Made by a program: the position numbers and the translations under genes
Part shown: piece by piece, positions 1 to 64,000 of the stretch
How positions within the stretch are numbered: position 1 is the first letter of the stretch
Layout: each line of letters starts with the position of its first letter
Assembly (NCBI GenBank): GCA_964646045.1
Contig: CAZYAW010000088.1
Coordinates: 239 to 64,238 of the forward strand
Direction: 5' to 3'
From: an uncultured Victivallales bacterium
GTDB lineage: Bacteria; Verrucomicrobiota; Kiritimatiellia; UBA8416; SLMC01
Length of the DNA: 64,000 nucleotides
The notes under the pieces: generated by a model
Databases searched by the model: none
Seen by the model: only the letters and a program-made list of their open reading frames with translations
Told to the model about the DNA's origin: nothing

Positions 1-331
1 TGAAACCTTCTCCTTTATGGATCTGACCGACTACAGCCAGTTCACGCTGGAGGCCGGGGAATTGGACGAGGTCGCCGACTATCTGACCGAGAATCTGGAA
101 GGCATTACGGCCCTGATTTCCGACGAGCGCATTCTGGGCGTCGAACCGCCGCCGGTCGTCGAACTGGAGATTGTCGAAACCGCCCCGTCCGTCCATGGCG
201 CATCCGTTACGGCGCGCACCAAGGCGGCCACCCTGACGACCGGCCTGGTCGTTCAGGTGCCCGAGTATCTGGAAAGCGGGGAACGCGTGCGCGTGGACAC
301 CCGCACCGCCCGCTACCTGGCGCGGGCCTGA
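1..331 (+). CDS. efp: Elongation factor P, 3' end (gene starts upstream of window)
   Basis: C-terminal EF-P motifs (..VQVPEYLESGERVRVDTRTARYLARA*). The frame is open to the window start. Stop TGA at 329-331. Confidence 0.8.
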   Translation, partial: ETFSFMDLTDYSQFTLEAGELDEVADYLTENLEGITALISDERILGVEPPPVVELEIVETAPSVHGASVTARTKAATLTTGLVVQVPEYLESGERVRVDTRTARYLARA

Positions 332-1635
332 TCCGAATTCGGCCAGACCGCATCGGGATCCAGAACGGCCGGCAGCACTTTTTGGCTGAACACGGCCGAC
401 CAGGAGTATTCACGCACGATTCTTTTGCGGAACTGCAGGCGCGGACTGTTGCGGAACGCTTTCCAGATCTGATTCGCGATCGAGCGGGCCCGGAACCTCT
501 CCGGAATATAGACGGCCTCCGGTCCGGCAATCTCGCGCAAGGCGGGAATGTCGCCCAGCGCCAGCACCAGGTCGGCCATACCGGCCTCCAGAACGGGAAT
601 GCCGAAACCTTCCTTGCTACTGGGGAAAAGCAGCACGTCCGAGACCACCATCAGCGCGCGCAGACTGGCCCGTCGAATGCTCTTCTCAAAACGCTCGCAC
701 AAGAACACGACTTCCGCTTCCAGACCGAGGTTCTGGCGCAATGCCAGCAGTTCCGCATAATAGCGAACGGAGTCGGCATTGTGCGGATCGGGCGCGCCCG
801 TGATCATCCAGCGCACCGACTTGCCCTGGGCCTTGAAGGCCGCGACGATTTTCAAGCCCGCCTCCAGATTCTTGCGTCGCACAATGCGGGCGGGCGTCAC
901 GGCCACGATGTCCTTCTCGAAAAGCCGCTCGGCCCGGTAGAATTCAAACACCTGCGACGTCAGTCCCAGCAGCGACGCAACATCGACCCCGTCGGGAAAA
1001 ACCGGCAACTCGGACCGGGCCACGCCGAAGAGCCGCCTGAACTCTTTGCGGCGCTGTTCGGATATAACCGCGTAATCGCAGCCGGGCAGACGTTGCTTGA
1101 GCAGCGACCACGGATACTCGTCGCGCTGATGACGCCGATAGTTCTTGTCGGCGAAAGTCGAATCGTGACACCAGGCCACAAAACGCGGCCCGCCGCCCCG
1201 TTCCATAAACCGGGCCAGCGCGGCGGTCAGAACCAGATTGAAATGCATCGTCATGACATTGTGGATTAGACACACATCCACCCCGTGCAGGGCCGGTTTC
1301 AGCGCCTGCTCGATCCTGCGCACGGCGCTCTCGAAACCCGCCGGCACCCCTCCTTCGTTGAGCGCGTCCACCGTAGCGCGCAAGGGGCCTCCGTCCGAAG
1401 CCGCCTCCGGCACAATCACCGTGCGCACTTGCGGATGCACCTCTCCGCCCTTGCCCGCAATAACGCGCACGCTACATCCCGCCTCGACAAACATGGCGGC
1501 GTGCGCCTCCACCACAAATTCCACCCCGCCAATCACCGGCGGGCAGGAATAATGCAGTAGAGCCACCGTCGTGTCGCGCGCAGCCCTCGCCGCCCGTGAG
1601 CGCCCTTGCCCCGTGCTAGGCCTCGAGTTTTTCAA
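313..1635 (-). CDS. Glycosyltransferase family 4 (GT-B, RfaG-like); true start may be an internal GTG/ATG near 1570
   Basis: GT4 N-terminal motif (LLHYSCPPVIGGVEFVV) and C-terminal EX7E-like region (SSKEGFGIPVLEAGMA). The 3' end overlaps the efp 3' end convergently by 19 nt. Confidence 0.7.
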   Translation of the reverse strand: MKNSRPSTGQGRSRAARAARDTTVALLHYSCPPVIGGVEFVVEAHAAMFVEAGCSVRVIAGKGGEVHPQVRTVIVPEAASDGGPLRATVDALNEGGVPAGFESAVRRIEQALKPALHGVDVCLIHNVMTMHFNLVLTAALARFMERGGGPRFVAWCHDSTFADKNYRRHQRDEYPWSLLKQRLPGCDYAVISEQRRKEFRRLFGVARSELPVFPDGVDVASLLGLTSQVFEFYRAERLFEKDIVAVTPARIVRRKNLEAGLKIVAAFKAQGKSVRWMITGAPDPHNADSVRYYAELLALRQNLGLEAEVVFLCERFEKSIRRASLRALMVVSDVLLFPSSKEGFGIPVLEAGMADLVLALGDIPALREIAGPEAVYIPERFRARSIANQIWKAFRNSPRLQFRKRIVREYSWSAVFSQKVLPAVLDPDAVWPNSDQARAR

Positions 1636-2803
1636 TGAGTCGTCCTCTCGTCCGATGAAACAAACGCGCCTGTTTCAGCACTTCCTCTTCCGCGCGATCC
1701 GCATCCCAATCCCAGGTTTTATTCATAAACGACAGCGTCCGTCCGAAATACAAACCCTTGAACGACTCCACCAGCTCCGCGCGATCCTCCCCATCACGAA
1801 AAGCCACGATCATATCGTACACGGTCGCAGCCCAGGCCTCGGGCTGGATATCGATGCGCCCGCCTTCGAACATGGCTGCCAGTTCGCGATAGAGATCCGC
1901 CGCGAGAGCTTTTTCCAGCGTGCCCCGATGCTGCCCAAAGCCTTCGCGCGCCTTTTTCTCGATCGCCGCGCGATCCACCTTCAGATCCTGCGGCGGATCC
2001 AGCTCTCGGAGCCCGAACAGTTCCTGCTCCTGCACTTCGTCGAGCGCTTTCCATTGCTCGAAACTGCGCAACACGGTCAAAAAGGCGGTACTGACCACCT
2101 GACTGAACATAGGCCCCAACTTGGGCGCGCTGGGCTTGTGCACCTTGGCTCCCAGCCCCGCGTTGCAAGTGCGGAACCCGCCTGTGATGGCGTTCATGGT
2201 CATGAAGACGTCGATCCCGTACTCCTCGGTCGTCAAATGCCAGGGCTGGCAAATCAAATGCTTCACGAAACGGCGCGACAGCGCGAAATCGCCGCCGATG
2301 GGCTGGCGTATGTTACGACAGAACAGTCCGTAGACGATGGGGAAGCAGATGTTTTTGGTGATGGTGCCGTCGTACTTGTGGCGCGAATAGACCGGATTGA
2401 CAAAATCGAAGCCCTGCCGCACCGGCTCGACAAAGTATTGGATCCATTCGGGCGTCACGCTCAGCAAATCGGCGTCCAGGCAAACCAGGATGTCCGTATC
2501 CAGTTCCATGACCTTGCGGAACATGTTTTCGAAATTGTAACCTTTGCCGGGCGTGTCCGGCGGCGTGGTAATGTAAATGCGCGGCACATCGGTCGGGGCC
2601 GCCATGAAGGCGCCCTCCGTATCGTCGGGCGAATGGTTGTCGCAGTTGATAATGGCATAGGAACGGTCCCCGCAATATTTCTTGAGACCCAGCCCGGCCT
2701 GCTCCGTCGGATAGGCGATGCTGTCAGCCTCCATATAGGATGCCAGGCCGACCACGACCTTGGCTTCCGTTACGGCTTGCGGATTGTTTTCCCGTTCGAA
2801 CAT
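1616..2803 (-). CDS. GT-A fold glycosyltransferase resembling mannosylglycerate/glucosylglycerate synthase (GT78-like)
   Basis: Motifs GKG..., DXD (CLDADL), QPIGGDFA and YGIDVF align from memory with Rhodothermus MGS motifs (GKGDGMNTAL, FYDADI, QPLGGE, WGID). AAGGAG Shine-Dalgarno 9 nt upstream of the ATG. Overlaps the downstream GT4 by 20 nt. Confidence 0.55.
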   Translation of the reverse strand: MFERENNPQAVTEAKVVVGLASYMEADSIAYPTEQAGLGLKKYCGDRSYAIINCDNHSPDDTEGAFMAAPTDVPRIYITTPPDTPGKGYNFENMFRKVMELDTDILVCLDADLLSVTPEWIQYFVEPVRQGFDFVNPVYSRHKYDGTITKNICFPIVYGLFCRNIRQPIGGDFALSRRFVKHLICQPWHLTTEEYGIDVFMTMNAITGGFRTCNAGLGAKVHKPSAPKLGPMFSQVVSTAFLTVLRSFEQWKALDEVQEQELFGLRELDPPQDLKVDRAAIEKKAREGFGQHRGTLEKALAADLYRELAAMFEGGRIDIQPEAWAATVYDMIVAFRDGEDRAELVESFKGLYFGRTLSFMNKTWDWDADRAEEEVLKQARLFHRTRGRLIEKLEA

Positions 2804-3144
2804 TTTTCACGTCTCCTTCTTGGGGGTTGTTGCGATTCCTATCCTGTCGCGATATCCGGAGAAACCCGCGACAGCGGGCGAAAGGGCCTGACGATCCATC
2901 CGGACTACGCACAAGGAAACACTCCGTCCGCTACCGTCATCGACGCAGGAGCCTACGCAACCAGTATGAGAATCGCATTCGTTGTCCGTGAATACTATCT
3001 TCCGCCTTCCTTGTCAAATCAATTAGCAATGAAGCATCGCATTTTTCGTGCTAAACCAGCGGTCTCATCGCATCCTGCAATGATCCGCCCCGCTTTGCTT
3101 TTGCTGGCAAGCAGCAGGGTGGCCGATGTTGTTTATCGCCCGAA

Positions 3145-3700
3145 TTGACCATCGCGCCCGGCGTGACCGTCACCGTGCAGTACCAGCGCGGACTGGAGCT
3201 GGCCAGCAAGGGCGACATGAGCATCGGACCGTCGTCGATGTTCATGGCGGAATGGGAGGGGTCGTTAGCGCCGATCCGCATAATTGGTACTCGGGAAGCG
3301 GGAGTGCGGGCCGGATCGCCGTCTATTACCGTGAGAGCTTCACGTACACGGGCGCCTACACCGCCGACATGGCGATGCCCGACGACGGCGGGGGCGCCTA
3401 CACGGCCGACATGCCAGCCGTTTTCAATATCAACGGCGGCAACAACGCTTCCAACAGCAGCGTTGAACCCGGCTCGATCGGCACGTTCTACCTGTCGGTC
3501 ACGTTCCCCTATGAGCCGATTGTCGACGGCACCGTATTCCTCTTCCGGCAGTGCGGACGGCGATGGCGAGGTGCGCGCCCGGCAGCTTCGCGGCGGGCCC
3601 CCTGCTCTGCGTGACGGCTGCGGCCGAGACCGAAGCCGCCTTGAAGGACCTGTCGGACGAGGAACGCGGGAATTTGTCGAAGCACTCGACATCCGCGTAC
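3145..3700 (+). pseudogene. Candidate disrupted ORF(s). Coding-like GC3 signal moves between three plus-strand frames (ORFs 3145.., 3126..3614, 3551..); contains an internal GAYTADM direct repeat
   Basis: GC-rich third positions switch register near 3265 and near 3545. A tandem repeat ggcgcctacac(c/g)gccgacatg lies at 3351-3410. No intact single ORF covers the signal. Confidence 0.25.
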
Positions 3701-3722
3701 CGGTCGGGGAGTTTTCCATTCT

Positions 3723-4824
3723 TCAACAGCCAGCGGTGGCGTTTTCCCATTGCGGATCGAGTGACAGGCCCAACATGCGGGCTTCGTCGAGAAAACCGGG
3801 GCGGATGCCGGTGGCGTGATGCGCGCCCAGCAGTTTGCCGTCGGGTCCCAGGCTCTGCGCGCGGTACTCCAACAGACATTGCATGCGGTATTCGCCGCCC
3901 TGCAAGGGAAGCACTTCGGAAATGTGCGTAATTTTGCGCGATCCGTCCGCCAACCGCGCGGTATGCACTACGATGTCGATAGCGGTCGCCACCTGCGCGC
4001 GCAAGGCCACCAGCGGTATGTCGAGGCCGGAAAGCAAGGCGCAGGTCTCGATGCGGAAAAGGCAGTCAATGGGACTGTTGGCGTGGATGGTGGACATGCT
4101 GCCGTCGTGCCCGGTATTGAGCGCCTGCAGCAAGTCGAGAGATTCTCCGCCGCGAATCTCGCCGATCACGAGCCGGTCCGGCCGCAGACGCAAGGCGGAG
4201 GCGACCAGGTCGCGCACGGTCACTTCGTTCTGGCCGTGCTTGTCGGGCTTGCGGGTCTCGAAGGGGACAATGTGTTCCTGCTGCAACTGCAGCTCGCTGG
4301 CGTCCTCGATCACCAGAATGCGATCCTCGTTGGGGATCAGACTGCTCAACACGTTCAGCACGCTGGTCTTGCCGGAGGAGGTGGCGCCGGAGACGATCAC
4401 GTTCTTGCGGGTCTTGACCAACGCGTCCAGCAGCTCGGCGCCGAGTTCCGAGATGCTGCCGAAAGCGATCAACTGCGGCATCGTGAGCTTTTCCTTGCTG
4501 AACTTGCGAATGGCCACCACGGTTCCGCAGCGGGCCAGCGGCGGGATGACGGCATGCACGCGCGAACCGTCGGGCAGGCGGGCGTCCAGCCGGGGATTGG
4601 CCTCGTCCAGGATACGCCCGACGTTTTTCGCCACGTTAACGGCGGCGGCCTTGAGAGCCGGCTCGCTCACAAAGCGGGCCGCCGTTTTCTCCAGCTTGCC
4701 CCGCCGCTCGATGTAGATGCAGGCCGGACCGTTGATCATGATTTCGGATACGCTGTCGTCCTGCAGAAATTCGCGTATCGGCTCGAAAAACAAGAGCAGA
4801 AAAGAATCTTTTTCCTCGACCATC
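3723..4824 (-). CDS. CpaF/TadA/VirB11-family secretion ATPase (type II/IV secretion NTPase), standalone
   Basis: Walker A GATSSGKTS, Walker B DRLVIGEIRG and His-box motifs. GGGGAGGGG Shine-Dalgarno 4 nt upstream of the ATG at 4824. The ORF-track extension to 4964 is R/G-rich and is rejected. Confidence 0.75.
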
Positions 4825-4923
4825 GTCCCCTCCCCTGCTGCGGCGCGAAAGCGCCATCCAATTAACCGTTCACCAGCGGACTGTGCGCCCTCGATCCCGA
4901 CGGCACCCTTCGCACGAAAGCCT

Positions 4924-4951
4924 TTTATAGAGATCGCACCCCGCCGGTCAA
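4924..4951 (-). promoter_or_regulatory. Sigma70-like promoter (TTGACC-N16-TATAAA) for the CpaF-like gene
   Basis: On the minus strand, -35 TTGACC lies at 4946-4951 and -10 TATAAA at 4924-4929. The element sits in a locally AT-rich murJ/cpaF intergenic stretch. Confidence 0.35.
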
Positions 4952-4967
4952 GACAATATAACAACGA

Positions 4968-6560
4968 TCACCGGATCCCTCGATCCAGGCGGCGCAGCAG
5001 AAACAGCAGCACGCCGTAGCACAGCGCGCCGACGGCGACCGTCGCCAGCAGTCCCATCGTCTGTTGCGCTTTGGCCGGCAGCGCCGGAGTCTGCGCAAGA
5101 CGCAGGAGACATGGGTAGAGCATGACGACCAGCCCGCCCATCGGAGCGGCGGCGCACAGGATCGGCCCGAGACCGCGCGCCACGGCGCGCCAGTCGGGAA
5201 CCGCCAGGCGCCGCCGCAGAAGAACGGCCAGCGCCAGGCCGTTGAACAGGCTCGCCAGAACGGTGGCAAAGGCCAGGCCGGCATGCTTGTACGCGGCCGG
5301 CCAGGTCAGAATAAAGAGCAGGTTAAGACCCAGGTTGAGGCCGACGGCCGCCAGTCCGACCCGCACGGGCGTGCGAGTGTCCTTGAGCGCGTAAAAGGCG
5401 GGAACCAGCGTTTTCTGAAGCGAGAATACGACGAGGCCCGGCGCATAGAAGAGAAGCGCGCGCGCGGTTTGCGCGGTGGACAAGGCGTCGAACTCGCGGC
5501 CGGGCCATTCGTAGATCATCTGCGTGACCGGGCGCGCCAGCAGCGCCAGCCCGACGGCAGCGGGAATGACAAGGGCCATCAGCCGGATCAGCGCCGATTG
5601 GAGCAGTCCGCCCATGCGGTCGGCGGTTCCGGCGGCGACACAGCGCGCCAGAGTCGGCAGGAGCACGGTCCCCGTCGCCGTGGCAAAGACGCCCAGCGGC
5701 AAATAGACAATCAGTTCCGCAAAGGAGAGCGCGGCCGGAGCCCAGTCGGCGACCCAATACGCCAGGAATCCGTCCAGCAGCACATTGACCTGGAATACGC
5801 CCATGCCAAAGGCGACCGGCGCCATGGCGCGAACGATTCTTTTGATCTGCGGATCGTGCAAGGCGGGGGTGCGCCGCGCGGCGACCGTGCGATGGGCGGA
5901 GGCGCGGCCAGGGTGACGCAGAAGACGGAACAGCAAAGGCAACTGGGCCAGAAGCTGCACGAGCCCCGCCAGCACAATCGCCCAGGCCACGCCGAAAATG
6001 CGCTCCTGCGGCCGTTCGCCCAGTCGCGGACAGACCGTCAGCAACGCCGCAATCCAGACGACATTGAGCAGAACCGGGACGAAGGCCGGTACGAAGAAAC
6101 GATGAAAGGTATTGAGGATGGCCGCGCCCAGGGCGACCAGGCAGATGAAAACGAGATAGGGCAACAAAATGGCCAGCAGGGAAAAGAACAGCTCGGCGCT
6201 GCCGTCCGGTGCGGAGCGGGAGCGCATCAGGAGCGCCAGCGCCATGCCGCCGGCGGCGATCATGACCAGAGTCGCCGTCAAGAGAGCGGCCACACGGGCG
6301 GCCAACTGACGAGCGCGCGGCAAACCTTCCTGTTCGAGGGTTTCGGCGAAGACGGGTATAAATGCCGCCGCCAGGGCGCCCTCGCCAAACAGACGCCGAA
6401 ACAGATTGGGCACGCGAAACGCCAGCACAAAAGCCGATTGCGCCGACGAAGTCCCGAACAGGGCGGCCATCAGCACACTGCGCAGAAGGCCCAGCGCCTT
6501 GCTGGAAGCGGTGCCGAGACTGACTAGGCGAGTCGAGTTCGGCAGGCGCTCACGGTTCAT
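4968..6560 (-). CDS. murJ: Lipid II flippase MurJ (MviN)
   Basis: MurJ N-terminal motif (LRSVLMAALFGTSSAQSAFVLAFRVPNLFRRLFGEGALAAAFIPVF), 530 aa, polytopic. Confidence 0.8.
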   Translation of the reverse strand: MNRERLPNSTRLVSLGTASSKALGLLRSVLMAALFGTSSAQSAFVLAFRVPNLFRRLFGEGALAAAFIPVFAETLEQEGLPRARQLAARVAALLTATLVMIAAGGMALALLMRSRSAPDGSAELFFSLLAILLPYLVFICLVALGAAILNTFHRFFVPAFVPVLLNVVWIAALLTVCPRLGERPQERIFGVAWAIVLAGLVQLLAQLPLLFRLLRHPGRASAHRTVAARRTPALHDPQIKRIVRAMAPVAFGMGVFQVNVLLDGFLAYWVADWAPAALSFAELIVYLPLGVFATATGTVLLPTLARCVAAGTADRMGGLLQSALIRLMALVIPAAVGLALLARPVTQMIYEWPGREFDALSTAQTARALLFYAPGLVVFSLQKTLVPAFYALKDTRTPVRVGLAAVGLNLGLNLLFILTWPAAYKHAGLAFATVLASLFNGLALAVLLRRRLAVPDWRAVARGLGPILCAAAPMGGLVVMLYPCLLRLAQTPALPAKAQQTMGLLATVAVGALCYGVLLFLLRRLDRGIR

Positions 6561-7587
6561 GCCCGGCTCCGTTCAGCAAGGAGACAGCCTCCTGAAACAC
6601 GCGTTCCGCCGGTATGGCGTGCAAGACGCGCCGGGCCTCCGGCGAGGCGGCGCCGATGCGGCGGTCGTGCGTCACACGGGGCAGCGTCACGATGCGGCAC
6701 CGCGCCGCAAGCGGCCCGGTGCGGCGCGGATCGGTCGTCCCGAAGACGGCTACCAGCGGCGTACCGACGGCCGCCGCCAGATGCATGGCGCCGCTGTCGT
6801 TGGCCACCAGCAAACGACTGGCCCGCAGCACGGCCGCCAACTGCGGCAGACTCGTTTGACCGGCCAGATTGACGGCGGCCGACCCGATGCCGGCGGCCAC
6901 CTCTCGACACAGCTCGTATTCCGCGGCGGTCCCCAGCACGACAAGCGGCACGGTACGCGACGACGCCCAGTGCCGACCCAACTCGATAAAGCGCTCGGCC
7001 GGCCAGCGTTTGGAAGGACCGCGGGCCGCGCCCGGCGCCAGCGCAACGGGCGGCGCATCGGCACGCAACGCGAAATGCGCGCACGTCTCAGCGCACAGCT
7101 TCTCCGGCAACTGCAGAACGGGCGCCTCGTCCGCCGCCGCACACTCCACACCGTCCAGAATCGACAGAGTTTCGCACATTTGATGTCGCTCGTGCAATGA
7201 CGGTGCATAGGGTACGACGCGGGTGAGCAGAGCCCGCCGCCAATGGCCGGCGAAGCCGATCCGTTCAGGTATGCCGGCCAGAAAGGGAATCCAGGCGGCG
7301 CGAAACGAGTTGGGGAGAATGTAGGCCTGACGAAATTTTCGGCGGCGCAACGCCCGGGCGACGCGGAACGTACCGGCCAGCGTACTCTGGAACGGAATCA
7401 CGGAGGCGATCGGCTCGTTCAGCGTCCACAAGTCGCGCAGCGCGGCCTTGCACAAGACGGCGGGCGGGACGGACAAGCGGCGTTCGCGCAGGAAAGCGCG
7501 CAAGGCGGGCATGCAGAGCAGCGCGTCCCCGAGCCAGTTGGGCGCGCAGATCAGGATGGTAGAGGCGTCATGCATCGTCAGGACCAT
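6550..7587 (-). CDS. GT9 ADP-heptose:LPS heptosyltransferase (WaaF/WaaC-like); start ambiguous (ATG 7587 or 7575)
   Basis: Heptosyltransferase motifs (ILICAPNWLGDALL, GTPLVAVFGTTDP). Overlaps the murJ start. Confidence 0.7.
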   Translation of the reverse strand: MVLTMHDASTILICAPNWLGDALLCMPALRAFLRERRLSVPPAVLCKAALRDLWTLNEPIASVIPFQSTLAGTFRVARALRRRKFRQAYILPNSFRAAWIPFLAGIPERIGFAGHWRRALLTRVVPYAPSLHERHQMCETLSILDGVECAAADEAPVLQLPEKLCAETCAHFALRADAPPVALAPGAARGPSKRWPAERFIELGRHWASSRTVPLVVLGTAAEYELCREVAAGIGSAAVNLAGQTSLPQLAAVLRASRLLVANDSGAMHLAAAVGTPLVAVFGTTDPRRTGPLAARCRIVTLPRVTHDRRIGAASPEARRVLHAIPAERVFQEAVSLLNGAGHEP

Positions 7588-7595
7588 GTTGATTG

Positions 7596-8777
7596 TCAGG
7601 CGCGAAAACAGATGCGCGCGATGCACTGTTCGAAGCTTTCCGCTCCGCTCAATATATCGATATCGACGCGTAAATAGAAAACGGGCAAATCGCCGGGAAA
7701 ATCCATGGCGGGAAACCGTACGGCGTCCTTTTCCGTGGTCACCAAAGCGTCGGCGCCGAGTTCGCGGCTTTCGCGGACGATGACCTCCAGTTCCTCTCGT
7801 CCGTACCGGTGATGGTCGGCGAAGCGGTGGCGCTTCAGGATGACGGCGCCCAGCCGCTCGAGTTCGCCTTCAAAACCGGAAGGCATGGCAATGCCCGACA
7901 GCACGACAATTTTGCGCTTGTCCACAAAGGACAAAGGATGCTCCGCGCCGCTGGCGACATGGCGGAAGAAGCGCGGACAGTGGCGGCATTCGATAATTTC
8001 CGCCCGCGCGTTCCAGGCGCGGATCTCGTTTTGGAGCGCCTCGTCGCCCTGCGGATCGGATTTGGTGACAAACACGAAATTAGCGCGCCGAATATTGCGG
8101 ATCGGTTCGCGCAAAATGCCGCGCGGCAGCACGTGCCCGTTGCCGAAAGGGTTGGTGCGGTCGACCAGCACGATTTCGACACGATGCTTGAGCGCCATGT
8201 ACTGAAAGCCGTCGTCGAGGATCAGGGTGTCGCACTGATGCCGGGCGATGGCGTAGCGTCCGCTTTTGACGCGGTTTTTATCGACCAGTACGCAGACGCC
8301 GGGCAGATTGGAAGCCAACATAAACGGCTCGTCTCCGCTCATCTCGGAGTCGAGCAGCACCCGCGTCCCGTCGGACACGACGCGCGGCGGACGTCGCATC
8401 TCGGCCAGGGTCAGCTTGCCCAGGGCCTTGCTCCAGAAACCGGGCTCCTTTTTCTTGTAGCCCCGACTCAGGACGGCCACTTTACGGCCTGCACGCGCCA
8501 GTTCCCGGGCAAACACCTCGACCACCGGCGTTTTTCCGGTGCCGCCCACGGTGAGATTGCCGACGCTAATGACCTGACAACCCAGCGCCTGATGACGGAA
8601 AAGGCCTATCTTATAAAAAAAAAGCCGGGTCTGCACAACGCCATAGTAGAGTTTGGAAAGTTGATGCAGTCCGAACAGAAAGAGCCGCGCGCACGGGCTG
8701 AGTTCGTATTCGGGGCCCCGTCGCTGAATGAAGGCGACAAAGAATGTTTCCAGTTTTTCGTACAAAGCGGTTTTCAT
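7596..8777 (-). CDS. lpxK: Tetraacyldisaccharide 4'-kinase
   Basis: LpxK P-loop ([13 protein letters not shown]) and length of 393 aa. Confidence 0.8.
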
Positions 8778-8872
8778 GGGGCGATCCCGGGCCTAAAACA
8801 AGCGAGCGCCAACCAAGCGGAGAACGTTCGCAGCCCCTTGATCGCACCCGCCTTCGCTATGGCCGCAAAGGC

Positions 8873-10258
8873 CTACAAGTAGGAACCTTCGACCTTCGAG
8901 CGGATATCGCGGAAGCCAATATCGGCCTGATAGATCATCTTGAAATAGCGAGCGGCCTCCTCCCGATTGCCGGTCGTCTCGCAGATTTCGCCCAACTCGT
9001 ACAGCACGTTCTTTTTGACATCGTCCATGGCTTCGAGTTCGGAGGCGGCCAGTTTCAACTGGTCCAGGGCCAGATCGAACTGTTTTTTGCGGCGGAAGCA
9101 CATGGCCATGTAGTACAGGGCCTGCTGACGCTGGCGGGGACTGCGCTGCGACCGCTGGAATTCCTGAATGGCCTCGTCCAGCCGCTCCCGCTGGAACAGC
9201 GCCCGCCCCCACTCGAAGCGCAGCCGCAGCTCGTTGGGATAGCGGCGAACGCGGTCTTCCAGATCGTGGAAGGCGTACTCGTCCCTTTCGGCATGGACGC
9301 GATCGGCCTCCGCCTGGTTACCGTCTTGCGTCAACTCGGCAATGCGGGCGTCGAACTGACGCAAGGTGGCCGAGGTCAGCGCCTGATCGAGCTCCGGATC
9401 GCCGGGATTGATGTTTATCGCCTGACGCAGCGTGTCGAGAGCCTCGTCAAAATGTCCCTTGTCCAGATACAGGCGGGCCAGCGCCTTGCGATAGTTGACA
9501 TTGCCGGGTTCCGCCTCGATTCTGGCCAGCGTCTCGTGTACCAGCGCATCGGCATCCTCGACGGTTTTGACCGCCTTGGCCTGTTTCTCCAACAGCGCGG
9601 CCTCCTGCGTGTCGCGAATCATGTCGCGGAAAGAGCCGCCCTTCTCGGAGGCTTCGACCCAGCCGCCCTTGATCATGCTCTCCATGGCCATGGTGTCCTT
9701 GACGGCCTTGAGAACTTCCGGATCCTTGGGCACGAGCGTTACGAGGTGATCGTACAGTTTGCGCGCCTCCGCCGTTTTCTCGCAAGCGACATACAACTGG
9801 CCCAGTCTTTTAAGGAGAGGTACCTCGGTCGGAGCCTGATCGCGCGCGATTTCCAGCGCCTGCAGGGCCACCTCCCGCATCTCGAGAACTTCCGCGCTGC
9901 GGACGAAAAGCATAACGGTCTTGAGGTCGAGCGGCATCTGGTCGAGAATGCGGTCGGCCAATTGCATGGCCTTGGCCGCTTTGTCAGACTGCAAATAGTA
10001 GGAGGCCAGGGCGTAGCGCCCCGCATTACGCAAACCGAGCATGGCGCGGCGCAATGCGCCGTCCCCTTTGCGTCGGTAGCTTTGAATGCGGGCGGCCCAC
10101 AGGTATTTACGACACTGCGTGGAAGCCGGATCCAGTTCGAGACAGGCCGTAAGCAATTCTATAGCGTAATCGGCGCTGCCTCGTTCGAGCGCCACCCGCG
10201 CCCGATTGAACATATCCTTCTGACGATCGGCCGAACGGCCTTCCTGGGTATAGCTCAT
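8873..10258 (-). CDS. TPR-repeat protein
   Basis: Repeated TPR-like helices (A..Y.LG..Y....AL..Y...) across 461 aa. Confidence 0.65.
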   Translation of the reverse strand: MSYTQEGRSADRQKDMFNRARVALERGSADYAIELLTACLELDPASTQCRKYLWAARIQSYRRKGDGALRRAMLGLRNAGRYALASYYLQSDKAAKAMQLADRILDQMPLDLKTVMLFVRSAEVLEMREVALQALEIARDQAPTEVPLLKRLGQLYVACEKTAEARKLYDHLVTLVPKDPEVLKAVKDTMAMESMIKGGWVEASEKGGSFRDMIRDTQEAALLEKQAKAVKTVEDADALVHETLARIEAEPGNVNYRKALARLYLDKGHFDEALDTLRQAININPGDPELDQALTSATLRQFDARIAELTQDGNQAEADRVHAERDEYAFHDLEDRVRRYPNELRLRFEWGRALFQRERLDEAIQEFQRSQRSPRQRQQALYYMAMCFRRKKQFDLALDQLKLAASELEAMDDVKKNVLYELGEICETTGNREEAARYFKMIYQADIGFRDIRSKVEGSYL

Positions 10259-10317
10259 AGATTCAGTCCATATCGCAGGTCCAAGCGAATTTTGGCGCCA
10301 TAGACAACAAAAAAACC

Positions 10318-10346
10318 ACTCTAGTTGTCCACCCGTACTCTGTCAA
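10318..10346 (-). promoter_or_regulatory. Sigma70-like promoter (TTGACA-N17-TAGAGT) upstream of the TPR/lpxK block
   Basis: Minus-strand -35 at 10341-10346 and -10 at 10318-10323, about 50 nt upstream of the TPR ATG (10258). Confidence 0.3.
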
Positions 10347-10443
10347 GACCGCAATTTCACTTCTCGGCCGTTCGCCTTGCGCACGGGGTGTTGCCAGAGC
10401 CTCCATCGGGCGCCATTGATCCTGGACTAACCGCACGGACGCT

Positions 10444-11724
10444 TTATTCACGGTTTCCGGCCGACGCCAGAGCCCGGGCCAGCGCCAGCAGCAGGATCAG
10501 ATTCACGCCGAGGCCCCGCACCAGCAGGGGGCTCCAGACGCTGTTGACGCAGAAGGCGAGCAGCGCGCCGAAGACTCCCAGCGCCAAGCCGCGCGACAGA
10601 GCGTCGCGCGCCCGCGCATAGCCCTGCATGGCCAGCGTCAAACCGCGCAGCAAGACGCCCAGCCAGACGAGCAGGCCGGGCAGACCCAGCGTAGCGGCTA
10701 CCACGAGATAGAGGTTCTGCGAATCGGGTTCGGCGGCTTGCGTCGCGTCCGGCAGGGCGCCGTAGTACTGGCCGATCCAGCGCTGGTAGTTCCCGAGGCC
10801 CACCCCACGCCAGGGATGCTCGCCGATCATAAACAGCGCCGCCTGCCATTCGGCGTAGCGCTGCGCTATGCGGGATTCGTCCTGCGCGTCGCACAGCATG
10901 ACGGAACGATGCAGAACGGTCGGATTGTCGCGCGGCAACCCGCCGCCGGCCACGGCCGCCCAGCACAGCGCCACGACCGAGAACAGCGCGAAGGCGCGCG
11001 AACCGCGCGCGACGAAGACCATCAGCGCGCACGCCAGAAAAGACGCCAGAAAACTGCCGCCCGCCAGCATGACGCTCCACCCCGCCAACAGTAGCAACCC
11101 ATACCAGATCCGGCGCGCGCGATGACGATCAAAGAGCAGCAGACCAAAGGTCAGCGGCAGAATCATGGCCAGGTAGCCGCCAAACACGTTGCGATTGTTA
11201 AAGGTGGCCCGTACGGCGAAATCCGGCACAGCGGGCGAAACATACTGCAGCATCCCCGCCGCCAGACACAGGGAGGCGGAGCCCAACGCCAGCCACACGA
11301 GAACGCGGGCCTGGAAAAAAGTCGTCAGCGCAACGGTGAAGAGCAGATAGGCCACCAGAAAATATTCGATCCACTGAAAGGCGTCCTTCATGGCCAGAAA
11401 CCTGCTGACAGCATGGCAGACGGAGCCGACGGCCAGGACGGCCAGCAAGACGTGCAGGAGCGGCGGACAGGGCAGCGCGCGCAAGCGTCGCAAAAGGACC
11501 GACCGCCGGCCGGACGCCGGCAAGCGCCCGCCCGTCTCAGACTCGCACGGGGTCAGCGCCGTATAGCCCAGCCAGGCGGACCACGCCAGCCAGATCAGCG
11601 GGTCCACAACCGAGAGGGTGGCGCGACCGGCCACAGCGATCCCGAACTGGGTGGGCGCCAGCGCGACCGTCGCCAGCGCACCCCACCGGGCCACGTTTTT
11701 CAAAAGCGAACGCATGCGATTCAT
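10444..11724 (-). CDS. O-antigen ligase/polymerase family (Wzy_C-like) polytopic membrane protein
   Basis: About 11 TM segments, a large loop and a C-terminal GVGLGNYQRW...NLYL motif typical of the WaaL/Wzy_C family. True start is the ATG at 11724 (MNRMRSLL); the upstream 94 codons are R/G-rich read-through. ATGA overlap with the upstream GT4. Confidence 0.6.
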   Translation of the reverse strand: MNRMRSLLKNVARWGALATVALAPTQFGIAVAGRATLSVVDPLIWLAWSAWLGYTALTPCESETGGRLPASGRRSVLLRRLRALPCPPLLHVLLAVLAVGSVCHAVSRFLAMKDAFQWIEYFLVAYLLFTVALTTFFQARVLVWLALGSASLCLAAGMLQYVSPAVPDFAVRATFNNRNVFGGYLAMILPLTFGLLLFDRHRARRIWYGLLLLAGWSVMLAGGSFLASFLACALMVFVARGSRAFALFSVVALCWAAVAGGGLPRDNPTVLHRSVMLCDAQDESRIAQRYAEWQAALFMIGEHPWRGVGLGNYQRWIGQYYGALPDATQAAEPDSQNLYLVVAATLGLPGLLVWLGVLLRGLTLAMQGYARARDALSRGLALGVFGALLAFCVNSVWSPLLVRGLGVNLILLLALARALASAGNRE

Positions 11725-12887
11725 ATAACTCCTTTGCGGTACACATCCTCCGTTTGCGCGATCATGTCTTCCAGCCGAAAGGCTTGCGCCACGCGCTGCG
11801 ACGCGCACCGCCCCATTTGCGCGCCCCGATCCGCATGCGCCAGCAGTTCCGCCAGCGCGTCCGCCAGGGCCGCCGGTTGCGCGGGAGGCGTCAAAATGCC
11901 GCTGCGGCCGTCCTCGACGGCCTCGGGTACGCCGCCGACCGCCGTGGCGACCACGGCCTTGCCGGCCGCCATGGCGTCGAGCAGTCCGTAGGGCAGCCCT
12001 TCCCAAAGAGAAGGCTGCACAAAAATGTCGATCGCTCCGTACAACGCTTCCGGGTCCGCCGGCGCCGGCAACAGACGCATCATGCCGTCCAAACCGCGGC
12101 GGCGCAGCCGGATCTCGATGTTTCTTCTGCGGGGTCCGTCGCCCGCCACCACCACCTTGAGACGGGGATGGGCGGGCCGCAACAGCGCGACGGCGGCGAT
12201 CAGCGTCTCCCAGCCCTTCTGCGGGACCAGCCGCCCGATGCCGCCCACCAGCGTTTCAGACGGCAGAATCCCGAGGCGGCGACGTTCGGCCGCGCCCGAC
12301 GCCGGCGACGCCGCAGGCGAGCGCACCCTGATGCCGTTGTGAATCGTCACGAACTTGCGCGGCGGCGCCAGCGCGCGCCGCAGGGCGTCGCGCCGTTCGT
12401 CCTCGCACACGCAGATGAAACGATCGGTCCAGCCCGCCGCCATTTTTTCCAGGCGCTCGTACAAAAACATCAGCGGCGTGGCCGCGCGCATGCGAAAGGG
12501 AAAGACATGCGGCGTATGCACCGTACAAGGCGGTCGGCCGACGCGGCGGGCCGCCCACCGTCCCAGAAAGCCGGCCTTGGACGAATGGGTATGCAGCACG
12601 TCGCAGGGATGTCGGCGCAGATGGCGCGTCATAGCGAGGCCCGCCGCAAGATCGCGCCAGGGCCGATCCAAATTGCGACGCATCGGCGCCTGATACACGG
12701 GAATGTCGAGGGCCGCCAGGCGGGCGGCATCCTCTGCGAAGCGCGGATTGCGCAGCGGCGAACAGAGCACGGCCACACGGAAGCGCGCGCGATCGAGATT
12801 TTCGGCCAAATCGAAAAGGTGACGCCGCGTCCCGCCCGCCATGGCCTCGGTCGCCAGAAGCACGGATATGATGCGCTCGGCGCTCAC
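11721..12887 (-). CDS. Glycosyltransferase family 4
   Basis: GT4 motifs (GGTRRHLFDLAENL.., VQPSLWEGLPYGLLDAMAAGKAVVAT). GTG start at 12887 overlaps the flippase stop (GTGA). Confidence 0.75.
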   Translation of the reverse strand: MSAERIISVLLATEAMAGGTRRHLFDLAENLDRARFRVAVLCSPLRNPRFAEDAARLAALDIPVYQAPMRRNLDRPWRDLAAGLAMTRHLRRHPCDVLHTHSSKAGFLGRWAARRVGRPPCTVHTPHVFPFRMRAATPLMFLYERLEKMAAGWTDRFICVCEDERRDALRRALAPPRKFVTIHNGIRVRSPAASPASGAAERRRLGILPSETLVGGIGRLVPQKGWETLIAAVALLRPAHPRLKVVVAGDGPRRRNIEIRLRRRGLDGMMRLLPAPADPEALYGAIDIFVQPSLWEGLPYGLLDAMAAGKAVVATAVGGVPEAVEDGRSGILTPPAQPAALADALAELLAHADRGAQMGRCASQRVAQAFRLEDMIAQTEDVYRKGVI

Positions 12888-14491
12888 GAACGGTTCCCCC
12901 CGCGCCCGCGTCCGATCCACGTGACGCCCCATTGCCAGGCCACCCGAACCTCCCGCACCCGCATCAGCCACAACGTGCCGCCAAAGACCAGCAGGCCGAC
13001 GACGGCGCACAGCGCCATCGGCACCACCAGTTGCGCAACGGCGGCCGACAAACCAACCGTTTCCGACAGTCCCCGCCGTACACCCGTCGCGCCTCCGACC
13101 GCCGTCATGGCTCCGGCCATCAGCGCGCCGGCCGCGAACAGTTTGAGCAGGAACAGCGCGTTTTCGCGCGCATGCGACAAGGGGGTGATTCTCCGTATCA
13201 GCAGGAGCAGCACCACCACCTTGGTCAGTTTGGAAAGAGTTTCGGCCAGAGGAATGCTGACGACCCCGAGCGTTTCCCGCATCAGCGCCACCGCCGCCAC
13301 GTGCAGCGCCACGCAGCCGAGGCCCACGACCATGGGGGTCAGCGTGTTCTGCGCGGAAAAATAGAAGCGCATCAGCATGATTTCCCAGGCCAGCACGGTC
13401 AGACCGGCCATATAGAAGAGCAGCAGATCCGCCGTGACAACCGCATCCGCCAGCGAAAAGGCGCCGCGAAAGAAAATCAGTTGCACGAACGGCAGGCGCA
13501 AGACGCCGATTCCCACGGAAAGCGGCACGAACAGCAAGGCCATCAGCCGCAATGTTTGCGCCAGGGCCGCGCCGGCGCCGCGCAGTTCCTTGCGGGCGGT
13601 CATTTCCGAAAAATAGGGATAGATCACCGTGCCCACGGCAAACGGGATCAGCACCACAATGGTATCCGACAACCGCTTGGCGTAGCCCAGGGTCCCGGGC
13701 AGCCCGGCCCCCATGCCGGAGGCAAACCAGTAGTTGAGAATGACCCGACTCTGCGCCACCAGCGTCCCGATCAGAATCGGCAGCATCAGCCGCCGCAGTT
13801 TTCGCATGGCCGGACTGCGCAGATCCAGCGACGGCCGCAAAAGGCACAAGGTCCGGCCGAATCCGCCGGCCAGCAGCAGCGCCCAGACCAACGCGCCCAG
13901 CACGACGCCGATCCCCAAACCGCGAATGCCCCAGACCGCGTACAGCGCCAACAGAACGCCGACCGTCGTGGCCCGGTTGATCGTTTCGCCGAGAGCCGGA
14001 ATGCCGAAGCGCTTGTAGGCGTGCATCATCAAAGAGCCCTGCCAGACCAGCGTCATGAAGAAGGCGGCCGGCAGCATCAGGCGGATCATGGTTCCGATCA
14101 ACGCCACCGTTGCCGCGTCGCGACCGTCGGAAACCCATTGCGCCAGGCGGTCGGCATGCAGCATGCCGATCACAGTCGCGGCGCCCGCCAGCAGCGCCAT
14201 CCACGTGCCGACGGAACCCGCGAAGCGCCAGGCCGCGACCTCGCCCTGCTCTTCCTTTACTTTCGAGAACAGGGGCAGAAACGGCTGCAAAAGATCGCGG
14301 GGAATGATGATCAGCGTGAAGACGACGCTGGAAAAGGCCAGGGTATAGGCGTCCACTTCCATGCCGGTCCCGAAGCGGTCGGCAATGACGGCCGTTTGCA
14401 GCAGGCCCAGCCCTTTGGCGAGAACGGTGAAGAAACTGATCAGGGACGCCCCGCCGGCGACTTTGCCCCACAGACGAGATGGCATATTCAC
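12884..14491 (-). CDS. MOP-superfamily flippase with MurJ-like N-terminus (second MurJ/Wzx-like paralog)
   Basis: 14 predicted TM segments. N-terminal region (LAKGLGLLQTAVIADRFGTGMEVDAYTLAF) resembles the MurJ signature. Embedded in the GT4 operon. Confidence 0.65.
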   Translation of the reverse strand: MNMPSRLWGKVAGGASLISFFTVLAKGLGLLQTAVIADRFGTGMEVDAYTLAFSSVVFTLIIIPRDLLQPFLPLFSKVKEEQGEVAAWRFAGSVGTWMALLAGAATVIGMLHADRLAQWVSDGRDAATVALIGTMIRLMLPAAFFMTLVWQGSLMMHAYKRFGIPALGETINRATTVGVLLALYAVWGIRGLGIGVVLGALVWALLLAGGFGRTLCLLRPSLDLRSPAMRKLRRLMLPILIGTLVAQSRVILNYWFASGMGAGLPGTLGYAKRLSDTIVVLIPFAVGTVIYPYFSEMTARKELRGAGAALAQTLRLMALLFVPLSVGIGVLRLPFVQLIFFRGAFSLADAVVTADLLLFYMAGLTVLAWEIMLMRFYFSAQNTLTPMVVGLGCVALHVAAVALMRETLGVVSIPLAETLSKLTKVVVLLLLIRRITPLSHARENALFLLKLFAAGALMAGAMTAVGGATGVRRGLSETVGLSAAVAQLVVPMALCAVVGLLVFGGTLWLMRVREVRVAWQWGVTWIGRGRGGNRS

Positions 14492-15702
14492 GAACCTTTC
14501 CTGTGCCGAAAGCGCCGAACCAGCGTCTCCGTATTCTTGACGGCGTCAAAACGAGTCAGAACCGTTGCGCGGCCCGCCCGCCCCATGCGTGCGGCCAGAT
14601 CGGGATCCGCCAGCAGCCGCCCGATCCGCTCGGCCAGCGCGCGGCTGTCGCCCGGCGCAATCAGGAAGCCCTGCCGCCCGTCGGTCACGGCTTCGTCGGC
14701 CGCGCAGGCGGTGGTGGCGATCACCGGCAGCGACCAGGCCATGGCCTCGAGCAACACATTGGGCAAGCCGTCGCGGTCGCCGTCCGGCGCCACGACCGAG
14801 GGCTGCGCCAGCAGCCGCGCCCGCGCGTAGTCGTCCCGCAGTTCCGCCGGGCTGCGGGCGCCGCCAAACTCGACCAGGTGCGCGACGCCCAGGCGCGCCG
14901 CCGTTTGTTCGAGAGCCGCCCGCAGCGGACCGTCGCCCACTACTCGCACGCGCACCGCGCGGCCGTCGTCCAGCAACTGACGACAGGCCTGCAGCAGAAT
15001 GTGAAAGCCCTTTTTAGGAACCAGCCGACCGACCGCCAAAACGAATTCCGGCCGCCGCGGGCCGACGGCGAGATCGGGCGGCAGCAGTCCGTGATGCGCC
15101 AACAGGATTTTCGCGTGTTCCGCGGCGGGCGTTAGATCGCGCAAACGACGGTAGCCCGGCCGCGTGCAGACGGTCGCGAAAGCGGCCCGCCGCAGCTTCC
15201 AGGCGAGGGCGCGGTTGCTTGGTAAAAAAATATCGCGGGCATGTCCGGCAAAACTGAACGGAACCGCCAGCAACAGAGCGACGACCAGTCCGACCTCGGC
15301 GGGCGCCGTGGCGAAAGCGGCATGGACATGCGTCACGCCCGCGCGGCGGGCGCGTTCGGCCCAATAAACGGCCGGCGGTCCGGCGCGCAGCCAGCGCCAG
15401 GCTCCAACCGGATCCCTCGGCGTCCGCGACAACATCAAAGCCAGATAGCGCAACAGCCGCAACGGATGACGCAACGGAAAGGTCAGCCACGTCCGCGCCC
15501 CGCGCCACGAGCGCCAATCCGACGCATAGACGGTGTGCGTCGCCCACGGCCCGGCGGCGCCCTGCGGCCCGGCGGCGGTCGACGGACGCTGGAGCGCAAA
15601 AACGGCCACGCTCAGTCCCTGCCGTTGCAGCGCGAGCATTTCGCGCAGAATAAACGTCTCGGACAGACAGGGAAACACTCCCAAAATGTAGGCGATTTTC
15701 AT
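14488..15702 (-). CDS. Glycosyltransferase family 4
   Basis: True start ATG at 15702 (MKIAYILGVFP); the upstream ~290 codons are R/G-rich read-through. C-terminal GT4 motif (EAMAWSLPVIAT). ATGA overlap with the upstream gene and GTGA with the downstream gene. Confidence 0.75.
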   Translation of the reverse strand: MKIAYILGVFPCLSETFILREMLALQRQGLSVAVFALQRPSTAAGPQGAAGPWATHTVYASDWRSWRGARTWLTFPLRHPLRLLRYLALMLSRTPRDPVGAWRWLRAGPPAVYWAERARRAGVTHVHAAFATAPAEVGLVVALLLAVPFSFAGHARDIFLPSNRALAWKLRRAAFATVCTRPGYRRLRDLTPAAEHAKILLAHHGLLPPDLAVGPRRPEFVLAVGRLVPKKGFHILLQACRQLLDDGRAVRVRVVGDGPLRAALEQTAARLGVAHLVEFGGARSPAELRDDYARARLLAQPSVVAPDGDRDGLPNVLLEAMAWSLPVIATTACAADEAVTDGRQGFLIAPGDSRALAERIGRLLADPDLAARMGRAGRATVLTRFDAVKNTETLVRRFRHRKGS

Positions 15703-16874
15703 AGGGAACCGTACAACGCCAGTAAATCCTGCCGGTAGCGCTCCAGCCCGAAACGGCGGTGGACATCGACCCGGGCGGCCCGGGCCAGTTGATGGCGGCG
15801 CTCCGCGTCGGCGGCCAGCCGCAGAACGGAGCGCGCCAGCGCCGCCGGGTCGGGCTCGGCCAGCAGACCGTTGACCTCGTGCCGCACGATTTCGCGCGGG
15901 CCGCCGGAGTCCAGCGCCACTACGGGCCGCCCCATGGCCATGGCTTCGACCACGGCGCGACCAAACGGCTCGTTCAGAGCCGGATGCACCAGCAGGTCCA
16001 TGGCTTCGTACATGGCGGGCATATCGTCGCGAAAGCCGGCGAACCGTACGCGATCCGTCAAGCCGTAGGCCTGCGCGAGGTCTTGCAGGCGGCGCACATA
16101 CCGCGCCTGCTCGCCGAAAAGATCGGCGCCCCCCAGCAGGAAGCCCATGGCCGCGCGACTGCGAGCCGCCTGCCGCGCCATTTCGAGAAACAGGACATGA
16201 CCTTTCCAGGGACTCATGTGCGCCACCATGCCCACCACGAAGTGCCGAACGTCGAAGTCGAACTCGCGGCGCGCGGCGGTCCGCAAACCGCGCTCGCGGA
16301 ACTCGTCTGTATCGACCGCGTTGTATATCACGTCCAGCGGATGCGGCCCGTTCCGTTGCGCGCCGCCCGCCGCGCCCGCGCCGACGCGCGCAAGCGCCTC
16401 GGCGACCGCCGCCGAGACCGCCACCGTGCGAGTCGCCAGCGCGGCCATGCGGCGCGCCAGCCGGCGGGAAGTCGGCATGTCGCGACAATGCCAGACGGCG
16501 GGCACCCCGGCGAGCCGGGCCGCCAGTCCGCCGTAAAGATGAGCCGTACTGCTGTTGGAATGAACCCATGCCACGCCCTGCCGCCGCATCAGACCGGCCA
16601 GGCGTCGCGCGCAGAGTCCCAGACGAAAGGCGTCGCGCATCAGGCGCAGCGCATTGCGCGTGCGGCGCATACGCACGACCGGCGCACAGGAAACGTCGAT
16701 GGCCCGCTCCGCCAAGCGTTGTCGCAACGGGCCGTTGCCGGGCAAGACCACCAGGGGCCGATAACGGGTCTCGCGCAGCAGGGTCGCCATGTCCAGCAAA
16801 CCGCGCTCCGCCCCGCCAAACGCCGAGACATGATTCAGCAACAGAACCTTGACGCCGGACTCGGGTTCGGACAT
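15699..16874 (-). CDS. Glycosyltransferase family 4
   Basis: GT4 motifs (VKVLLLNHVSAFGGAERGL, VHPALNEPFGRAVVEAMAMGRPVVA). Confidence 0.75.
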   Translation of the reverse strand: MSEPESGVKVLLLNHVSAFGGAERGLLDMATLLRETRYRPLVVLPGNGPLRQRLAERAIDVSCAPVVRMRRTRNALRLMRDAFRLGLCARRLAGLMRRQGVAWVHSNSSTAHLYGGLAARLAGVPAVWHCRDMPTSRRLARRMAALATRTVAVSAAVAEALARVGAGAAGGAQRNGPHPLDVIYNAVDTDEFRERGLRTAARREFDFDVRHFVVGMVAHMSPWKGHVLFLEMARQAARSRAAMGFLLGGADLFGEQARYVRRLQDLAQAYGLTDRVRFAGFRDDMPAMYEAMDLLVHPALNEPFGRAVVEAMAMGRPVVALDSGGPREIVRHEVNGLLAEPDPAALARSVLRLAADAERRHQLARAARVDVHRRFGLERYRQDLLALYGSL

Positions 16875-16897
16875 GAAAGCCGCCTATCCTGATCGCG

Positions 16898-17326
16898 TCA
16901 GGCCGCTGCGGACGCTTCGGCGAACCTTTTCTCGATCTCCTTGATCAGCGTCGACAGGGCGACAGGCTTGAGCAGCAGCGAGCAGGAAGGATTTCTGCGC
17001 ACCATTTCCTCGATGTCTTCGGGCGGCAGATACCCGGTGAAAAAAATAATATTGGGTTCCGCCATACTCTGCTCCTCGCAGAACATGCGAATTTCGTATT
17101 CCGCCGCCCGCCCGTCCATGACCGGCATGTGGATGTCCATGACGATCAGATCGTGCTTGTGGAGGCGGAAGGCCTCGACCGCATCGAATCCGTTGGACGC
17201 CACCTCCACGCGATCATAGGGGAAATGATCCTGCAGCGCTTTCTGGTAGGTTTTCAACACGGCCGATTCGTCATCCACAATCAGTATTTGGCGGGGCCGA
17301 TGCGAACCCCCGTTTGCCGAATTCAT
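16898..17326 (-). CDS. Single-domain response regulator (CheY-like receiver)
   Basis: ILIVDDE, a phospho-acceptor Asp in LIVMDIHMP and the conserved Lys (LLLKPV). 142 aa with no output domain. Confidence 0.75.
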   Translation of the reverse strand: MNSANGGSHRPRQILIVDDESAVLKTYQKALQDHFPYDRVEVASNGFDAVEAFRLHKHDLIVMDIHMPVMDGRAAEYEIRMFCEEQSMAEPNIIFFTGYLPPEDIEEMVRRNPSCSLLLKPVALSTLIKEIEKRFAEASAAA

Positions 17327-17383
17327 GCGCTATGCCTTTCTCGTCTCTTCACTATGGCCGAAAAACCCGGTTGGCATGGAAAA

Positions 17384-17406
17384 GTGAAACAGGCTTTCAC
17401 CTGTTT
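17384..17406. repeat. Overlapping inverted repeats (GTGAAAcaggcTTTCAC / AAACAGGctttcacCCTGTTT); possible terminator or operator
   Basis: Palindromes lie in the 158-nt intergenic region between the DUF58 operon end and the response-regulator operon start. A TTTT run follows on the minus strand. Confidence 0.25.
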
Positions 17407-17484
17407 AAGCCTATAAGCAAGCTGGAAGCTTGCGCTACGTTGACCCATCCAACCGATTTTTGCGGCCATAGCCTTTCCGTTTAG

Positions 17485-18384
17485 CTACCGTCTCCGCCTT
17501 CTCGACAAACGATTCGAAAGATACCCGGACAGAATGGCGTCCAGCCTTTCGTCGGTGGCGATATCCGTCAGGTCGTAGCGAAAACGCGCGCAGACCTCGC
17601 GAATCGCCGCCAAATGACGCTCCCTCTCCCTCATATAGGCGCCAACCAGATCTTCCGGATCGCAGAGAAGACGGCCTTCGCCCTCGAGTCCGCGGAAGAT
17701 GGTCTGGCCCACAAACGGAAAATCCCTTTCCGTGGGATCCTCGATATGGAACAGCATGACATCGTGCCCCATATAGCTCATCTGGCCTAGACCCTTGACC
17801 AGCGTGTCGGTTTCATCGACAAAATCGCTGATCACCACCACGACGCCCTTGTTCTTCATTTGCGGCGCAGCGTTCAGCATGGCCCGCCCGATATCGGTCT
17901 TGTCGCCCGGCTGCATCTTGGTCATGACATCCAGCGTGTTGCGAAAATGCGAACCCGATCCCTTGGCGCCCAGAAACGAACGGATGCGTTCGTCGAACAG
18001 AACGACCCCGAAGGTATCCTTCTGCTGCATCATCAAATACGCGAGCGTGGCGACGACCGTGGAAGCGTACTCGTACTTGGACAGGGCGGCCTCTTCGCTT
18101 TTAAAGAACATCGAGGCGCTGGTATCCAGGAAAAAGTACATCGGCATGTTGGTTTCCGCCTCGTACTGTTTCACGAAGAAACGGTCCGTCTTGGCGAACA
18201 CCTTCCAGTCCAGATGCTTGGTGTCGTCGCCCTGCACGTACTGGCGATGCTGCGCGAACTCGGTGCTGATGCCCCGCAACCGGCTCTTGTGAATGCCCAT
18301 CATCAGGCTTTCCGCGAGACGGAAGCTGCGCACTTCCAGTCCCTTGACGCGGCTGACGACATGCGGATCGAAAATGTCTGCCAT
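17485..18384 (-). CDS. DUF58 (MoxR-associated vWA-like) protein
   Basis: DUF58 signature region (HRQYVQGDDTKHLDWKVFAKTDRFFVKQYE). One-nt TAATG junction with the upstream MoxR gene. Confidence 0.75.
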   Translation of the reverse strand: MADIFDPHVVSRVKGLEVRSFRLAESLMMGIHKSRLRGISTEFAQHRQYVQGDDTKHLDWKVFAKTDRFFVKQYEAETNMPMYFFLDTSASMFFKSEEAALSKYEYASTVVATLAYLMMQQKDTFGVVLFDERIRSFLGAKGSGSHFRNTLDVMTKMQPGDKTDIGRAMLNAAPQMKNKGVVVVISDFVDETDTLVKGLGQMSYMGHDVMLFHIEDPTERDFPFVGQTIFRGLEGEGRLLCDPEDLVGAYMRERERHLAAIREVCARFRYDLTDIATDERLDAILSGYLSNRLSRRRRR

Positions 18385-19577
18385 TATGCGGCCACCATGT
18401 TGAGCAGTTCATCTACAATCTTCTGGCGGGTTATGCCCTCGGCTTCGGCGGCGAAGTTGGGCTGAATGCGGTGGCCCAGAACGGCGTGCGCCACCTCCTT
18501 GACATCGTTGACGGTCACTTCATTACGTCCGTCCAGAACGGCCACGGCCTTGCCGCCAATGACCAGATACTGGCAGGCTCGCGGACCGGCGCCCCAGGAC
18601 ACCCACTTGCGCACGAACTCCGGCGCGGACGGCATGTCGCTACGGCTGGAACGGACCAGCTTGAGAATATAGTTGATCACGTCGTCGCCTATCATGACCT
18701 TGCGCACCAGCGCCTGCAGCTCGATGATTTCCTCGCGCGCCAGCACCGGCTGAATGTCCGGCTTGTAGCCGGACGTCGTCATGTCCAGAATCTGCTTCTC
18801 CTCCTGTTCACGGGGATAGCCGACGTTGACTTGGAACATGAAACGGTCCATCTGGGCTTCGGGCAACGGATAGGTGCCTTCCTGCTCGATGGGGTTCTGC
18901 GTGGCCAGCACGAAAAAAGGCGGCTCGAGGGCGCGCCGCTTGCCGCCCACCGTCACCTGCCGCTCCTGCATGGACTCGAGCAGCGACGCCTGGGTCTTGG
19001 GCGGCGTACGGTTGATTTCGTCGGCCAGCAGAATGTTGGTGAAGATCGGCCCCTCGATAAAGCGGAAACTGCGTTCGCCGGTGCTTTTGTCCTCCTGAAT
19101 GACTTCGGTGCCCGTAATGTCGGAAGGCATCAGGTCGGGCGTGAACTGCACACGCTTGAAATTGAGCGAGAGACTGGAGGCCAACGTACTGACCAGCAGC
19201 GTCTTGCCCAGGCCCGGGACACCCATGAGCAGACAGTGACCCTGCGAGAAGAGACTGACCATGGTGAGCTTGACCACTTCGTTCTGGCCGACCAGCGCCT
19301 TGCGAACCTGCGTCATGATCTTTTCGTTGGCCTCGCGCAGTTTGCCGATCTTGGCCATATCGTCGGCCGTCCATTCCTCCTGCTGCGTCATGACATAGGG
19401 CGTTTCCGGCTCTTCCTCCTTGACCGCCGCCGCGGCGGACGGCGCGGATCCCGCCTCGACAACGTCTTTCTGCTCGACGGTAAACACATTGCCGCATTTT
19501 CCGCATTCGGCTTCCTTGCCCAGCATGTCGGTTTCGCTTTCGTATGGCTGTTCGCACTTGGAACACTTGAACTTCAT
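18384..19577 (-). CDS. MoxR-family AAA+ ATPase with N-terminal C4 zinc-ribbon
   Basis: N-terminus MKFKCSKCEQ...CGKCGN (MJ0042-type ribbon), then MoxR motifs (GVPGLGKT Walker A, LADEINR Walker B). Confidence 0.8.
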   Translation of the reverse strand: MKFKCSKCEQPYESETDMLGKEAECGKCGNVFTVEQKDVVEAGSAPSAAAAVKEEEPETPYVMTQQEEWTADDMAKIGKLREANEKIMTQVRKALVGQNEVVKLTMVSLFSQGHCLLMGVPGLGKTLLVSTLASSLSLNFKRVQFTPDLMPSDITGTEVIQEDKSTGERSFRFIEGPIFTNILLADEINRTPPKTQASLLESMQERQVTVGGKRRALEPPFFVLATQNPIEQEGTYPLPEAQMDRFMFQVNVGYPREQEEKQILDMTTSGYKPDIQPVLAREEIIELQALVRKVMIGDDVINYILKLVRSSRSDMPSAPEFVRKWVSWGAGPRACQYLVIGGKAVAVLDGRNEVTVNDVKEVAHAVLGHRIQPNFAAEAEGITRQKIVDELLNMVAA

Positions 19578-19587
19578 GATCTTCCTC

Positions 19588-20760
19588 CTAGGGTTTCCCT
19601 TTGTTTCCTGTTCCGTTTGCCGTTTGACGATTATTCCGGCGTCCGACTTTTTTGAGGGCCGACCAGCGGCCGCGCAACCATTGGCCGCCCGGAACGGACG
19701 CCAGACCGGCGGTCGCCTGTTTTTCTATTTTGAGCACGTCGCGCATCCAGATCGAGCCCTTGGGCACGGTATTGGCCACCGCATCGCGCAGCATGGCCTT
19801 GATCACATATTTGCCGTCGCGGCCCTTGGCCTGCGCCCGGAAGTCCACCAGCAGCCGATGCGCCAGGACCGGATAGGCCACTTCCATGATATCCTGTTTC
19901 GTCACGTGCCGGCGACCGCAGGACAGGGCAATGACCTTGGCCAGCTTGATCAGCGCCTGCGTGGCGCGCGGCGAAGCGCCCAGCCGCACGTTGTCCACCA
20001 CGGCACGGCAGGTGGAAGCTTCTTTCGGGCGACTGGAGCGGACGATCGACATGGCAAAGGCCTTGACGGACGGCACGACCGGCACCTCCTGCGCCAGCGC
20101 CTGCATGGCCAGAATCGTTTGCGGATCGGTTACGGCCCGGATCTCGGGCCGGTAGGTGCCGGTCGTGCTGCGCACAATGGCCCGCTCCTCGCTTTCCGTC
20201 GGATAGTCCTGTTCGATCATCATGATGAAGCGATCGACCTGCGCCTCGCCCAGCATGAAGACGCCCTCGTGATCGAGCGTGTTCTGCGTGGCCACGATCA
20301 TGAAGGGTTTGGGCAGAAAATAGGTTTGCCCGCCCATCGTGATCTGCTTTTCCTGCATGACTTCCAGCAGCGCCGCCTGGGACCGGGCCGGACTGCGGTT
20401 GACTTCGTCGGCCAGCACCATATTGGCGAAAACCGGGCCTTTGAAAAAATGGAAGCTCCGCTCGCCGGTCTGGGCGTTGCGCTCCAGCACTTCCGTCCCG
20501 GTGATATCCGTCGGCAGTAGATCGGGCGTGAACTGAATGCGCCCGTGGTCGAGTCCCAGAATGTCCGAAAGCGACTTGACGATGAGCGTGCGCCCCAGCC
20601 CCGGAAACCCCTTCAGCAGAACGTGCCCGCCGGCGAAAACGGCCGCCAGCAAATGGGTGATCACCTGTTCCTGACCCATGACGATCTTGGCCATCTCCCG
20701 GCGAATCGCATGAAAATTGTCGTAAAACTCCTTGGTGGAGATCGAACCGTTCCCGTTCAT
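19588..20760 (-). CDS. MoxR-family AAA+ ATPase (second paralog)
   Basis: GFPGLGRT Walker A and LADEVNR Walker B. GGAGG Shine-Dalgarno precedes the downstream MoxR gene. Confidence 0.8.
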   Translation of the reverse strand: MNGNGSISTKEFYDNFHAIRREMAKIVMGQEQVITHLLAAVFAGGHVLLKGFPGLGRTLIVKSLSDILGLDHGRIQFTPDLLPTDITGTEVLERNAQTGERSFHFFKGPVFANMVLADEVNRSPARSQAALLEVMQEKQITMGGQTYFLPKPFMIVATQNTLDHEGVFMLGEAQVDRFIMMIEQDYPTESEERAIVRSTTGTYRPEIRAVTDPQTILAMQALAQEVPVVPSVKAFAMSIVRSSRPKEASTCRAVVDNVRLGASPRATQALIKLAKVIALSCGRRHVTKQDIMEVAYPVLAHRLLVDFRAQAKGRDGKYVIKAMLRDAVANTVPKGSIWMRDVLKIEKQATAGLASVPGGQWLRGRWSALKKVGRRNNRQTANGTGNKGKP

Positions 20761-20792
20761 TTCATCCTCGCTTCCCGCTGCGCGTACGCCTT

Positions 20793-22040
20793 CTACTGCG
20801 CCGCAAACTTCAATACGCGCGCCGCGCCCCAGTTGGCGACATCGCCAATGTCCAGATCGCCGCCGCTGACGACTTTGAGCGTCAACATCTTGACCCCTTT
20901 GACGGGGACCGAAACCGAGAGCGAACGCGCATCGGAACCCTTGACCAACGGGCTCTTGTACAGGGACCGGCCGTCGCCGAGCACTTCGAAAACCACGCTG
21001 CCGCGCTTGCCCATGCGCGTATCGACACCGACATCCGACTGGAACTTCTCGTAGCGCCCGCCCAGATCGAAGGTCAGGGCGGCATCGGCATGCACGCCAA
21101 TGCCCCAGGGGTAGTTCTGGCCCGCAATGGACAACACGTTGCCGTGACAGTTGAAGTCCATTTTGTAGGGTTGCGGCGGCATCAAAATGGTCTGTTCCTC
21201 AACCTTGACCGGATCGATCTGGGAAAGGTATTGTACCTTGCCGCCCAGCACCTGCACCAGCGAAATTTCGTCCAGATCGATATGCAGCGGTTTCGGCATC
21301 CAGTCCGTCTGGAACGCCCATTCGCGGGAGCGGATGTGCGCCAGGCGTCCCGAAAGAACGCTGCGATCGCGACCGGTCAGGGCCAGCCGCAACTCGCCCT
21401 TCCAGGGCTCGACTTTGGCGCGGGCCACATCGGCCATGCGCACGCCGCGCAAATACATGATATTAAACGAGCGGACCTGCAGCAAGTCGTCGATATCCAT
21501 GTGCAGCGCCGTCCGTTCCAGACCGCGCACCACGCCGGTAATCTCCGAGCCGCGCCGGTCCACCAAAGCGTCGCGGTATGCCAGGCCGGGAATAGCCCGA
21601 CTATCGACCAGCTCCTCCGCCCGGAAACTGGCGAAGCCCATCATGGGCTGCGTCACGAACCCGCGCAAATGGGACATATCCAGAAAAACCGTCCCGGCCA
21701 TCGGGGTATCGACCTGCAGCTTGTCGCCTTCGTGTCCCAGAATCTGTCCGCGCAAATAGCCGCGTCCAACAAAACGCATCTCCTGGGTACCGGCCTGGGT
21801 CAGCAGCGGATCGCGCCCGAAAAAACGAATGGCGACAATATCCTCCATGGCAATGACCCGTTCCTTGCCCTCGGGCAGAAACACCGCCACCTTGTTGCCG
21901 TCTTCGACGCGCTGCACCAGACCGTACACGCGGGTATTGTCGGCCAGCCAGATCTCTTCCCCTCGCGCCCCGTGCACCGTACCGCAAAACAGCGCCAAAG
22001 CCATGCAGACCGAGGTTCGCCATGTCATTCTTTTCACTGT
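20793..22040 (-). CDS. Secreted protein with C-terminal NPCBM (NEW2) carbohydrate-binding-like domain; start GTG 22040 or ATG 22028
   Basis: Signal-peptide-like MTWRTSVCMALALFCGTVHG. The last ~130 aa carry the NPCBM pattern (GIGVHA...GSVVFEV.GDG..L....DIGDVANWGAARV). AGGGAGG Shine-Dalgarno 6 nt upstream of the GTG. Confidence 0.6.
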   Translation of the reverse strand, partial: TVKRMTWRTSVCMALALFCGTVHGARGEEIWLADNTRVYGLVQRVEDGNKVAVFLPEGKERVIAMEDIVAIRFFGRDPLLTQAGTQEMRFVGRGYLRGQILGHEGDKLQVDTPMAGTVFLDMSHLRGFVTQPMMGFASFRAEELVDSRAIPGLAYRDALVDRRGSEITGVVRGLERTALHMDIDDLLQVRSFNIMYLRGVRMADVARAKVEPWKGELRLALTGRDRSVLSGRLAHIRSREWAFQTDWMPKPLHIDLDEISLVQVLGGKVQYLSQIDPVKVEEQTILMPPQPYKMDFNCHGNVLSIAGQNYPWGIGVHADAALTFDLGGRYEKFQSDVGVDTRMGKRGSVVFEVLGDGRSLYKSPLVKGSDARSLSVSVPVKGVKMLTLKVVSGGDLDIGDVANWGAARVLKFAAQ

Positions 22041-25000
22041 GTACCTCCCTCTTCCAGGAACGATGCGTAATAGGCGGAAATCAAAGCCTTGTGTTTGGAC
22101 GGCAGCTCGTGGCTCAAGGCGCGAATCATGATTTCGCGGAGCTCGGCCGGCAATTTGACGTCCTGACGGATGCGCTCCAGAATATAGGCGGCGGTCTGTC
22201 TTTTTTCCCACTCCTCCTGCGTCATCTCCGTGTGCTCGACCGGCTTGGTCGCGGCGACTTCTTCCGCCGAAAGCTCGCGCTCGTCGAGCAGGCCGCGAAT
22301 ATTCTGCATGGCGCGCGCCAGCAGATTCATGGCTTGCTCGCCGGCGGCGATCGCGGCGGCGGCGTCCTTCTCCAGATTGGCCAGCGAAACACCCTTGTAA
22401 TCGCGAATCTCGCCGATACCCAGCGCCAGCACCTTGGCCTGCATGTCGGGCGTAAGGGCCTCGACACGCGCAACGGCGCTCTGCATGATCTTGGTCGCCT
22501 GCGCCAAACTTTTTTCCGCCTGACCGCGATTGACTTTCTCTATGGCTACTGCGGTCGCCCCCTGCGGACGATGTTCGGCAAAGCGGCGCACCTTTCTGAG
22601 AACGTCGTTCTGCAGCAGAGTGGCATGATTGATCTCGGCCGTCATGGCGGCCACCTCGTCCAGGTTCTTGTCCCGCACAATGTACCGGCGGTCGAAAGCG
22701 TCCTTGCCGCCGCGGCGCTTGTTCTCCTCCACCGCTTCGCCGATCAGCTTGCGCTGGGAAACAAAACTCATGGCATCCTTCAGCGTGGACATGGCATCGG
22801 CCTGCAACTGTTGCGTATGCTTTTGCAGCGCCTGCTCCTCGACCAGCTTGAGCGACTGCAGGAATTCGGTGCGCACTTGGCCGAGCATACCGGCCAGTGG
22901 CTTGTCCTCGGGCTTGTCGGCCTCCTTGACCGCCACGTCCAGCGCCTGTACGGCCCGATTCTGGAAATCCTGAATAATAAAGCGTTTGAGACGAATATAG
23001 CGCGGCATTTCCTTTTCCGAGCTGTTGTCGTTCAGGTAGCGCGTGCGGGCCAGGACGCTGTCCTGGGTCGACCAGGCCAGATCCAGCGCCATCGAGAGGC
23101 GGTCGGATCCCACCGGCAGGGCCTTGATCATATCCTCCCAGGTCATACGTTCCGGCGGGGCTCCCCCGGCGTCGGCCACCTGCACGGGCTCCGCTGCGTC
23201 TTCCCCTTCCCCGGGTTTTGGCACTTCAACCACTTGCCCCAGCGTCGTGACCGGGACCATGGCCAGCGTAATGGCCGGATCTTCGTCCAGACGCTGACCC
23301 GCCAGGATCAGACCGCCCTTGACAATGTTGAGGGCATGCAGCGCCGCCTCCTGATCCTTGATGATCTGGTAGGGCTGGTTGTTGGCAATGGCTTTGGCGG
23401 CCCGATCCAGAAATTCGTTGACCCGATGACTGCGCAACTGCTCGTAGGCGACTTCCAGCGGCTCCTGAATGCTGGTGCGCTTTTGCAGCCGGGCATTGTT
23501 CTGCATGTGAACCAGTTGATTTTCCACCTCGGTCTCCACGTCGAGCATGGTCTTCTGGCGTGCCCCCAAGGTCATCAGCGCATCCAGATCCTTTTCCTGG
23601 ATGTCCCCCGTCTCCAGACCGATCAGGCGCGGCGCAATCTCGCGCGTGAGAACGAGCACTTCCTCCTGCTCCTCGTGCAGCAGGGTGGTGCGCACGGCGC
23701 TGATTTGCAAGTCGCGCCAGTCGAAGATGCGTTTGAGGGCCATTTCCAGATTGAGCAGCGCGTATTTCTGGTGGTCTTTGAAGGCCGCATAGGCTTCCGC
23801 GCGCTTGCCTTTCAACGCGGCTTCCGCCGCCTCGGCGGCGGTCTGCGGGCGAGCGTCGCGAACTTTCTGCTCGATCTCCTTGTGATAATCATCCAGAACC
23901 CTTTGCAGGTACTGGGCCACCACATTGAGGCGGGCCGACATGAACTCCAAGTGCATGCGGTTCTGCTCGTAGCCGGCGGTCAGGTCGCGCAGATGCATGT
24001 TCATGGCCCGCGCGGCGCGAATGGAAGCGTTCTGCCGATCCGTCATGCCGGTCCACAGCGGATCGTCCTCCGCGCCGGTGCCCTTGGCCGCCCATTCGGC
24101 GGCCATTTGCCAGGCCTGCAACTGGTTTTCCCAGGCGATGCGGGCTTCCGCCTCGATGGCGCGCGCCCGCTCAATGGATTCCAGGTGGTACTGACTGGGA
24201 CGCACCAGATTGATTTCGTACGAGACGGAGTCCACCAGACCCTTGCCGGTCGGATTGACGTCCTTGGCCCGCAGAAAATAGCGCAGGATGCCCGCCTGCG
24301 GAAGGTCCTCCATGCGACTGAGATCCCAGTTGAAGCGGTGCTCGCTGCGCGTTCCGCGCTGCGGAATGCCGCCCGCCGTGCGACTGTCGAGCGCACGGGG
24401 TTCCTGGCCGTCCATGTGGTACATGAACTGCACTTTTTCCAGTCCGTAGTCGTCGGTGACGCGCAACATGACGTTCACGGCCAGATTGCGCGTTCCCGAC
24501 AGGTTGCGGCCGGGCGCGACGATCTCCACCTCGGGCGCATTGTCGGGAATGACGCTGATTTCATATACCTGCGGACGGGGTTCGCGGTAGCCGTGTTCCT
24601 CGTAAAGCTCGATGCGGTAGGAACCCTCCTTCTCCAAAAACATGCTGTGCTCGAAAGTCGTGCCGCGCCGTCCCAGCGTCAATACGACGGGTTCTTCGTC
24701 CTCGAAGACGTAGCGCGCCTCCGTGAGGCGCATGGACGACTCGAACTCCAGGCGCACCTTGGTGCCCTCCAGTCCCTGCAACTGCCCGCTGGCCACCGAG
24801 CGATTGGGAATGCCGGCATACACCGGATAGTCGTAGTGCGCCGTCACGCTGCGGATGTAGGGGCGCTGAATGATCTGCACCACAAACGTTTCGGTCAAAT
24901 AGTCTCCCCCGCGAATATTGAAACGAATCTCCTCGCGCACATCCTTGAAATTGTACTCGAAGGTATCGTCGGCGCGCACCTCGATATTCTCGCGAATCCA

Positions 25001-25717
25001 ATGCCCGGTTGTGCGGTCGCGATAGGACATCACCACATGCGCGGGCTTCTCGCCCTCCACCGATCCCTTGACGGCCAGGGACTCCATGGCGGGAATGGTC
25101 CAGCCGCGCTCGGGTTCCTCGATCACAATCGTGGTGCGATGCGGCCAGCGCAGCGAGGAAAACGGATTGAAGAAGCGGACCAGACCGATCGCCGCATACT
25201 CGTGCAGCACGACGGAAAGTCCCACGAAAACGGCCAGCACAATAGCCGCGCGGCGGGTCCAGAGCGTGACTTGCGCGGTTTTAACGGCCTCCGCCTCGCG
25301 GGCCTGTTCGGCGACGGGCGCCACGTCGTGAATGGCACTGTCCGCCAGCGCTTTTCCAGTCTCGCCTTGCGTTTCCTGGATGTCCTCGTTTTCGATCAGC
25401 TCGTACAAATCGAGGAGCATGGCCCGCTCCGGCGGCAGAACCGAATCCATGTACCCCAGGGTCTGCTTATGGTTCCAGGGTGTCGCCAAAGGCCTGACGA
25501 TCGTCCACCAGACGGCGGCGCCGATCAGGGCCAGATAGGCGACCAGATTGACGAAACGCACAAAGCCGCCGAAATGTATCCACCAGTCGAGCAGCAGCAG
25601 CGGCGGCAGGACGACCAGGCCCAGCGCCACCAGACGCGCGATGCCGATCCGCTTTATGGCGCTTCTGAACTTGGCCTGAAAATCCGCACACAGGCCGGCG
25701 AGGTTGCCGAGTTCCAT
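22034..25717 (-). CDS. Large (1227 aa) membrane-anchored beta-rich plus long alpha-helical/coiled-coil protein (DUF4175-like, MoxR-operon associated)
   Basis: 2-3 N-terminal TM helices, a mid beta-rich region, and a C-terminal ~600 aa that is E/K/A/L-rich with heptad-like spacing. Balanced composition, unlike the R/G-rich antisense ORF 22022..25795. Confidence 0.55.
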   Translation of the reverse strand: MELGNLAGLCADFQAKFRSAIKRIGIARLVALGLVVLPPLLLLDWWIHFGGFVRFVNLVAYLALIGAAVWWTIVRPLATPWNHKQTLGYMDSVLPPERAMLLDLYELIENEDIQETQGETGKALADSAIHDVAPVAEQAREAEAVKTAQVTLWTRRAAIVLAVFVGLSVVLHEYAAIGLVRFFNPFSSLRWPHRTTIVIEEPERGWTIPAMESLAVKGSVEGEKPAHVVMSYRDRTTGHWIRENIEVRADDTFEYNFKDVREEIRFNIRGGDYLTETFVVQIIQRPYIRSVTAHYDYPVYAGIPNRSVASGQLQGLEGTKVRLEFESSMRLTEARYVFEDEEPVVLTLGRRGTTFEHSMFLEKEGSYRIELYEEHGYREPRPQVYEISVIPDNAPEVEIVAPGRNLSGTRNLAVNVMLRVTDDYGLEKVQFMYHMDGQEPRALDSRTAGGIPQRGTRSEHRFNWDLSRMEDLPQAGILRYFLRAKDVNPTGKGLVDSVSYEINLVRPSQYHLESIERARAIEAEARIAWENQLQAWQMAAEWAAKGTGAEDDPLWTGMTDRQNASIRAARAMNMHLRDLTAGYEQNRMHLEFMSARLNVVAQYLQRVLDDYHKEIEQKVRDARPQTAAEAAEAALKGKRAEAYAAFKDHQKYALLNLEMALKRIFDWRDLQISAVRTTLLHEEQEEVLVLTREIAPRLIGLETGDIQEKDLDALMTLGARQKTMLDVETEVENQLVHMQNNARLQKRTSIQEPLEVAYEQLRSHRVNEFLDRAAKAIANNQPYQIIKDQEAALHALNIVKGGLILAGQRLDEDPAITLAMVPVTTLGQVVEVPKPGEGEDAAEPVQVADAGGAPPERMTWEDMIKALPVGSDRLSMALDLAWSTQDSVLARTRYLNDNSSEKEMPRYIRLKRFIIQDFQNRAVQALDVAVKEADKPEDKPLAGMLGQVRTEFLQSLKLVEEQALQKHTQQLQADAMSTLKDAMSFVSQRKLIGEAVEENKRRGGKDAFDRRYIVRDKNLDEVAAMTAEINHATLLQNDVLRKVRRFAEHRPQGATAVAIEKVNRGQAEKSLAQATKIMQSAVARVEALTPDMQAKVLALGIGEIRDYKGVSLANLEKDAAAAIAAGEQAMNLLARAMQNIRGLLDERELSAEEVAATKPVEHTEMTQEEWEKRQTAAYILERIRQDVKLPAELREIMIRALSHELPSKHKALISAYYASFLEEGGTQ

Positions 25718-25730
25718 AGCAAGCTACTCC

Positions 25731-26927
25731 TTATCTCTCGTAAATGGGCAGATACCCGTAGGGGGCCTGCAAAGCAATGGCCGCCATGGCCGTGACATAG
25801 ACCGTGTTGCCGCGATGGTCGGCGAATTCGCCGTCCTTGCGGCGGGCGGCCCGCAGAATCTCCACCGCCTTCTTGTAGTAGGGCAGGTAGTACGTGTCGC
25901 CGGTGGTATACATCGCCAGACTGCCGAAGAAAATGCCGTACACGAAATACTCGCGATCCAGAAAATCCTGCACGGTATAGCGCTGATAGTCGTAGGCGAT
26001 GCGGTCGCGGGTCGGCGGGATCAGCATGTGGTCGAGCGAGCCGTCGTTGACCAGCGCGATGATGCCGGTTCCGCTCATGCTGGGATTGGCCGTCAGCCCG
26101 AAATGACGGTAGCGGAACGTGCCGTCCGGCAACGCGCATCTCTCGACATAGGCCATGCCTTTGCGCACCACGTCGGCGGATACGGTGAACCCCGACTTCT
26201 TGGCCGTACGCAACACCCAGAGCGCATTGCCGGTCACCGATATGTCGCTGGCGCCGTCCGGCGAATAGGAATAGCGCCATCCGCCGTCGCGCTTCTGGGC
26301 CTGCTGCATGCCCTCCAGCGCCCGCGTGATGATGGGCCTGAGCCCGGGTTCCCAGGGCATGTCGCCGAAGTTCATCAGCAGCACGAGGGTCGCCAGCAGA
26401 TGTTCGTACATGGGACCCAGCTCGTTGGCCGTCTTGCCGACCAGAATGCCGCTGCTGGTCTGCACGTTGCGCGTCAGGAATTCAATGCCGCGCGTGATCT
26501 GGCGTCCGTACCGGCCGATGTTGGGGCGACTGCCCTCCGACATGAAAGCCATCATGGCCAGAGCCGCCACGCCGGTATTGGACTGAAAATCCTTGTCCGT
26601 CCAGCCGCCGTCGGCGTCCTGCATGGTGACCAGATACTTCAAGGCGCCGTCGATCATCTCCTTGACTTCGTCGGTGAGCAGTTCCTCGGCCATACGGCTG
26701 CGCTCGGTCGCCCGCGGCAGCACCAGAAACGCGGGATCCTTGCCCGGGAAGACCGGCCCCTTTTCCGAAGCCTTGCGCTTAAGCAGATCTTCCACCGCCT
26801 TTTCCTTGGCTTTGGCGTCGGCCGGCGCGCTGGTGGGCCCGAACAGGGCCGTTTCGAACGCGATCCCGACCACGACTGCGGCGACCAGCCGCCTGCTCAG
26901 CGAACTCGATCCGGTCCGTTTTCTCAT
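25731..26927 (-). CDS. Secreted prenyltransferase/squalene-cyclase-repeat (alpha/alpha toroid) protein
   Basis: Repeated DADGGW / RDGGWRY motifs and a signal-like N-terminus (RRLVAAVVVGIAF). ATG at 26927 overlaps the upstream gene stop (ATGA). Confidence 0.55.
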   Translation of the reverse strand: MRKRTGSSSLSRRLVAAVVVGIAFETALFGPTSAPADAKAKEKAVEDLLKRKASEKGPVFPGKDPAFLVLPRATERSRMAEELLTDEVKEMIDGALKYLVTMQDADGGWTDKDFQSNTGVAALAMMAFMSEGSRPNIGRYGRQITRGIEFLTRNVQTSSGILVGKTANELGPMYEHLLATLVLLMNFGDMPWEPGLRPIITRALEGMQQAQKRDGGWRYSYSPDGASDISVTGNALWVLRTAKKSGFTVSADVVRKGMAYVERCALPDGTFRYRHFGLTANPSMSGTGIIALVNDGSLDHMLIPPTRDRIAYDYQRYTVQDFLDREYFVYGIFFGSLAMYTTGDTYYLPYYKKAVEILRAARRKDGEFADHRGNTVYVTAMAAIALQAPYGYLPIYER

Positions 26928-29275
26928 AGCAACCCCCACCATTTTCTGAGCGACCATTCCGCTCCCACGAGGAACAGGAACAGGAACAGGAATCCGATGC
27001 CGTCCCATACTTCGACCATAACGGAACGACGCAGCACCTGAAACTCCGTCGGGATCTCGTCGACGAGCGAACGGAGATCCTGCATGTTGCGATAGTCGAA
27101 ATACTTGCCGCCCGTTTTCTCCGCCAGCGCGCGCATGCCCTCGACATCGGCGCTGGTATCGCGATGCTCCATGGACTGCATGTGGACGCGGAAGACATGC
27201 GAGACGTCGAAAATGGGTCGCGCCTCCGAATCGGCGCCCGGCGCGGCCTGCGTACAGCGCACCACGGTGCTGCCCGTGCGGCGGGCCCGGTAGTGGCCGG
27301 TATAGAGCATGCGACCGCCCGAATCAGGCTGCAGCGGGATCATCTGCTCGTCCTTTTGCGGTGTGGTGACGGAGGCGAAGAGCGGCACGCCGCGCAGTTG
27401 AGCCATCAGGGCCGGATCCAGAACGCGCAGGCGAACCAACACGTTTTCGCCGGGCGAATAAGTGTTGCGTTCGGTATCGAGCGCCACCTGCTGCTGGGAT
27501 CCCTTGAGCCGCGTTTCGCCGAGATAGCGAATCGCACGCGTCCAGAGCCGATCGTAGTCGAAGGTTTCAAAAGGAAAGCGCCAGCGCCAAAGGCTATTGA
27601 TGCCGGAATAGAAAACCGCCCCCTCGCCGTAGCGCTGAATCACCATCAGCGGCACGGTGTCGGCGGCCAACCCGCCGCCGTCGGCGCTCGGCTCGGTCTC
27701 GAGCAGCGTAATGGCGTCCGGCTTGACCCGTTCGACGGGGGCGTGCCAGTAGAACTTCGGGAAAGTCGCCCAGATTTTCTCGTTGTCCTCCTCGTGACTC
27801 GATGCCAGCATAATGGGATGGTCCCGCCCGATCGTGGTGCGCCGCACCGCCCGCTCGCGGTCGAAGACCTGAAAATAGTTGGGCATCAGGTTGCGATCAA
27901 CTTCGACCGGCAGCAGGTTGCGCATGCGCACGGCGTGCACCTGGACGAATTTCGCCATGCCGTGGTTGCGCCCGGCCATGATCAGCAGGCCGCCGCCACG
28001 CCGCACCATATCGTCGATGCCGGTGATCTGCTGGGTCGTAATCTTGTTGGGGTCGGCGTCGAAGAGAATGCAGACGTCGTAGCGTTGCCAGTCGGCCAGA
28101 TCCTCGGGCAGCCGACTCAGCGTGACATTGCCCTGCTGAACATAGTCCACGTCCGCATTCTGCAGCCAGGTGGACAGCTCCAACACCGGGTCGCGCAGCA
28201 GCGCCGGCACCAGATAGTAGTATTCGCGCGTGGGCTCGCCCGCGATCAGAATGACACGCAAGGAGCGACGCACCACCTTGACATGGACGGAAGCCTCGTT
28301 GTTTTCCAGGTTCACTTCGTCGGGCTGGATCGGAAGCGAGACCTTGAACTCGCGAATGCCTTCGACCTCGGGCACGGTGGCGATCGGCACGCGGTTTTCG
28401 CCGCGGCGCAGTTGCACGCGCCGACTGGCCACCTGTTCGCCCTCTTCCGTGAGGGTCAGCGTCGTCACCAGTTGATCCTGAATCTGATTGACGATTTTCA
28501 AGTCGAAAATCAGAACGTCGCCCAGACTGGCTTCGGCTTCCACAAGGACGTCCTCGATGCCCAGGTCGCGCAGGGGATGTTCGGTGCCGAAAACCACCGT
28601 ATGCACCGGCACATTGGCCCGCGCCGCCTGTTCGGCCGCCACTTCGAGACTGGCGCCGCTGGTCTGGCGTCCGTCGCTCAGCAGCACGATCCCGGAAATG
28701 CGTTCGTCGGACAGATTGCGCAGCGTGGCGACGATGGAGTCGCCGACATTCGAGTATTCGCCGGTCGGTTCGGCGGCTTTGGTGAATAGCTCGTCCCGTG
28801 TCATCGGCGCCTGGCTGCGATTTTCGCGATAGGGCATTTCGCGCAGCAGCCGCAACATGTCGGAAAAGGTGAACACACGGACGCGATGCGACAGCGTAAG
28901 CGGTTCCTGCAGCGTGTTGACGGCCTCCTGCATGGTGTCGTAGCGAGTGCGCCGGTCTCGGGGCCGGGCCTGGACCATGGGATTTTCGAGCGTATCCGGG
29001 AAGTCCATGCTCAGGGACTCGTCCACGATCATGGCTACGGCGGGCAGACGGCGCGTGGTGTGGACCAGCGTCACGGCCGGGCGCGCCAGCGCCAGCAGGC
29101 CTAAACCGGCCACCAGCACACGTAAGATCCAGAGCGTACGCTTCTGCCGCGGGGTCAGCCGTCGGGCCTGGCGAGCCTCGCTGCGATAGAAGCGCGCGTA
29201 CACGAACAGCAGCGCGACACCCAGTACGACCAGGAACACGATAAACGGTTGGCTTGTCAGCATCGTTGGCTTCAT
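26924..29275 (-). CDS. Large vWA-domain membrane protein (BatB/BatA-like), N- and C-terminal TM anchors
   Basis: Two N-terminal TM helices, a vWA MIDAS-like motif (IVDESLSMD), and a C-terminal TM (GIGFLFLFLFLVGAEW). Confidence 0.6.
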   Translation of the reverse strand: MKPTMLTSQPFIVFLVVLGVALLFVYARFYRSEARQARRLTPRQKRTLWILRVLVAGLGLLALARPAVTLVHTTRRLPAVAMIVDESLSMDFPDTLENPMVQARPRDRRTRYDTMQEAVNTLQEPLTLSHRVRVFTFSDMLRLLREMPYRENRSQAPMTRDELFTKAAEPTGEYSNVGDSIVATLRNLSDERISGIVLLSDGRQTSGASLEVAAEQAARANVPVHTVVFGTEHPLRDLGIEDVLVEAEASLGDVLIFDLKIVNQIQDQLVTTLTLTEEGEQVASRRVQLRRGENRVPIATVPEVEGIREFKVSLPIQPDEVNLENNEASVHVKVVRRSLRVILIAGEPTREYYYLVPALLRDPVLELSTWLQNADVDYVQQGNVTLSRLPEDLADWQRYDVCILFDADPNKITTQQITGIDDMVRRGGGLLIMAGRNHGMAKFVQVHAVRMRNLLPVEVDRNLMPNYFQVFDRERAVRRTTIGRDHPIMLASSHEEDNEKIWATFPKFYWHAPVERVKPDAITLLETEPSADGGGLAADTVPLMVIQRYGEGAVFYSGINSLWRWRFPFETFDYDRLWTRAIRYLGETRLKGSQQQVALDTERNTYSPGENVLVRLRVLDPALMAQLRGVPLFASVTTPQKDEQMIPLQPDSGGRMLYTGHYRARRTGSTVVRCTQAAPGADSEARPIFDVSHVFRVHMQSMEHRDTSADVEGMRALAEKTGGKYFDYRNMQDLRSLVDEIPTEFQVLRRSVMVEVWDGIGFLFLFLFLVGAEWSLRKWWGLL

Positions 29276-31485
29276 GCGGTTTTCATTCCCCTCGCTCTAC
29301 GCCGGCCGAATCGCAAGGCCAGAAACGCCTCGACGCCCAGCACGATCAGCACGATCCAAAGAAAAAACTGCGAAAACTCCGTGACGGCATGCATTTTGGC
29401 CGCCAAGTCCTCGATCGGAACCTCGGGGTTGACCCACGTGTACTGGCCGCGCCCGAATGCGTTTCTGAATCCGGACTCGGACAGGCGGCTGAGGTCCCCC
29501 TGTTCGGAACGGGGATTGACGACGAAGCGGGTGCGCGGCACCACGCCGGGCAGCGTATCCACGAAACGGTAGACTCCCTGCTGGTCGGTATCCTCGTAGC
29601 GCACGAACCAGGCGTCCTCCTGATCCGGACGGGCTTGCGGGGTCAGGCGCGAACGCTGTCCGTCGGGCGCCTGCAGAATCAGGTGCTGGGCGCTGACGAA
29701 AACCAGTTGCTCGAAGGGGTCGCCCGCATCCACATTGACCTTCTCGTCCGGGTTGCCCATCAGGTAGCGCAGCGTATCCTGAACGAGAACGGGGTATTCG
29801 ATCACGGCGGGCAGGTAGGTCCAATGCGCGCCGGCCGTCGCGTTGGCCAGCAGCACGCGTCCGCGACCGTACTCCTTCTCGATCAGGAAAGGCGTGCCGT
29901 CGGACATCGCCAACGCGACCCGGGCGCCCTCCTGCAGATTCAGATTGTAGAGGACCGAAAAACGGGCGTCGCGGGCGACGCTGGCGCCCAGGGCGTGCAG
30001 GGCGGGATGCGTGGAGGCCCCGAAATTCAGGTAGGGGCGCGCATCGGAATCGGCGGCGTCGGCCGTGATCGTCTTGACATCGAGCAGCGCGCCGGGCAAC
30101 GGGCCCTGGCCTTCCGCGTAGAAATGACGGTTGTAGTCGAAGGCGTTGATGTTCGGCCCGAGAAAGAACCACAGGGAACCGCCGGCGGCGGCATACTGTT
30201 TCAGCCGCGCGCCCAGCGATTCGTCCACGTGGGCCAACTGGGTGGCGATCATCACGGGATAGCGGTCGAGATTTTCGTAGCGCAGCATCGAGGGATGAAT
30301 CGACGTGGCGGAGAAGCGCGTGACCTTTTCCATGGCCGGATGCGTGGGCGGCGCGATGGCGCGCGTCAGGAAGACGCTTTCCATGCGCAGCGGATCGACG
30401 GCCGTTTCCGCTTGCGTTTCCGGGGCCGCCGCCCCGGTCACCGGCGCCGTCTCGTCCAGAATCAGCACGGGAAACGTCTCGGGCACGGTGCAGAGGTAGG
30501 CGCGCTGGTTGTCGATGAGGTGCTGGTCGCCTTCGACCACGGCCTCGACGACGTATTCGCCCGGCTGCGCGAAGGTGTGATCGAAACTGACGACCGCCGG
30601 TTTCTCGCCCGGTTCGAAGTAGCGCACGTCCTTGCTGTCGCCGTCGACCACCAGCGTCACCGAAGGCCGGGCGTCGCGCGGCGGACGCCCCCAGGTTCCC
30701 ACCTGTACCTGAAAGGTGACGGGCAATTTCGTGGAAAGGGCGAACTCCGTCGGGCGCAATTCGGAGAGAACATAGTTGAAGTCGTGCTTGCTGCCCACGT
30801 CCACCAGGTAAAGATCGTTCTTTTCGCCCAGTTCGCCCAGCAGCCGGGACGTTTCGGCGGCCAGCCCGCCGGGCGGCGACCACGTGTTACGCTGAAAGTC
30901 CGAGAAGACATAGACTTCCGCCGCCGTTTCGTCTTCGGCGCGTTTGAAGTACTCGCTCATCCACTGCAGCGCGGAGGCGGCCGGAACGGCGCCCAGCGTG
31001 GCTCGCAGGGCATCGACCTTGGCGGCTGCGGTGTGGGCGTCGGTCTCCTTTTCCAGTACGCCCTCGGCGCGCGTGCCGAAGGACAGGACGGTAATCAGAG
31101 CATCGCCCTCGACCCCGCGGATCAGACCGGACGCGCGCCGCTGGGCCACGCCGAAGGCCGTAGTGACGCCCACCTGCTGATGCATGCTGGCCGTCGCGTC
31201 CAGGGCGATGACCAGATGACGCCGCCGTCCGTCGCCCATCATACCGTGGCGCACTTGCGGACGCGCCAGTGCCAGCGCCAACAGCAAAAGCAGCAGCGTG
31301 CGCACCAGCAGCAGGATGCGATCCTGCCGTTTAATGTTCTCCTGATCCTTGTTGCGCAGCAGAAAGCGCAACGTCGGCAGATCGACCTGACGCTTGCGTC
31401 GGCGAAACAGCCATTCAATGATCCAGGGAAGAGCGGCCGCCAGAAGGGCCAACAGCATGAGAGGGTTGCCGAAAAAAGAGGTCAC
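29272..31485 (-). CDS. BatA-like vWA-domain membrane protein; start probably GTG 31485 (or ATG 31458)
   Basis: BatA-type N-terminus (NPLMLLALLAAALPWIIEWLFRRRKR...LRFL), vWA motif (IALDATASM), and a C-terminal TM helix. GGGAG Shine-Dalgarno upstream of the GTG. Confidence 0.6.
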   Translation of the reverse strand: MTSFFGNPLMLLALLAAALPWIIEWLFRRRKRQVDLPTLRFLLRNKDQENIKRQDRILLLVRTLLLLLLALALARPQVRHGMMGDGRRRHLVIALDATASMHQQVGVTTAFGVAQRRASGLIRGVEGDALITVLSFGTRAEGVLEKETDAHTAAAKVDALRATLGAVPAASALQWMSEYFKRAEDETAAEVYVFSDFQRNTWSPPGGLAAETSRLLGELGEKNDLYLVDVGSKHDFNYVLSELRPTEFALSTKLPVTFQVQVGTWGRPPRDARPSVTLVVDGDSKDVRYFEPGEKPAVVSFDHTFAQPGEYVVEAVVEGDQHLIDNQRAYLCTVPETFPVLILDETAPVTGAAAPETQAETAVDPLRMESVFLTRAIAPPTHPAMEKVTRFSATSIHPSMLRYENLDRYPVMIATQLAHVDESLGARLKQYAAAGGSLWFFLGPNINAFDYNRHFYAEGQGPLPGALLDVKTITADAADSDARPYLNFGASTHPALHALGASVARDARFSVLYNLNLQEGARVALAMSDGTPFLIEKEYGRGRVLLANATAGAHWTYLPAVIEYPVLVQDTLRYLMGNPDEKVNVDAGDPFEQLVFVSAQHLILQAPDGQRSRLTPQARPDQEDAWFVRYEDTDQQGVYRFVDTLPGVVPRTRFVVNPRSEQGDLSRLSESGFRNAFGRGQYTWVNPEVPIEDLAAKMHAVTEFSQFFLWIVLIVLGVEAFLALRFGRRRARGMKTA

Positions 31486-31841
31486 AAAACGCTCCCGTAT
31501 CAAGTTGATTGTCCACCCGCAACGCTTATGCGGCATTCCTGCCGTCGGCACGGGAGCCGAGCGCCGGGGACGCGGCCCCGTGCCAACAACCTTTGAGCCG
31601 ACATTCCCGCCCTAGGCAAAGTCGCAACTAGCAAACACGATGGAAGTCATTAACAGGCATTGGGGACATTGTCAATAGACAAACAAAAAAAAAACCGAAA
31701 CCGCGCGCAAAGGCCGGCAGATCTCGTTACGCCCCGAACCCCGCCGCCTTGTATCGCGGGGGACGACTCCCAAACGAGAACGGCTGGGCGAACGCACATT
31801 GCTGTTGACGACGCATGGCCCGATGCGCTATGGGTGGCGGC

Positions 31842-32324
31842 ATGCGATGGCCCGAAACCAAAATTTACTCGCGACAAGCGCTGGCGGAGGAATGTCGGAA
31901 GCTCCGCAAACAGGGGAAAACGGTGGTTTTCACCAACGGATGCTTCGACGTGCTGCACGCCGGGCATCTGGACTACCTTCTGTTTGCGCGCAAGCAGGGC
32001 GACCGCCTGATGGTGGGCCTGAATTCCGACGCGTCCGTACGACGCAACAAGGGGGAAGAGCGTCCCGTCGTCAACGAAAACGAGCGCCAACGCCTGCTGG
32101 CGGCCCTGGAAGCCGTGGACGGCGTTACCCTGTTCGACGAGGACGAGCCGCGCGCGCTGATCGAAACGCTGTTGCCGGATGTTCTGGTCAAGGGCGCAGA
32201 CTGGTCGCACTACGTTTCCGGCCGGGAAGCCGTGGAAGCGAACGGGGGACGCGTGGTTCTGGCGCCGCTGACGCCCGGTCGTTCGACCACCGATCTGATC
32301 CGGCGCCTGCGGGAGCGAACATGA
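31842..32324 (+). CDS. D-glycero-beta-D-manno-heptose 1-phosphate adenylyltransferase (RfaE/HldE domain II only)
   Basis: Cytidylyltransferase motif (VVFTNGCFDVLHAGHLDYL). About 160 aa with no kinase domain. The ATGA overlap onto hldD was checked against the sequence. Confidence 0.7.
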   Translation: MRWPETKIYSRQALAEECRKLRKQGKTVVFTNGCFDVLHAGHLDYLLFARKQGDRLMVGLNSDASVRRNKGEERPVVNENERQRLLAALEAVDGVTLFDEDEPRALIETLLPDVLVKGADWSHYVSGREAVEANGGRVVLAPLTPGRSTTDLIRRLRERT

Positions 32325-33301
32325 GCCGGCCCTCGTACATTGTAACCGGCGGAGCCGGCTTCATCGGGGCCAACATCGTGGCGGCCCTCAATCGGCGCGG
32401 CGAAGAGAACATCCTGATCGTCGACAATCCCGACGACCCCGTTCGCATCTCCTATTTGGACTATTTAAGGTATAGAGATCTGGTCGATCCGGCCGCGTTT
32501 CGCCGCCGCATTAAAGAGCGTCCAACCGCCATGACCGCGCGAACCGTGTTCCATATGGGCGCCTGCAGTTCCACAACGGAGCTGGACCACGCTTTCCTGG
32601 CAGACAACAATACCGGCTACACCCGCGCCCTGTGCGAGTGGTGTCTGCGTCGCGGCGCGCGTTTCGTGTACGCCTCCAGCGCGGCCACCTACGGCGACGG
32701 TCGCGGCGGCTACGCGGACGACGAGAACCGGCTGGCCGAACTGGAACCTCTCAACCCCTACGGCTGGTCGAAGCACCGCTTCGATCTTTGGGCGCGGACC
32801 AACGGCGTGCTGGACCGCATAGCGGGTCTTAAATACTTCAACGTGTACGGTCCGCGCGAGGACCACAAAGGCGACATGCGCTCGGTGATTCACAAGGCGT
32901 GCGGCCAAATTCGCGACACGGGAGAAGTCCGCCTGTTTCGCTCACACCGCCCTCCGTGGCGGGACGGCGAGCAGGCCCGCGATTTTCTGCATGTCGACGA
33001 CGCCGTCGCGGTCACGCTTTTTTTCGGCGACCGGCCCGGGATCGGCGGCCTTTTCAACTGCGGAACCGGGCAGGCCCGTACGTTTGCGGATCTGGCCGCC
33101 GCGGTCTTCGCGGCCATGGGCCGCGAGCCGCGGATTGTTTTCACGGACATGCCCGCAGCGTTGCGAGCCCGCTATCAGTACCATACGCAGGCTGAAATCG
33201 CCAAGCTGCGCGGCGTCGGCTATCGACAGCCGTTTTTATCCCTGGAAGAGGGGGTCCGCTCCTATGTGCAGGACTGGCTGATCCCCCGCTTGTCCGTCTG
33301 A
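32321..33301 (+). CDS. hldD: ADP-L-glycero-D-manno-heptose 6-epimerase
   Basis: Rossmann motif (YIVTGGAGFIGANIV), catalytic YxxxK (YGWSK), 326 aa. Confidence 0.7.
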   Translation: MSRPSYIVTGGAGFIGANIVAALNRRGEENILIVDNPDDPVRISYLDYLRYRDLVDPAAFRRRIKERPTAMTARTVFHMGACSSTTELDHAFLADNNTGYTRALCEWCLRRGARFVYASSAATYGDGRGGYADDENRLAELEPLNPYGWSKHRFDLWARTNGVLDRIAGLKYFNVYGPREDHKGDMRSVIHKACGQIRDTGEVRLFRSHRPPWRDGEQARDFLHVDDAVAVTLFFGDRPGIGGLFNCGTGQARTFADLAAAVFAAMGREPRIVFTDMPAALRARYQYHTQAEIAKLRGVGYRQPFLSLEEGVRSYVQDWLIPRLSV

Positions 33302-33345
33302 ACCCCCTTTGAGATCGACGTTTCGCAAACCAAGAAGGAGATGCC

Positions 33346-34599
33346 ATGCCCTTTCAGAAAATCGTCGTGCCGCCCGAGGGTCGGCCGATCCAATACGAAA
33401 CCCGCGGTCCCTTGCAGGTGCCCGACTGCCCGATCGTGCCTTTTGTGGAAGGCGACGGCATCGGACCCGACATCATGGCGGCGGCCATGATCGTCTGGAA
33501 CGCCGCCGTTGAAAAAGCCTATGCGGGACGCCGCCGCATCGCCTGGACGGAAGTGTACGCCGGAGAAAAAGCGTGCGCGACCTACGGCGCGGACGTCTGG
33601 CTTCCCGACGAGACGCTGGAGGCGATTCGCCGCTACGTCGTGGCCGTCAAAGGCCCCCTGACCACGCCGATAGGCGGAGGTTTCCGTTCGCTCAACGTGG
33701 CGCTGCGTCAGCGCCTCGATCTGTACGTGTGCCTGCGCCCCGTGCGCTGGTTCCCGAACGTGCCGTCGCCCGTCCGTCATCCGGAACGAACCGACATGGT
33801 GGTGTTTCGCGAAAACACCGAGGACATTTACGCCGGCATCGAGTGGGAGGCCGGCAGTCGTGAAGCGCAACGGCTGCTGCGTTTTCTGGAGAAAGACCTG
33901 GGCGTGAAGGGGATTCGCTTCCCCGAAACGTCCGCGCTGGGCCTGAAACCGATTTCCGAACAGGGTTCCAAGCGCCTGATACGCGCGGCCATTCGCTACG
34001 CCTGGGAGAACAAGCGGCCCAGCGTCACGCTGGTCCACAAGGGCAACATCATGAAATACACCGAAGGCGCTTTCAAACGCTGGGGCTACGAGCTGGCGCG
34101 CGGTGAAATGGCGGACATCGCCGTAGCCGCCGAAGACTGCGACTGGCAAGCGCCGCAAGGCAAGGTTCTGGTCAAGGATGTGATTGCGGACGCCTTTCTA
34201 CAGCAGATTCTGACGCGCCCGGCCGACTATTCGGTGGTGGCCACCATGAACTTGAACGGGGACTACATTTCCGACGCGCTGGCGGCCTGTGTCGGCGGCA
34301 TCGGCATCGCGCCGGGCGGCAACATCAACTATGAAACCGGTGCGGCCGTGTTCGAGGCCACGCATGGCACCGCCCCGAAATACGCCGGCCTGGACAAGGT
34401 CAATCCCGGATCGATCATTCTTTCGGGGGTCATGATGCTGGAATACATGGGCTGGCAGGAAGCGGCCGACCTGATTGTCGCAGCGCTCTGCCGCACTTTC
34501 GGCGAAAAGATATTCACCTACGATTTCGCGCGTTTGACCGCGAACGCCCGCGAAGTGGGCTGCCGACAGTTCGGACGGGAAGTGGCCCTGCGCATGTGA
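33346..34599 (+). CDS. icd: NADP-dependent isocitrate dehydrogenase
   Basis: IDH motifs ([29 protein letters not shown]), 417 aa. Confidence 0.85.
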
Positions 34600-34728
34600 T
34601 CTCCGCGTTTTGCGACTAGGACATTCTTCCGGTTTTTCAACCATTCCGCCTCCCTATGGGATCGCACCGTAACGGGACAGGATGTCCGCAAGACGGGCGG
34701 CGGAAACGAGCGGCGCCCGAGCCTCGCG

Positions 34729-34785
34729 TAAAAAAAAGAAAAAAAGAATAAAAAATGTTGACATCTTTTTGTCGCCTGCTAGTGT
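34729..34785 (+). promoter_or_regulatory. AT-rich UP-like tract plus TTGACA-N16-TAGTGT promoter for tRNA-Thr/tuf cluster
   Basis: A-tract at 34729-34757 in an otherwise 65%-GC sequence. -35 TTGACA at 34758-34763 and -10 TAGTGT at 34780-34785. About 130 nt upstream of tRNA-Thr. Confidence 0.4.
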
Positions 34786-34917
34786 TTGCGCTCGTTTTGT
34801 CTCAAACAGGCCGGAAACACGGCGGAAAACAGTATACGGCATGGCGCCGACGGGCGCGGCATGGCGCGTCCGGCCCTTTCAGCCAACAGGGAAGGTTTGC
34901 CCGAGCCGGAATGGCAA

Positions 34918-34990
34918 GCCCATGTAGCTCAGTTGGCAGAGCACATCCTTGGTAAGGATGAGGTCAGCGGTTCGATCCCGCTCATGGGCT
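34918..34990 (+). tRNA. tRNA-Thr (anticodon GGU)
   Basis: Cloverleaf: acceptor GCCCATG/CATGGGC, D-arm TAGCTCAGTTGGCAGAGCA, anticodon loop TTGGTAA, T-arm GGTTCGATCC. Confidence 0.85.
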
Positions 34991-35043
34991 CCGCGGCCGC
35001 GACGAACGCGAAAAAACAGTAACACTCGTAAGGAGAGAACATC

Positions 35044-36252
<1,209 letters not shown>

Positions 36253-36306
36253 CGTTGAATTCTTCATTCGCGCCCTCTGGAAATCGGAAGAAGGCGGAGA
36301 TCGCTT

Positions 36307-36459
36307 ATGCCTAGGGAACTGGTGGTTCTGGCCTGCGCGGAATGCAAAAGGCGCAATTATACAACGGACCGCAACAAGAAATCCGGATCCGGCCGTCTGG
36401 AAATCACGAAGTACTGCCGCTTCGACAATAAGCGGACTGTACACAAGGAAACGAAGTAA
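36307..36459 (+). CDS. rpmG: 50S ribosomal protein L33
   Basis: Translation [50 protein letters not shown]. Too short to appear in the ORF track. Confidence 0.85.
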
Positions 36460-36476
36460 AGCCGACTTTTTCCGGA

Positions 36477-36553
36477 AGGCCAGTAGCTCAATTTGGCAGA
36501 GCGCCGGTCTCCAAAACCGGAAGTTGGGGGTTCGAGTCCCTCCTGGCCTGCCA
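36477..36553 (+). tRNA. tRNA-Trp (anticodon CCA)
   Basis: Acceptor AGGCCAG/CTGGCCT, anticodon loop CTCCAAA, T-loop GGTTCGAGTCC, encoded 3' CCA. Canonical position between rpmG and secE. Confidence 0.9.
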
Positions 36554-36715
36554 TGCGAGGGTCTTCCCGTTGCTCCACCAAATGGAAAAGCGTGCGGCGA
36601 TTTGATGGGTAAACGGTTAGCGCCGGGTTTGCTGCAGGTTGGCGTGGCGTTGTGCAGGCAGGCCGCCAACGCGCAAGAGGTCGGACAAGCGAAGGACCGC
36701 TCGGGAGCGTGCGCA

Positions 36716-36934
36716 ATGGAAAACAAGACGACTGTTTCGCTAAAAGGCAAAGTCAAGACGTTCTGGGACGAAGTCGTGGCGGAAACCGTGAAATGCGAGT
36801 GGCCGTCGCGGCAGTCGCTGATGGAATCGACGGTCGTCGTGATTTTCACGGTGGTTTTGCTGAGTGTTTTTGTCGGAATCAGCGACCGCTTTCTGGTCCG
36901 TCTGATCGGACTGTTGACTCCGACCGGGGGTTGA
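36716..36934 (+). CDS. secE: Preprotein translocase subunit SecE
   Basis: 72-aa single-TM protein (MENKTTVSLKGKVKTFWDEVVAETVKCEWPSRQSLMESTVVVIFTVVLL...) directly upstream of nusG. Confidence 0.8.
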   Translation: MENKTTVSLKGKVKTFWDEVVAETVKCEWPSRQSLMESTVVVIFTVVLLSVFVGISDRFLVRLIGLLTPTGG

Positions 36935-36942
36935 GCGCCGTT

Positions 36943-37494
36943 ATGCAGAAAGAATGGTTCGTAGTGCATACCCTTACGGGGCAGGAGCAAAAGGTGAGAG
37001 ACAGCCTTCTGCACAGGATCCCTTTCGAGAGCATGGAGGAACACATCGATCAGGTCGTGATCCCGATGGAAAATGTCTCCGAAATCAAAAAAGGCGTTAA
37101 AACGACGGTTCGCAAGAAATTTTTCCCGGGATATGTACTGCTGCACATCGCTCTGTACGACGATCAACGCAAAGTCCGGGAAAACAGTTGGCATTTTATA
37201 CAGGACACCCCGGGCGTCATTCGCTTTATGGGGGGCAACAAGCCTACTCCGCTCAGCGAAGAGGAAATGGTGCAGATCCTGAGTCAGATGGAAGAGAAGA
37301 GCGAAAAGGCACGACCGAAAATCACCTTTGAGCCGGGAGAATCGGTAAAGATCAACGACGGACCGTTCCTGAACTTTAGCGGTACGGTGGAAGAGGCCGA
37401 TCCCGACCGGGGGAAGCTGAAAGTTTCGGTGGCCATTTTCGGCAGGACGGCTCCCGTCGAGTTGGAGTACTGGCAAGTGGAACGAATGGAATAG
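36943..37494 (+). CDS. nusG: Transcription termination/antitermination factor NusG
   Basis: NGN domain ([14 protein letters not shown]) and KOW motif ([20 protein letters not shown]). Confidence 0.9.
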
Positions 37495-37537
37495 CGTACG
37501 CGACAACGAACGAGACGGAAGGGCGAGGAATAGATTC

Positions 37538-37966
37538 ATGGCCAAGCGCATTACCGGGAAAATCAAACTGCAGATTCCGGCCGGACAAGCCAACCCGGCT
37601 CCGCCGGTGGGTCCCGCACTGGGACAGCAGGGCGTGAACATCATGGAGTTTTGCAAGGCGTTCAATGCCGCCACGCAAAGCCAGGCCGGAATGGTGGTTC
37701 CGGTCGTCATCACGGTATATCACGACAAGTCTTTTTCGTTCATTACCAAGAGCCCGCCGGCCGCTTCCCTGCTCAAGCGTTCGGCCGGACTGGCCAAAGG
37801 ATCGGCCCAGCCCAATCGCGACAAAGTCGGAACGGTGACGCAAACGCAAATCATGGAAATCGTCAAAATCAAGGAGAAGGACCTGAATGCCATCGACGCC
37901 GAGCATGCCGCCAGAATGATTGCGGGAACCGCTCGCAGTATGGGGGTTCAAGTGGTGGAGGGCTGA
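37538..37966 (+). CDS. rplK: 50S ribosomal protein L11
   Basis: L11 motifs ([30 protein letters not shown]). Confidence 0.9.
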
Positions 37967-37989
37967 GCCCTCATTCGGAGTTCTACGCT

Positions 37990-38673
37990 ATGGGCAACAA
38001 CGGCAAACAATATCGGAAATCGGCGGAGGAAGCTCCGGAGTCGCCTGTCGATCTGGGCGCGGCCATTGAGTTTTTCAAAAGCCAGACGACCGCCAAGTTC
38101 GACGAGACCATGGAACTGGCGGTTCGGCTGGGCATCGATCCCAAACGCTCCGAATTGGCGGTGAGGGGCGTCGCGCATCTTCCGCACGGCAGCGGCAAGA
38201 ACGTTCGCGTTCTGGTGTTCGCCACGGGTCAGGCCGCCGAGGCGGCTCGCCAGGCGGGGGCGGAGCATGTCGGCATGGACGACATGATCGAGAAGGTTAA
38301 GGGCGGGTGGACCGATTTCGACGTGGCCGTGGCTACGCCGGAAGCCATGCAGGAAGTGCGCAAGCTGGGCCGTGTGCTCGGTCCGCGCGGGCTCATGCCC
38401 AATCCGAAAACCGGCACGGTGACGGACGATACCGGCAAGGCGGTGGAACAAAGCAAAGCCGGCAAAGTGGACTTCCGTATGGACCGTCACGGCAATGTGC
38501 ATGTTCCGTTTGGTAAAAAATCGTTTGAAAAAGATCAGCTTGTGGAGAACGCCGAGGCCGTTTTGTCCGCCATCCGCGCGGAACGGCCCGCCGCGGCCAA
38601 GGGGACTTATATTAAAAGCTGCGCCGTAAGCTCCACCATGGGCGTAGGCTTGCGTATTCTGACGGGGAACTGA
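37990..38673 (+). CDS. rplA: 50S ribosomal protein L1
   Basis: L1 motifs ([36 protein letters not shown]). The start MGNNGK lies inside a longer ORF-track frame. Confidence 0.9.
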
Positions 38674-38677
38674 CATC

Positions 38678-39220
38678 ATGGCAACGGAACAAAAAAGAAT
38701 TCGTCCGGAGAAGCTGGCTATACAGAAGGAAGTCGCGGCCCGGCTGCAAAGCGGCGACTATGTGCTTCTGGTCGATCATAGCGGCATGACCGTCGAGCAG
38801 ACGGGCGATCTGCGGCAGCGCCTGCGTCAGGTGCAGGCCCAATTCAACGTGACGGGGAACACGCTGCTGGCGCGAACCGCCCGACGGATGGAATGGGACG
38901 AGGCGCCCGGTGCGCAATCCGGCCCCACCGCCATGATCGTCGGCACTGGCGAAATCACCGAAACCGCCAAAATTCTGAAGCTTTTCAGCCGCGAGAGCAA
39001 GCTGGCGCCGCCCAAGGGCGGATGGCTGGAGGGGCGAGCGCTTAGCGCGGCCGACGTGATGGCTCTTGCGGACATCCCGTCACGCGAAGCGCTGCTCGGG
39101 AAAATGCTGGGAACCCTGATCGCGCTGCCGACGCAACTGGCCGGAGTCTTTCAATCCAAGGTTTGCAGTTTGCTTTACGTGCTCAAAGCGGTGGAAGACA
39201 AAAAAGGCGAATCTCAATGA
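38678..39220 (+). CDS. rplJ: 50S ribosomal protein L10
   Basis: L10 features and position. Confidence 0.9.
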   Translation: MATEQKRIRPEKLAIQKEVAARLQSGDYVLLVDHSGMTVEQTGDLRQRLRQVQAQFNVTGNTLLARTARRMEWDEAPGAQSGPTAMIVGTGEITETAKILKLFSRESKLAPPKGGWLEGRALSAADVMALADIPSREALLGKMLGTLIALPTQLAGVFQSKVCSLLYVLKAVEDKKGESQ

Positions 39221-39265
39221 TATAGCCGGATCAGCGGCAACAACAAGGAACAGGAGAAGTGAGTC

Positions 39266-39715
39266 ATGGCTGAAGAACAGGATAAGTCGGAATTGAAAGA
39301 AGAGACGGCCGGCGACGAGAAAAAAACGGCGGTCACGGGGAAAATGGCCGAATTTGTCGACTGGGTCGAAGGCATCACGGTTCTGGAACTCTCGCAACTG
39401 GTAAAGGCTCTGGAAGACCGACTGGGAGTATCCGCCGCGGCGCCCGTGGCGGTGGCGGCCGGGCCGGCCGGAGGCGATGCCGGCGCGGCGGCCGCGGAAG
39501 AACAAACGGAGTTCACGGTCGTCCTCACCGGCTTCGGATCGCAGAAGATCGGCGTGATCAAGGAAGTGCGCGCCATCACGGGACTGGGCCTGAAAGACGC
39601 CAAAGACCTGGTAGAGGGCGCGCCCAAGCCGGTCAAGGAAGCGGTCAGCAAGGAAGAGGCCGAATCCATCCGCAAAAAGCTGGAGGAAGCCGGCGGCAGC
39701 GTCGAAGTGAAATAG
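39266..39715 (+). CDS. rplL: 50S ribosomal protein L7/L12 (with ~26-aa N-terminal extension if the ATG at 39266 is used)
   Basis: [26 protein letters not shown], a hinge [14 protein letters not shown], and a C-terminal domain ([28 protein letters not shown]). Confidence 0.85.
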
Positions 39716-39735
39716 GCGCGAATAATTGCGGGAGG

Positions 39736-39777
39736 ACGCGCGAATTCAAAACGTCGCGATTCGCGCGTTCTTCTTTT
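39736..39777 (+). terminator. rplL-rpoB intergenic hairpin (10-bp stem ACGCGCGAAT/ATTCGCGCGT) plus T-rich tail; attenuator-type terminator
   Basis: Perfect 10-bp inverted repeat, 13-nt loop, followed by TCTTCTTTT. Classic position between rplL and rpoB. Confidence 0.5.
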
Positions 39778-39842
39778 GAGTGACGGTCTGAAAACAACTG
39801 TCGACAGTTCGCAAACGTTGTTATCGCGGAAGGGAAGCCTCT

Positions 39843-42800
39843 ATGGCGGAAAGAATAAATTTCGGCAAACTTAACGCCGTTATCGAGCCTCCGGATCTCA
39901 TCGGAATTCAGACTCTGTCGTTCAGGGACTTTATTCAGACGGAAGTTCCCTCCGACCGGAGAAAGCCCGAAGGACTGCAAGGCGTCTTCAAGGAGGTTTT
40001 CCCCGTTGAAAGCTACGATGGTCGTTATACTCTGGATTTCGTGAAGTACGATCTTACGCCTCCGCGCATGAGCGATGTCGAGTGTCGCGCGGAAGGTCAG
40101 ACGTACGCTTCCGCTCTGCATGCGACTTTCCGCATCAAGGACGGCGACGAAATACGCGAGGACAGCGTCTATATGGGGGAAATTCCCCTCATGACCGACG
40201 ACGGTTCGTTCGTGATCAACGGAGCCGACCGCGTAGTGGTCAGCCAGTTGCATCGCTCCCCGGGAATATGCTCCGAACAAACGCTGCACGCGAACGCCGA
40301 AACCATTTATTCCATGCGCATTATCCCGGACCGGGGCTCCTGGATCGACATTCAGTTCGACATCTCGGATCTGATCTGGATTTTCATGGACCGGCGCCGA
40401 CGGCGCAGGAAGTTTTTGGCCAGTTCGTTTCTGCGCGCCCTGGGCTACGGATCGGACGACGAATTGCTGGGTCTGTTCTATCGACTGGGAGATTTGGACC
40501 TCGCAAAATCGCACTCCGAACCGAGCCTGGAGAATTTGGTCTTCAAGGAGGATGTCTCCGATTTCGATTCCAAAACCGTTCTGGGCCGGAAATACGAGGC
40601 GGTCACCACCGCCGCTCTGGAGGCCATGAAAGACGCGGGCATCCCGCGTGTCGCGATCGTGGACGTGTCCTGGGACAAGGGCCTCTTCCTGACCAGTGTC
40701 AAGGCGGACACCACGCACGATACGGACGAGGCGCTGAAGGACATGTACCATCGTCTTCGTCCCGGCGACCCCGCGACGCCGTCCAACGCGAAACAATTGC
40801 TTAAGCGCATGTTCTTCGATTCGCGTCGCTACGACCTGGGCCGCGTAGGCCGCTATAAGATCAACCGCAAACTGGGTCGCGACGCCGACAGCGATATGCG
40901 AGTGCTGTGCGTGGAGGATATCGTCGAAACCGTGCGCCATCTGATCAAGATCCGCAAGGGCGAAGAAAGCATCGACGATATCGATCATCTGGGCAATCGG
41001 CGCATACGCACGATCGGCGAACTGCTGGAAAACCAGTGCCGTATCGGTCTGGCGCGCACGGAACGACTGATCAAGGAGCGCATGACTCTCTTCGATCCCA
41101 CGACCGGTGTGCTTTCCCCGCAACGACTGGTCAATTCCAAGTCGCTTTCCGCGATTGTTCAGGATTTCTTCGGACGCAGTCAGTTGAGCCAGTTCATGGA
41201 TCAGACCAATCCTCTGGCCGAGCTGGCCCATAAACGACGCCTCAGCGCCTTGGGGCCGGGCGGACTCAATCGGGACCGGGCCGGCTTCGAGGTGCGCGAC
41301 GTGCACAGCAGCCACTACGGGCGCATCTGCCCGATCGAAACCCCGGAAGGGCCCAATATCGGCTTGATTTCATCGATGTGCATTTACGCCAAAGTCAACG
41401 ATTTCGGCTTTCTCGAAACCCCGTACCGCAAGGTGACGAATGGCGTCGTGACCGACGACGTCGAGTACATGACGGCGGATCAGGAGGAGAAATTCGTCAT
41501 CGCCCAGGCCAATGCCCCCCTGGACAAGTGCAATCGCTTCTTGAACGACACTGTCTCCGTGCGCTACCGGGGCGAATTTATCGAGGCGGCGAAGGCGAAG
41601 GTGGACTACATGGACGTCTCGCCCAAGCAGGTGGTGAGCGTGGCGGCCGGACTGATCCCCTTTCTCGAGCACGACGACGCCAACCGGGCGCTGATGGGCG
41701 CCAACATGATGCGCCAGGCGGTTCCCCTGCTGATCGCGGAGCGCCCCTTCGTCGCCACGGGCATGGAGGAACGCGTCGCCCGCGACACCCGCGTGGTCAT
41801 CACGGCCCGCAATGCCGGGACGGTCTCCTACGTTTCCGCGAACCGCATTGTGATCTCCCCCGCCCGCAAACCGTCGCAAACCGGGCAGGCGGTGGCCGCG
41901 GAACCGGACGTGTACCGCCTGCAGAAATTTCGGCGGTCGAATGCGGGGTCGTGCTTCAACCAGAAACCTCTCGTCCGCGTGGGTCAGACCGTCGCCGACG
42001 GCGAGGTGCTGGCCGACGGCCCCGCCACGCGAGACGGCGAAATGGCCATCGGAAAAAATCTGCTGGTGGCTTTCATGCCCTGGTGCGGCTACAATTTCGA
42101 GGACGCCATTCTGATCAGCGAACGCATTGTGCGCGACGACGTTTTCACCTCCGTGCATATTCAGCAATTCGAAGTGAGCGCCCGGGACACCAAGCTCGGT
42201 CCCGAGGAAATCACGCGCGACATACCGAATGTCGGCGAGGAAGCCTTGAGCAATCTCATGCCGGACGGCGTGGTGCGCGTGGGAGCCGAGGTCAAGCCCG
42301 GCGACATTCTGGTCGGAAAAATCACGCCGAAAAGCGAAACCGAACTTGCCCCGGAAGAACGGCTCCTGCGGGCCATTTTCGGCAAAAAGGCGGCGGAGGT
42401 CCGCGACACGTCGCTTACGGTCCCCAGCGGGACGCACGGAATCGTCATGGAGGTCAAAGTCGCCGCGCAGAAGGAAACGCCCCGCGTCGGCGCCGCTGAG
42501 ACGGATAAAAAAAGGAAAATCAAGAGCCTCAAGGACGAACATCGCGACACCCGACAGAAATTGACCGATGAAATCACCGAGAAATTGAGCGATATTCTGC
42601 TGGGCGAAAAAATTCCGCTTGAAGTTCTGGACGCGCAGTCCGGCGAAATCGTGATTCCCGCCAACAAGAAAATCACCAAGACTCTGCTCAGAAAACTGGC
42701 GCAGATCTGCGATCATATTCAAATCGAACGCAGTCCGATCCAAGTCAAAATCGACGAGATTGTCGGAGAATACAAAGCCAAGTTTTCCGAACTCGACGTC

Positions 42801-43634
42801 GAATATGAAGACGTGGTGGGACGTGTGGAGAGCGGCGACGAAGTGGATTCCGGGATCGTCAAGCAGGTTCGCGTCTATGTGGCGACCAAAAAGACGCTTT
42901 CCGTCGGCGACAAACTTTCCGGACGGCACGGCAACAAGGGCGTTGTGGCGCGGATTCTGCCCGACTTCGAAATGCCCTATTTAGAAGACGGGACCCCGGT
43001 GGACATTGTCCTGAACCCGCTGGGTGTCCCTTCGCGCATGAACTTGGGACAGGTCTTTGAAACCCACCTGGGATTGGCGTGCAAGACGTTGAACATGCAC
43101 GTGGCCTCCCCCATTTTCGACGGCATTCGCGAGAACGAGATGTTCGATCTCATCGAAAAGGCGGGCCATTCCCGGGACGGGAAATCGCGCCTGTTCGACG
43201 GTCGCACGGGCGAGCCGTTCGCGCAGCGCGTGATGGCCGGCTACATTTACATGCTTAAACTGCATCACTTGGTCAGCGATAAGATTCACGCGCGGGCCGT
43301 AGGTCCCTACTCGCTGGTAACGCAACAGCCGCTGGGCGGCAAGGCCCAGTACGGCGGCCAGCGCATGGGCGAAATGGAAGTCTGGGCGCTGGAGGCCTAC
43401 GGAGCGGCCTATGCGCTGCAGGAGCTGCTGACCGTCAAGAGCGACGATGTGGCGGGTCGCACCCGGATGTACGAACTGATCGTAAAAGGCGAAAACACCT
43501 TGGAAGCCGGAACACCGGAATCTTTCAACGTGCTTGTAAACGAACTGCAGGGCCTTTGCCTTAAACTGGAAATGCGGCAAGAACGATCGGGCGGCAAGTC
43601 GTCCGGTTCCGCGCATTCGGGGGAACTGTTTTGA
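39843..43634 (+). CDS. rpoB: DNA-directed RNA polymerase subunit beta
   Basis: 1263 aa with conserved rpoB blocks (e.g. [24 protein letters not shown]). Confidence 0.95.
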
Positions 43635-46600
43635 ACTATCGATCCGCCAAGGAATTACTGGAAGGGGTCTCGGGGCCGGCGAACTTCAATTCCATCGCCA
43701 TTACACTGGCGTCCCCCGAATCCATTCGCGCCTGGAGCTGGGGCGAAGTCAAGAACCCCGAAACTATTAACTACCGAACCTACAAGCCCGAACGCGGCGG
43801 ATTGTTCTGCGAGCGTATTTTCGGACCGACCAAGGACTGGGAATGCAGTTGCGGCAAGTACAAGCGCATCAAGCACAAGGGCGTCATTTGCGACCGCTGC
43901 GGCGTAGAGGTCACCCTTTCCAAGGTTCGGCGCGAGCGGATGGGCCACATTGAACTGGCCGTTCCCGTTTCGCACATCTGGTTCTTCAAGTGTACCCCGA
44001 GCCGCCTCGGTCTGATGATGGACATCACCACAACCAGCCTGGAGCGCGTGCTTTACTACGAGGACTACATGGTCGTCGATCCCGGCGACACCCCGCTGAC
44101 GCACAAGCAGATGATGAGCGAGATCGAGTGCCGGGAGGCCGTACAGAAGTTCGGAGAAAATGCCTTCACGGTCAAAACGGGAGCCGAAGCCGTTCGCGAC
44201 GTCCTGGCGGCGACCGACCTTGGAAAGTTCATGGAGGAACTGGAGGAAGCCATGGACAATACGCGCAATAAGCAGACGCGCAAGAAGCTCTCCAAGCAAA
44301 TGAAACTGGCCGAAGGATTCCGAACCAACGGGACCCGTCCCGAATGGATGATTCTCGACGTTCTGCCCGTGATTCCGCCGGAACTTCGCCCGCTGGTACC
44401 TCTGGAAGGCGGACGTTTCGCGACTTCGGACTTGAACGATCTGTACCGGCGCGTCATCAATCGCAACAACCGGCTGAAAAATCTTCAGCAGCTCAAAACG
44501 CCCAACGTCATCATCCGCAACGAGAAACGCATGCTCCAGGAGGCGGTAGACGCCGTCTTCGACAACGGGCGCCACGGTCGCGCCGTGACCGGCGCCGGCA
44601 ATCGGCCGCTCAAATCCCTCAGCGACATGCTGCGCGGCAAGAGCGGACGATTCCGCCAGAACCTGCTGGGTAAGCGCGTGGACTACTCCGGCCGTTCCGT
44701 CATTGTCGTCGGCCCGGAACTGAAGCTCAACCAGTGCGGACTCCCGCAGAAAATGGCCCTGGTGCTGTTCGAGCCGTTCATCATCAAACGTCTCAAGGAC
44801 ATGGGCGTGGTGCATACGGTACGCGGAGCGAAGAAGCTGATTGAACGCCGCACGGACCAGGTCTGGGACGTTCTCGAGGATGTGATCAAGAACAAGACGG
44901 TCATGCTCAACCGGGCTCCTACCCTGCACCGTCTGAGTATTCAGTCGTTCGAGCCGGTTCTGATAGAGGGCGAGGCGATCCAGATCCATCCACTGGTGTG
45001 TACCGCGTTCAATGCCGACTTCGACGGCGACCAAATGTCCGTGCACGTGCCTCTGTCCATCGAAGCGCAGCAGGAGTCACGGCTGCTGATGCTCTCGACC
45101 AACAACATTTTCTCTCCTTCCAGCGGTCGTTCCATGATGACGCCCACGCAGGATATCGCGCTGGGCCTCTACTATCTGACCGATTTGAGCCAGTCTGAAA
45201 AACGGCGCCGCCTGTCGAAACCGAATCAGGCCGAAGAAGAAGAACAAGCAAAACGTATGCCGGTTTGCGCCAATGCGGAAGAAGTGCGCCTGGCCCACGA
45301 GGACGGAGCCCTCGGCATACACGATCTCATTCGTTTCAAAAACCCGGATCGAGGCCGGGAAACCATTCATGGAGATCGTGACTCCAACTACATTGTCACC
45401 ACCCCGGGCCGCGTGTTTTTCAACGAAATATGGCCCCCGGAAATCGGTTTTGTCAACGCGATCATGAACAAGAACATGGTCGGCGACCTGATCAGCGACT
45501 GCTACGGGGTCGCCTCCCACAAGCGACTGGTCAAGGCGCTGGACGCGCTCAAAACCATCGGTTTCGAGTACGCCACGCTGGCTGGCGTCTCGATCGGGCT
45601 GGTGGACATGATCATCCCGACCGAAAAGAAGACCATCCTCGACAGGACAAAGGGCCAGGTGGACGCCGTACGCCACCAATATCGTCAGGGCATAGTCACA
45701 GACGGCGAACGGCACAACAAAGTGCTGGACATTTGGACGCAGGCGACCGACGACGTGGCCGACGCCATGTACCGGGCCATCGAGATCAATCAGAACAGCG
45801 ACGAATGCAACCCCGTTTTCATGATGGTGGATTCCAAAGCGCGCGGCAGCCGCCAGCAGATTCGCCAGCTTTGCGGAATTCGCGGTCTGATGGCCAAGCC
45901 TTCGGGTGAAATCATCGAGCGGCCGATCATCTCCAATTTCAGAGAAGGCCTCAGCGTGCTGGAATACTTCATCAGCACCCACGGAGCACGCAAGGGATTG
46001 GCGGACACGGCGCTGAAAACGGCCGATGCCGGATATCTGACGCGCAAGCTGGTGGACGTAGCCCACGACGTCATTATCGTGGAACACGACTGCAATACGG
46101 TCAACGGCATCGAGGTGGGCGCCATGATGGAGGGCGACGAAGTCCTGATTCCTCTGCGCCAAAGAGTGGTCGGACGCACCGCGCTGAATGACATTGCCGA
46201 CCCGGTCAGCGGCCAGATCATTGTGGCGGCGGGCGACGAGATCAAGGAAAGCGACTGCAACGAAATCGAGAAACGCGGCATCGACAGTCTGCGCATCCGC
46301 AGCGTCCTGACCTGCGAGTCGCGCCGCGGCCTGTGCATGCGCTGCTACGGACGCGATCTGACAACCGGTCAGACAGTGGATGTCGGCACGGCGGTCGGCA
46401 CGATCGCAGCCCAGTCGATCGGCGAACCCGGCACCCAGTTGACGCTGCGCACCTTCCATATCGGCGGCACGGCCAGTTCCATTTTCAAGCAGCCGGAAAT
46501 CGTCTCCAAAAAGGGCGGTATCGTTCGACATCACGACTTACGCGTGGTCAGGAACCCGAGCGGCAATTTTGTGGCGCTGAACAAGAACGGGGTCATTAGC

Positions 46601-47821
46601 GTACACGACGAGTCCGGCCACGAGGTGGAACGATTCACCACGGCCATCGGCGCGCAGATATTTGTCGAGGACGGCGGCCGGATCGAGCCGGGCGGACTGC
46701 TGGCCAAATGGGATCCGTACAGCGTCCCGATTCTAGCCGAACAGGAGGGGCAGATCCTGTTCCACGATTTCATCGAAAACGTTTCCGTCAAGCGTGAAGT
46801 CGATGAAGCAACCGGCACAAGCGGCATTGTCGTCCTGGAGAACAAACAGGCGCTGCATCCGCAAATCATTATCAAAAGCGCAAGCTCCGACGAGGTGCTG
46901 GGTTTCTACAGTATTCCGACCGGGGCGCGCGTGATGGTCGATGCCGACATGACCGTGCATCCCGGCGATCTTCTGGCGCGCACGCCCAGGAAAGAGTCGA
47001 AAACTCGGGATATCGTCGGCGGTCTGCCCCGCGTGGCCGAACTGTTCGAGGCCCGCCAGCCCAAAGACGCCGCCGAAATCGCGCGTATCGAAGGCCTGGT
47101 GGACTTCGGGGAAAACCAGCGCGGGAAGCGCTGCCTCGTCATCCGCGACGAAATTACCGGCGGCGAAGAGGAACATCTGATTCCCATGGGCAAGCACATC
47201 ATCGTCTTCAAAGGCGACAAGGTCAAGAAAGGGCAGCAGTTGACGGACGGCCCCATTGTCCCCCAGGAAATTCTCGATGTGTGCGGACCGCAGGAACTGC
47301 AGGAATACCTGGTGCGCGAGGTGCAGCAGGTCTATCGTCTGCAGGGCGTCGAAATCAACGACAAACACGTCGAGGTCATCGTTCGTCAAATGTTGCGCAA
47401 GGTCAAAATTACGAATCCGGGCGACACGGAGTTCCTCTGGGGCGACCAGGTCATGAAACAGACCTTCATCGAGGTGAACGAGGCCGCCAAGCGGGAAGGC
47501 AAGCGCCCGGCCGAGGCGACTCCGGCTCTGCTGGGTATTACCAAGGCGTCGCTTTCCACCGAAAGCTTTATTTCCGCGGCATCCTTCCAGGACACCACCC
47601 GGGTGCTCACGGAGGCGGCTACGCTGGGGCGCGTCGACGAACTGCGCGGCTTCAAGGAAAACGTCATCATGGGACATTTGATCCCGGGCGGAACCGGATT
47701 CCCGATGTACCGCAACATCAAACTGGTGCCTCTGGCCGAACCCATCGCGGAGGATCCGGCCGCCGAGGAAACCGAGGCCCGAAACGAAGCCGAAAAAAAA
47801 TTGAAAGATCTTTTGGGATAA
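43631..47821 (+). CDS. rpoC: DNA-directed RNA polymerase subunit beta'
   Basis: 1396 aa, zinc CxxC...CxxC near the N-terminus, NADFDGD catalytic motif. TTG start overlaps the rpoB stop (TTGA). Confidence 0.95.
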
Positions 47822-47824
47822 GTG

Positions 47825-47853
47825 TTGATTGCCGTGGGCTACTCTGATAATGT
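47825..47853 (+). promoter_or_regulatory. Weak sigma70-like promoter candidate (TTGATT-N17-TAATGT) upstream of rpsL
   Basis: Located in the 69-nt rpoC-rpsL spacer. Confidence 0.2.
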
Positions 47854-47890
47854 CCCGGCTTTCTTTGTGTTAGCGCCGAGAGGTAGTATC

Positions 47891-48268
47891 ATGCCGACCA
47901 TTAATCAACTGGTGAGAAAAGGCCGCAGTCAGACCCGCGGCAAGAGCAAATCGCCCGCACTTAGGAAATGCCCGCAGCGGCGCGGCGTCTGTCTTGACGT
48001 TCGTACGCAGACGCCCAAAAAACCAAATTCCGCCCTGCGGAAAGTCGCGCGTGTGCGATTGACGTCCGGATTTGAAGTCAACGCCTACATTCCGGGCGAG
48101 GGGCACAATCTTCAGGAACACAGCGTAGTCCTGGTCCGAGGCGGTCGCGTGAGCGACCTGCCCGGCGTCCGCTATCATATTGTGCGCGGGGCGCTGGACA
48201 GCCTGGGCGTGGACAAACGCAAAGTCAGCCGATCCAAATACGGTGTGAAAAAGCAGAAAAGTTCATAG
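47891..48268 (+). CDS. rpsL: 30S ribosomal protein S12
   Basis: [12 protein letters not shown]...[11 protein letters not shown]. Start sits inside a longer ORF-track frame. Confidence 0.9.
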
Positions 48269-48277
48269 GAGAAAGCC

Positions 48278-48748
48278 ATGGCGCGAAGGCGCAAGTCAGA
48301 AAAACGCACGTTGACGCCCGACCCCAAGTTCAACAGCGAACTGGTGGCGAAGATCATTAACTACGTAATGGAACGCGGCAAGAAATCCACGGCCGAGCGC
48401 ATTGTCTACGGCGCGATCGACGAGATCGCTACCAAGATGAAGCAGGACCCGGTCGAGGTTTTGATTCGCGCCATCGACAATATCAAGCCGCGCGTCGAAG
48501 TTCGTTCGCGCCGTGTCGGCGGAGGAACCTATCAGGTGCCCGTGGATGTGGGCCGCGAACGGCAACTGGCCCTCGCCTTGCGGTGGCTGATGCAGTTTTC
48601 CTCCTCGCGCAAGGGCGTTTCGATGGCCAAAGCCCTGGCACAGGAATTGATGGACGCATTCGCCAATCAGGGCAATGCCGTACGGAAGAGAGAAGACACG
48701 CACAAAATGGCGCAGGCCAACAAGGCCTTTGCGCACTACGCCTGGTAG
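48278..48748 (+). CDS. rpsG: 30S ribosomal protein S7
   Basis: S7 motifs; 156 aa. Confidence 0.9.
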
Positions 48749-48770
48749 TTCATACGGAAGCCATCCGACC

Positions 48771-50906
48771 ATGGGAACGGTTTTGACACATAAAGCGAAA
48801 AAGAGGGAGCGCGCGAATGCGGACGGCGCGGAACCGGTCGGCCGGCTCTGCGATCTGGACCGCCTGCGCAACATGGGGATTGTCGCCCATATTGACGCCG
48901 GGAAAACCACCATTTCCGAACGCATGCTTTTCTACTCGGGTCGCGTCCATAAAATGGGCGAAGTCCATGAGGGCAACGCCGTCATGGACTGGATGATCCA
49001 GGAGAAGGAACGAGGCATCACGATCACCAGCGCGGCCTCGTCTTTTTTCTGGCGGAATCATCAGATCAACCTGATTGACACGCCGGGACACGTCGATTTT
49101 ACGGCGGAAGTGGAACGTTCGCTGCGAGTGCTGGACGGCGTGATCGGCGTCTTTTGCGCCGTCGGCGGCGTGCAGGCGCAGTCGGAAACCGTTTGGCGCC
49201 AGGCGGAGCGCTACCATATCCCGCGCATCGCTTTCGTCAACAAAATGGACCGGATCGGCGCGGATTTCAAGCGTGTCGTGTCGCGGATACGCGAACGACT
49301 GCAGGCCCGTCCGCTACCCGTTCAAATTCCGATCGGGCAAGGCGAAACTTTTCGCGGCGTGATCGACCTCTTACGAATGCAGGCCTGCCTTTTCGACCAT
49401 CCGAATGCGGAACCGGCACAGCCCCTCTGGCAGGACATTCCTGCCGACCTGGCGGTACAAGCCGAAGAAATGCGGGCGCAAATGATCGAGACGGTCGCCG
49501 AAAACGACGAGGCTACACTCCATCTGTACATGGAAAACCCCGACGTGGCGGAAGAGGATGTCGTGGCGGGACTGCGACGCGCCACGCTGGCCTGTCGGCT
49601 TACCCCGACCCTGTGCGGAGCCGCCCTGCGCAATATGGGGATGCAACCGCTGCTCGACGCCGTCATTCGCTACCTGCCTTCACCTCTGGATGTTCCGCCG
49701 ATCGAAGGTACGCATCCCGCAACGGGCGCCGTTGAAAAACGGTCGGCCTGCGACGAAAGCCTGTGCGGGCTCGTTTTCAAACTGGTGGGCGATCCCTATG
49801 CCGGTCGCCTCGCGTTGATCCGACTCTACTCGGGACGCATCGCCAAAGGGCAGAATCTCTACAATCCCCGTACCCGGCAACGAGCGCGCGTCTCCCGCCT
49901 GATCCGTCTGCACGCCGACAACCGGGAAGAAACGCTTGCTCTTTTCTCCGGTGAAATCGGAGCCGTCGCCGGCCTGCGCGATTTGGCGACGGGCGACACG
50001 ATCTGCCGGGAGAACGCCCCCGTGCTGCTGGAAGGCATCCGCTTCCCGGAACCGGTCATGTTTATGGCGGTCGAACCGAAAAGCCGGGCGGAAAAGGACA
50101 AGCTGGAAGCGGCGCTGGCATTGCTGGAGTCCGAGGACCAGACCTGCGTCATTCGCAAGGACGTCGAAACCGGGCAGACCGTCATGGGCGGCATGGGCGA
50201 ATTGCATCTGGAAATTCTGCGGGACCGCATGCTGCGCGAGTTTGGAGTCGAGGCCCGGGTCGGAGAACCCATGGTGGCCTACTACGAAACCGTGACGCGC
50301 CAGGCCGCGGCGCAACATTGTTTCGACCGCGAAACGGGAGGAGCGCGACAATTCGCCCGGATCGAGCTTGAAGTGGCGGCGTCCGGTCGCGCGGCGGGCA
50401 ATGCCGTCGAGTTCGCCGTGGACCGTCGGCGCGTGCCGGATGCCTTTCGCCCCGCCATTGAAGCGGGCATTCAGGACGGCCTGGCGACAGGGGTTCTGGC
50501 CCGTTATCCGATGACCGACGTACACGTGCGGGTGGTCGGGGGGCAATTCGACGAAGCGCTCTCCACCGACACGGCCTTTCGTACGGCCGCGTTGCTGGCT
50601 TTCCGCGCGGCGGTGGAGCAGGCCGCCCCGGAATTGCTGGAGCCGATCATGAGTCTGGAAATAGAAACGCCGTCCGAACATGTCGGTGAAGTCATGGGCG
50701 ACTTGAACGCGCGGCGGGGAAAGGTGCGAGACATTGCCGCGAGCGGAGAAGGTCAAACCATCCGCGCGGAAGTTCCCCTGTCGGAACTTTTCGGATATTC
50801 GACCGCCATCCGTTCTTTGACGGCCGGACGCGGGCATTATACCATGGAACCGGATAAGCTGGATGTAGCGCCCGCTTCGTTGCGGGATAAACTTTTGAAC
50901 AGGTGA
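48771..50906 (+). CDS. fusA: Elongation factor G (N-terminus ~25 aa longer than typical)
   Basis: [12 protein letters not shown], canonical ERGITITS switch I, DTPGHVDF; 711 aa. Confidence 0.9.
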
Positions 50907-50915
50907 GACTTTCAC

Positions 50916-51224
50916 ATGGACGGACAGAGGATACGGATACGACTGCAGGCGTACGACCACAAGGTACTGGACCAGGCGGTGCTGGACATTATCGAGACGG
51001 CCAAGGGCACCGGAGCCCAAGTGGTGGGTCCGGTTCCGCTCCCCACCCGCATCGAACGGTTCACCGTGAACCGCAGTCCGCATGTGGACAAGAAATCGAT
51101 GGATCAGTTCGAAATGCGCACGCACAAGCGTCTGCTCGACATAATCGAACCGACCGCCAAAACCGTTGACGAGCTCAAAAAGCTCAATTTGCCTGCGGGC
51201 GTGGATATTACGATCAAAATATAG
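50916..51224 (+). CDS. rpsJ: 30S ribosomal protein S10
   Basis: [14 protein letters not shown]...GPVPLPT. Confidence 0.9.
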
Positions 51225-51237
51225 AGCCGAGGGATTC

Positions 51238-51882
51238 ATGCAGGGTTTGATTGGCAGAAAACTGGGAATGACACAGATCTACGACGATCGCGGCGTTCGT
51301 GTGCCGGTAACGATCATCGAGGTCGGCTCGTGCGTCGTTTTGCAACGCAAAACGCGGGCGCGAGACGGATACGAGGCCGTTCAACTGGGTTTCGGAAACT
51401 GTCGGGAAGGCGTTCTGAACAAAGCGGAACTGGGACGCATCAAAAAAGCGGGGGTAACGCCCCGGCAATGCCTGCGCGAAGTGCGCCCTTCGGCGGGAGA
51501 CGCCGAACTCAAGCCGGGCGACGCCGTGACGGCGTCCATTTTCGAAGGCGTCTCGCATGTGGACGTGATCGGTATCACGAAAGGACGCGGGTTCGCCGGT
51601 TTGCTGAAAAGGCATCACATGGGGGGCGGCGCGATGACCCACGGCGGCCATTCCAAGCGCCGTGTCGGATCGATCGGGCAGTGCTCGTTCCCCGCCCGCG
51701 TCGCCAAAGGCCAACGTATGCCGGGACACATGGGGCATGTTCGCCGCACTCAGCAAAATCTCAAACTGGTTGGAATACGACCGGAAAGCAATGTTCTTCT
51801 CGTGCAAGGCGCCGTACCCGGAGCCGGCGGAGGCATTGTTCTGGTACGAAAAGCCCTTAAGAAGACGGAGAAGGCGTCATGA
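51238..51882 (+). CDS. rplC: 50S ribosomal protein L3
   Basis: MQGLIGRKLGMTQIYDD...; start inside a longer ORF-track frame. Confidence 0.9.
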   Translation: MQGLIGRKLGMTQIYDDRGVRVPVTIIEVGSCVVLQRKTRARDGYEAVQLGFGNCREGVLNKAELGRIKKAGVTPRQCLREVRPSAGDAELKPGDAVTASIFEGVSHVDVIGITKGRGFAGLLKRHHMGGGAMTHGGHSKRRVGSIGQCSFPARVAKGQRMPGHMGHVRRTQQNLKLVGIRPESNVLLVQGAVPGAGGGIVLVRKALKKTEKAS

Positions 51883-52583
51883 GCATGTTGACTGTGTACG
51901 ATATGAAAGGCGCGGCCTCCGGCGAAATCGAATTTCCCGACGACTTGCTCGTGGTCCGCAAGGGCGGTCAGGCGGTTCACGACGCCGTCGTGGCGACCCG
52001 GGCCGCGCACCGGGCCGGTACGGCCTCGACTCTGAGCAAAGGCCGAGTCGCCGGAACCGGCGCCAAGCCATGGCGCCAGAAAGGCACGGGACGCGCGCGG
52101 GCCGGCTACAAGCAGTCGCCCGTCTGGCGCGGCGGCGGCGTAGCCTTCGGTCCGCATCCACGCGATTTCGCGGTCAAGGTCAATCGCAAGGCGACTCGCC
52201 TGGCTTTTCAGCGAGTTTTCAGCGAAAAACTGGCGTCGGGCGCGGTCAAGGTTGTGGAGACCGTTGCTCTTGACGAGCCGAAAACACGCCTTTGGACCGC
52301 ACTTATGAAGGCGCTGGACCTTTCCGGGCCCACTCTATTCATGCTCGGGAGTATCGACGAAAAAGTGCGGCTGGCATCGCGGAACTTGGCGAATGTGGAG
52401 GTCCTGCGCGCCGACAACGTAGGGGTCTACACTCTTTTGCGCTATCCGGCGATTGTCGCGGATCGCGCCGGCATGGAGGCGATCGAAAAGCGTTTCGGAG
52501 CCTGGCGACGGCGGACCGGCACGGAAACCGAACCCGACCGAAGTCCTGCGGCGGAAACCGACGGCGGAGAGGAAGTGGCCTAA
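51879..52583 (+). CDS. rplD: 50S ribosomal protein L4 (C-terminal extension)
   Basis: L4 core plus a ~30-aa acidic tail; ATGA overlap with rplC. Confidence 0.9.
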   Translation: MSMLTVYDMKGAASGEIEFPDDLLVVRKGGQAVHDAVVATRAAHRAGTASTLSKGRVAGTGAKPWRQKGTGRARAGYKQSPVWRGGGVAFGPHPRDFAVKVNRKATRLAFQRVFSEKLASGAVKVVETVALDEPKTRLWTALMKALDLSGPTLFMLGSIDEKVRLASRNLANVEVLRADNVGVYTLLRYPAIVADRAGMEAIEKRFGAWRRRTGTETEPDRSPAAETDGGEEVA

Positions 52584-52864
52584 TGGAAGAGCATGCGATC
52601 ATCAAGCGGGTACAGGCGACGGAAAAAGGCACCGCCCTGGCCGAAAAGAACAACCAGTACATTCTTGAAGTGGCGAAAGGGGCCAACAAGATCGAAATCA
52701 AGAGAATGGTCGAAAAAATGTTCGGCGTGTCGGTCTTGAACGTCAATACCATGATCGTGCAGGGGAAGCGCAAGCGGGAACGAACCGCGCGATACGGCAA
52801 ACGACCCGACTGGAAGCGAGCGATCGTTTCATTGAAAGAGGGAGACAAGATCAGCGCAACCTGA
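52583..52864 (+). CDS. rplW: 50S ribosomal protein L23
   Basis: [16 protein letters not shown]... 93 aa; one-nt TAATG junction with rplD. Confidence 0.85.
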
Positions 52865-52896
52865 TCCGCAACACAGGACTGGGAGTAAACAGCATC

Positions 52897-53721
52897 ATGC
52901 CCAATAGAAAATTCAATCCCTTGACGCCGAGCCTTCGATTTACGACGGTATCGACGTTCGAGGAAATAACAAAAAGCAAGCCGGAACGTTCTCTGGTGAA
53001 AGCCAAGAAGAATTCGGCGGGACGCAACTCGGCGGGACGCATTACGGTGCGCCATCGCGGAGGCGGCCACAAGCGTAAAATCCGCACTCTGGATTTCCGC
53101 CGTGAAAAGGCGGGCATACCGGCGCGGGTCGCGGCCATTGAATACGACCCCAACCGTTCGGCCAATATCGCGCTGCTGCATTACGCGGACGGGGACAAGC
53201 GCTACATTCTGGCGCCGCTCGGCATTGGGGTCGGCGCCACGCTGCTGTCCGGACCGGAAGCCGATGCGGTCGAAGGCAACGCGCTGCCCCTGCGCCGCAT
53301 TCCGTTGGGTGTCAGCATTCATTGCGTGGAGTTGCGGCCGGGCGGCGGCGGCGCGATTGTGCGATCGGCCGGCAATGCCGCCACGCTGATGTCGCGCGAT
53401 GAAGACCGTGCAACCGTCAAGCTGCCTTCGGGCGAAATTCGCATCCTGCACGTCAACTGCATGGCGACGGTCGGACGGGTGGGCAATCCCGACCATTCGG
53501 GACGATCCGACGGCAAAGCGGGACGCAAACGATGGAAGGGCGTTCGTCCGACCGTGCGCGGCGTCGTCATGAACCCGGTCGACCATCCCATGGGCGGCGG
53601 CGAAGGGCGCAGCTCCGGCGGCGGCCATCCGGTTTCGCCGTGGGGCAAGCTGGCCAAGGGCGGCAAGACCCGATCCAAAAAGAATCCTTCCAGCAAGTTC
53701 ATTGTGAAACGGAGGAAGTAG
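52897..53721 (+). CDS. rplB: 50S ribosomal protein L2
   Basis: L2 motifs ([33 protein letters not shown]). Confidence 0.9.
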
Positions 53722-53723
53722 GC

Positions 53724-54002
53724 ATGGCTCGTTCGATCAAAAAAGGCCCTTTCGTCGAGGAGAAACTGCTCAGGAAAATCGAGCAGATGAATCGTCTCGG
53801 CGAAAAACGCATCGTAAAAACCTGGTCGCGACGCTCCATGATCGTCCCCGACTTTGTGGGCCACACCTTCGCCATTCACAACGGACGGCAACACGTATCC
53901 ATGTTTATCACCGAAAACATGGTGGGGCACCGTCTGGGCGAATTCGCGCCCACGCGCGTCTTCCGCCGGCACGGATCGCATACCGACAAAGTTTCCAAGT
54001 AA
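53724..54002 (+). CDS. rpsS: 30S ribosomal protein S19
   Basis: [16 protein letters not shown]...[18 protein letters not shown]. Confidence 0.9.
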
Positions 54003-54014
54003 CGCGAGGTCCCT

Positions 54015-54353
54015 ATGGATGTGAGAGCCAAAACGAGATTTGCCAGGTTGACCCCTTCCAAGGCGCGCGATCTGGCGCGCCGCATGAGCGGACAGTCGGT
54101 CGCCAAGGCGCTGGACATTGCCGGCTTCAGCGACAGAAAAGCCGGGCGTCTGCTGTGCAAGACGCTTAAGTCCGCCATTGCCAATGCCGAGCACAACGCC
54201 CGTCTTTCCGTGGACGACCTGAAAGTCAAGTCGGCGGTGGTGGACGAAGGGCCGAGAATCAAGCGCCACTGGCCGCGGGCCAGAGGCGGAGTGCGTCCGG
54301 TACGCCATAAGATGGCGCACTTGACGATCGTATTGAGTGACAGCGCCGAATAG
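54015..54353 (+). CDS. rplV: 50S ribosomal protein L22
   Basis: 112 aa with L22 features. Confidence 0.9.
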   Translation: MDVRAKTRFARLTPSKARDLARRMSGQSVAKALDIAGFSDRKAGRLLCKTLKSAIANAEHNARLSVDDLKVKSAVVDEGPRIKRHWPRARGGVRPVRHKMAHLTIVLSDSAE

Positions 54354-54386
54354 GTTGCAACATAACGCAAGAGAGGAGTAAACGTC

Positions 54387-55061
54387 TTGGGCCAGAAAGT
54401 CAATCCGATAGGACTGCGTACGGCGATCGACAAGAACTGGAGATCACGCTGGTTTTGCGGGAAGAAGGAGTTTGGCAATCTTCTTCACGAGGACGAGAAG
54501 ATCCGGGGGATCGTCAAGAAACGCCTTGAAAACGCGGCGGTGCCCGGCGTAACGATCGAACGCTACGCCAACCGGGTGCGCGTCAACGTGTTCAGCGCGC
54601 GCCCCGGCTTTGTGATCGGTCACAAAGGCCAGGATATCGACCGTATTCGCGAGGAGCTGGTGAAGGTTACCGGCCGGGAAATCTACCTTGAAATCAAGGA
54701 GATACGCAATCCCGACACGAACGCCCAACTGGTGGCGGAAAACATCGCGCTGCAGGTGGCGCGCCGTGTGTCTCTGCGTCGCGCCATGAAACGCGCCATG
54801 CAACTGGCGATGGACATGGGTGTGGACGGCATCAAAATCAGGGCCGGCGGTCGTCTGGGCGGAGCGGAAATCGCGCGCGTCGAATGGTACAAAAGCGGGA
54901 AAATTCCGTTGCACACCTTGCGTGCCAAAATCGATTACGGCTTCGCCGAATCGTTCACGAAAGCCGGACTGATCGGAATCAAGGTGTGGATCGCCAAAAG
55001 CGAAAAAGAGGATGCCGCGCCACCCGTAAGAAGGAGAGCCGCCCATGCCGCTCATGCCTAA
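54387..55061 (+). CDS. rpsC: 30S ribosomal protein S3 (TTG start)
   Basis: [10 protein letters not shown], a KH domain, 224 aa. Confidence 0.9.
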
Positions 55062-55455
55062 AAGAGTTAAGTATCGTAAGGTGCAGAAGGGCAGCCGCAA
55101 AGGCATTGCGCGGAGCGGAACCCGCCTGAGTTTCGGGGAATACGGGCTCAAAGCGCTCGGTCGCGGCTGGGTCAAGAGCGTGCAGATCGAAGCGTGTCGC
55201 GTGGCGATCAACCGTCATATGAAGCGCAAAGGCAAACTTTGGATACGCATCTATCCCGACAAGCCCGTCAGCAAGAAGCCCATTGAAACCCGCATGGGAA
55301 AGGGCAAGGGGGCGCCCGACCATTGGGTGGCCGTGGTTAAACCGGGCATGATGCTGTTCGAGATTGCGGGCGTTCCCGACATGATCGCGCGCGAGTCGCT
55401 GCGACTGGCCGACGCCAAGCTGGGAATTCCGACACGACTGATTTGCCGAGACTGA
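55045..55455 (+). CDS. rplP: 50S ribosomal protein L16
   Basis: [16 protein letters not shown]...; overlaps the rpsC 3' end by 17 nt. Confidence 0.9.
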
Positions 55456-55468
55456 GAAGGACAAGCTC

Positions 55469-55666
55469 ATGAAAGCATCCGTATTGAGAGATTTGACAGA
55501 CGACGAACTTCTGCACGAACGCGACGAGGTTCGCAAAAAACTTTTCGATCTTCGGATCAAAAAGGGCATGGGCGATTCTTCCGATCAGCCGCTGCTGTTG
55601 CGTACGGTTCGGCGAGACGCGGCTCGCGTGGAAACAATCGTGAAACAACGGGGGATATCGGCATGA
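55469..55666 (+). CDS. rpmC: 50S ribosomal protein L29
   Basis: 65-aa helical protein (LTDDELLHERDEVRKKLFDLR). Confidence 0.85.
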   Translation: MKASVLRDLTDDELLHERDEVRKKLFDLRIKKGMGDSSDQPLLLRTVRRDAARVETIVKQRGISA

Positions 55667-55989
55667 CGGAGGTCGAGGGCGTGGAGCAGCGCGGATCGAG
55701 GCGATCCCGCAAGGGAACGGTGTTGCGCAAAAGCGGCGATAAAACCGTGGTCGTAAAAGTGGAGCAGCGCAGACGCCACCCCCTTTACGGCAAGGTGGTC
55801 AAGCATGAAACCAAACTGCATGTCCACGATGAAAACAACCGGGCGACGCCCGGCGACACGGTTACGGTGGTGGAAACGCGGCCGCTTAGCAAAATGAAAC
55901 GCTGGCGGCTTCTGGAAATTGCCGGTCGGGCGGCGGACAACGGAACGGGCGCAAAAGAATCCGGTTCGGCGCCTGCGGAAGGGATGTGA
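55663..55989 (+). CDS. rpsQ: 30S ribosomal protein S17 (C-terminal ~25-aa extension)
   Basis: GTVLRKSGDKTVVVKVEQRRRHPLYGKVVK... Confidence 0.85.
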   Translation: MTEVEGVEQRGSRRSRKGTVLRKSGDKTVVVKVEQRRRHPLYGKVVKHETKLHVHDENNRATPGDTVTVVETRPLSKMKRWRLLEIAGRAADNGTGAKESGSAPAEGM

Positions 55990-55996
55990 GGATCTT

Positions 55997-56362
55997 ATGA
56001 TAGCCGAGGAGACCGATCTGAGTGTCGCGGACAACAGCGGAGCCAGACGCGTGCGCTGTTTCCGCATTATCGGGCAGCGCAAAAAGTACGCCCGTATAGG
56101 CGACATTATCAAAGTGGCCGTCAAGGAAGCCCAGCCGGGCGGCCTGGTCAAAGCCGGACAGGTATGTACCGGTCTGATCGTGAGAACGAAAAACGCGATT
56201 CGGAGAAAGGACGGCTCCAGTCTCCGCTTCGACAATAACGCCGTCGTCCTGGTGGACGACAATCGCAACCCGATCGGATCCCGCGTACTGGGGCCGGTGG
56301 CGCGCGAATTGCGCGAAAAGAACTGCGCCAAGGTCATCTCGCTGGCGCCGGAGGTTCTGTAG
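55997..56362 (+). CDS. rplN: 50S ribosomal protein L14
   Basis: MIAEETDLSVADNSGARRVRCF... Confidence 0.9.
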   Translation: MIAEETDLSVADNSGARRVRCFRIIGQRKKYARIGDIIKVAVKEAQPGGLVKAGQVCTGLIVRTKNAIRRKDGSSLRFDNNAVVLVDDNRNPIGSRVLGPVARELREKNCAKVISLAPEVL

Positions 56363-56368
56363 AAAGTT

Positions 56369-56689
56369 ATGAGCGTACTCAGAATCAAAAAGAACGATAT
56401 GGTCGTCTCCGTTGCCGGCAATTCGGTCGGCAAGACGGGGAAAGTGCTTCAGGTAGTCAAAGCCGGGAAGCGCGCGATTGTGGAGGGGTTGCGTCCGGTC
56501 AAGAAGACGGTGCGCAAGTCGCAGGAGACTCCGAAAGGGGATATCGTGGAAAAAGATGCACCGATCGATATTTCCAACCTTATGCCCTATTGCCCGTCCT
56601 GCAAGAAAGGCGTAAAGATCAAGAGGGACAAGGATGGCAACCGGCGCGTCCGCCGGTGTCGGGCGTGCGGGCATTCATTTGACGGATAG
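56369..56689 (+). CDS. rplX: 50S ribosomal protein L24 with C-terminal CxxC-x16-CxxC zinc-ribbon
   Basis: KOW N-terminus (KKNDMVVSVAGNSVGKTGKV). The C-terminus reads ...YCPSCKKGVKIKRDKDGNRRVRRCRACGHSF. Confidence 0.85.
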   Translation: MSVLRIKKNDMVVSVAGNSVGKTGKVLQVVKAGKRAIVEGLRPVKKTVRKSQETPKGDIVEKDAPIDISNLMPYCPSCKKGVKIKRDKDGNRRVRRCRACGHSFDG

Positions 56690-56697
56690 GCGTAATC

Positions 56698-57237
56698 ATG
56701 ACATCGAATCTACTGGAAAAATACAGAAAAGAAGTCGTTCCCGAAATCAAGAAAGAATTCGGGATCGCCAACGCCATGCAGGTCCCGCGCATTGTCAAAA
56801 TCGTGATCAACATGGGGATTGGCATCGAGGACAAAAATGTTTTCGAAGCGCGGATCAAGGATCTGGCGGTCATCTGCGGACAGCGACCGGTTGTGACCAA
56901 GGCCAAGAAAAGCATCTCGAACTTCAAGGTTCGGGAAGGCATGAATCTGGGCGCCAAGGTCACGTTGCGGGGCCTGCGCATGTACGATTTTCTGGATCGG
57001 CTGATCAACGCGGCCCTGCCCAGAATTCGGGATTTTCGCGGACTGTCGGCCAAAAGCTTCGACGGGCGCGGCAATTACTCGATCGGACTGAAAGAGTACG
57101 ATATCTTTCCCGAAATCGATCCGAACCATGTGTCGGGCAATCAGGGCATGGACATCGTAATCGTGACGAACGCGCCAACGGACGATCTGGCCCGTGCGCT
57201 GTTGAAGAATTTCGGTATGCCGTTCAGCAAGAACTAG
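56698..57237 (+). CDS. rplE: 50S ribosomal protein L5
   Basis: 179 aa with L5 motifs. Confidence 0.9.
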   Translation: MTSNLLEKYRKEVVPEIKKEFGIANAMQVPRIVKIVINMGIGIEDKNVFEARIKDLAVICGQRPVVTKAKKSISNFKVREGMNLGAKVTLRGLRMYDFLDRLINAALPRIRDFRGLSAKSFDGRGNYSIGLKEYDIFPEIDPNHVSGNQGMDIVIVTNAPTDDLARALLKNFGMPFSKN

Positions 57238-57249
57238 ACGGAGGAAAAC

Positions 57250-57435
57250 GTGGCCAAAAAATCGCTAATAGTCAAATCGGAGCGCGAGCCTAAATTTTCA
57301 GCCAGGGGCTACGCGCGCTGCAGCCGTTGCGGGCGGCGCAGGGCCTTCATGAGAAAGTTCAAGTTGTGCCGAATTTGCTTCCGGGAAGCCGCCCTTGACG
57401 GACGTATCCCGGGCATTGTCAAGGCCAGTTGGTAG
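57250..57435 (+). CDS. rpsN: 30S ribosomal protein S14 type Z (zinc-binding, 61 aa)
   Basis: [23 protein letters not shown]: CxxC...CxxC. Confidence 0.85.
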
Positions 57436-57462
57436 AAGCTAACGTTTTTTCAGGGAGATCGC

Positions 57463-57858
57463 ATGAGTTTTTCGGATCCAGTTTCGGATATGCTGACCAG
57501 GATCAGGAATGCGCACCTGGCCGGCCACGAGTTCGTGAACGTGCCCCATTCCCGGTTGAAGGGCGAATTGGCCCGCATATTGAAAAAGGAAGGATATGTT
57601 CTCGACTATCAAATTGAAAACGGCCTGCCCAAAACCCTGAGGATTTATTTGAAATACGTCGCGGAAAATCAGCCGGCCATACGCGGACTGCGACGGTACA
57701 GCCGTCCGGGATACCGACGCTATGCCGGCGCGCGCGAAATCCCGCGCATTCTGGGGGGCATGGGCATTGCCGTTCTCAGTACGTCAAGAGGAATCATGAC
57801 CGACGCGGAAGCCCGCAAAAAAAATGTGGGCGGCGAGTTGGTGTGTACGGTGTGGTAG
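57463..57858 (+). CDS. rpsH: 30S ribosomal protein S8
   Basis: MSFSDPVSDMLTRIRNA... Confidence 0.9.
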   Translation: MSFSDPVSDMLTRIRNAHLAGHEFVNVPHSRLKGELARILKKEGYVLDYQIENGLPKTLRIYLKYVAENQPAIRGLRRYSRPGYRRYAGAREIPRILGGMGIAVLSTSRGIMTDAEARKKNVGGELVCTVW

Positions 57859-57886
57859 CTTAAGTTCGGGGAAAAGGAGTCTCGGG

Positions 57887-58423
57887 GTGTCGCGAACAGG
57901 AAAAATACCATTGGAGAAACCGACGGGCGTAGACGTGGCCGTCGATGCACGACGCGTGGAGGTCAAGGGACCCAAAGGAACGCTTGGGCTCGACCTGCCG
58001 CAAAAAATCGGCGTGTCCGTCGAAGGCGACCGCATTCTGGTCTCCCGCGAGGACGATACCAAAATGGCCAAAAGCTATCATGGCCTGGTTCGTTCCCTGA
58101 TCAGAAACATGTGCGAGGGCGTAGCCCGCGGATACGCCAAAACGCTTGAAATTCAGGGCGTGGGATTCAACGCCGCCGTCAAGCAGGACGTTCTGCTGCT
58201 GAATCTGGGCTATCCGGCTCCGGTTGAATTCCGCATCCCGGACGGAGCGAGTGTCGCGGTCGAAAACGGAACGGTGGTGACCGTCAGCGGCATTGACAAC
58301 CAGATCGTCGGCGATGTGGCCGCTCGCATCCGCTCGTTCTTTCCGGCGGAACCCTACAAAGGCAAGGGAATTCGGTATCGCGGCGAGAATGTCCGCCGCA
58401 AAGTCGGTAAAAAAGTGGCGTAA
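57887..58423 (+). CDS. rplF: 50S ribosomal protein L6 (GTG start)
   Basis: VSRTGKIPLEKPTGVDV...; AAGGAG Shine-Dalgarno 7 nt upstream of the GTG. Confidence 0.85.
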   Translation: MSRTGKIPLEKPTGVDVAVDARRVEVKGPKGTLGLDLPQKIGVSVEGDRILVSREDDTKMAKSYHGLVRSLIRNMCEGVARGYAKTLEIQGVGFNAAVKQDVLLLNLGYPAPVEFRIPDGASVAVENGTVVTVSGIDNQIVGDVAARIRSFFPAEPYKGKGIRYRGENVRRKVGKKVA

Positions 58424-58449
58424 TCATCCGCCTGTTACAAGGAATATTC

Positions 58450-58911
58450 ATGAGCGTACTATCCAGAACCGATGCGAGACGGCAGCGCCACGCACGCATC
58501 CGCAAAAAGGTGTCCGGCACGGCCGCGATCCCGCGCATGTCCATCGCTGTTTCTCTCAAGAAGATGCATGTGCAGTTTATCGACGACGAACAGGGCGTCA
58601 CGCTGGCATCGTCTTTTGCGCAACAGGATCGTGACGGCAAAAACGTCGCGACCGCGCGCAAACTCGGCCTGCGGGCCGGAGAACTGCTCCTGGCCCGGGG
58701 CATTGACCGTGTCGTGGTGGACCGCGGCGGCTTCCGATACCACGGACGCGTCCGGGGAATCGTGGAAGGCGCCATGTCGTCCGGCATTCGGGTCGGGTCC
58801 GCCGTTCTTCCGCCCGACCCGGCGGAAGCAAAAACGGCAAAAGGAAAATCCGACCGAAACGACGCCGGACCGGGTTCCGTTGGCAAAAAAGAGCGGAAGG
58901 AGAAGAAGTGA
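58450..58911 (+). CDS. rplR: 50S ribosomal protein L18 (Lys-rich ~35-aa C-terminal extension)
   Basis: L18 core, then a tail ...[27 protein letters not shown]. Confidence 0.85.
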
Positions 58912-59393
58912 GTTCTGCAAAAGGTGATTTCAGATCGGAAATGGAAGAGCGCGTGGTCTTTGTCAACCGCTGCGCCAAGGTAGTCAAGGGCGGACGGCGC
59001 TTCAGCTTCAGCGCCGTGGTCGTCGTCGGCGACAAGGCCGGCCGCGTCGGCTACGGCTTCGGCAAGGCCAACGAAGTCGCGGACGCCATCCGCAAGGGGG
59101 GCGGCAGCGCGCGCAAGGATCTCATGACGGTAACGATGCGAGACCGCACCCTGCCCCATGAAGTCCAGGCCGAGTTCTCCGGCGCGCGGGTTATTGTCAA
59201 ACCGGCGGCGCCGGGCACCGGCGTGATCGCCGGCGGGGGCATGCGCGCCGTACTCGAGGCGGCGGGCTACCGGGATGTGGTCGCCAAGTCGCTGGGCAGC
59301 GCCAACAAGCTCAATGTGGTCAAAGCCACGATCAAGGCTCTCGAAAAACTCCGCTCGAAAAGCGAAATCGAAGCCACAAGAAAACAGAACTAA
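58908..59393 (+). CDS. rpsE: 30S ribosomal protein S5 (GTG start overlapping rplR stop)
   Basis: [30 protein letters not shown]... Confidence 0.9.
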
Positions 59394-59413
59394 GCAGGAG
59401 ACGCAGCGCAGCC

Positions 59414-59866
59414 ATGAATCTTCATTCTCTCGAAAACAGCGTCGGCGCCCGCCGCAAACGCCGCATTGTCGGCCGCGGTATGAGTTCCGGCAGCGGCAAA
59501 ACATCCGGATCCGGACACAAGGGCCAGATGGCCCGCAAGGGGCACAAGCACAAGGACGGCTTCGAAGGCGGACAAATGCGCCTGATACGGCGCGTTCCAA
59601 AACGCGGGTTCAAGAACGCGTTGCGCGAGGAGTTCGTTCCGGTCAATGTCGGCTCCCTGTCCGTCTTCCCGGCCGACGGCGTCGTGGGTCTCTCCGAACT
59701 GGCGGAAAAGAACCTCGTAAAGGGGCCGCGCCACGCGCTCAAAGTCAAAGTGCTCGCTTTCGGTGAAATCGATCGCAAACTGACCGTGCGGGCCCACGCC
59801 TTCAGTGCGGCGGCGCGAACGAAGATCGAGACGGCCGGCGGAGTCTGCCTAATCGAAGGACAATAA
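59414..59866 (+). CDS. rplO: 50S ribosomal protein L15
   Basis: GRGMSSGSGKTSGSGHKGQ... Follows rpsE directly; no rpmD in between. Confidence 0.9.
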   Translation: MNLHSLENSVGARRKRRIVGRGMSSGSGKTSGSGHKGQMARKGHKHKDGFEGGQMRLIRRVPKRGFKNALREEFVPVNVGSLSVFPADGVVGLSELAEKNLVKGPRHALKVKVLAFGEIDRKLTVRAHAFSAAARTKIETAGGVCLIEGQ

Positions 59867-61218
59867 TGTTTTCCGCCTTCTTCAACATCTTTAAAATACC
59901 GGAACTGCGCAAACGCATTTTTTTCGCGTTCGGACTGATTTTCATCTGTCGCCTGATCGCCAGCGTCCCCACGCCCGGGGTGGATCCCGTGGCGCTGCAG
60001 GAGGCGATCAAGAGCATTGAGAGTCGCGTCGGAGGCGGATTCCTGCCTCTGCTCGATCTCTTCAGCGGCGGCGCCTTGCGGCAGGTGGCCATTGGCGCAC
60101 TGGGGATTATGCCCTACATTAGCGCCTCGATTATCCTGCAACTGATGACCGCCGTGGTGCCCAGTCTCGAACGGCTGGCGCGCGAGGGCGATTCCGGGCG
60201 GCAGAAGCTGACCCAGATTACGCGCTACCTCACTATTGTCATTTGTCTGATTCAGGGCACGACGCTGGCGATCTCGCTCGAGAATCCGCAGGCCGTACTG
60301 GGTATTGATCGAGACATCGTGCTGGTTACGGGATGGGGCTTTCGTCTGATGACCGTCCTGTCCATGACCACCGGGGCCATGCTGATTATGTGGCTGGGCG
60401 AACAAATCACCGAGTATGGCATTGGCAACGGCATTTCCCTGATCATTACCGTCAACATTATCAGCGGACTGCCCGGCGCGCTTTTCGCTCTCTACGGTCT
60501 ATTCACCAATGAAGGCGCCAATTACAACGTCTTTCACCTGGTCGGCTTAACCGGCATGTTCCTGGCGGTTACCGCCGCTACGGTGGCCCTGACGCAGGGG
60601 CAGCGCCGCATTCCGATCCATACGACCAAAAGGGTTGTTGGTCGCAAGGTGTATGGTGGACAAAACACCTATATGCCGCTGCGTGTCAACTATTCGGGTG
60701 TCATGCCCATCATTTTCGCATCTGCCTTGCTGATGTTTCCGGTCATGATTCTCAAGAAGATCCCCGCCAGTTGGGGGACGGGATTCCAGTCATTGGCCAG
60801 AGCCATGGACATGGGCGAACCGCTGTATATGGCCATCTACGCCCTTCTCATCCTCTTCTTTTCCTACTTCTGGGTTGCCACCCAGTTTAACCCCATCCAG
60901 ATCGCGGACGATCTCAAGCGTAACGGCGGGTATGTGCCCGGCATCCGGCCGGGCCGGCCGACCGCCGACTATCTTGACAAAACCATGTCACGGATCACCT
61001 TGGTCGGCGCTGTCTTTCTGACGATTCTGGCGGTTATTCCGTCGATCATGAACAAGAAACTGGGGGTGCCCTGGCAGGTTTCCACGTTCTTTGGCGGCAC
61101 CAGCCTGCTGATTATCGTCGGCGTGGCGCTGGATACCATGCGACAGGTGGAATCGCATCTGCTCATGCGCCATTACGACGGATTCTTGAGGAAAGGCAAA
61201 TTGCGCTCGCGACGCTGA
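59866..61218 (+). CDS. secY: Preprotein translocase subunit SecY
   Basis: 450 aa, 10 TM segments, SecY motifs. Confidence 0.9.
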   Translation: MFSAFFNIFKIPELRKRIFFAFGLIFICRLIASVPTPGVDPVALQEAIKSIESRVGGGFLPLLDLFSGGALRQVAIGALGIMPYISASIILQLMTAVVPSLERLAREGDSGRQKLTQITRYLTIVICLIQGTTLAISLENPQAVLGIDRDIVLVTGWGFRLMTVLSMTTGAMLIMWLGEQITEYGIGNGISLIITVNIISGLPGALFALYGLFTNEGANYNVFHLVGLTGMFLAVTAATVALTQGQRRIPIHTTKRVVGRKVYGGQNTYMPLRVNYSGVMPIIFASALLMFPVMILKKIPASWGTGFQSLARAMDMGEPLYMAIYALLILFFSYFWVATQFNPIQIADDLKRNGGYVPGIRPGRPTADYLDKTMSRITLVGAVFLTILAVIPSIMNKKLGVPWQVSTFFGGTSLLIIVGVALDTMRQVESHLLMRHYDGFLRKGKLRSRR

Positions 61219-61275
61219 TTCCGGGCCGTCAACGGCTCGCGAGATATGCGTGGCACGCAAACGGAGTACTATACG

Positions 61276-61923
61276 ATGCGATTGATCATATTGCTAGGCG
61301 CGCCGGGATCCGGCAAGGGGACAACGGCCGGAAAGATCCGCGAACGACTGGGAGCGCAACACCTGTCCACCGGCGACATGTTGCGTGCGGCCGTCAAAGA
61401 AGGCAGTCCGGCCGGGAAGGAAGCCGAGGATTACATGAAGAAAGGCGATCTGGTTCCGGACGAGGTCATTGTTCGTCTGGTACGGGACCGTCTGGATCGG
61501 GGCTCGGAAGGCGACCTATTCTTGCTCGACGGCTTTCCCCGTACGGTACGGCAGGCCGAGTTGCTTGAACAAAGTATCGCCGAGCGCGACGGATCTCTTT
61601 CCGGCGTAATTTTTCTCGACGCGCCGCGTGCGGTCCTGATCGAGCGACTGACCGGCAGAAGAATATGTCGCGATTGCGGAATGAATTTTCACGTGACCAA
61701 CGTGCCGCCCCGCCAAGAGGGCGTCTGCGACGCCTGCGGCGGCGAATTGTATCAACGTCCCGACGACCATCGCGAAACCATCGAGAACCGACTGGATGTA
61801 TACGCCCGTCAGACCGAAGATTTGATTGCCCGTTATCGCGACCGGGGAATCCTGACGAGAGTCGATTCTTCGCAGGGAGCGGATCAACTGGCCGAACAAG
61901 TAGCTGCGATCGTCGAGAAATGA
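61276..61923 (+). CDS. adk: Adenylate kinase (zinc-lid type)
   Basis: GAPGSGKGT P-loop and lid CRDCG...CDACGG. Confidence 0.9.
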   Translation: MRLIILLGAPGSGKGTTAGKIRERLGAQHLSTGDMLRAAVKEGSPAGKEAEDYMKKGDLVPDEVIVRLVRDRLDRGSEGDLFLLDGFPRTVRQAELLEQSIAERDGSLSGVIFLDAPRAVLIERLTGRRICRDCGMNFHVTNVPPRQEGVCDACGGELYQRPDDHRETIENRLDVYARQTEDLIARYRDRGILTRVDSSQGADQLAEQVAAIVEK

Positions 61924-61978
61924 AGGCGCTCGCATTGCGAACGGCGCGGGTCTTCGGCGACAGCGACAGGTCGGCCAC

Positions 61979-62743
61979 ATGGGCTTGATTAAGAATCATG
62001 CGGATTTGCAAGGGTTGCGAGCCAGCGGCGGGATTGCGGCCCGTATCCGGGATCGGCTGGCGCAGACCGTTGCGCCAGGCGTCACCACGGGTGAAATCGG
62101 CGACTATGCCGCAGAATTAATGAAGCAGAACGAGGCGGAGAGCGCGTTTCTGGGATACCGCGGATATCCGGGCGTTATTTGCGTCTCGGTCAACGAGGAA
62201 GTGGTGCACGGCATACCCGGGCGGAGACGCATTCAGTTGGGGGACATTGTCGGCATTGATGTGGGCGTTCGGCATGGCGGATATGTTGGCGACACGGCGA
62301 CCACGGTCATGGTGGGAGTAACCGATCCGGACACGATTCGCCTGGTACGTGCCACGGAATCCGCCTTGGAGGCCGCCGTGAAACATGCGCAGACGGGGCA
62401 TCGTCTTTCGGATATATCGCATGCGATCGAGACCGTGGCCCGGGAAAACAATTGCGCGGTTGTGCGCAAGTTCGTGGGACACGGAATCGGACGCGAAATG
62501 CACGAGGAACCGCAGGTGCCGAACTTTGGTCCCAGGGGACGAGGCATGAAACTGAGGTCGGGCATGACGCTTTGTCTGGAACCGATGCTCAACTTGGGCG
62601 GTAGCGACGTGAAGGTTTTGTCGGACGAATGGACTGTGGTTACGCGCGACGGCAGCTTTTCGGCTCATTTCGAGCACATGGTGGCTCTGCGCAACGGAGA
62701 AGCGGAAATATTGAGCGTGGGTTCGAACGCGAGCGACCGATAA
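61979..62743 (+). CDS. map: Methionine aminopeptidase type I
   Basis: 254 aa with metal-ligand motifs (D..D..H..E..E). Confidence 0.9.
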   Translation: MGLIKNHADLQGLRASGGIAARIRDRLAQTVAPGVTTGEIGDYAAELMKQNEAESAFLGYRGYPGVICVSVNEEVVHGIPGRRRIQLGDIVGIDVGVRHGGYVGDTATTVMVGVTDPDTIRLVRATESALEAAVKHAQTGHRLSDISHAIETVARENNCAVVRKFVGHGIGREMHEEPQVPNFGPRGRGMKLRSGMTLCLEPMLNLGGSDVKVLSDEWTVVTRDGSFSAHFEHMVALRNGEAEILSVGSNASDR

Positions 62744-62787
62744 AAAAAGGAGCCGAAAGCAAAGGTTTTTGTGGACTTGTTGCCGCC

Positions 62788-62820
62788 AATGCGGTAGAGT
62801 GCCGCGTTTTTATTGTTTTG
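62788..62820 (+). terminator. Rho-independent terminator candidate downstream of map
   Basis: Stem AATGCGG/CCGCGTT with a 7-nt loop, followed by TTTATTGTTTTG. Confidence 0.35.
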
Positions 62821-62890
62821 GGTCGCAGGCGAGCCGATCCGTCGGCGTTCGGCACGCGTCAGTCGAGACGAAAAAAGAAGGAAAAGAATC

Positions 62891-63004
62891 ATGAAAGTGC
62901 GAGCTTCGGTCAAACGAATGTGCGAGCGATGCAAAGTGGTGCGACGCAAAGGCATTGTCCGTGTTATTTGCACCAATCTGCGTCATAAACAGAAGCAAGG
63001 ATAA
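62891..63004 (+). CDS. rpmJ: 50S ribosomal protein L36 (zinc-binding C+ form)
   Basis: [37 protein letters not shown]. Confidence 0.85.
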
Positions 63005-63019
63005 CGGAGAGAGCGTATT

Positions 63020-63412
63020 ATGCCAAGGCTTTTAGGCGTCGATATTCCCGGCAGAAAAAAAATCGAGTATGCGCTGTGCTATATCCACGGCGTCGGGCTG
63101 ACGCGATCCAGAGAGATCGTGGCTCTGGCCAAAATCGATCCGACCAAGAAGGCGGACGATCTGACGACCGAGGAAATGCGCGACTTGATCGGGATAGTCC
63201 AGCGCTACCGGGTGGAGGGAGATTTGCGACGCGAGGTGTCGCAGAACATCCGTCGCCTAGTCAGTATCGGCAGCTACCGGGGGCTGAGACATCGCCGCGG
63301 GCTGCCCGTACGCGGACAGCGCACGAGCACCAATGCGCGCACGAGAAAGGGCCCCCGCCGTACGGTCGGCGCTGTTCGCGATAAACAGGCCCGACAGGCA
63401 ATGAAAAAATAA
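63020..63412 (+). CDS. rpsM: 30S ribosomal protein S13
   Basis: 130 aa with S13 motifs. Confidence 0.9.
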
Positions 63413-63479
63413 TCGAGGGACAGGCCCAAGCCTGTCCGCTTTCAGTCTTCGATCTTACTAGTCAGTTGGCGGAGGAATC

Positions 63480-64000
63480 ATGGCGGAATCCGAATCGGGA
63501 AACGCGAAAGTAGCGGAAGAAAAAGAAAAAGGGTCGCAAGGGAGCGAGGTCGAATCGGCTTCGTCCGCTCCTGCGGAAAGCGGCTCCGACCTGAAAGGAA
63601 GTGGCGGAGAGGCCTCGTCGTCAGGGACGGAAACCGAGACGGAGACCGGGGTCAAGGCTCCGCGCGCAAAGAAGGGCGTAAAAATCACGCCGACGGGCAT
63701 TGCCCATATTCGCGCAACGTTCAACAACACGACGGTTACGATATCGGACCCCCAGGGCGGCGTGATTTCGTGGTGCACGGCGGGACGGGCTGGCTTCAAG
63801 GGGTCGCGGAAAAGCACGGCGTTCGCGGCCACAACTGTGGGACAGGATGCCGCCCGCCAGGCGGCCGCCAAAGGTATGCGCGAGGTTGAGGTGCGTGTTT
63901 GCGGCGCGGGTTCGGGGCGTGAATCCGCCATCCGCGCGCTGCAGTCCTCCGGACTCAGTGTTTCGGTCATCAAAGATGTGACCCCTATGCCGCACAACGG
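63480..64000 (+). CDS. rpsK: 30S ribosomal protein S11, 5' part (continues past window end), with ~50-aa acidic/Ser-Thr-rich N-terminal extension
   Basis: GGAGG Shine-Dalgarno, then ATG. The S11 core ([22 protein letters not shown]) begins after a low-complexity leader. No stop before 64000. Confidence 0.8.

What the first reader, a model, noticed from the sequence alone, without database searches (positions are those of the whole stretch)
313..2803. Mannosyl-/glucosyl-glycerate-synthase-like GT78 gene paired with a GT4: candidate compatible-solute module
The 395-aa GT-A protein shares DXD and flanking motifs with single-step mannosylglycerate/glucosylglycerate synthases (GT78). It overlaps a downstream GT4 by 20 nt. 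In some Planctomycetes and Thermotogae, a GT4 extends glucosylglycerate to mannosylglucosylglycerate. The pair may make a (di)glycosyl-glycerate osmolyte. It is convergent with efp, with a 19-nt 3' overlap.
Basis: partly seen in the sequence, partly recalled or inferred. Interest (0 to 1): 0.5.

Follow-up and report, generated by a model that had tools for sequence, protein, structure and literature searches.

The report
Predicted glycosyl-glycerate solute gene pair
Two overlapping sugar-transferase genes in a Kiritimatiellota/Lentisphaerota-like bacterium most likely build a glycerate-based sugar solute of the kind microbes use against salt or nitrogen stress; this is a sensible but fairly ordinary prediction, and the second enzyme is an uncharacterised variant.

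Summary
A 395-aa GT-A gene (1616-2803, minus) overlaps a 440-aa GT4 gene (313-1635, minus) by 20 nt. The GT4 gene overlaps a convergent efp/efpL 3' end by 19 nt.

The GT-A has the two-domain architecture of mannosylglycerate synthase. MGS is the best fold match over the full length (TM 0.71-0.76), and the catalytic and carboxylate-binding residues are conserved. It lacks the acceptor-loop insertion seen in glucosyl-3-phosphoglycerate synthases. IMG labels its homologues "glucosylglycerate synthase".

The family has a strong genomic link to glycerate. All 7 independent PVC relatives carry glycerate kinase -> GT-A -> GT4. In Desulfobacterota and Gemmatimonadota the family sits next to GpgS, an MPGP-type phosphatase and glycerate kinases of two unrelated families.

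The GT4 is confined to this operon. Its only detected relative with N-terminal-domain homology is the MggS-like family (hhalign E 9e-21, about 21-23% identity). It falls far short of the MggS equivalog cut-off (38 vs 640 bits).

Best reading: single-step glycosyl-glycerate synthesis followed by a second glycosylation to an MGG-like solute. This window lacks the glycerate kinase found in relatives. It is a new variant of a known pathway, of moderate-to-low interest, and no biochemistry exists for this clade.

The parts
1616..2803 (-). GT-A glycosyltransferase, 395 aa. It has an MGS-type two-domain architecture (GT-A domain plus C-terminal helical domain) and is a predicted NDP-hexose:D-glycerate glycosyltransferase of the GgS/MgS type.
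   Evidence: ORF. Pfam MGS_GT scores 36.3 bits, above the 27-bit cut-off. NCBIfam GpgS scores 43.8 bits, well below its 262-bit cut-off. The AF2 model has pLDDT 95.3. The Foldseek top hit is R. marinus MGS over the full length, TM 0.71-0.76. The family profile against PDB gives MGS E 3e-16 and GpgS E 1e-14. JGI names the 100%-identical protein P0001 'glucosylglycerate synthase'.
2468..2476 (-). DAD (DXD) metal/nucleotide-sugar motif, residues D110-A111-D112 of the GT-A.
   Evidence: It aligns with D100-A-D102 of MGS and with the DSD motif of GpgS. It is at least 90% conserved in alignment A1 and invariant in A4.
2357..2383 (-). Acceptor loop R141-x3-D145-x3-T149 of the GT-A. Its length and residues match MGS R131-x3-D135-x3-T139.
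   Evidence: GpgS of M. hassiacum has a 9-residue insertion here, and the Methanococcoides-type GpgS paralogues have a 3-residue insertion. Thr139 (MGS) and Thr187 (GpgS) bind the acceptor carboxylate (PMC2581804).
2138..2140 (-). His222 of the GT-A, the predicted metal ligand.
   Evidence: It aligns with His217 of MGS and His258 of GpgS. It is invariant in A4 and at least 90% conserved in A1.
2813..2818 (-). Shine-Dalgarno-like AAGGAG, 9 nt upstream of the GT-A ATG.
   Evidence: Read directly from the sequence.
313..1635 (-). GT4 (GT-B fold, retaining) glycosyltransferase, 440 aa. It belongs to a PVC-specific family that is found only downstream of this GT-A. It is predicted to add a second sugar to the GT-A product.
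   Evidence: ORF. Pfam Glycos_transf_1 scores 53 bits and Glyco_transf_4 42.6 bits. Only 340 homologues were found, and 42 of the 120 listed share a contig length with a listed GT-A homologue. It lies adjacent to the GT-A in all 7 independent PVC contexts. hhalign against the MggS-like family gives E 8.6e-21 over 354 columns, including the N-terminal domain. The AF2 model has pLDDT 93.3 with a generic GT4 fold.
586..612 (-). EX7E motif of the GT4 (E342-GFGIPVL-E350).
   Evidence: E342, G343, F344, G345, P347 and E350 are invariant in A2. The motif aligns with E350-GWGNQFI-E358 of the MggS-like family.
1643..1649 (-). Shine-Dalgarno-like GAGAGGA, 7 nt upstream of the GT4 TTG start and inside the 3' end of the GT-A gene. 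This arrangement suggests translational coupling.
   Evidence: Read directly from the sequence. L087 shows the same 20-nt overlap.
2804..3722 (.). Upstream gap with no intact gene. It occupies the position where relatives carry a class-I glycerate kinase gene.
   Evidence: tblastn with four relatives' kinases finds nothing in the 64-kb window. The three-frame translation shows a broken + strand ORF. There is no Pfam, Rfam or locus similarity.
17..331 (+). 3' end of a convergent efp/efpL gene. It is a neighbour only and not part of the module.
   Evidence: It is not next to the pair in any relative.

Best explanation
The two genes form a translationally coupled operon for a glycerate-derived glycoside, made in two steps.

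Step 1 is inferred from fold, conserved residues and genomic context. The 395-aa GT-A is a retaining, metal-dependent Leloir glycosyltransferase of the MGS/GgS type. It transfers a hexose from an NDP-sugar directly to the 2-OH of free D-glycerate, with no phosphorylated intermediate. Glucose is the most likely hexose and mannose is not excluded. The product is glucosyl- or mannosyl-glycerate.

Step 2 is inferred more weakly, from strict co-occurrence and distant homology to MggS. The GT4 adds a second hexose to that product, giving a diglycosyl-glycerate such as mannosylglucosylglycerate or a linkage or sugar variant of it.

The product most likely serves as a cytoplasmic compatible solute, for osmotic and/or nitrogen-limitation stress.

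In relatives a class-I glycerate kinase is co-transcribed upstream. It presumably controls or recycles the glycerate pool. That gene is absent from this locus.
For: Architecture and active site:
- The AF2 model has pLDDT 95.3.
- Its best PDB match is R. marinus mannosylglycerate synthase over about 405 columns, including the C-terminal helical domain (TM 0.71-0.76). GpgS matches only the GT-A domain.
- The family profile against PDB gives MGS E 3e-16 (positions 84-362) and GpgS E 1e-14 (positions 15-243).
- The residue map from MGS to the window protein is K76->K87, D100/D102->D110/D112, R131->R141, D135->D145, I138/T139->I148/T149, D192->D198 and H217->H222.
- T139 in MGS and T187 in GpgS bind the acceptor carboxylate (PMC2581804).
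- The acceptor loop has MGS length. It lacks the insertion present in 3-phosphoglycerate-using GpgS.

Link to glycerate:
- Seven independent PVC contexts show Gly_kinase (PF02595, up to 483 bits) -> GT-A -> GT4 with unrelated flanks.
- Desulfobacterota loci show GpgS (NF040724) - MPGP phosphatase (TIGR01486, 212 bits against a 165-bit cut-off) - GT-A, convergent with a MOFRL-type glycerate 2-kinase.
- Four Gemmatimonadota/Planctomycetota loci combine a class-I glycerate kinase, MPGP, the GT-A and GpgS.
- Two unrelated glycerate kinase families are therefore linked to the same GT-A family.
- No phosphatase is present in the PVC operon, which fits a single-step route.

Annotation: JGI names the identical protein and several homologues 'glucosylglycerate synthase', and several GT4 homologues 'mannosylglucosylglycerate synthase'.

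GT4:
- The family is small and confined to this operon.
- A Marinimicrobia MAG (L002) has a GT-A 61% identical to the window's, followed by a GT4 scoring 385 bits on the MggS model.
- hhalign between the window GT4 family and that MggS-like family gives probability 99.3% and E 8.6e-21. The N-terminal invariants HY, HN and HD align with each other.
- PDB GT4s match only the C-terminal donor domain.
- All 41 members scanned hit NF041101.

Stress link: family members occur fused to TrkA_N and Usp domains.

Known precedent: the GgS + MggS non-phosphorylating route to MGG in Petrotoga mobilis and T. maritima, as summarised in PMC3736172.
Against: - No characterised GgS or MggS sequence could be retrieved, so orthology to the assayed enzymes was not shown directly.
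- Identity to MGS and GpgS is only 17-24%.
- The GT4 scores 37.8 bits on the MggS equivalog model, whose cut-off is 640. Its best NCBIfam hit is an unrelated GT4 of unknown function, MSMEG_0565, at 52 bits on the C-terminal domain.
- The donor sugars cannot be inferred. The loop is PIGGD, with Gly as in MGS, but M. hassiacum GpgS also has Gly there, so the published Ser/Gly rule is not general.
- A kinase that consumes glycerate sitting in the same operon as a glycerate-using synthase is not obviously biosynthetic logic.
- The source of free D-glycerate is unknown.
- This window lacks the kinase.
- No GG or MGG hydrolase was seen.
- No solute data exist for Kiritimatiellota. The K. glycovorans paper predicts sucrose and glycine betaine as osmoprotectants (PMC5148204).
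Confidence: 0.6

Rival explanations
1. The GT-A is functionally a GpgS. It glycosylates 3-phosphoglycerate, and an unlinked phosphatase finishes the job. The end product is the same but the route is the two- or three-step phosphorylating pathway. The GT4 would then be MggA-like and act on the phosphorylated intermediate.
For: The only NCBIfam hit of the GT-A is GpgS PRK13915 (43.8 bits). With the single sequence, the best PDB sequence hit is GpgS (E 3e-7). Some residues match GpgS rather than MGS, for example Tyr195, which corresponds to Tyr229 of GpgS and Trp189 of MGS. A glycerate kinase in the operon could in principle supply phosphoglycerate.
Against: The acceptor loop lacks the GpgS insertion and matches MGS spacing exactly. 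The C-terminal helical domain is MGS-like and is absent from GpgS. No phosphatase is present in any of the 7 PVC operons. In Desulfobacterota the family coexists with a bona fide GpgS plus an MPGP phosphatase in one cluster, which implies a non-redundant activity. 3-Phosphoglycerate is an abundant glycolytic intermediate that needs no dedicated kinase (established knowledge).
Confidence: 0.12
2. The pair primes and extends an intracellular oligo- or polysaccharide or a glycolipid on a glycosyl-glycerate anchor, rather than making a free solute. The precedent is mycobacterial methylglucose lipopolysaccharide, which is built on glucosylglycerate.
For: Glucosylglycerate is the MGLP primer in mycobacteria (PMC2581804 and PMC3240985 abstracts). 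The GT-A is very highly conserved across PVC genomes (65-78% identity). That degree of conservation fits a housekeeping role better than an accessory osmolyte. One of the top fold hits of the GT4 is a polymethylmannose mannosyltransferase (7qsg).
Against: The operon contains no methyltransferase, acyltransferase, branching enzyme or other polysaccharide gene. The N-terminal domain of the GT4 resembles only the MggS-like family, which acts on a small acceptor. Fusions to TrkA_N and Usp point to stress and osmotic physiology.
Confidence: 0.12
3. The pair is an ordinary cell-envelope (LPS or exopolysaccharide) glycosyltransferase pair. This would fit the neighbouring lpxK, heptosyltransferase and murJ genes.
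For: Upstream on the same strand lie LpxK, a GT9 heptosyltransferase, MurJ and a T2SSE ATPase. JGI's generic label for many homologues is 'glycosyltransferase involved in cell wall biosynthesis'.
Against: This neighbourhood is not conserved. In 7 relatives the only constant partners are the glycerate kinase and the GT4. The best matches are soluble enzymes that act on small acceptors, MGS and GpgS, and not lipid-linked GT2 enzymes such as DPMS and ArnC, which rank far lower. A gap of about 900 bp separates the pair from the envelope genes.
Confidence: 0.05

Closest known systems
Glucosylglycerate synthase (GgS, EC 2.4.1.268) of Persephonella marina and Petrotoga mobilis. It makes glucosylglycerate in a single step from ADP-glucose and D-glycerate.
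   Same: IMG gives this name to the identical protein. Many members of the window's family lie in gpgS-gpgP-GT-A clusters. From my memory of the paper's abstract, this matches the operon described for P. marina. The size is about 400 aa. A Thermococcus member of the family (P0268 cluster, 37% identical to the window GT-A by BLASTP; 38% in alignment A4) comes from the sister strain of one whose GT81 'glucosylglycerate synthase' is listed in PMC8790579.
   Different: The characterised sequences could not be fetched, so identity and phylogenetic position were not measured. Members of the family that sit in gpgS-linked clusters are only about 40% identical to the window protein. The PVC subfamily has a different operon, with a glycerate kinase and a GT4 and without gpgS or gpgP.
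Mannosylglycerate synthase (MGS, GT78) of Rhodothermus marinus, PDB 2BO4 and 2Y4J.
   Same: It is the best structural match over the full length, including the C-terminal helical domain. It is also the best profile hit. The spacing of the acceptor loop is identical, and the Lys, DXD, Arg, Asp, Thr, Asp and His residues are conserved. Pfam MGS_GT scores above its threshold.
   Different: Identity is only 16-18%. Tyr replaces Trp189, Lys replaces Arg218 and Asp replaces Glu166. The donor sugar is unknown.
Glucosyl-3-phosphoglycerate synthase (GpgS, GT81), for example M. tuberculosis Rv1208.
   Same: It shares the GT-A catalytic domain at 21-24% identity, with the DXD and His metal ligands and the carboxylate-binding Thr.
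   Different: GpgS lacks the C-terminal helical domain and has a 9-residue insertion in the acceptor loop. The window protein scores 43.8 bits against a 262-bit cut-off.
Mannosylglucosylglycerate synthase (MggS, NCBIfam NF041101; the Thermotoga maritima enzyme was assayed).
   Same: It is a GT4 that acts on the GgS product and lies downstream of a close GT-A homologue in L002. The profile-profile match covers both domains, and the HY, HN, HD and EX7E invariants are shared.
   Different: Identity is about 21-23%. The score is 37.8 bits against a 640-bit cut-off. The window GT4 belongs to a separate, PVC-restricted family of about 340 detected members. Its donor sugar and linkage are unknown.

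Membership tests
MGS/GgS-type glycosyl-glycerate synthases (GT-A domain plus C-terminal helical domain) | Two-domain architecture: an N-terminal GT-A domain followed by a helical domain of about 150 residues. | tested here: met
   The AF2 model has pLDDT 95.3, with helices from residue 229 to 394. Foldseek aligns about 405 columns to MGS with TM 0.71-0.76.
MGS/GgS-type glycosyl-glycerate synthases (GT-A domain plus C-terminal helical domain) | The DXD motif, the His metal ligand and the Lys-Asp-Asp/Glu network of retaining GT-A enzymes. | tested here: met
   K87, D110, D112, D198 and H222 align with K76, D100, D102, D192 and H217 of MGS. The roles of these residues are taken from PMC2581804.
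MGS/GgS-type glycosyl-glycerate synthases (GT-A domain plus C-terminal helical domain) | A short acceptor loop with a carboxylate-binding Thr, without the GpgS-type insertion. | tested here: met
   R141-x3-D145-x3-T149 has the same spacing as R131-x3-D135-x3-T139 of MGS. GpgS carries an insertion of 9 residues.
MGS/GgS-type glycosyl-glycerate synthases (GT-A domain plus C-terminal helical domain) | Catalytic activity: NDP-hexose + D-glycerate -> 2-O-alpha-hexosyl-glycerate. | not testable with these tools
   This needs an enzyme assay. The only support is indirect, from linkage to glycerate kinases of two unrelated families.
MGS/GgS-type glycosyl-glycerate synthases (GT-A domain plus C-terminal helical domain) | Sequence orthology to the characterised P. 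marina and Ptg. mobilis GgS. | not tested
   The reference sequences could not be obtained. Only the IMG name and an indirect Thermococcus link are available.
   Pfam MGS_GT scores above its cut-off, and MGS is the top profile and fold hit. However, GpgS (GT81) scores almost as well (E 1e-14 against 3e-16) and scores better with the single sequence. GgS is labelled GT81 in PMC8790579. CAZy itself was not available.
GpgS (NCBIfam NF010496, equivalog) | A score at or above the curated cut-off of 262 bits. | tested here: not met
   43.8 bits.
MggS (NCBIfam NF041101, equivalog) | A score at or above the curated cut-off of 640 bits. | tested here: not met
   The window GT4 scores 37.8 bits. The best E-value among the 41 family members scanned is 2.4e-17. 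Even the MggS-like GT4 of L002 reaches only 385 bits.
MggS-like GT4 clade (broad sense) | Homology across the N-terminal acceptor domain, with shared invariant motifs. | tested here: met
   hhalign gives probability 99.3% and E 8.6e-21 over 354 columns. The pairs H28-Y29/H12-Y13, H125-N126/H115-N116 and H157-D158/H146-D147 align. Solved GT4 structures match only the C-terminal domain.
Retaining GT4 glycosyltransferases | GT-B fold with an EX7E motif. | tested here: met
   Pfam Glycos_transf_1 and Glyco_transf_4 both score above their cut-offs. E342 and E350 are invariant. The AF2 model has pLDDT 93.3 and matches SPS, WaaG, MshA and BshA.

The most novel reading that the evidence does not exclude
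The PVC-specific GT4 is not an MggS. It is a new glycosyl-glycerate-extending enzyme that makes a diglycosyl-glycerate different from MGG. One candidate is alpha(1-6)glucosyl-glucosylglycerate, the solute reported in Persephonella marina. As far as I know its synthase gene is unidentified. Another candidate is a product not yet described.

The glycerate kinase-GgS-GT4 operon would then be the main, so far unrecognised, compatible-solute system of Kiritimatiellota and Lentisphaerota. The kinase would gate carbon flow between glycolysis and the solute.
Probability: 0.2. Interest if true: 0.5.

Novelty: new variant of a known kind. Interest (0 to 1): 0.35.

Why it matters
Kiritimatiellota and Lentisphaerota are widespread anaerobic degraders of glycans in marine, hypersaline and gut habitats. 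Their osmoadaptation has only been guessed from genomes, with sucrose and glycine betaine proposed for K. glycovorans.

A conserved glycerate kinase-GgS-like-GT4 operon would add glycosyl-glycerates to that picture. It would extend the rare non-phosphorylating MGG-type pathway from thermophiles to mesophilic PVC bacteria. It would also provide a new GT4 subfamily with a small-molecule acceptor. That subfamily could be useful for enzymatic synthesis of glycosyl-glycerate stabilisers.

The finding is a testable annotation improvement and not a conceptual surprise.

Tried and rejected
- **Retrieving the characterised GgS and MggS for direct comparison.** The two J. Bacteriol. papers are not held. 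The afdb50 fold library was unavailable. A cluster-member look-up of ten thermophile-like representatives gave only generic names, apart from a Thermococcus link.
- **Glycerate kinase in the window.** tblastn with four relatives' kinases found nothing.
- **Regulatory RNA or conserved element in the 2804-3722 gap.** Rfam gave no gathering-level hit. At E <= 1 the only hit was a chance 5.8S match. There was no similarity to relatives' loci and no Pfam hit for the broken ORF.
- **Promoter and terminator scan of 1-4000.** No promoter-like site was found, and terminator-like sites were at chance level.
- **Donor sugar prediction from the PL(S/G)GE loop.** I rejected this as uninformative, because a glucose-specific GpgS from M. 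hassiacum also has Gly at that position.
- **GT4 fold search.** It returned only generic GT4 matches with low TM scores caused by domain opening, and gave no clue to the acceptor.
- **Recent horizontal transfer.** I rejected this, because GC3 equals that of rpoB/rpoC.
- **Functional link to efp.** I rejected this, because the adjacency is absent from all PVC relatives.


Full report
**1. Observation**

The ORF table shows a 395-aa ORF at 1616..2803 (-) starting with ATG, and a 440-aa ORF at 313..1635 (-) starting with TTG. The two overlap by 20 nt. A + strand ORF ends at 331 and overlaps the second gene by 19 nt.

The + strand fragment is the C-terminal part of an EF-P family protein. Pfam Elong-fact-P_C scores 76 bits. 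NCBIfam gives EfpL 119 bits and efp 103 bits, both on a truncated protein.

Both minus-strand genes have Shine-Dalgarno-like sequences at the right distance. AAGGAG lies 9 nt before ATG 2803. GAGAGGA lies 7 nt before TTG 1635. The closest relative's gene call has the same 20-nt overlap (L087).

An internal GTG at Val24 remains a possible alternative start for the GT4. GC3 of the GT-A gene (0.74) equals that of rpoB/rpoC in the same window, so the gene is native.

**2. What the first protein is**

Family scans give the following:
- Pfam places it in PF21969 (mannosylglycerate synthase GT domain) at 36.3 bits, above the 27-bit cut-off. The generic GT2 model is only borderline.
- The only NCBIfam hit is glucosyl-3-phosphoglycerate synthase, at 43.8 bits against a 262-bit cut-off.

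Against solved structures:
- The single sequence finds GpgS (E 3e-7) and MGS (E 1e-4).
- A profile of 31 diverse family members (A1) finds MGS first, at E 3e-16. That alignment runs from position 84 to 362, well into the C-terminal region. GpgS comes next at E 1e-14, over the GT-A domain only.

An AlphaFold model built on A1 is confident (pLDDT 95.3, pTM 0.93). Its best PDB matches are all Rhodothermus marinus MGS chains. They align over about 405 columns with TM 0.71-0.76. GpgS chains follow, covering about 247 columns. Lipid-linked GT2 enzymes such as DPMS and ArnC rank far lower.

The protein therefore has the MGS architecture of a GT-A domain plus a helical domain, at 16-18% identity.

The functional residues of MGS and GpgS are conserved:
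- K87, D110-A-D112, D198 and H222 correspond to K76, D100-A-D102, D192 and H217 of MGS.
- I148 and T149 correspond to I138 and T139 of MGS, and to V186 and T187 of GpgS. These residues hold the carboxylate of glycerate or 3-phosphoglycerate (PMC2581804; alignments).

The acceptor loop R141-x3-D145-x3-T149 has exactly the MGS spacing. M. hassiacum GpgS carries a 9-residue insertion there, and the Methanococcoides-type GpgS paralogues carry 3 residues. In GpgS that loop is thought to contact the 3-phosphoglycerate molecule.

**3. The family and its genomic company**

The protein is highly conserved. The best 120 hits are all 65-78% identical, apart from the identical P0001. Those that carry an organism name are from Kiritimatiellia, Lentisphaerae or Verrucomicrobiota MAGs. 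JGI names the identical protein P0001 and several others 'glucosylglycerate synthase'.

The wider family is large. It has 389 clusters at 50% identity with E <= 1e-30, mostly 380-420 aa long. It spans Planctomycetota, Desulfobacterota, Acidobacteriota, Gemmatimonadota, Patescibacteria and archaea.

Neighbourhood analysis of 80 genome loci and 9 PVC loci gave three patterns:
- **PVC relatives.** All seven independent contexts (L001, L081/82, L083/84, L085/86, L087, L088, L089) carry the triad glycerate kinase (PF02595, 450-483 bits) -> GT-A -> GT4. Intergenic spacing is tight and the flanks are unrelated.
- **Desulfobacterota.** The cluster is GpgS (NF040724-type) - MPGP-family phosphatase (TIGR01486, 212 bits, above its cut-off) - GT-A. 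A convergent DUF4147/MOFRL glycerate 2-kinase follows.
- **Gemmatimonadota/Planctomycetota.** Four loci combine a class-I glycerate kinase, MPGP, the GT-A and GpgS.

Two non-homologous glycerate kinase families and the complete two-step GG pathway are thus repeatedly linked to this GT-A family. That is strong guilt-by-association for a glycerate acceptor.

The coexistence of the GT-A with GpgS and GpgP in one cluster matches what I recall of the P. marina operon in which GgS was characterised. That recollection is from memory, because the paper is not held.

Rare fusions to TrkA_N and Usp domains fit a stress or osmotic role.

A Thermococcus member of the family (P0268 cluster) comes from the sister strain of one in which a 'GT81 glucosylglycerate synthase' is tabulated (PMC8790579). 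This suggests that dbCAN files the family under GT81 and not GT78.

**4. The second protein**

It is a GT4. Glycos_transf_1 scores 53 bits and Glyco_transf_4 scores 42.6 bits. It has an invariant EX7E motif (E342...E350). A confident GT-B model (pLDDT 93.3) matches SPS, WaaG, MshA, BshA and GlgM generically.

The family is small. Only 340 hits were found, and those that carry an organism name are PVC-type or unclassified-bacterium MAGs. Of the 120 listed, 42 share an exact contig length with a listed GT-A homologue. In every PVC locus examined the GT4 lies immediately downstream of the GT-A.

NCBIfam's best hit is MSMEG_0565 at 52 bits, on the C-terminal domain only. The only model that also covers the N-terminal domain is mannosylglucosylglycerate synthase NF041101, at 37.8 bits against a 640-bit cut-off. 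All 41 members scanned hit both models.

In a Marinimicrobia MAG (L002), a GT-A 61% identical to the window's is followed by a GT4 that scores 385 bits on NF041101. The window GT4 is 23% identical to that protein.

The profile-profile comparison of the two families gives probability 99.3% and E 8.6e-21 over 354 columns. The N-terminal invariants (HY, HN, HD) and the EX7E motif are in register. Solved GT4 structures match the window family only in the C-terminal donor domain. No solved structure matches the MggS-like family at all.

The GT4 is therefore a distant sister of MggS and not a member of the equivalog.

**5. Mechanism proposed**

Two things are shown: retaining-type GT-A and GT4 catalytic machinery, and operon coupling. 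The reactions themselves are inferred:
- The GT-A condenses an NDP-hexose with free D-glycerate in one step, giving GG or MG.
- The GT4 adds a second hexose, giving an MGG-like diglycosyl-glycerate.
- The product is a cytoplasmic compatible solute.

The known precedent is the GgS + MggS non-phosphorylating route in Petrotoga mobilis, with the T. maritima MggS assayed, as summarised in PMC3736172.

The donor sugars cannot be called. The loop reads PIGGD, with Gly as in MGS. A glucose-specific GpgS also has Gly at that position, so the published Ser/Gly rule fails.

The role of the co-transcribed glycerate kinase in relatives is unresolved. Control or recycling of the glycerate pool is the simplest idea.

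**6. What is different here**

This window lacks the kinase. tblastn finds none in the 64 kb. The 919-bp stretch from 2804 to 3722 holds only a + strand reading frame broken into three frames. It has no Pfam, Rfam or locus similarity.

The envelope genes further upstream (T2SSE ATPase, MurJ, GT9, LpxK) and the convergent efp are not conserved next to the pair in PVC relatives. I regard them as incidental.

**7. Rivals**

- A GpgS-like activity on 3-phosphoglycerate. The loop length, the helical domain, the lack of a phosphatase in the operon and coexistence with true GpgS all argue against it.
- A glycosyl-glycerate-primed polymer, as in mycobacterial MGLP. No tailoring genes are present, and the GT4 resembles enzymes that act on small acceptors.
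- An envelope glycosyltransferase pair. The context is not conserved and the best hits are of the wrong kind.

**8. Novelty and score**

I found no paper that connects Kiritimatiellota with glucosylglycerate synthesis. The K. glycovorans paper predicts sucrose and glycine betaine as osmoprotectants. IMG's automatic names already say GgS and MggS for some homologues, so the idea is implicit in public annotation.

I rate this a new variant of a known kind. The pathway logic is known. The new elements are a PVC-specific GT4 subfamily and a kinase-containing operon, which is incomplete in this window. Interest is 0.35.

The main weakness is that orthology to the assayed GgS and MggS could not be measured, and no biochemistry exists for this clade.

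Noticed in passing
window 2804-3722: This 919-bp stretch has no intact gene. On the + strand, a signal-peptide-like start (MIRPALLLLASS...) continues through three reading frames (ELTIAPGVTVTVQYQRG...; VVDVHGGMGG...FPYEPIVDGTVFLF). It looks like a small secreted protein broken by at least two frameshifts, either a pseudogene or assembly indels. It has no Pfam, Rfam or locus similarity. It occupies the position where all 7 PVC relatives carry a glycerate kinase gene.
   Followed up: partly
L001, L081-L089 (PVC relatives of the window locus): These loci share a conserved three-gene operon, class-I glycerate kinase -> GT-A -> GT4, with unrelated flanks. The kinase is missing from the whole 64-kb window.
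   Followed up: yes
L026, L029, L034, L037, L043 and others (Desulfobacterota); L017, L019, L021, L024: The GT-A family sits in clusters with a Methanococcoides-type GpgS, an MPGP-family phosphatase and a glycerate kinase. The kinase is MOFRL-type in Desulfobacterota and class I in Gemmatimonadota/Planctomycetota. Both routes to a glycosyl-glycerate are therefore encoded side by side.
   Followed up: partly
proteins P0350, P0289, P0345, P0241 (family representatives): The GT-A family occurs in several domain fusions: with TrkA_N, with Usp plus a second GT2 domain, with a histidine phosphatase (only the GT-A domain matched in that case), and as a triple tandem of 1179 aa.
   Followed up: no
window 17-331 (+): The truncated EF-P family gene scores slightly better on the EfpL/YeiP model (119 bits) than on efp (103 bits). 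Only the C-terminal 104 aa lie in the window, so the subtype cannot be decided.
   Followed up: no
PDB 7pdo/7p5l alignment: M. hassiacum GpgS reads QPLGGE where M. tuberculosis GpgS reads PLSGE. The proposed Ser-based discrimination against mannose (PMC2581804) is therefore not a general rule for predicting the donor sugar.
   Followed up: no
window 34918-34990, 36477-36550; 39843-47821; 59866-61218: The window contains two tRNA genes, rpoB-rpoC, a run of ribosomal protein genes, and secY-adk-map. It is core chromosome. Several long ORFs with low GC3 (0.58-0.68) in 8.7-16.5 kb and 22-38 kb look like antisense artefacts of my greedy ORF picker and were not examined.
   Followed up: no
L004 10451-11716 (-): A Planctomycetaceae MAG with a GT-A 54% identical to the window's carries an MggS-like GT4 about 3 kb away on the other strand (29% identity and 174 bits to the L002 protein). 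R. baltica was reported to lack a GgS homologue (PMC3736172).
   Followed up: no

Follow-up and report, generated by a model that had tools for sequence, protein, structure and literature searches.

The window, i.e., the whole stretch of 64,000 nucleotides analysed, carries eight consecutive open reading frames on the minus strand between 17485 and 31485, and in the ORF listing all of them overlap or nearly abut. From the first gene of the operon to the last, followed by the region upstream, the features are:

29272..31485, minus strand, BatA-like protein with BatA-N and vWA, 737 aa
26924..29275, minus strand, second vWA protein, 783 aa
25731..26927, minus strand, alpha/alpha toroid, 398 aa
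22034..25717, minus strand, large membrane protein, 1227 aa
20793..22037, minus strand, NPCBM protein, 414 aa
19588..20760, minus strand, MoxR1, 390 aa
18384..19577, minus strand, MoxR2 with a C4 N-terminus, 397 aa
17485..18384, minus strand, DUF58 protein, 299 aa
31486..31814, no strand, intergenic region between the operon and a divergent cytidylyltransferase-like gene, read from the sequence

The tight coupling of the eight genes, as claimed in the original prediction, is directly read in the junctions: ATGA overlaps are found at 29275/29272 and 26927/26924, and TAATG at 18384 is a 1-nt overlap between MoxR2 and DUF58. An overlap had also been placed at 22040/22034; the two genes do overlap there, but the codon at 22040 is ACA, which is not a start. 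The most probable start of the NPCBM gene is GTG 22037, 6 nt downstream of GGGAGG and overlapping the TGA stop at 22036-22034; the product then has 414 aa, as long as a database protein of 94% identity. ATG 22028 could be the start instead. The remaining junctions are gaps of 13, 32 and 10 nt, each gene being preceded by a GGAG-like Shine-Dalgarno sequence, and the BatA-like gene starts at GTG 31485, 6 nt downstream of GGGAG. The region 31486..31814 is presumed to contain the promoter of the operon; a consensus scan of it gave no sigma-70-like site and no promoter was identified. The divergent gene beyond 31814 matches PF01467 (69.6 bits). In this genome the operon is surrounded by LPS/O-antigen genes (LpxK, GT9, Wzy_C, MurJ and GT4s), which are kept solely in the closest relative and not in the other loci.

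All the domains named beforehand (DUF58, two MoxR/AAA_3, NPCBM, squalene-cyclase repeats, vWA, and BatA-N plus vWA) are backed by Pfam search, a check that had been proposed with the prediction and that upholds the NPCBM, toroid and MoxR assignments in particular. The BatA-like protein (PF07584 BatA, 56.6 bits; VWA_2, 30.2 bits; TIGR02226, 56.5 bits) begins with a double-TM BatA domain, continues with a vWA domain and a GATase1/GH42M-like region, and ends in a TM helix, with TM-like segments at 9-27, 56-74 and 706-724 in a hydrophobicity scan; its body is predicted to be periplasmic. The 783-aa protein (PF00092 VWA, 23.9 bits for a cut-off of 23.8; DUF7408, 35.2 bits) has two TM helices at its N-terminus and one at its C-terminus, between which lie a vWA domain and a DUF7408/ThuA-like region, the scan placing TM-like segments at 11-29, 53-71 and 752-770. 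The DUF58 protein (PF01882, 145.6 bits; VWA_2, 37.6 bits) has no TM-like segment in the same scan and is probably a cytoplasmic vWA-like co-factor. Each of the three vWA-type proteins has a conserved MIDAS motif: the MIDAS-like DxTxS in the BatA-like protein (14/14 aligned sequences), DxSxS in the 783-aa protein (16/16) and DxSxS in DUF58 (18/18), the sequence of the window being included each time.

MoxR1 (PF07726 AAA_3, 183 bits; AAA_lid_2, 58 bits) and MoxR2 (AAA_3, 212 bits, plus AAA_lid_2; closest solved structure 2R44, E 3.7e-78) are two ancient MRP-type MoxR paralogs. They form separate orthogroups, with identities of 51-100% within and 39-47% between them. The Walker A of MoxR1 is GFPGLGRT, i.e., the Lys is replaced by Arg, while its Walker B, sensor 1, Arg finger and sensor 2 are all intact; GxPGLGR[T/S] is found in 21/21 members of its orthogroup. 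MoxR2 has GVPGLGKT, with GKT in 18/18 orthologs, and the other AAA+ motifs are intact in both orthogroups. Among the best 150 library representatives, GRT occurs only in the two closest single-domain matches, so that within this set it is confined to the MoxR1 orthogroup. Some P-loop proteins tolerate Arg in place of the Walker-A Lys. It must be noticed that this substitution in one paralog, absent from the first account of the locus, is the most distinctive feature of the operon.

The presence of two MoxR paralogs was rightly considered unusual: a related, simpler planctomycete-type locus (L028) has a single MoxR, which shares 50% identity with MoxR2 (GKT) vs. 41.5% with MoxR1. The N-terminal C4 zinc ribbon attributed to MoxR2 is present in the window as a zinc-ribbon-like motif read in the sequence (CSKC-x16-CGKC, residues 5-28, followed by an acidic linker), but it is not general, since only about 7/15 MoxR2 orthologs have it. 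The motif of the window scores 16.8 bits against Pfam Zn_ribbon_4, under the cut-off of 30.3.

The 1227-aa protein has no direct Pfam match. Its family profile aligns over residues 113-612 with a protein, P0048 (hhalign probability 99.9, E 3.5e-31), which itself matches PF13779 (75 bits); because of this transitive match, the 1227-aa protein is assigned by sequence to the DUF4175 homologs, as a diverged one. Three TM helices at its N-terminus, with a loop of about 75 aa that is predicted to lie in the cytoplasm, are followed by three beta-sandwich domains (195-505) and a helical region of about 700 aa; the AF2 model of the protein has a pLDDT of 84, and Foldseek against PDB gives generic Ig/MG-type matches only. 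DUF4175 proteins are the usual fourth partner of MoxR/DUF58/BatA operons. The «giant coiled-coil membrane protein» announced at this place is thus not a new module.

Uncultured Planctomycetota, some of them labelled Kiritimatiellae, have the eight genes in the identical order at more than 20 independent loci, with protein identities of 32-83%; it runs BatA, VWA2, toroid, BIG, NPCBM, MoxR1, MoxR2, DUF58 across L001-L026. The same order is present in the cultured Lignipirellula cremea, and synteny extends to MAGs labelled Phycisphaerae and others. Because this order recurs in independent loci, the eight-gene set is beyond chance. Most loci have up to four additional genes (NHL propellers, a 350-aa protein and a TPR/PQQ giant), i.e., a cluster of up to 12 genes, and in relatives of the window cluster the gene of the TPR/PQQ giant comes after DUF58; the window is a reduced, core-only version of this larger cluster. 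The modules taken for unusual accessories of this genome are instead an invariant core, Lignipirellula cremea included. The gene set is therefore not peculiar to this genome, and the literature searched contains no paper describing the arrangement, in agreement with the view that it is not characterised. No catalytic domain was found in the products of the cluster.

The toroid matches PF13243 SQHop_cyclase_C (39.8 bits, cut-off 26.1) and TIGR01787, and its profile matches squalene-hopene cyclases in PDB. An active terpenoid (squalene-hopene-type) cyclase, in an operon that modifies or traffics membrane isoprenoid lipids, would account for these matches. However, they cover short, repeat-level stretches (E 3e-9 in PDB; 41.8 bits in NCBIfam for a cut-off of 322.7), the protein is a single barrel of only 398 aa, the cyclase motifs DxDD and CxEQ are absent from its sequence, and a predicted N-terminal export/anchor signal (hydrophobic segment 14-32 in the scan) puts it outside the cytoplasm; this explanation is the least probable of those considered. 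The protein contains four DGG[W/F]-type repeats (prenyltransferase/squalene-oxidase type), and JGI data contain a gene call of 398 aa that is 100% identical to it. It is predicted to be a secreted or membrane-anchored single alpha/alpha barrel, which may bind lipid without catalysis.

Behind its signal peptide, the NPCBM protein (PF08305, 119 bits) has four small SH3/KOW-like beta-barrels (about 27-264) and then a C-terminal NPCBM/CBM51-fold domain; it is predicted to be periplasmic and lectin-like. A sensor role in conflict systems of bacteria has been proposed for NPCBM domains (PMC8195603), and both MoxRs match PF20030 bpMoxR (47.7 and 38.1 bits), as would be the case if the operon were a ternary MoxR-vWA conflict system against invaders, which the lectin would sense. 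We consider this very improbable: (i) the AAA_3 scores are 4-5 times the bpMoxR scores; (ii) PADLOC gives weak generic AAA matches for one protein and none for the other seven; (iii) no effector, VMAP, iSTAND or EAD domain is found; (iv) the NPCBM protein has its signal peptide, whereas the sensor of the published systems is intracellular (PMC8195603); (v) order and sequences are conserved across loci, and diversifying turnover is not seen.

A periplasmic or surface apparatus that captures or imports external polysaccharides, the CBM51 and ThuA/GH42M-like regions handling sugars and the MoxR pair supplying power, is also rather unlikely. CBM51 modules usually accompany glycan-degrading enzymes, ThuA and Glyco_hydro_42M similarities exist, and one locus (L002) has GH123 and PcRGLX-like genes directly downstream. 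Nevertheless, downstream GH genes are found at that locus only, the cluster has no conserved gene for a glycoside hydrolase, a transporter or a TonB-type protein, and the Pfam similarities are low (ThuA, 18.7 bits for a cut-off of 33.4; GH42M, 18.9 for 25.8). A shared GATase1-like fold would be a simpler explanation for these two matches.

A simple hydrophobicity scan, read with the positive-inside rule and by analogy to Borrelia BB0173, gives a topology that would place both MoxRs and DUF58 in the cytoplasm and would have the other five proteins either anchored in the inner membrane or exported through it. In BB0173 the BatA-type vWA domain is periplasmic by experiment (PMC5700661). An envelope- or glycan-associated location, as initially suggested, is in line with this predicted topology and with the CBM51 fold.

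The operon RL3499-RL3502 (cmdA-D) of Rhizobium leguminosarum has the same four classes, i.e., MoxR, DUF58, BatA-N-type and large DUF4175-type, with an MRP-type MoxR and DUF58 in the cytoplasm; RL3501 and RL3502 are presumably the BatA-N protein, with its double TM, and the large membrane protein related to DUF4175. The window differs by the addition of the K-to-R MoxR paralog, the second BatA-type vWA protein, the toroid and the CBM51 lectin protein, by its inverted order (membrane proteins first, MoxR-MoxR-DUF58 last) and by a large protein too diverged for a direct PF13779 match. Membrane integrity and cell morphology depend on RL3499, a member of the MRP subfamily (PMC3893208; Vanderlinde 2011, as cited in other papers), and this envelope role fits the location predicted for the window cluster.

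Bat operons (Bacteroides aerotolerance; Bacteroides, Riemerella, Leptospira, Borrelia) likewise join an MRP-type MoxR, DUF58 and BatA/BatB-type vWA proteins (PMC11834572, PMC5700661); the window lacks the BatC/BatE TPR proteins and BatD, its MoxR is not first, and it has two MoxRs plus the toroid, NPCBM and DUF4175-like partners. Bat-type phenotypes are inconsistent, i.e., none for the operon of Leptospira biflexa (PMC3557215) and stress and virulence effects in Riemerella (PMC11834572), which was counted against the explanation preferred below. L028 (DUF4159 / FHA-MoxR / DUF58 / BatA / vWA2-like / 349-aa / DUF4175-like / 220-aa) shares the core classes, and its BIG-like and vWA2-like proteins are detectably homologous to those of the window, but its single MoxR bears an FHA domain and comes first, and neither NPCBM nor toroid is found there by BLAST or Pfam.

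NorQ/NorD, RavA/ViaA and CbbQ/CbbO also combine an AAA+ MoxR ring with a MIDAS-bearing vWA co-factor, but they belong to the CGN/RavA subfamilies, and each relies on one ATPase that serves a known enzyme; the window, by contrast, has an MRP-type ATPase, in duplicate, for which no enzyme client can be identified. The best-documented role of MoxR/vWA pairs (PMC3893208, PMC9976466, PMC13036017) is that of a dedicated maturation or metal-insertion chaperone for one periplasmic or membrane enzyme (models: MoxR/methanol dehydrogenase, NorQD/NOR, CoxD/CO dehydrogenase), and the MIDAS motifs kept in all three vWA-type proteins would suit it, the client being encoded elsewhere in the genome. This is nevertheless unlikely here: more than 20 loci share no enzyme gene within the cluster or next to it, the partners that they do share are large proteins with a structural or binding character (Ig, helical, lectin, propellers, TPR), and three vWA-type proteins plus a 1227-aa scaffold exceed the needs of a client-specific pair.

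The preferred explanation, to which we give about an even probability as a whole, is that the eight genes are the core of an uncharacterised, Planctomycetota-specific, expanded relative of MoxR(MRP)/DUF58/BatA-vWA/DUF4175 operons, a group that includes the Bat operons and the RL3499-RL3502 type. Its MoxR/DUF58 chaperone module would assemble or remodel a scaffold of the inner membrane and periplasm that is in contact with envelope glycan. The MoxR-driven assembly or remodelling machine of the original prediction is thus something that we, too, infer. The two MoxRs would form a ring, probably mixed, in which the GKT paralog would hydrolyse ATP and the GRT paralog would bind nucleotide as a slow or regulatory subunit. 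The general mechanism of MoxR-vWA pairs, a vWA finger in the hexamer pore (PMC9976466, PMC13036017), provides the template for the next step: DUF58 would be the cytoplasmic vWA adaptor plugging the ring pore, as NorD does with NorQ, and could couple the ring either to the DUF4175-like protein, through its N-tail and loop predicted to be cytoplasmic, or to both BatA-type proteins through their TM loops. Pulling powered by ATP would then assemble or reset the periplasmic scaffold, in which the DUF4175-like protein (Ig plus helical) would join the two vWA/GATase1-like proteins with their double anchors. The CBM51 lectin protein and the toroid may dock this scaffold to envelope glycan or another ligand. 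The cellular role of the cluster is most likely the building or maintenance of envelope structure, a metabolic reaction being less likely.

Eight consecutive open reading frames occupy positions 17485-31551 of the minus strand in the ORF listing of the window. All the domains that had been named from the sequence alone are backed by Pfam (DUF58, two AAA_3, NPCBM, SQHop_cyclase_C, VWA and BatA). When each product was searched, the NPCBM, toroid and MoxR assignments stood, and the DUF4175 model alone gave no direct match.

Pfam matches of the eight products, in the order 5' to 3'
BatA-like protein: BatA and VWA_2
vWA2 (second vWA protein): VWA and DUF7408
Toroid: SQHop_cyclase_C, 39.8 bits
Large protein (1227 aa): no family at E <= 0.01
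NPCBM protein: PF08305, 119 bits, above cut-off
MoxR1 (Walker-A Lys-to-Arg paralog): AAA_3, 183.4 bits, and AAA_lid_2, 58 bits, above the curated cut-offs
MoxR2 (canonical paralog): AAA_3, 212 bits, and AAA_lid_2, 54.5 bits, above the curated cut-offs
DUF58 protein: PF01882, 145.6 bits, above cut-off

Three of the proposed start/stop overlaps can be read from the sequence, i.e., ATGA at 29275/29272 and 26927/26924, and TAATG at 18384. The other junctions are gaps of 13, 32 and 10 nt, and a GGAG-like sequence precedes each. Position 22040, listed by the original prediction in one of the start/stop overlaps, is not a start codon. GTG 22037, located 6 nt after GGGAGG, overlaps the TGA stop and leads to a protein of 414 aa, i.e., the length of a database protein 94% identical to it. 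For the BatA-like gene, GTG 31485 is the most plausible start. Identical proteins in JGI gene calls have the same lengths (390, 397, 299, 398 and 1227 aa). The promoter and terminator scan gave nothing informative, and the Rfam scan found only two tRNAs, both outside the operon region.

The large protein has no direct match in NCBIfam either, and its orthologs P0014 and P0016 have no direct match to PF13779. Its family profile aligns over residues 113-612 with P0048 (hhalign probability 99.9, E 3.5e-31), a bona fide PF13779 (DUF4175) protein (75 bits) whose gene adjoins a DUF4159 gene. The large protein is thus a diverged DUF4175 relative. It had been described as a giant coiled-coil membrane protein among unusual accessory modules; given its relationship to DUF4175, it is not a new module. 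In the AF2 model (pLDDT 84), membrane helices at the N-terminus precede three beta-sandwich domains (195-505), and long helices make up ~700 residues. This architecture is consistent with the DUF4175 layout, in which N-terminal TM helices lead into a large region outside the cytoplasm. Only generic tandem-Ig matches were obtained with Foldseek against the PDB, thus no solved structure has the architecture of the large protein. Conservation peaks at the membrane-proximal junction, in the beta domains and in the first helical block. C10, F13 and R28 are invariant in the N-tail, and W81, D91 and E115 in the 78-151 loop.

The two MoxR proteins are 43.6% identical. The sequences from the different loci separate cleanly into two orthogroups (51-100% identity within, 39-47% between), and the duplication thus predates the spread of the cluster. 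The Walker A of MoxR1 is GxPGLGR[T/S], with Arg for the invariant Lys, in 21/21 sequences (GFPGLGRT in the window), whereas that of MoxR2 is GVPG[L/I]GKT in 18/18 (GVPGLGKT in the window). The canonical GxxGxGK[T/S] is therefore found in MoxR2 and not in MoxR1. Both orthogroups retain Walker B (DExxR), the sensor 1 Asn, the Arg finger (DRF) and sensor 2 (GxxPR). Judged by homology, MoxR1 is a member of the MRP subfamily, but an atypical one. The solved structure closest to MoxR2 is 2R44 (E 3.7e-78). A full HMMER scan, with MoxR1 as query against 1.84 billion representatives, gave 23,649 matches; among the best 150 of them, GRT is found only in the two closest single-domain proteins, and nearly all the others have the canonical Walker-A Lys. 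The single MoxR of L028, a locus with a simpler related cluster, is 50% identical to the GKT paralog vs. 41.5% to the Lys-to-Arg paralog, thus the latter is the derived one. The N-terminal C4 motif attributed to MoxR2 is visible in the sequence; it falls below the Pfam cut-off and is present in only about 7/15 orthologs. It must be noted that the top full-library match to MoxR1, P0294 (916 aa), is a single polypeptide in which a FHA domain is followed by two MoxR modules in tandem, each with a GLAKT Walker A. Paired MoxR modules thus occur elsewhere, as a natural MoxR-MoxR fusion. The exact MoxR2 protein is found on 15 contigs from several JGI metagenomes (e.g., 3300001335, contig 'ML8_10001585'). 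Names alone, including those of the MAGs of the nearest relatives ('CSSed16-5cm'), hint at saline or alkaline lake habitats.

DUF58 and both MoxRs have no TM segments. The DUF58 gene overlaps that of MoxR2 by 1 nt, and its product has the domain, the MIDAS and the MoxR adjacency of DUF58 proteins. In both BatA-type proteins, two N-terminal TM helices enclose a strongly basic loop; a vWA domain follows, and a third TM helix lies at the C-terminus. Both also contain a region weakly similar to GH42M/ThuA, which we take to be a GATase1-like fold. The MIDAS is DxSxS in 18/18 DUF58 and 16/16 vWA2 sequences, and DxTxS in 14/14 BatA sequences (the window's sequence being counted in each case). The vWA domain of Borrelia BB0173 was located experimentally in the periplasm (PMC5700661); by this analogy and by the positive-inside rule, the bodies of both BatA-type proteins are predicted to be periplasmic.

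In the model of the NPCBM protein (pLDDT 89, pTM 0.84), a signal helix precedes four small barrels of five strands each, and a further domain forms the C-terminus; the NPCBM domain has the CBM51 beta-sandwich fold. In Foldseek the barrels weakly match chains of Pol II elongation complexes, presumably the Spt5/DSIF KOW repeats, and these matches hint that the barrels are SH3/KOW-like.

The toroid (398 aa) is a single barrel of prenyltransferase/squalene-oxidase repeats, with four DGG[W/F]-type repeats and an N-terminal export or anchor segment. Neither DxDD nor CxEQ is present in its sequence. An active squalene-hopene/terpene cyclase, i.e., a two-barrel protein of ~630 aa with DxDD, is rejected on size, motifs and scores: the NCBIfam cyclase models give 41.8 vs. 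a cut-off of 322.7 bits (TIGR01787) and 31 vs. 431 (TIGR01507), and the PDB matches are at the level of the repeats only. Some toroid orthologs have a precomputed match to PF07678 (thioester, alpha-2-macroglobulin TED-like), and complement C3/C5 chains are among the Foldseek matches of the large protein. A thioester/TED-like toroid working with MG-like Ig domains was nevertheless rejected, CxEQ being absent from the toroid and the Ig matches being generic.

About 47 full-length homologs of the large protein are present in metagenomic data. Locus contexts were obtained by exact look-ups and a scan of the genome collection (19 loci), and were mapped by tblastn with the window's proteins. The eight-gene order (BatA, vWA2, toroid, large protein, NPCBM, MoxR1, MoxR2, DUF58) recurs across genomes in every locus long enough. 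Identity across loci ranges from 32 to 63% for the large protein and reaches 83% for DUF58. The source records are labelled Planctomycetota, Pirellulaceae, Planctomycetales, Gemmatales, Tepidisphaerales and Phycisphaerae, and the nearest relatives Kiritimatiellae (MAG labels as given). The full set is present in the cultured Lignipirellula cremea (CP036433.1, about 5,306,000-5,332,100). Most loci contain additional genes: (i) one or two ~950-aa NHL-propeller proteins in the toroid/large protein interval; (ii) a ~350-aa protein without Pfam match between NPCBM and MoxR1; (iii) a ~1600-aa TPR/PQQ-propeller protein after DUF58. A search of the whole 64-kb window detected none of them, and the window thus carries a reduced, core-only form.

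Two loci show particular arrangements. In L020 (a Planctomycetota MAG, 4992-11915), the frame of the large protein ceases to match after about residue 682, and the large-protein gene has beside it, in head-to-head orientation, a further BatA / vWA2 / toroid set, which has diverged (40-44% identity). This suggests that paralogous toroid-containing modules exist, though it could also be an assembly problem. In another related locus, L001 (13756-15013), two gene calls (167 and 256 aa) cover the NPCBM protein, each of them matching the window's single protein, i.e., either a split gene or a frameshift.

Downstream of the operon, a long same-strand cluster of envelope polysaccharide/LPS genes occupies 313-16874.

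Genes surrounding the operon
31815-33301, plus: cytidylyltransferase-like gene (GCFDVLHAGH motif) and overlapping NAD-dependent epimerase, divergent, directly upstream of the operon
16898-17326, minus: stand-alone receiver-domain response regulator (142 aa), 158 nt after the DUF58 stop
10444-12006, minus: O-antigen ligase-like Wzy_C
8873-10258, minus: TPR protein
7596-8777, minus: LpxK
6550-7626, minus: GT9 heptosyltransferase
4968-6560, minus: MurJ
3723-4964, minus: T2SSE-type ATPase
Within 313-16874, minus: several GT4 glycosyltransferases and one GT2

The divergent pair at 31815-33301 may be heptose-type sugar-nucleotide genes. Only L005, the closest relative, has a response regulator and a GT9-like gene in common with the flanks of the window. 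In L005 the response regulator ortholog (67% identical) lies downstream of DUF58 at a distance of 2.8 kb, with a 907-aa Peptidase_M28 + Antibiotic_NAT protein in between. The LPS context, being shared with the nearest relative only, is therefore not a family property and is weak evidence for an envelope role. Positions 34918-47821, a few kb away from the operon, carry core housekeeping genes, namely tRNA-Thr, EF-Tu, tRNA-Trp and rpoB (1263 aa), followed by a 1396-aa gene which, by position and size, is probably rpoC. These genes would be good markers for placing the organism.

MoxR, DUF58 and BatA/BatB-type vWA membrane proteins are common to the window's operon and to the Bat operon. However, the classical Bat operon has BatC/BatE TPR proteins, BatD and MoxR as first gene (PMC11834572, PMC5700661), whereas the MoxR genes are here sixth and seventh and no TPR or BatD match was found by Pfam in the eight products. 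The operon is thus not a classical Bat operon. The cluster is related to, and probably works like, the MoxR(MRP)/DUF58/BatA/DUF4175 operons. It differs from all their described versions by a duplicated MoxR with a conserved Walker-A Arg, a second BatA-type protein, the toroid and the CBM51/four-barrel protein. The L028 cluster (577-13929) has the order DUF4159 / FHA-MoxR / DUF58 / BatA / vWA2-like / 349-aa exported / DUF4175-like / 220-aa exported, with a single MoxR placed first. This type is found on many contigs, and L028 can serve as outgroup to the family of the window. In the literature searched (MoxR with NPCBM, BatA/Planctomycetes, DUF4175, squalene-oxidase repeats), no description of the present cluster was found, in line with the earlier opinion that the arrangement is not a characterised one.

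MoxR-vWA ternary conflict systems, with a vWA-linked effector and, as third component, VMAP, iSTAND or TERNS3, have been described (PMC8195603). None of these domains was found by Pfam in the eight products. A defence role is unlikely: PADLOC gave no relevant match, no effector is encoded, the lectin carries an export signal and different lineages keep the cluster. A client-specific metal-insertion chaperone is disfavoured, no enzyme gene being conserved near the cluster. An apparatus for glycan capture or uptake is possible, but the cluster has no conserved hydrolase or transporter, and the similarities to ThuA and GH42M do not reach the threshold.

In MoxR/vWA pairs, the pore of a hexameric ring takes a finger from the vWA partner, and ATP hydrolysis remodels a linker or a client (PMC9976466, PMC13036017). 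DUF58 is the likely adaptor here since it is the only cytoplasmic vWA-type protein. The ring, predicted to be a hexameric ATPase, is likely a mixed MoxR1/MoxR2 one, which would combine one hydrolysing and one regulatory subunit type. On the cytoplasmic side, the handles could be the basic loops of the BatA-type proteins and the N-tail and 78-151 loop of the DUF4175-like protein; apart from these three candidate regions, the membrane proteins are predicted to expose nothing to the cytoplasm. On the far side of the membrane would be found two vWA MIDAS sites, three Ig-like domains, the long helical region, the toroid and the CBM51 lectin with its four small barrels. Together these proteins look like a binding scaffold and not like an enzyme, therefore a role in envelope assembly or maintenance is favoured. 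An envelope phenotype has been reported for the MRP-type RL3499 operon of Rhizobium (PMC3893208), in agreement with such a role.

A far more specific reading, which taken as a whole we consider improbable, is that an obligate mixed MoxR1/MoxR2 ring with a non-hydrolysing Lys-to-Arg regulatory subunit powers, from the cytoplasmic side, a lineage-specific trans-envelope assembly, made of the DUF4175-like protein, the two double-anchored vWA proteins, the toroid, the CBM51 lectin and, in most genomes, the NHL and PQQ propellers, and that this assembly builds or operates a planctomycete-specific surface structure, e.g., those used for macromolecule capture. If true, the widespread MoxR/DUF58/BatA/DUF4175 operon class would thereby gain a first defined structural role.

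Operons of the MoxR/DUF58/BatA type span distant bacteria (Bacteroidota, spirochaetes, Rhizobium, Francisella) without an agreed function. The class has a history of elusive phenotypes: deletions of MoxR/DUF58/BatA-type operons lead to no phenotype (PMC3557215), to envelope defects (PMC3893208) or to stress defects (PMC11834572). The natural asymmetric ATPase pair, i.e., one canonical MoxR and one Walker-A Lys-to-Arg MoxR, is a tractable case for the regulation of MoxR rings, and L. cremea, with the full cluster, is a cultured host available for experiments. The conserved lectin, toroid and propellers of the planctomycete version point to what the system touches, and are candidates for binding and localisation work.

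What the first reader, a model, noticed from the sequence alone, without database searches (positions are those of the whole stretch)
18384..20760. Tandem MoxR ATPases, one fused to an MJ0042-type zinc ribbon
Two adjacent MoxR-family AAA+ genes (397 and 390 aa) both have intact Walker A/B. The downstream one begins MKFKCSKCEQPYESE...CGKCGNVF, a four-Cys ribbon followed by an acidic linker. Such a fusion could recruit the ATPase to a partner or nucleic acid. Duplicated MoxRs suggest a hetero-hexamer or two substrate specificities.
Basis: seen in the sequence. Interest (0 to 1): 0.5.

Follow-up and report, generated by a model that had tools for sequence, protein, structure and literature searches.

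The report
Paired MoxR ATPases, one Arg-substituted
Two neighbouring chaperone-like ATPase genes form a fixed pair in planctomycete-like bacteria: one copy always carries an arginine where the ATP-splitting lysine should be, and the normal copy sometimes, as here, carries a small zinc-binding docking domain, which suggests a mixed ATPase ring that nobody has yet studied.

Summary
The two genes are real, lie on the minus strand at the stated coordinates, and both are MoxR-class AAA+ ATPases. One claim is wrong: the upstream 390-aa protein does not have an intact Walker A. It reads GFPGLGRT, with Arg in place of Lys. All 120 of its closest homologues share this, always with CGN codons. The downstream 397-aa protein keeps GKT.

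The Arg-type gene is followed by a Lys-type MoxR in 24 of 24 loci that hold at least 1,500 nt of downstream DNA, usually with overlapping or near-touching stop and start codons. A DUF58/vWA gene follows the pair. The module sits in a Bat-like envelope operon found in Planctomycetota and Kiritimatiellia.

The N-terminal four-Cys ribbon is genuine. It has a strong Shine-Dalgarno site, invariant cysteines and fixed 16-residue spacing, and AlphaFold2 predicts a ribbon fold. It is optional, present in 46 of 119 top homologues and 3 of 24 unbiased pairs. Its closest solved relatives are the GltJ and ZitP ribbons, which bind proteins.

Best reading (about 0.5): a mixed ring of catalytic Lys subunits and ATP-holding Arg subunits, with the ribbon as a docking or switch module. 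None of this is tested biochemically. It is a new variant of a known kind, of moderate interest.

The parts
19588..20760 (-). MoxR-R: the upstream MoxR-class AAA+ paralogue (390 aa) with Arg in place of the Walker A Lys
   Evidence: AAA_3 183 bits and AAA_lid_2 58 bits. The AlphaFold2 model shows an AAA+ fold with pLDDT 83. 120 of 120 homologues have GRT.
20587..20610 (-). Non-canonical Walker A of MoxR-R, GFPGLGRT (Arg57, codon CGC)
   Evidence: In the joint alignment, K125 is 100% conserved in the Lys clade and R57 is 100% conserved in the Arg clade.
20395..20418 (-). Walker B of MoxR-R (VLADEVNR), intact
   Evidence: D118 and E119 are invariant in alignment A1.
19591..19764 (-). C-terminal extension of MoxR-R: the clade-wide motif P..S.W.R[DE].L (SIWMRDVL at 19732-19755), then a 47-aa basic tail (net charge +10) found only in this sub-clade
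   Evidence: S336, W338 and L343 are at least 90% conserved. Monomer pLDDT here is low, 44-63.
19583..19589 (-). Shine-Dalgarno AGGAGGA for the ZnR-MoxR gene. It overlaps the MoxR-R stop codon (19588-19590) and lies 5 nt before the ATG at 19577
   Evidence: Read directly from the sequence.
18384..19577 (-). ZnR-MoxR-K: the downstream MoxR paralogue (397 aa) with canonical Walker A GVPGLGKT (19200-19223)
   Evidence: AAA_3 212 bits. PDB 2R44 matches by sequence at E 3.7e-78. The fold match has TM 0.90 and rmsd 2.3 A. 119 of 119 homologues have a Lys in Walker A (GKT or AKT).
19470..19577 (-). N-terminal four-Cys zinc ribbon (residues 1-36; C5, C8, C25, C28), of MJ0042/GltJ/ZitP type
   Evidence: The cysteines are invariant. 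Knuckle spacing is 16 residues in 45 of 46 homologues. PF13717 hits 34 of 34 ribbons and TIGR02098 hits 28 of 34. AlphaFold2 predicts four strands with pLDDT 82-87. PDB relatives are 7ZOK and 2NB9.
19380..19469 (-). Flexible acidic, low-complexity linker (residues 37-66)
   Evidence: pLDDT is below 50 for residues 38-51. Across homologues the linker is 15-65 aa, has median charge -2.5 and is about 70% A/P/G/S/T/E.
17485..18384 (-). DUF58/vWA protein (299 aa) with an intact MIDAS motif (DTSAS). Its start overlaps the MoxR-K stop codon (TAATG)
   Evidence: DUF58 145.6 bits. The overlap is read and the MIDAS motif. DUF58 follows the pair in every locus with enough downstream DNA.
20793..22211 (-). 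NPCBM-domain protein, probably secreted. Public gene calls give 403-414 aa, so the start is uncertain
   Evidence: NPCBM 119 bits. It lies upstream of the pair in most related loci.
22034..25717 (-). 1227-aa protein with three N-terminal TM-like segments and no Pfam, NCBIfam or PADLOC match
   Evidence: It is syntenic in L005, L085-L087 and many metagenome loci.
25731..27008 (-). Protein with squalene-hopene-cyclase-like repeats (terpene-cyclase-like) and one TM or signal segment
   Evidence: SQHop_cyclase_C 39.8 bits. TM-like segment.
26924..29275 (-). Membrane-anchored vWA/DUF7408 protein (783 aa) with MIDAS motif DESLS and three TM-like segments
29272..31551 (-). BatA-N + vWA membrane protein (759 aa), the first gene of the operon
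   Evidence: BatA 56.6 bits and VWA_2 30.2 bits. TM-like segments.

Best explanation
The two genes encode the two subunit types of one MoxR-class AAA+ machine in a Bat-like envelope operon of a bacterium of the Planctomycetes-Verrucomicrobia-Chlamydiae (PVC) group. I call the paralogues MoxR-K and MoxR-R after the Walker A residue.

Shown:
- MoxR-K has every catalytic motif.
- MoxR-R has a clade-wide, long-fixed Walker A Lys->Arg change. It keeps Walker B, sensor 1, the Arg finger, sensor 2 and the helix-2-insert region.
- Wherever enough DNA is available, the Arg gene is followed directly by a Lys gene and then by a soluble DUF58/vWA gene with an intact MIDAS motif. Stop and start codons often overlap.

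Inferred:
- The two proteins co-assemble into a mixed ring, most simply an alternating R3K3 hexamer.
- The Lys sites hydrolyse ATP. The Arg sites bind ATP but turn it over slowly or not at all, acting as structural or regulatory sites, while MoxR-R still supplies the residues that act on the neighbouring Lys sites.
- With DUF58 as a MIDAS adaptor, the ring remodels or matures the membrane-anchored vWA proteins (the BatA-like and 783-aa proteins) and their partners, namely the 1227-aa membrane protein, the NPCBM protein and the cyclase-like protein.
- The N-terminal zinc ribbon on its 15-65-aa acidic linker is an optional protein-docking or autoinhibitory switch module. It would work like the GltJ and ZitP ribbons, and like the zinc-binding N-domain of ClpX in its position relative to an AAA+ ring.
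For: Identity:
- Both proteins match AAA_3 and AAA_lid_2.
- The MoxR-K model superposes on the solved MoxR structure 2R44 with TM 0.90.

Arg substitution:
- 120 of 120 homologues of MoxR-R carry Arg, against 119 of 119 homologues of MoxR-K carrying Lys.
- The joint alignment shows K125 versus R57, each 100% conserved in its clade. It shows ten further clade-specific fixed differences (at least 90% conserved in each clade), including K194/R126, P239/G171 and V252/Q184.
- Arg codons are CGN in 46 of 46 cases.
- D118, E119, N160, R177 and R265 are invariant in MoxR-R.

Pairing:
- An Arg-specific DNA pattern found 36 metagenome loci. Together with 7 other loci, 31 of 43 show a Lys-type MoxR 1,082-1,483 nt downstream on the same strand.
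- The other 12 loci are all cut off before that distance. Of loci with at least 1,500 nt downstream, 24 of 24 have the Lys partner.
- The gap between the Arg gene's stop and the Lys gene's start is -8 to +10 nt in 20 of 31 pairs.
- DUF58 follows in every locus with enough downstream DNA.

Control: 77 loci of single MoxR genes from other phyla held no Arg-type copy.

Operon: the same gene order occurs in Lignipirellula cremea CP036433 and in other contigs.

Ribbon:
- The cysteines are invariant and the spacing is fixed.
- AlphaFold2 predicts a ribbon followed by a disordered linker.
- The best full-length solved relatives are GltJ/AgmX (7ZOK, E 5e-8) and ZitP (2NB9, E 1e-5). Both bind proteins, and the GltJ ribbon is followed by a flexible linker to which it binds as a switch (PMC11135422).

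General knowledge: Lys->Arg at Walker A typically spares nucleotide binding but blocks hydrolysis. An example is Rad51-K133R, described as hydrolysis-deficient (bioRxiv 10.1101/070276). Covalently fused MoxR-MoxR proteins exist (P0002, P0241), so rings built from two module types are feasible.
Against: - There is no direct evidence of co-assembly. No multimer modelling was possible with these tools.
- No R-K fusion protein was seen. The two fused MoxR-MoxR proteins are Lys-type in both halves.
- MoxR-K also keeps its own neighbour-acting Arg residues. The Arg sites are therefore probably still nucleotide-loaded and sensed rather than simply dead.
- An Arg in the P-loop might still support slow catalysis.
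- Adjacency and coupling would also be expected for two separately acting rings in one pathway.
- The ribbon is dispensable in most lineages: only 3 of 24 unbiased pairs carry it, and a rough tree needs about 16 gains or losses. Whatever it does is accessory.
- The client proteins of the system are unknown.
Confidence: 0.5

Rival explanations
1. The proteins form two separate homo-hexameric MoxR rings with different clients. For example, one might serve DUF58 and the other the BatA-like or 783-aa vWA proteins.
For: The operon encodes three vWA proteins. Two have a canonical DxSxS MIDAS motif (the 783-aa protein and DUF58); the BatA-like protein has a DxTxS variant, DATAS. The two clades have clade-specific fixed residues outside the ATP site and different terminal extensions. 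Both keep a full set of neighbour-acting residues.
Against: A ring made only of GRT subunits would be expected to be a poor ATPase. Yet its catalytic-site partners are invariant. The Arg type was never seen without a Lys partner immediately downstream: 24 of 24 loci. Stop and start codons often overlap, which favours equal amounts of the two proteins.
Confidence: 0.25
2. MoxR-R is not a ring subunit. It is a pseudo-ATPase regulator or adaptor, for example a cap, an inhibitor or a client mimic of the MoxR-K hexamer or of DUF58.
For: It has the Walker A Lys->Arg change. Its conserved C-terminal motif has low monomer confidence, as expected for a docking peptide. It evolves slightly faster than MoxR-K on the same contigs (identities).
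Against: Walker B, sensor 1, the Arg finger, sensor 2 and the helix-2-insert region are all invariant. That is the pattern of a protein still working inside an AAA+ ring interface.
Confidence: 0.12
3. The zinc ribbon binds nucleic acid, for example to autoregulate the operon or to target an RNA or DNA client.
For: Zinc ribbons often bind nucleic acids. Most homologous ribbons are basic, with median net charge +3.
Against: The window's ribbon is acidic (-2) and sits on an acidic linker. Charge is not conserved, ranging from -3 to +6. The closest solved relatives bind proteins. The operon is otherwise all membrane, envelope and vWA proteins.
Confidence: 0.07
4. The pair belongs to a MoxR-vWA conflict or defence system of the ternary type described by Kaur et al. 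2020.
For: Both proteins exceed the Pfam bpMoxR (PF20030) threshold, with 47.7 and 38.1 bits against 27. Some relatives have a giant beta-propeller gene after DUF58.
Against: AAA_3 scores are 4-5 times higher. The window has no VMAP, iSTAND, FtsH or vWA-beta-propeller fusion component. PADLOC gave no meaningful hit. The operon is conserved and syntenic across a phylum rather than patchy and mobile.
Confidence: 0.03

Closest known systems
MoxR-proper (MRP) AAA+ ATPases of Bat/DUF58/vWA operons, such as CHU_0153 (PDB 2R44) and the Riemerella anatipestifer and Bacteroides Bat-operon MoxR
   Same: They share the AAA_3 + AAA_lid_2 architecture. The fold match to 2R44 has TM 0.90 and 40% identity. 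The genes are linked to DUF58, BatA-N and vWA membrane proteins (PMC11834572).
   Different: Known systems have one MoxR gene, usually first in the operon. Here there are two obligate paralogues at the end of the operon, one with Walker A GRT. No TPR Bat proteins are present. The operon also has lineage-specific partners: a 1227-aa membrane protein, an NPCBM protein and a cyclase-like protein.
N-terminal zinc ribbons of GltJ/AgmX (Myxococcus, PDB 7ZOK) and ZitP (Caulobacter, PDB 2NB9); the MJ0042-type finger (TIGR02098, PF13717/PF13719)
   Same: They have the same position (residues 1 to about 40) and the same CxxC...CxxC pattern, followed by a long flexible linker. They are the best full-length matches among solved structures. 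GltJ and ZitP ribbons bind proteins, and the GltJ ribbon also binds its own linker as a switch.
   Different: Those ribbons head membrane-anchored scaffold proteins, not an ATPase. The window's copy scores below the curated cut-offs on its own (16.0 against 20.9 bits; 22.5 against 30.3 bits). Its partner is unknown.
ClpX N-terminal zinc-binding domain (from my own knowledge, not tested here)
   Same: A Cys4 zinc domain on a flexible tether ahead of an AAA+ ring, used to dock adaptors and substrates.
   Different: It has a different zinc-finger fold class and belongs to a different AAA+ clade. There is no homology claim; the resemblance is functional only.
AAA+ rings that mix catalytic and non-catalytic modules: Mg-chelatase BchI/BchD, Pex1/Pex6, dynein and midasin (from my own knowledge; the MoxR-dynein/midasin relationship is stated in PMC3495828)
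   Same: Division of labour between hydrolysing sites and sites that only bind nucleotide within one ring. MoxR belongs to the same helix-2-insert clade as the chelatases, dynein and midasin.
   Different: Here the non-canonical site differs by a single conservative Lys->Arg change, with everything else kept. MoxR-R is not BchD (TIGR02031 32.9 bits against a cut-off of 499.55). Ring composition is inferred, not shown.
Covalently fused tandem MoxR proteins found here (P0002, 695 aa; P0241, FHA-MoxR-MoxR, 916 aa)
   Same: Two MoxR modules are encoded side by side, which implies rings built from pairs of modules.
   Different: Both halves carry a Lys in Walker A (GVPGLAKT) and are closer to MoxR-K (52-56% identity) than to MoxR-R (43-46%). 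They are independent duplications, not fusions of the R/K pair.

Membership tests
MoxR AAA+ (MRP subfamily; Pfam AAA_3 + AAA_lid_2) | AAA_3 and AAA_lid_2 domains above the gathering score | tested here: met
   MoxR-K scores 212 and 54.5 bits; MoxR-R scores 183 and 58 bits. The cut-offs are 27 and 22.7.
MoxR AAA+ (MRP subfamily; Pfam AAA_3 + AAA_lid_2) | Canonical Walker A GxxGxGK[ST] | tested here: not met
   Met by the 397-aa protein (GVPGLGKT). Not met by the 390-aa protein (GFPGLGRT). Arg is present in 120 of 120 of its homologues.
MoxR AAA+ (MRP subfamily; Pfam AAA_3 + AAA_lid_2) | Walker B DE, sensor 1 Asn, Arg finger and sensor 2 Arg | tested here: met
   Both proteins have them: LLADEINR and VLADEVNR, ATQN, EAQxDRF, and GAGPRA and GASPRA.
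MoxR AAA+ (MRP subfamily; Pfam AAA_3 + AAA_lid_2) | Fold of a solved MoxR structure | tested here: met
   The MoxR-K model (pLDDT 88) matches 2R44 at E 8e-35, TM 0.90, rmsd 2.3 A. The MoxR-R model has an AAA+ fold (pLDDT 83) but was not fold-searched.
MoxR AAA+ (MRP subfamily; Pfam AAA_3 + AAA_lid_2) | Neighbouring DUF58/vWA genes | tested here: met
   DUF58 overlaps the MoxR-K stop codon. It is present in every related locus with enough downstream DNA.
MoxR AAA+ (MRP subfamily; Pfam AAA_3 + AAA_lid_2) | Hexamer formation and ATPase or chaperone activity | not testable with these tools
   Needs biochemistry.
RavA | Match to the RavA equivalog model, and a LARA domain | tested here: not met
   NF010054 scores 30.9 bits against a cut-off of 681. 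There is no C-terminal extra domain.
MJ0042-type zinc ribbon (TIGR02098; Pfam PF13717/PF13719) | N-terminal CxxC-x(16-19)-CxxC | tested here: met
   C5, C8, C25 and C28 with 16-residue spacing. The cysteines are invariant in 34 homologues.
MJ0042-type zinc ribbon (TIGR02098; Pfam PF13717/PF13719) | Score above the curated model cut-off | tested here: inconclusive
   The window's copy falls below: TIGR02098 16.0 against 20.9 bits, and PF13717 22.5 against 30.3 bits. Its homologues do hit: 28 of 34 for TIGR02098 and 34 of 34 for PF13717 at E<=0.1, with best E 6.7e-9.
MJ0042-type zinc ribbon (TIGR02098; Pfam PF13717/PF13719) | Zinc-ribbon fold of two beta-hairpin knuckles | tested here: met
   AlphaFold2 predicts strands at 2-4, 11-13, 22-24 and 31-33 with pLDDT 82-87. 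This is a prediction only. The closest full-length PDB sequences are 7ZOK and 2NB9.
MJ0042-type zinc ribbon (TIGR02098; Pfam PF13717/PF13719) | Zinc binding | not testable with these tools
   Needs metal analysis.
Bat (Bacteroides aerotolerance) operon | MoxR + DUF58 + BatA-N protein + membrane vWA proteins in one operon | tested here: met
Bat (Bacteroides aerotolerance) operon | TPR-repeat Bat proteins, and MoxR as the first gene | tested here: not met
   No TPR domain was found in the eight operon genes. The MoxR genes come near the end. A second architecture, R-K-DUF58-BatA-vWA, exists in L007.
MoxR-vWA ternary conflict systems (Kaur et al. 2020) | A third signature component: VMAP, iSTAND, FtsH or a vWA-beta-propeller fusion | tested here: not met
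   None is present in the window operon. PADLOC found nothing relevant. The bpMoxR Pfam hits (47.7 and 38.1 bits) are overlapping hits from a related family.

The most novel reading that the evidence does not exclude
The R/K pair is an obligate asymmetric hetero-hexamer. It would be the first bacterial MoxR ring shown to divide labour between hydrolysing (Lys) sites and ATP-locked (Arg) sites. That would make it a free-standing prokaryotic counterpart of the mixed active and inactive AAA modules of dynein and midasin, whose closest prokaryotic relatives are MoxR proteins. Where present, the GltJ/ZitP-like ribbon would tether or gate this ring at a PVC-specific envelope complex.
Probability: 0.3. 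Interest if true: 0.7.

Novelty: new variant of a known kind. Interest (0 to 1): 0.5.

Why it matters
MoxR ATPases are widespread, but their mechanisms and clients are poorly understood. They are studied as single-gene homo-hexamers. A phylum-wide obligate pair, with a natural Lys->Arg 'mutant' fixed in one partner, would be a ready-made system for asking how ATP-binding-only sites regulate an AAA+ ring. It is also relevant to how the heterogeneous rings of dynein and midasin could have arisen from MoxR-like ancestors.

The pair marks a conserved but uncharacterised envelope operon in Planctomycetota and Kiritimatiellia. The operon combines BatA/vWA proteins, a 1227-aa membrane protein, an NPCBM protein and a cyclase-like protein.

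The zinc-ribbon fusion extends the GltJ/ZitP-type docking module to an ATPase. That gives a handle, by pull-down, for finding the partners of the system.

For annotation, 'MoxR family ATPase' currently hides two distinct orthologous groups.

Tried and rejected
1. The genome-contig scan with the MoxR-R alignment chose generic MoxR peptide patterns. 77 of 80 loci were single Lys-type MoxR genes from Bacteroidota and other phyla, and only L005-L007 were true orthologues. The scan was useful only as a control.
2. A homologue search with the ribbon profile returned only 17 short ORFs of 39-70 aa. It gave no view of which other protein families carry this ribbon.
3. I asked whether the basic C-terminal tail of MoxR-R (+10) pairs with the acidic ribbon linker of MoxR-K. 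This is rejected as a general rule. The long basic tail is confined to the window's sub-clade, and other ribbon-bearing pairs have short neutral tails.
4. I asked whether the fused MoxR-MoxR proteins P0002 and P0241 are fusions of the R/K pair. They are not. Both halves are Lys-type and closer to MoxR-K.
5. I asked whether the ribbon was gained once. A rough neighbour-joining tree needs about 16 gains or losses. Ribbon sub-types follow clades, so repeated loss is likely, but the tree is too crude to settle this.
6. Literature searches for a MoxR pair, a MoxR zinc ribbon, or MoxR in planctomycetes found no description of this pair.
7. Cluster look-ups gave no organism names. The window's taxon is inferred only from named relatives in Planctomycetota, Phycisphaerae and Kiritimatiellia.
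8. PADLOC and NCBIfam hold no specific model for either paralogue.
9. Heteromer structure prediction was not possible.

Full report
**Observation**

The region holds two co-oriented minus-strand genes, 19588..20760 (390 aa) and 18384..19577 (397 aa), separated by 10 nt. Both are MoxR-class AAA+ proteins. Pfam AAA_3 scores 183 and 212 bits against a cut-off of 27, and both also match AAA_lid_2. They are 44% identical over 306 residues.

The 397-aa protein matches the only solved close relative, the Cytophaga MoxR structure 2R44, at E 3.7e-78 by sequence. Its AlphaFold2 model (pLDDT 88.4) superposes on 2R44 with TM 0.90 and rmsd 2.3 A. Neither protein is RavA: the NF010054 model scores 30.9 bits against a cut-off of 681.

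**The correction**

The upstream protein's Walker A is GFPGLGRT, not GxxGxGKT (window 20587-20610, Arg codon CGC). This is a defining trait of a whole orthologous group, not an error. I call the two paralogues MoxR-R and MoxR-K after this residue.

- All 120 best homologues of the 390-aa protein have G-R-[TS]. All 119 single-domain homologues of the 397-aa protein have a Lys at this position (GKT or AKT).
- In a joint alignment the position is 100% Lys in one clade and 100% Arg in the other. Ten further clade-specific fixed differences (at least 90% conserved in each clade) exist, including K194/R126, P239/G171, V252/Q184 and N374/D306.
- In 46 Arg-type genes from related loci the codon is always CGN, two substitutions away from Lys.
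- MoxR-R keeps Walker B (D118, E119), sensor 1 (N160), the Arg finger (R177), sensor 2 (R265) and the helix-2-insert region, all invariant.
- In a library clustered at 50% identity, only two Arg-type representatives appear among the top 150 hits. 138 others have Lys and 10 had no regex match. The Arg clade is therefore compact.

**Pairing**

A DNA pattern specific for the Arg-type P-loop (GxPGLGRTLxVK) found 36 metagenome loci. I combined these with the window's own contig, three genome loci and three contigs fetched through homologues, giving 43 loci.

- 31 of the 43 loci show a Lys-type MoxR Walker A 1,082-1,483 nt downstream on the same strand.
- The other 12 are all cut off before that distance.
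- Of loci with at least 1,500 nt downstream, 24 of 24 have the Lys partner.
- The gap between the Arg gene's stop and the Lys gene's start is -8 to +10 nt in 20 of 31 pairs, often an ATGA overlap.
- In the window the Shine-Dalgarno AGGAGGA of the Lys gene overlaps the Arg gene's stop codon. The DUF58 start overlaps the Lys gene's stop codon as TAATG.
- As a control, 77 MoxR loci from other phyla contained a single Lys-type gene and no Arg type.

**Operon**

The pair closes an eight-gene minus-strand operon:

1. A BatA-N/vWA membrane protein (759 aa).
2. A vWA/DUF7408 membrane protein (783 aa, MIDAS motif DESLS).
3. A squalene-cyclase-like repeat protein.
4. A 1227-aa protein with three TM-like segments and no family match.
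5. An NPCBM protein.
6. MoxR-R.
7. ZnR-MoxR-K.
8. DUF58/vWA (MIDAS motif DTSAS).

The same order occurs on identical or related contigs and in the complete genome of Lignipirellula cremea. DUF58 follows the pair in every locus with enough downstream DNA. NPCBM and the large protein precede it in most loci. A second architecture, R-K-DUF58-BatA-vWA, also exists.

Named relatives are Planctomycetota, Phycisphaerae, Pirellulaceae and Kiritimatiellia. PADLOC gave nothing relevant, and the signature third components of the MoxR-vWA conflict systems are absent.

**Zinc ribbon**

The start codon is well supported by the Shine-Dalgarno site. Of the 119 best single-domain MoxR-K homologues, 46 carry the ribbon. 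Knuckle spacing is 16 residues in 45 of those 46. The knuckles occur as CxxC/CxxC, CxxC/CxC or CxC/CxxC variants. The four Cys and Gly20 are invariant across 34 aligned ribbons that are only 24-62% identical to the window's.

- PF13717 hits 34 of 34 ribbons, PF13719 hits 33 of 34 and TIGR02098 (MJ0042_CXXC) hits 28 of 34, with best E 6.7e-9.
- The window's own copy is below the curated cut-offs: 22.5 against 30.3 bits, and 16.0 against 20.9 bits.
- AlphaFold2 predicts four short strands with pLDDT 82-87, followed by a disordered linker.
- Linkers are 15-65 aa, net acidic and low-complexity.

The ribbon is optional. Only 3 of 24 pairs in the unbiased metagenome sample have it. A rough tree suggests repeated loss.

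Its best full-length relatives among solved structures are the GltJ/AgmX ribbon (7ZOK, E 5e-8) and the ZitP ribbon (2NB9, E 1e-5). The multi-finger C2H2 hits that rank higher are sums of short matches to single knuckles. The GltJ ribbon is N-terminal, is followed by a 95-residue flexible linker, binds that linker and acts as a switch. The ZitP ribbon binds PopZ (PMC11135422).

Ribbon net charge varies from -3 to +6 and is -2 here. This argues against a conserved nucleic-acid-binding role.

**Interpretation**

The most economical reading is a mixed ring. Lys subunits hydrolyse ATP. Arg subunits hold nucleotide with little turnover, yet contribute their neighbour-acting Arg residues to the adjacent Lys sites.

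The basis is indirect:
- the obligate pairing and translational coupling;
- the pattern of what is lost and kept in MoxR-R;
- the general behaviour of Walker A Lys->Arg mutants, for example Rad51-K133R, described as hydrolysis-deficient (bioRxiv 10.1101/070276).

Fused MoxR-MoxR proteins (P0002, P0241) show that two-module MoxR units exist. They are K/K duplications, however, not fusions of this pair.

By analogy with other MoxR-vWA and Bat systems (PMC3495828; PMC11834572), the ring would act with DUF58 on the operon's MIDAS-bearing membrane proteins. The ribbon plus linker would be a docking or autoinhibitory module.

Separate homo-hexamers, or MoxR-R acting as a regulator outside the ring, remain possible. 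No literature on this pair was found, and NCBIfam has no dedicated model.

**Verdict**

The feature is a new variant of a known kind: a MoxR/DUF58/vWA system with an obligate Lys/Arg paralogue pair and an optional GltJ/ZitP-type ribbon. Interest is moderate, at 0.5.

Noticed in passing
not in the window: proteins P0002 (695 aa) and P0241 (916 aa): Single polypeptides with two complete MoxR modules. P0241 also has an N-terminal region that looks like an FHA domain by eye; I did not test it. Both halves carry a Lys in Walker A (GVPGLAKT) and are closer to MoxR-K than to MoxR-R.
   Followed up: partly
window 19591-19764 (-): MoxR-R carries a clade-wide C-terminal motif, P..S.W.R[DE].L. In this sub-clade only, a 47-aa basic tail (+10) follows. 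Both regions have low confidence in the monomer model, which suggests a docking peptide.
   Followed up: partly
not in the window: P0117, P0119, P0120 and P0007: Some MoxR-K homologues replace the zinc ribbon with other N-terminal extensions. One example is a Lys/Val-rich stretch, MSDAENEQKKVVVKKVVKKVV.... P0007, in the window's own sub-clade, has a non-Cys extension.
   Followed up: no
L007; also L085 and L086: A second operon layout, R-K-DUF58-BatA-vWA, exists in L007. In Lignipirellula (L085) and L086 a 1602-1736-aa PQQ beta-propeller/TPR protein follows DUF58 (with a PA14 domain in L086). It is absent from the window.
   Followed up: partly
window 16898-17326 (-): A stand-alone response-regulator receiver protein (142 aa) lies directly downstream of DUF58. 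It could be co-transcribed with the operon.
   Followed up: no
window 10444-16874 (-); L001 versus L002: A downstream glycan cluster encodes GT4 glycosyltransferases, MurJ and Wzy_C. Contigs that encode an identical MoxR-K protein differ in gene content just after the response regulator. L001 has 230-aa and 137-aa genes where L002 has a 391-aa GT4 gene. This indicates strain-level variation.
   Followed up: no
window 18471-19655 (+) and 22022-25795 (+): Very long ORFs (394 and 1257 aa) run antisense to the real genes. They have no family support and are typical artefacts of high-GC DNA that could mislead a reader.
   Followed up: partly
window 20793-22211 (-): The start of the NPCBM gene is ambiguous. 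The longest ORF gives 472 aa and overlaps the end of the 1227-aa gene, whereas public gene calls give 403 or 414 aa.
   Followed up: no
window 34918-36553 (+): tRNA-Thr(GGT) and tRNA-Trp(CCA) flank a 402-aa ORF (35044-36252), possibly tuf by position but not tested. A 1263-aa ORF at 39843-43634 was also not tested. If these are housekeeping genes, the window is chromosomal rather than a mobile element.
   Followed up: no

Follow-up and report, generated by a model that had tools for sequence, protein, structure and literature searches.

A divergent DUF4175 superfamily protein as candidate periplasmic scaffold of a Bat-like MoxR-VWA gene cluster in PVC bacteria

Operons that combine a MoxR ATPase (AAA_3), a DUF58 protein and a BatA-N protein with a VWA domain include the Bat (aerotolerance) systems of Bacteroides, Leptospira and Borrelia and the R. 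leguminosarum RL3499-RL3502 operon, whose RL3502 product we take to be a DUF4175 protein. To our knowledge, few bacterial gene clusters that lack a mechanism are as widespread as such MoxR-DUF58-BatA operons, within which DUF4175 proteins are the largest component and the one least understood, and no account exists of how the cytoplasmic AAA+ ATPase of Bat-type systems acts on mainly periplasmic proteins. The DUF4175 family (PF13779/TIGR02302), with 5759 representatives of 50%-identity clusters at E ≤ 0.001, comprises uncharacterised membrane proteins of ~850-1150 aa. The VWA domain of Bat-type systems is periplasmic (PMC5700661), and a role in envelope or stress is reported in a summary within the same source and in the title under which PMC5118466 cites Vanderlinde et al. 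2011. As a rule, a MoxR system has a single dedicated client (PMC8926400, PMC3495828), and a MoxR/VWF cluster of P. aeruginosa protects against interbacterial antagonism (PMC8926400). In Acinetobacter baumannii, the N-terminal region of the essential division protein AdvA, which includes two transmembrane (TM) helices, is annotated as DUF4175 (PMC7481262).

The window, a stretch of 64,000 nucleotides from an uncultured Victivallales bacterium, contains the same MoxR, DUF58 and BatA-VWA core in an operon of eight minus-strand genes, with spacings from short overlaps up to about 30 nt. Gene 1 (29272..31551) encodes a BatA N-terminal double-TM region (PF07584, 3.7e-15; TIGR02226, 2.6e-15), a VWA domain (VWA_2) with the MIDAS motif DATAS, and a C-terminal TM helix; a BatA N-terminus fused to a MIDAS-bearing VWA domain is the combination expected of a Bat-type operon. 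Gene 2 (26924..29275) encodes two TM helices, a VWA domain (MIDAS DESLS), a DUF7408/ThuA-like domain and a C-terminal TM helix, as found by Pfam and a TM/MIDAS scan. Gene 3 (25731..27008) encodes a signal-anchored squalene-hopene-cyclase-like protein of alpha/alpha-toroid repeats (SQHop_cyclase_C, 3.6e-10; weak PDB match to SHC) with a TM helix at aa 41-59, and its stop lies 13 nt upstream of the start of the target, gene 4 (22034..25717). Gene 5 (20793..22028), likely starting at the ATG at 22028, 5 nt after the target stop, encodes an exported NPCBM/CBM51-like protein (Pfam NPCBM, 1.5e-34; CBM51 structures 2vmg/2vmh, E 1e-11) with the signal-peptide-like N-terminus MTWRTSVCMALALFCGTVHG. Genes 6 and 7 encode two AAA_3 ATPases, MoxR_a (19588..20760, 2.1e-54) and MoxR_b (18384..19577, 3.1e-63), and gene 8 (17485..18384) a DUF58 (VWA-like) protein (1.6e-42) without a TM helix that is predicted to be cytoplasmic; MoxR and DUF58 thus share one operon, as in Bat-type systems. 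MoxR_b has a canonical Walker A motif (GVPGLGKT) and an N-terminal CxxC…CxxC segment. In MoxR_a (GFPGLGRT), the Walker A lysine is replaced by arginine, and this substitution was kept in 29/29 orthologues. A promoter and terminator scan of the operon gave counts equal to those of shuffled sequences.

The order BatA/VWA, VWA/DUF7408, toroid protein, target, NPCBM protein, two MoxR and DUF58 was colinear in ~30 metagenome-assembled genomes of the PVC clade. The gene immediately following the target encoded the NPCBM protein in 30/32 loci, MoxR_a, MoxR_b and DUF58 were present in 24/26, the toroid protein in 26/29, VWA_DUF7408 in 18/22 and BatA in 16/22. The cluster thus appears typical of Planctomycetota-Kiritimatiellae-type bacteria, and the co-occurrence with MoxR and BatA expected by the original prediction was borne out. 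Unlike Bat operons, the cluster has two MoxR paralogues, one with the Walker A substitution, and adds the SQHop-like and NPCBM proteins; Pfam found neither TPR (BatC/BatE) nor BatD proteins among the eight products. In one related locus (L001), a TPR protein followed DUF58.

The target was suggested to resemble DUF4175-type proteins, and a profile search was proposed. This search gave no PF13779 match for the target at E ≤ 0.01 (gathering threshold 27.3 bits) and a match in 0/40 family members even at E ≤ 1. TIGR02302 (aProt_lowcomp, cut-off 394 bits) likewise gave no match to the target at E ≤ 1, and PF13779-type relatives themselves scored only 15-23 bits against it. The resemblance was nevertheless established by profile comparison: hhalign of the target family against three proteins passing the PF13779 threshold (P0048, P0050 and P0051) gave 100% probability and E 2.5e-40 over 744 columns (aa 13-814), and phmmer matched PF13779 members at E 1e-24 to 1e-42. 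Of eight phmmer relatives tested, five were above the PF13779 threshold and two more just under it. A C-terminal motif in the last ~45 residues was also held in common (hhalign). On these comparisons, the target is judged a divergent member of the DUF4175 superfamily, with firm homology although the curated models miss it, and its subfamily is restricted to the PVC clade; it is a variant within a known, uncharacterised family.

The features shared with PF13779 proteins are an N-terminal TM hairpin, an ~80-aa loop and a third TM helix, a core of beta-sandwiches in which target aa ~290-504 correspond to PF13779 positions ~186-395, a first helical block, a long helical tail, a C-terminal Y[YF]xx[LF] motif, and neighbouring MoxR, DUF58 and BatA/DUF4159-type genes. 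Remote DUF4175-like proteins were likewise found within MoxR-DUF58-BatA-VWA clusters. The target differs in scoring under every curated threshold, in an extra helical block 2 of ~360 aa, in gene order and partners (toroid protein, NPCBM protein, twin MoxR), and in a tail of position-specifically conserved helical bundles in place of Q/E/K-rich heptad or low-complexity sequence. Its tail was not of low complexity, with Q+E+K at 21-25% in the target family compared to 27-35% in PF13779-type proteins. With AdvA, as described in PMC7481262, only the N-terminal membrane part is in common, and no MoxR context is described there.

The N-terminal TM helices claimed for the target were recovered as hydropathy peaks at aa 24-42, 51-74 and 159-177 and as matching AF2 helices at aa 29-47, 51-77 and 147-183. 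A Lys/Arg-rich segment (aa 1-28, 25634..25717), predicted to be cytoplasmic, is followed by the TM1-TM2 hairpin (aa ~29-77, 25487..25633), a loop of ~70-80 aa (aa ~78-146, 25280..25486) that is also predicted to be cytoplasmic, and TM3 (aa ~147-183, 25169..25279; hydrophobic core aa 156-177). The predicted topology is that of an inner-membrane protein with the N-terminus inside, based on hydropathy and the positive-inside rule over 40 homologues. The family mean of K+R was 4.5 in the 15 residues preceding TM1 versus 1.2 in the TM1-TM2 loop. The flanks of the TM2-TM3 loop had 3.0 and 3.5, and the value after TM3 (2.3) was little below these, which counts against the assignment. The signal or anchor sequences of the partner proteins support it, as does the VWA domain of the BatA-type protein BB0173, which is periplasmic by experiment (PMC5700661). 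The TM2-TM3 loop is the largest predicted cytoplasmic element among the membrane subunits of the operon. It contains the invariant or near-invariant columns W81, D91, LLDLYEL (aa 101-107) and E115, yet was modelled with low confidence (AF2 pLDDT 42-59). Adjoining TM3 is the most conserved 15-mer of the family, the juxtamembrane motif RFFNPFSSLRWPHRT (aa 181-195, 25133..25177; conservation score 0.84), with invariant R181, N184, P185, W191, P192 and T195.

Taken on its own, the target would be a hypothetical protein, and its role is read from its context. The slightly favoured reading is that of a structural subunit which projects into the periplasm as the scaffold or stalk of a Bat-like MoxR-VWA envelope complex. 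About 1050 residues would project into the periplasm, as three Ig-like beta-sandwiches followed by four-helix bundles with one flexible linker. The neighbouring genes encode periplasm-facing partners that this rod would organise, namely the two MIDAS-bearing VWA membrane proteins, the alpha/alpha-toroid protein and the translationally coupled, putatively glycan-binding NPCBM/CBM51-like protein. The cytoplasmic loop would be the most plausible handle for the AAA+ pair MoxR_a/MoxR_b and DUF58, a part supported by its being conserved yet modelled as flexible, and through it these proteins may put the complex together or remodel it. Physiologically, the outcome would probably be envelope maintenance or stress tolerance, as has been reported for other MoxR-DUF58-BatA operons. 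Physical complex formation, the actual topology, coupling via the loop and the envelope role are inferred.

The same loop also fits a reading in which the target is the client: MoxR_a/b with DUF58 would drive its folding, membrane insertion, oligomerisation or turnover, on the model of MoxR-VWA pairs that bring one dedicated target to maturity. A single dedicated client is typical of MoxR systems (PMC8926400, PMC3495828), a flexible but conserved loop is the sort of handle that an AAA+ pore could use, and in one locus (L002) two tandem target paralogues accompany a single MoxR set. Most of the target is, however, predicted to be periplasmic and beyond the reach of a cytoplasmic unfoldase, and the 1:1 synteny that it strictly keeps with four further envelope proteins better suits a stable complex; the target is unlikely to be simply the client.

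The beta-rich middle that had been noted was resolved by AF2 strands into three tandem Ig-like beta-sandwich domains (aa ~195-504, 24206..25135), predicted to be periplasmic. Foldseek matched the region to three-domain Ig, FN3 and complement MG arrays with E down to 4e-8, and weak Big_7 matches were the sole Pfam result of scanning all 40 family members (26/40). A split alpha-2-macroglobulin/complement-like system, with MG-like sandwiches and a TED-like toroid, was considered and rejected, the C3/C5 matches being no better than those of other Ig arrays and the toroid protein having prenyltransferase/squalene-cyclase-type repeats and, by visual reading, no CGEQ thioester motif.

The beta-sandwiches are followed by ~660 aa of helix and a disordered linker of ~50 aa. 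Helical block 1 (aa ~507-808, 23294..24199) consists of helical bundles common to DUF4175 relatives and carries the invariant motif DWRDLQ (aa 666-671). The linker (aa ~809-859, 23141..23293) is A/D/P/E/S-rich and poorly conserved (mean conservation 0.39; AF2 pLDDT 34-47). Helical block 2 (aa ~860-1218, 22064..23140) is subfamily-specific except for its end; it matched the profile of the PF13779-type tail only weakly (E 5.7e-4, probability 29%), and second-tier phmmer matches to the target ended near aa 800. The C-terminal motif LPAELREIMIRALSHELPSKHKALISAYYASF (aa 1189-1220, 22058..22153), common to PF13779-type proteins (…LREEIRRAMQLKAPGEFEDLIKLYFRALAEE) by hhalign of the C-terminal parts, has near-invariant L1189, L1201, P1206, Y1209, L1212, L1213 and Y1216. 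Many polar positions of the helical blocks are invariant (D552, W555, Q562, N586, R596, D669, Q671, E728, E732, R891 and R906), which suggests a function in specific binding or in catalysis and not passive scaffolding alone. The AF2 models had pLDDT 81.7 and 84.4 and pTM of only 0.59 and 0.48, so that the inter-domain arrangement and the shape of a rod are not fixed by them.

The fold matches of the target were generic and carried no functional information, and the family profile, run against PDB sequences, had no match below E 0.2. The rod-like stacks of four- or five-helix bundles in the talin rod and vinculin/alpha-catenin, and likewise the 4HB sensor domains of the periplasm, are a structural analogy only, with no sequence relationship (5-14% identity) and with de novo designed bundles matching equally well. 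In a further reading, modelled on the 4HB sensor domains of chemoreceptors and histidine kinases, the target is a periplasmic sensor or transducer whose four-helix bundles sense a ligand or stress and whose signal through TM3 and the loop regulates the MoxR pair. With de novo bundles, talin and vinculin matching as well or better, the 4HB match reflects a generic fold. Pfam and NCBIfam scans found no HAMP, kinase, MCP-signal or other output domain, and the five or so stacked bundles with three Ig domains far exceed known sensors. A sensor function is accordingly doubtful.

A bolder extension of the scaffold reading, itself put forward as improbable, is that the cluster encodes a trans-envelope machine specific to PVC bacteria and powered by AAA+ ATPases. 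Catalytic MoxR_b and the Walker A Lys-to-Arg MoxR_a would form an asymmetric assembly that, together with DUF58, would grip the conserved cytoplasmic loop of the target; ATP-driven conformational work would pass through TM3 to a periplasm-spanning rod, which would position the MIDAS/VWA, alpha/alpha-toroid and CBM51-like subunits on the cell wall or outer membrane. If true, this would be energy transduction with a Tol-Pal/TonB-like logic driven by a cytoplasmic AAA+ ATPase, and it would explain for the first time how the DUF4175/Bat class as a whole works.

The original prediction described a coiled-coil tail of ~600 aa with heptad-like periodicity, citing the peptide LQADAMSTLKDAMSFVSQRKLIGEAVEENKRRG, which is present in the translation. 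The helical character of the tail held up, while the heptad periodicity did not. On a home-made heuristic score with composition-matched shuffles, which is not a standard predictor, 0% of the residues of the target tail and 0-6% in twelve family members exceeded the 99th percentile, compared to 15-45% in ten PF13779-type relatives, whose maxima were comparable to that of the GCN4 zipper. The heptad score was thus at chance level, and in the AF2 monomer models the helices of the tail are 13-67 aa long and folded into bundles, unlike the sustained heptads and long unbroken helices pairing between chains of canonical coiled coils. The strong heptad signal of the PF13779-type tails, the A/E/L/R/Q-rich composition and the fact that intermolecular coiled coils are beyond monomer AF2 would favour an extended dimeric or trimeric coiled-coil fibre that the monomer model wrongly folds back. 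This is considered quite improbable, and the tail is provisionally described, from the models, as folded helical bundles.

The subfamily is of interest in several respects. Well-ordered, confidently modelled domains replace the low-complexity tail, translational coupling ties the target to a predicted glycan-binding partner, and a conserved catalytic/Walker-A-variant MoxR pair accompanies it; structural and interaction studies should therefore find more tractable handles here than in the canonical family. The subfamily also singles out the cytoplasmic loop as what probably connects the cytoplasmic ATPase with the periplasmic parts.

That the target belongs to a mobile MoxR-vWA system of anti-phage defence or conflict is very improbable: the weak bpMoxR matches of both ATPases (38-48 bits) and the weak, generic AAA matches of MoxR_b in PADLOC (IetA/TRIP13) stand against AAA_3 scores of 183-212 bits, no PADLOC match for the target or any gene except MoxR_b, the lack of detected effector domains, and a chromosomal position near rpoB/rpoC/fusA/murJ with colinearity across phyla. 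The cluster accordingly did not conform to the MoxR-vWA defence model in its defence-model matches or in effector or beta-propeller partners.

The reading frame of the target was confirmed at exactly 22034..25717 on the minus strand with 1227 aa. Its length alone is no proof of a gene because the plus-strand ORF 22022..25795 is longer still (1257 aa). An ORF of 944 aa (34879..37713, minus strand) was considered as a second large protein and judged a shadow ORF solely from the look of its translation and the lack of a Pfam match. Although open over 1257 codons without interruption, the plus-strand ORF 22022..25795 is almost certainly not the expressed product and is refuted as far as sequence analysis allows, with a codon log-likelihood of 0.145 versus 0.504 per codon, GC3 of 0.663 versus ~0.79 in the genes of the window, a G/R/L/H-rich and K-poor composition (G 11.5%, R 9.6%, L 14.2%, K 1.4%) and no Pfam family match, in agreement with its earlier description as an R/G-rich artefact. 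The target has GC3 0.787 and the same codon log-likelihood as the MoxR/BatA genes. Compared with Kiritimatiellae orthologues of 63% identity, the first, second and third codon positions differed at 0.27/0.20/0.49-0.53, i.e., differences were highest at the third and lowest at the second position of the minus frame. Codon usage, composition, substitutions and homologues all favoured this frame, and the minus-strand ORF is judged a genuine gene, with 47 full-length homologues of 30-63% identity, all from metagenome-assembled genomes and all matching the minus-frame protein.

The 1227-aa protein encoded by the minus-strand ORF at 22034..25717 is the product of gene 4 in an eight-gene minus-strand cluster extending from 31551 to 17485, in which adjacent genes overlap slightly or are separated by up to about 30 nt. 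Upstream of it are the genes for a BatA_N + VWA protein (gene 1), a VWA protein with a DUF7408/ThuA-like part (gene 2), and a squalene-hopene-cyclase-like alpha/alpha toroid protein (gene 3), and downstream those for an NPCBM protein with a CBM51-like C-terminal domain (gene 5), the AAA_3 ATPases MoxR_a (gene 6, 19588-20760) and MoxR_b (gene 7, 18384-19577), and a DUF58 protein (gene 8), so that the co-occurrence with MoxR and BatA expected in the original prediction was borne out. The mechanically called NPCBM ORF (20793-22211, minus strand, 472 aa) starts with GTG at 22211 and overlaps the 3' end of gene 4 by 178 nt; its true start is likely the ATG at 22028, 5 nt past the stop codon of gene 4, which gives a signal-peptide-like N-terminus. 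In a related locus (L005), the corresponding two genes overlap by ATGA, suggesting translational coupling. Each VWA protein has a pair of N-terminal TM helices flanking an Arg/Lys-rich loop, an intact DxSxS MIDAS, and a C-terminal TM helix; a signal anchor was predicted for the toroid protein, and the TM scan of MoxR_a, MoxR_b, and DUF58 detected no TM helix. From these TM, signal, and anchor predictions, five products are predicted to be mainly periplasmic and three cytoplasmic, in agreement with BB0173, a BatA-type protein whose VWA domain is experimentally periplasmic (PMC5700661).

The locus scan, performed with one genome per species, yielded 35 loci, all from metagenome-assembled genomes (MAGs) of Planctomycetota (Pirellulaceae, Phycisphaerae, Tepidisphaerales, and Gemmatales), Kiritimatiellae, and Victivallales, with one distant match in a Chthoniobacter MAG; the closest relatives of the protein (62-63%) were in Kiritimatiellae MAGs. 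The cluster was colinear across related loci, with the NPCBM gene directly downstream of the homologue in 30 of the 32 loci whose sequence extends far enough, MoxR_a, MoxR_b, and DUF58 downstream in 24/26, and the toroid gene (26/29), VWA_DUF7408 (18/22), and BatA_VWA (16/22) upstream. Around the remote DUF4175-like protein P0053, the gene order was DUF4159, FHA-MoxR, DUF58, BatA/VWA, VWA_DUF7408 homologue, exported protein, P0053, and CBM-like protein; the MoxR/DUF58/BatA association therefore reaches beyond the subfamily. One metagenomic contig (L002) carries tandem paralogues of 1327 and 1325 aa (4686-8669 and 10001-13978), where an NPCBM gene comes after the first paralogue and three unannotated ~370-aa genes come after the second, and has a single MoxR_a/MoxR_b/DUF58 set. 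On two MAG contigs, 2.7 and 6.0 Mb long (L036, 4269-18952, and L032, 4992-11915), the cluster genes appeared as several adjacent tblastn pieces, partly inverted in L032, where the homologue is truncated at ~aa 680; this could reflect assembly-error frameshifts or real pseudogenisation.

In the Walker A motif of MoxR_a, GFPGLGRT, Arg replaces the catalytic Lys, and GxPGLGR[TS] was found in all 29 MoxR_a orthologues of the related loci, while MoxR_b kept the canonical GVPG[LI]GKT in 29/30. Conservation of a catalytic and a variant AAA+ protein as a pair is suggestive of an ATPase that is hetero-oligomeric or regulated and in which the variant may be regulatory; of all features of the system, this pair may lend itself best to testing. 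The first ~35 aa of MoxR_b (19470-19577, minus strand) contain a zinc-ribbon-like CxxC…CxxC segment (KCSKCEQ…ECGKCGN) with a faint match to NCBIfam ECs_2282_CxxC, joined to the AAA+ core by an acidic/Ala-rich linker. In the P0053-type system, an FHA domain is fused to MoxR at the position matching this segment.

Hydropathy gave three TM candidates in the gene 4 product (aa 24-42, 51-74, and 159-177), and the AF2 model of aa 28-1227 (47-sequence alignment, mean pLDDT 81.7, pTM 0.59) placed helices at aa 29-47, 51-77, and 147-183, upholding the N-terminal TM helices of the original prediction. The ~80-aa loop between TM2 and TM3 was modelled with low confidence (pLDDT 42-59), yet it is well conserved (W81, D91, LLDLYEL, and E115). 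Across 40 homologues, K+R counts were highest ahead of TM1 (4.5) and lowest between TM1 and TM2 (1.2); the long loop had 3.0 and 3.5 at its two ends, and the stretch following TM3 had 2.3. These counts favour a topology with the N-terminus and long loop inside and aa ~180-1227 outside. Directly after TM3 lies RFFNPFSSLRWPHRT (aa 181-195; 25133-25177, minus strand), a 15-mer conserved more strongly than any other in the family, of which PF13779-type relatives have a far weaker version; it may serve in contact with the membrane surface or in docking of a partner.

The DUF4175 models PF13779 and TIGR02302 matched neither the protein nor 40 relatives, even at E<=1. Homology was found through members of PF13779: P0048, P0050, and P0051, weak matches of the first homologue search, all score above the PF13779 gathering threshold, and profile-profile alignment of the family with them gave a probability of 100% and E 2.5e-40 over 744 columns, spanning aa 13-814 (TM region, loop, beta domains, and helical block 1). 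The C-terminal parts, aligned separately, matched weakly overall (E 5.7e-4), pairing the final ~45 residues, LPxExRExMxRAL..FPxKYKxLLxAYYASF, with …LREEIRRAMQLKAPGEFEDLIKLYFRALAEE. A phmmer search with the protein against 1.84 billion cluster representatives returned 73 matches at E<=1e-30, representing the subfamily with fragments included, 2292 at E<=1e-10, and 5759 at E<=1e-3. Second-tier matches (E 1e-24 to 1e-42) cover aa ~30-800; of eight such proteins tested, five exceeded the PF13779 threshold and two more fell just under it, with weak TIGR02302 matches. There is very little doubt that the protein belongs to the DUF4175 superfamily, as had been proposed, and because profile-profile alignment and phmmer link it to proteins passing the PF13779 threshold, it represents a divergent branch missed by the curated models, with a subfamily-specific helical block 2 and a non-heptad tail.

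The closest known entities are the PF13779/TIGR02302 proteins and Bat-type MoxR operons. The protein has the membrane module, beta core, first helical block, C-terminal motif, and MoxR context in common with the canonical family. It departs from that family in failing the curated models, in a tail that is ordered, non-heptad, and extended by a further helical block, in tight coupling to NPCBM/CBM51-like and toroid-protein genes, and in an operon that always has two MoxR paralogues. No mechanism is known for either of these entities, and no paper on the subfamily was found in the literature library searched.

The protein is thus real and membrane anchored, with a large predicted extracytoplasmic region of Ig-like and helical-bundle modules. 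Its gene is locked in synteny with those for VWA/MIDAS proteins that face the periplasm, a glycan-binding module, a toroid protein, and the MoxR/DUF58 set of the cytoplasm. Its presence in one complex with the neighbouring products is likely. There it might be a stoichiometric structural subunit that acts as scaffold or stalk in a Bat-like envelope complex, and the ~80-aa loop, which is the largest predicted cytoplasmic piece among the operon's membrane subunits and is conserved yet flexible, could be the handle through which the ATPase/DUF58 module in the cytoplasm is connected with the assembly in the periplasm. We offer this scaffold and loop-coupling mechanism tentatively, as somewhat more doubtful than probable; identity, complex membership, and mechanism taken as one statement are slightly favoured. 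Less likely rival readings make the protein a sensor or a client. The physiological output is probably envelope integrity or stress tolerance, by analogy with RL3499-RL3502 (cited by title in PMC5118466 and summarized in PMC5700661) and the Pseudomonas Arc cluster. The main relevance of this conserved envelope protein is to MoxR/Bat systems and PVC envelopes.

The beta-rich middle noted originally corresponds to three modelled beta-sandwich domains at aa ~195-504, for which Foldseek against PDB matched solely three-domain Ig/FN3/complement-MG arrays (best E 4e-8); Big_7 matched weakly at aa ~395-432 in 26/40 family members. Behind them, helical regions at aa ~507-808 and ~860-1218 are separated by a disordered, poorly conserved A/D/P/E/S-rich linker. 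The same helices were recovered when aa 505-1227 were modelled alone (pLDDT 84.4). A true coiled-coil fibre, in line with the coiled-coil tail of the original prediction, is an unlikely rival reading, although intermolecular coiled coils are invisible to monomer AF2. A home-made heptad score (28-residue windows, seven registers, threshold at the 99th percentile of composition-matched shuffles) placed 0% of residues in the two blocks above threshold (maxima 7.4 and 8.0), compared with 27% in the P0048 tail (maximum 12.1) and a score of 11.2 for the GCN4 zipper; it gave 0-6% in 12 subfamily members versus 15-45% in 10 PF13779-type proteins. The modelled helices, 13-67 residues long with short connecting loops, pack confidently, and tail conservation is position specific rather than low-complexity, with many invariant polar residues (conserved positions D552, W555, Q562, N586, R596, the DWRDLQ motif, E728, E732, R891, P905, R906, and R1045). 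Given this packing, the null heptad score, and the conservation, the tail is helical and, in the models, best described as stacked helical bundles; the coiled-coil label is the sole part of the original observation left unconfirmed.

A defence system is a very improbable reading, as no defence-system signature was found in the cluster, and the window also holds rpoB, rpoC, fusA, rplA, and murJ, which places it on the core chromosome. The housekeeping block is on the plus strand at 37651-50906 (rplA; rpoB 39843-43634; rpoC 43631-47821; fusA 48675-50906).

The weakest rival, a plus-strand gene, has in its favour an antisense ORF of 1257 aa (22022..25795) exceeding the minus-strand ORF, which makes ORF length uninformative in this ~61% GC DNA, but the minus frame is the gene by four independent lines. 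The ORF listing confirmed its exact coordinates and the peptide quoted originally. Its GC by codon position (0.667/0.393/0.787) and codon log-likelihood relative to the Pfam-supported genes of the window (0.504 per codon; 0.46-0.54 for the MoxR, BatA, VWA, and DUF58 genes) compare with a GC3 of 0.663 and a log-likelihood of 0.145 for the plus ORF. Differences per codon position from the two nearest orthologues, 63% identical at the aa level, were 0.27/0.20/0.49 and 0.28/0.20/0.53, indicating purifying selection in the minus frame, and a search of 5.8 billion proteins returned one identical JGI protein and 46 other full-length homologues (30-63% identity). The plus-strand product, rich in G/R/L/H and poor in K, had no family match, and was rightly called an artefact.

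Elsewhere in the window, an envelope-biosynthesis cluster (4000-16900) with MurJ (4968-6560, minus strand) and several GT4 glycosyltransferases (11721-16874, minus strand) has a GC of 0.65-0.68, higher than the rest, and a strongly positive AT skew (0.17-0.26). The 500-aa 'epimerase' ORF at 31799-33301 (plus strand) has atypical codon statistics (GC2 0.561, GC3 0.667, LLR 0.082) and a Pfam Epimerase domain from residue 181 onward; the real gene is probably shorter, beginning downstream of the TTG called as the start. The 944-aa ORF at 34879-37713 (minus strand) had no Pfam match, and its translation, with abundant R, G, H, and F, looked unlike protein by eye; almost certainly it merely shadows genes that lie on the plus strand upstream of rplA, such as the 402-aa ORF at 35044-36252.
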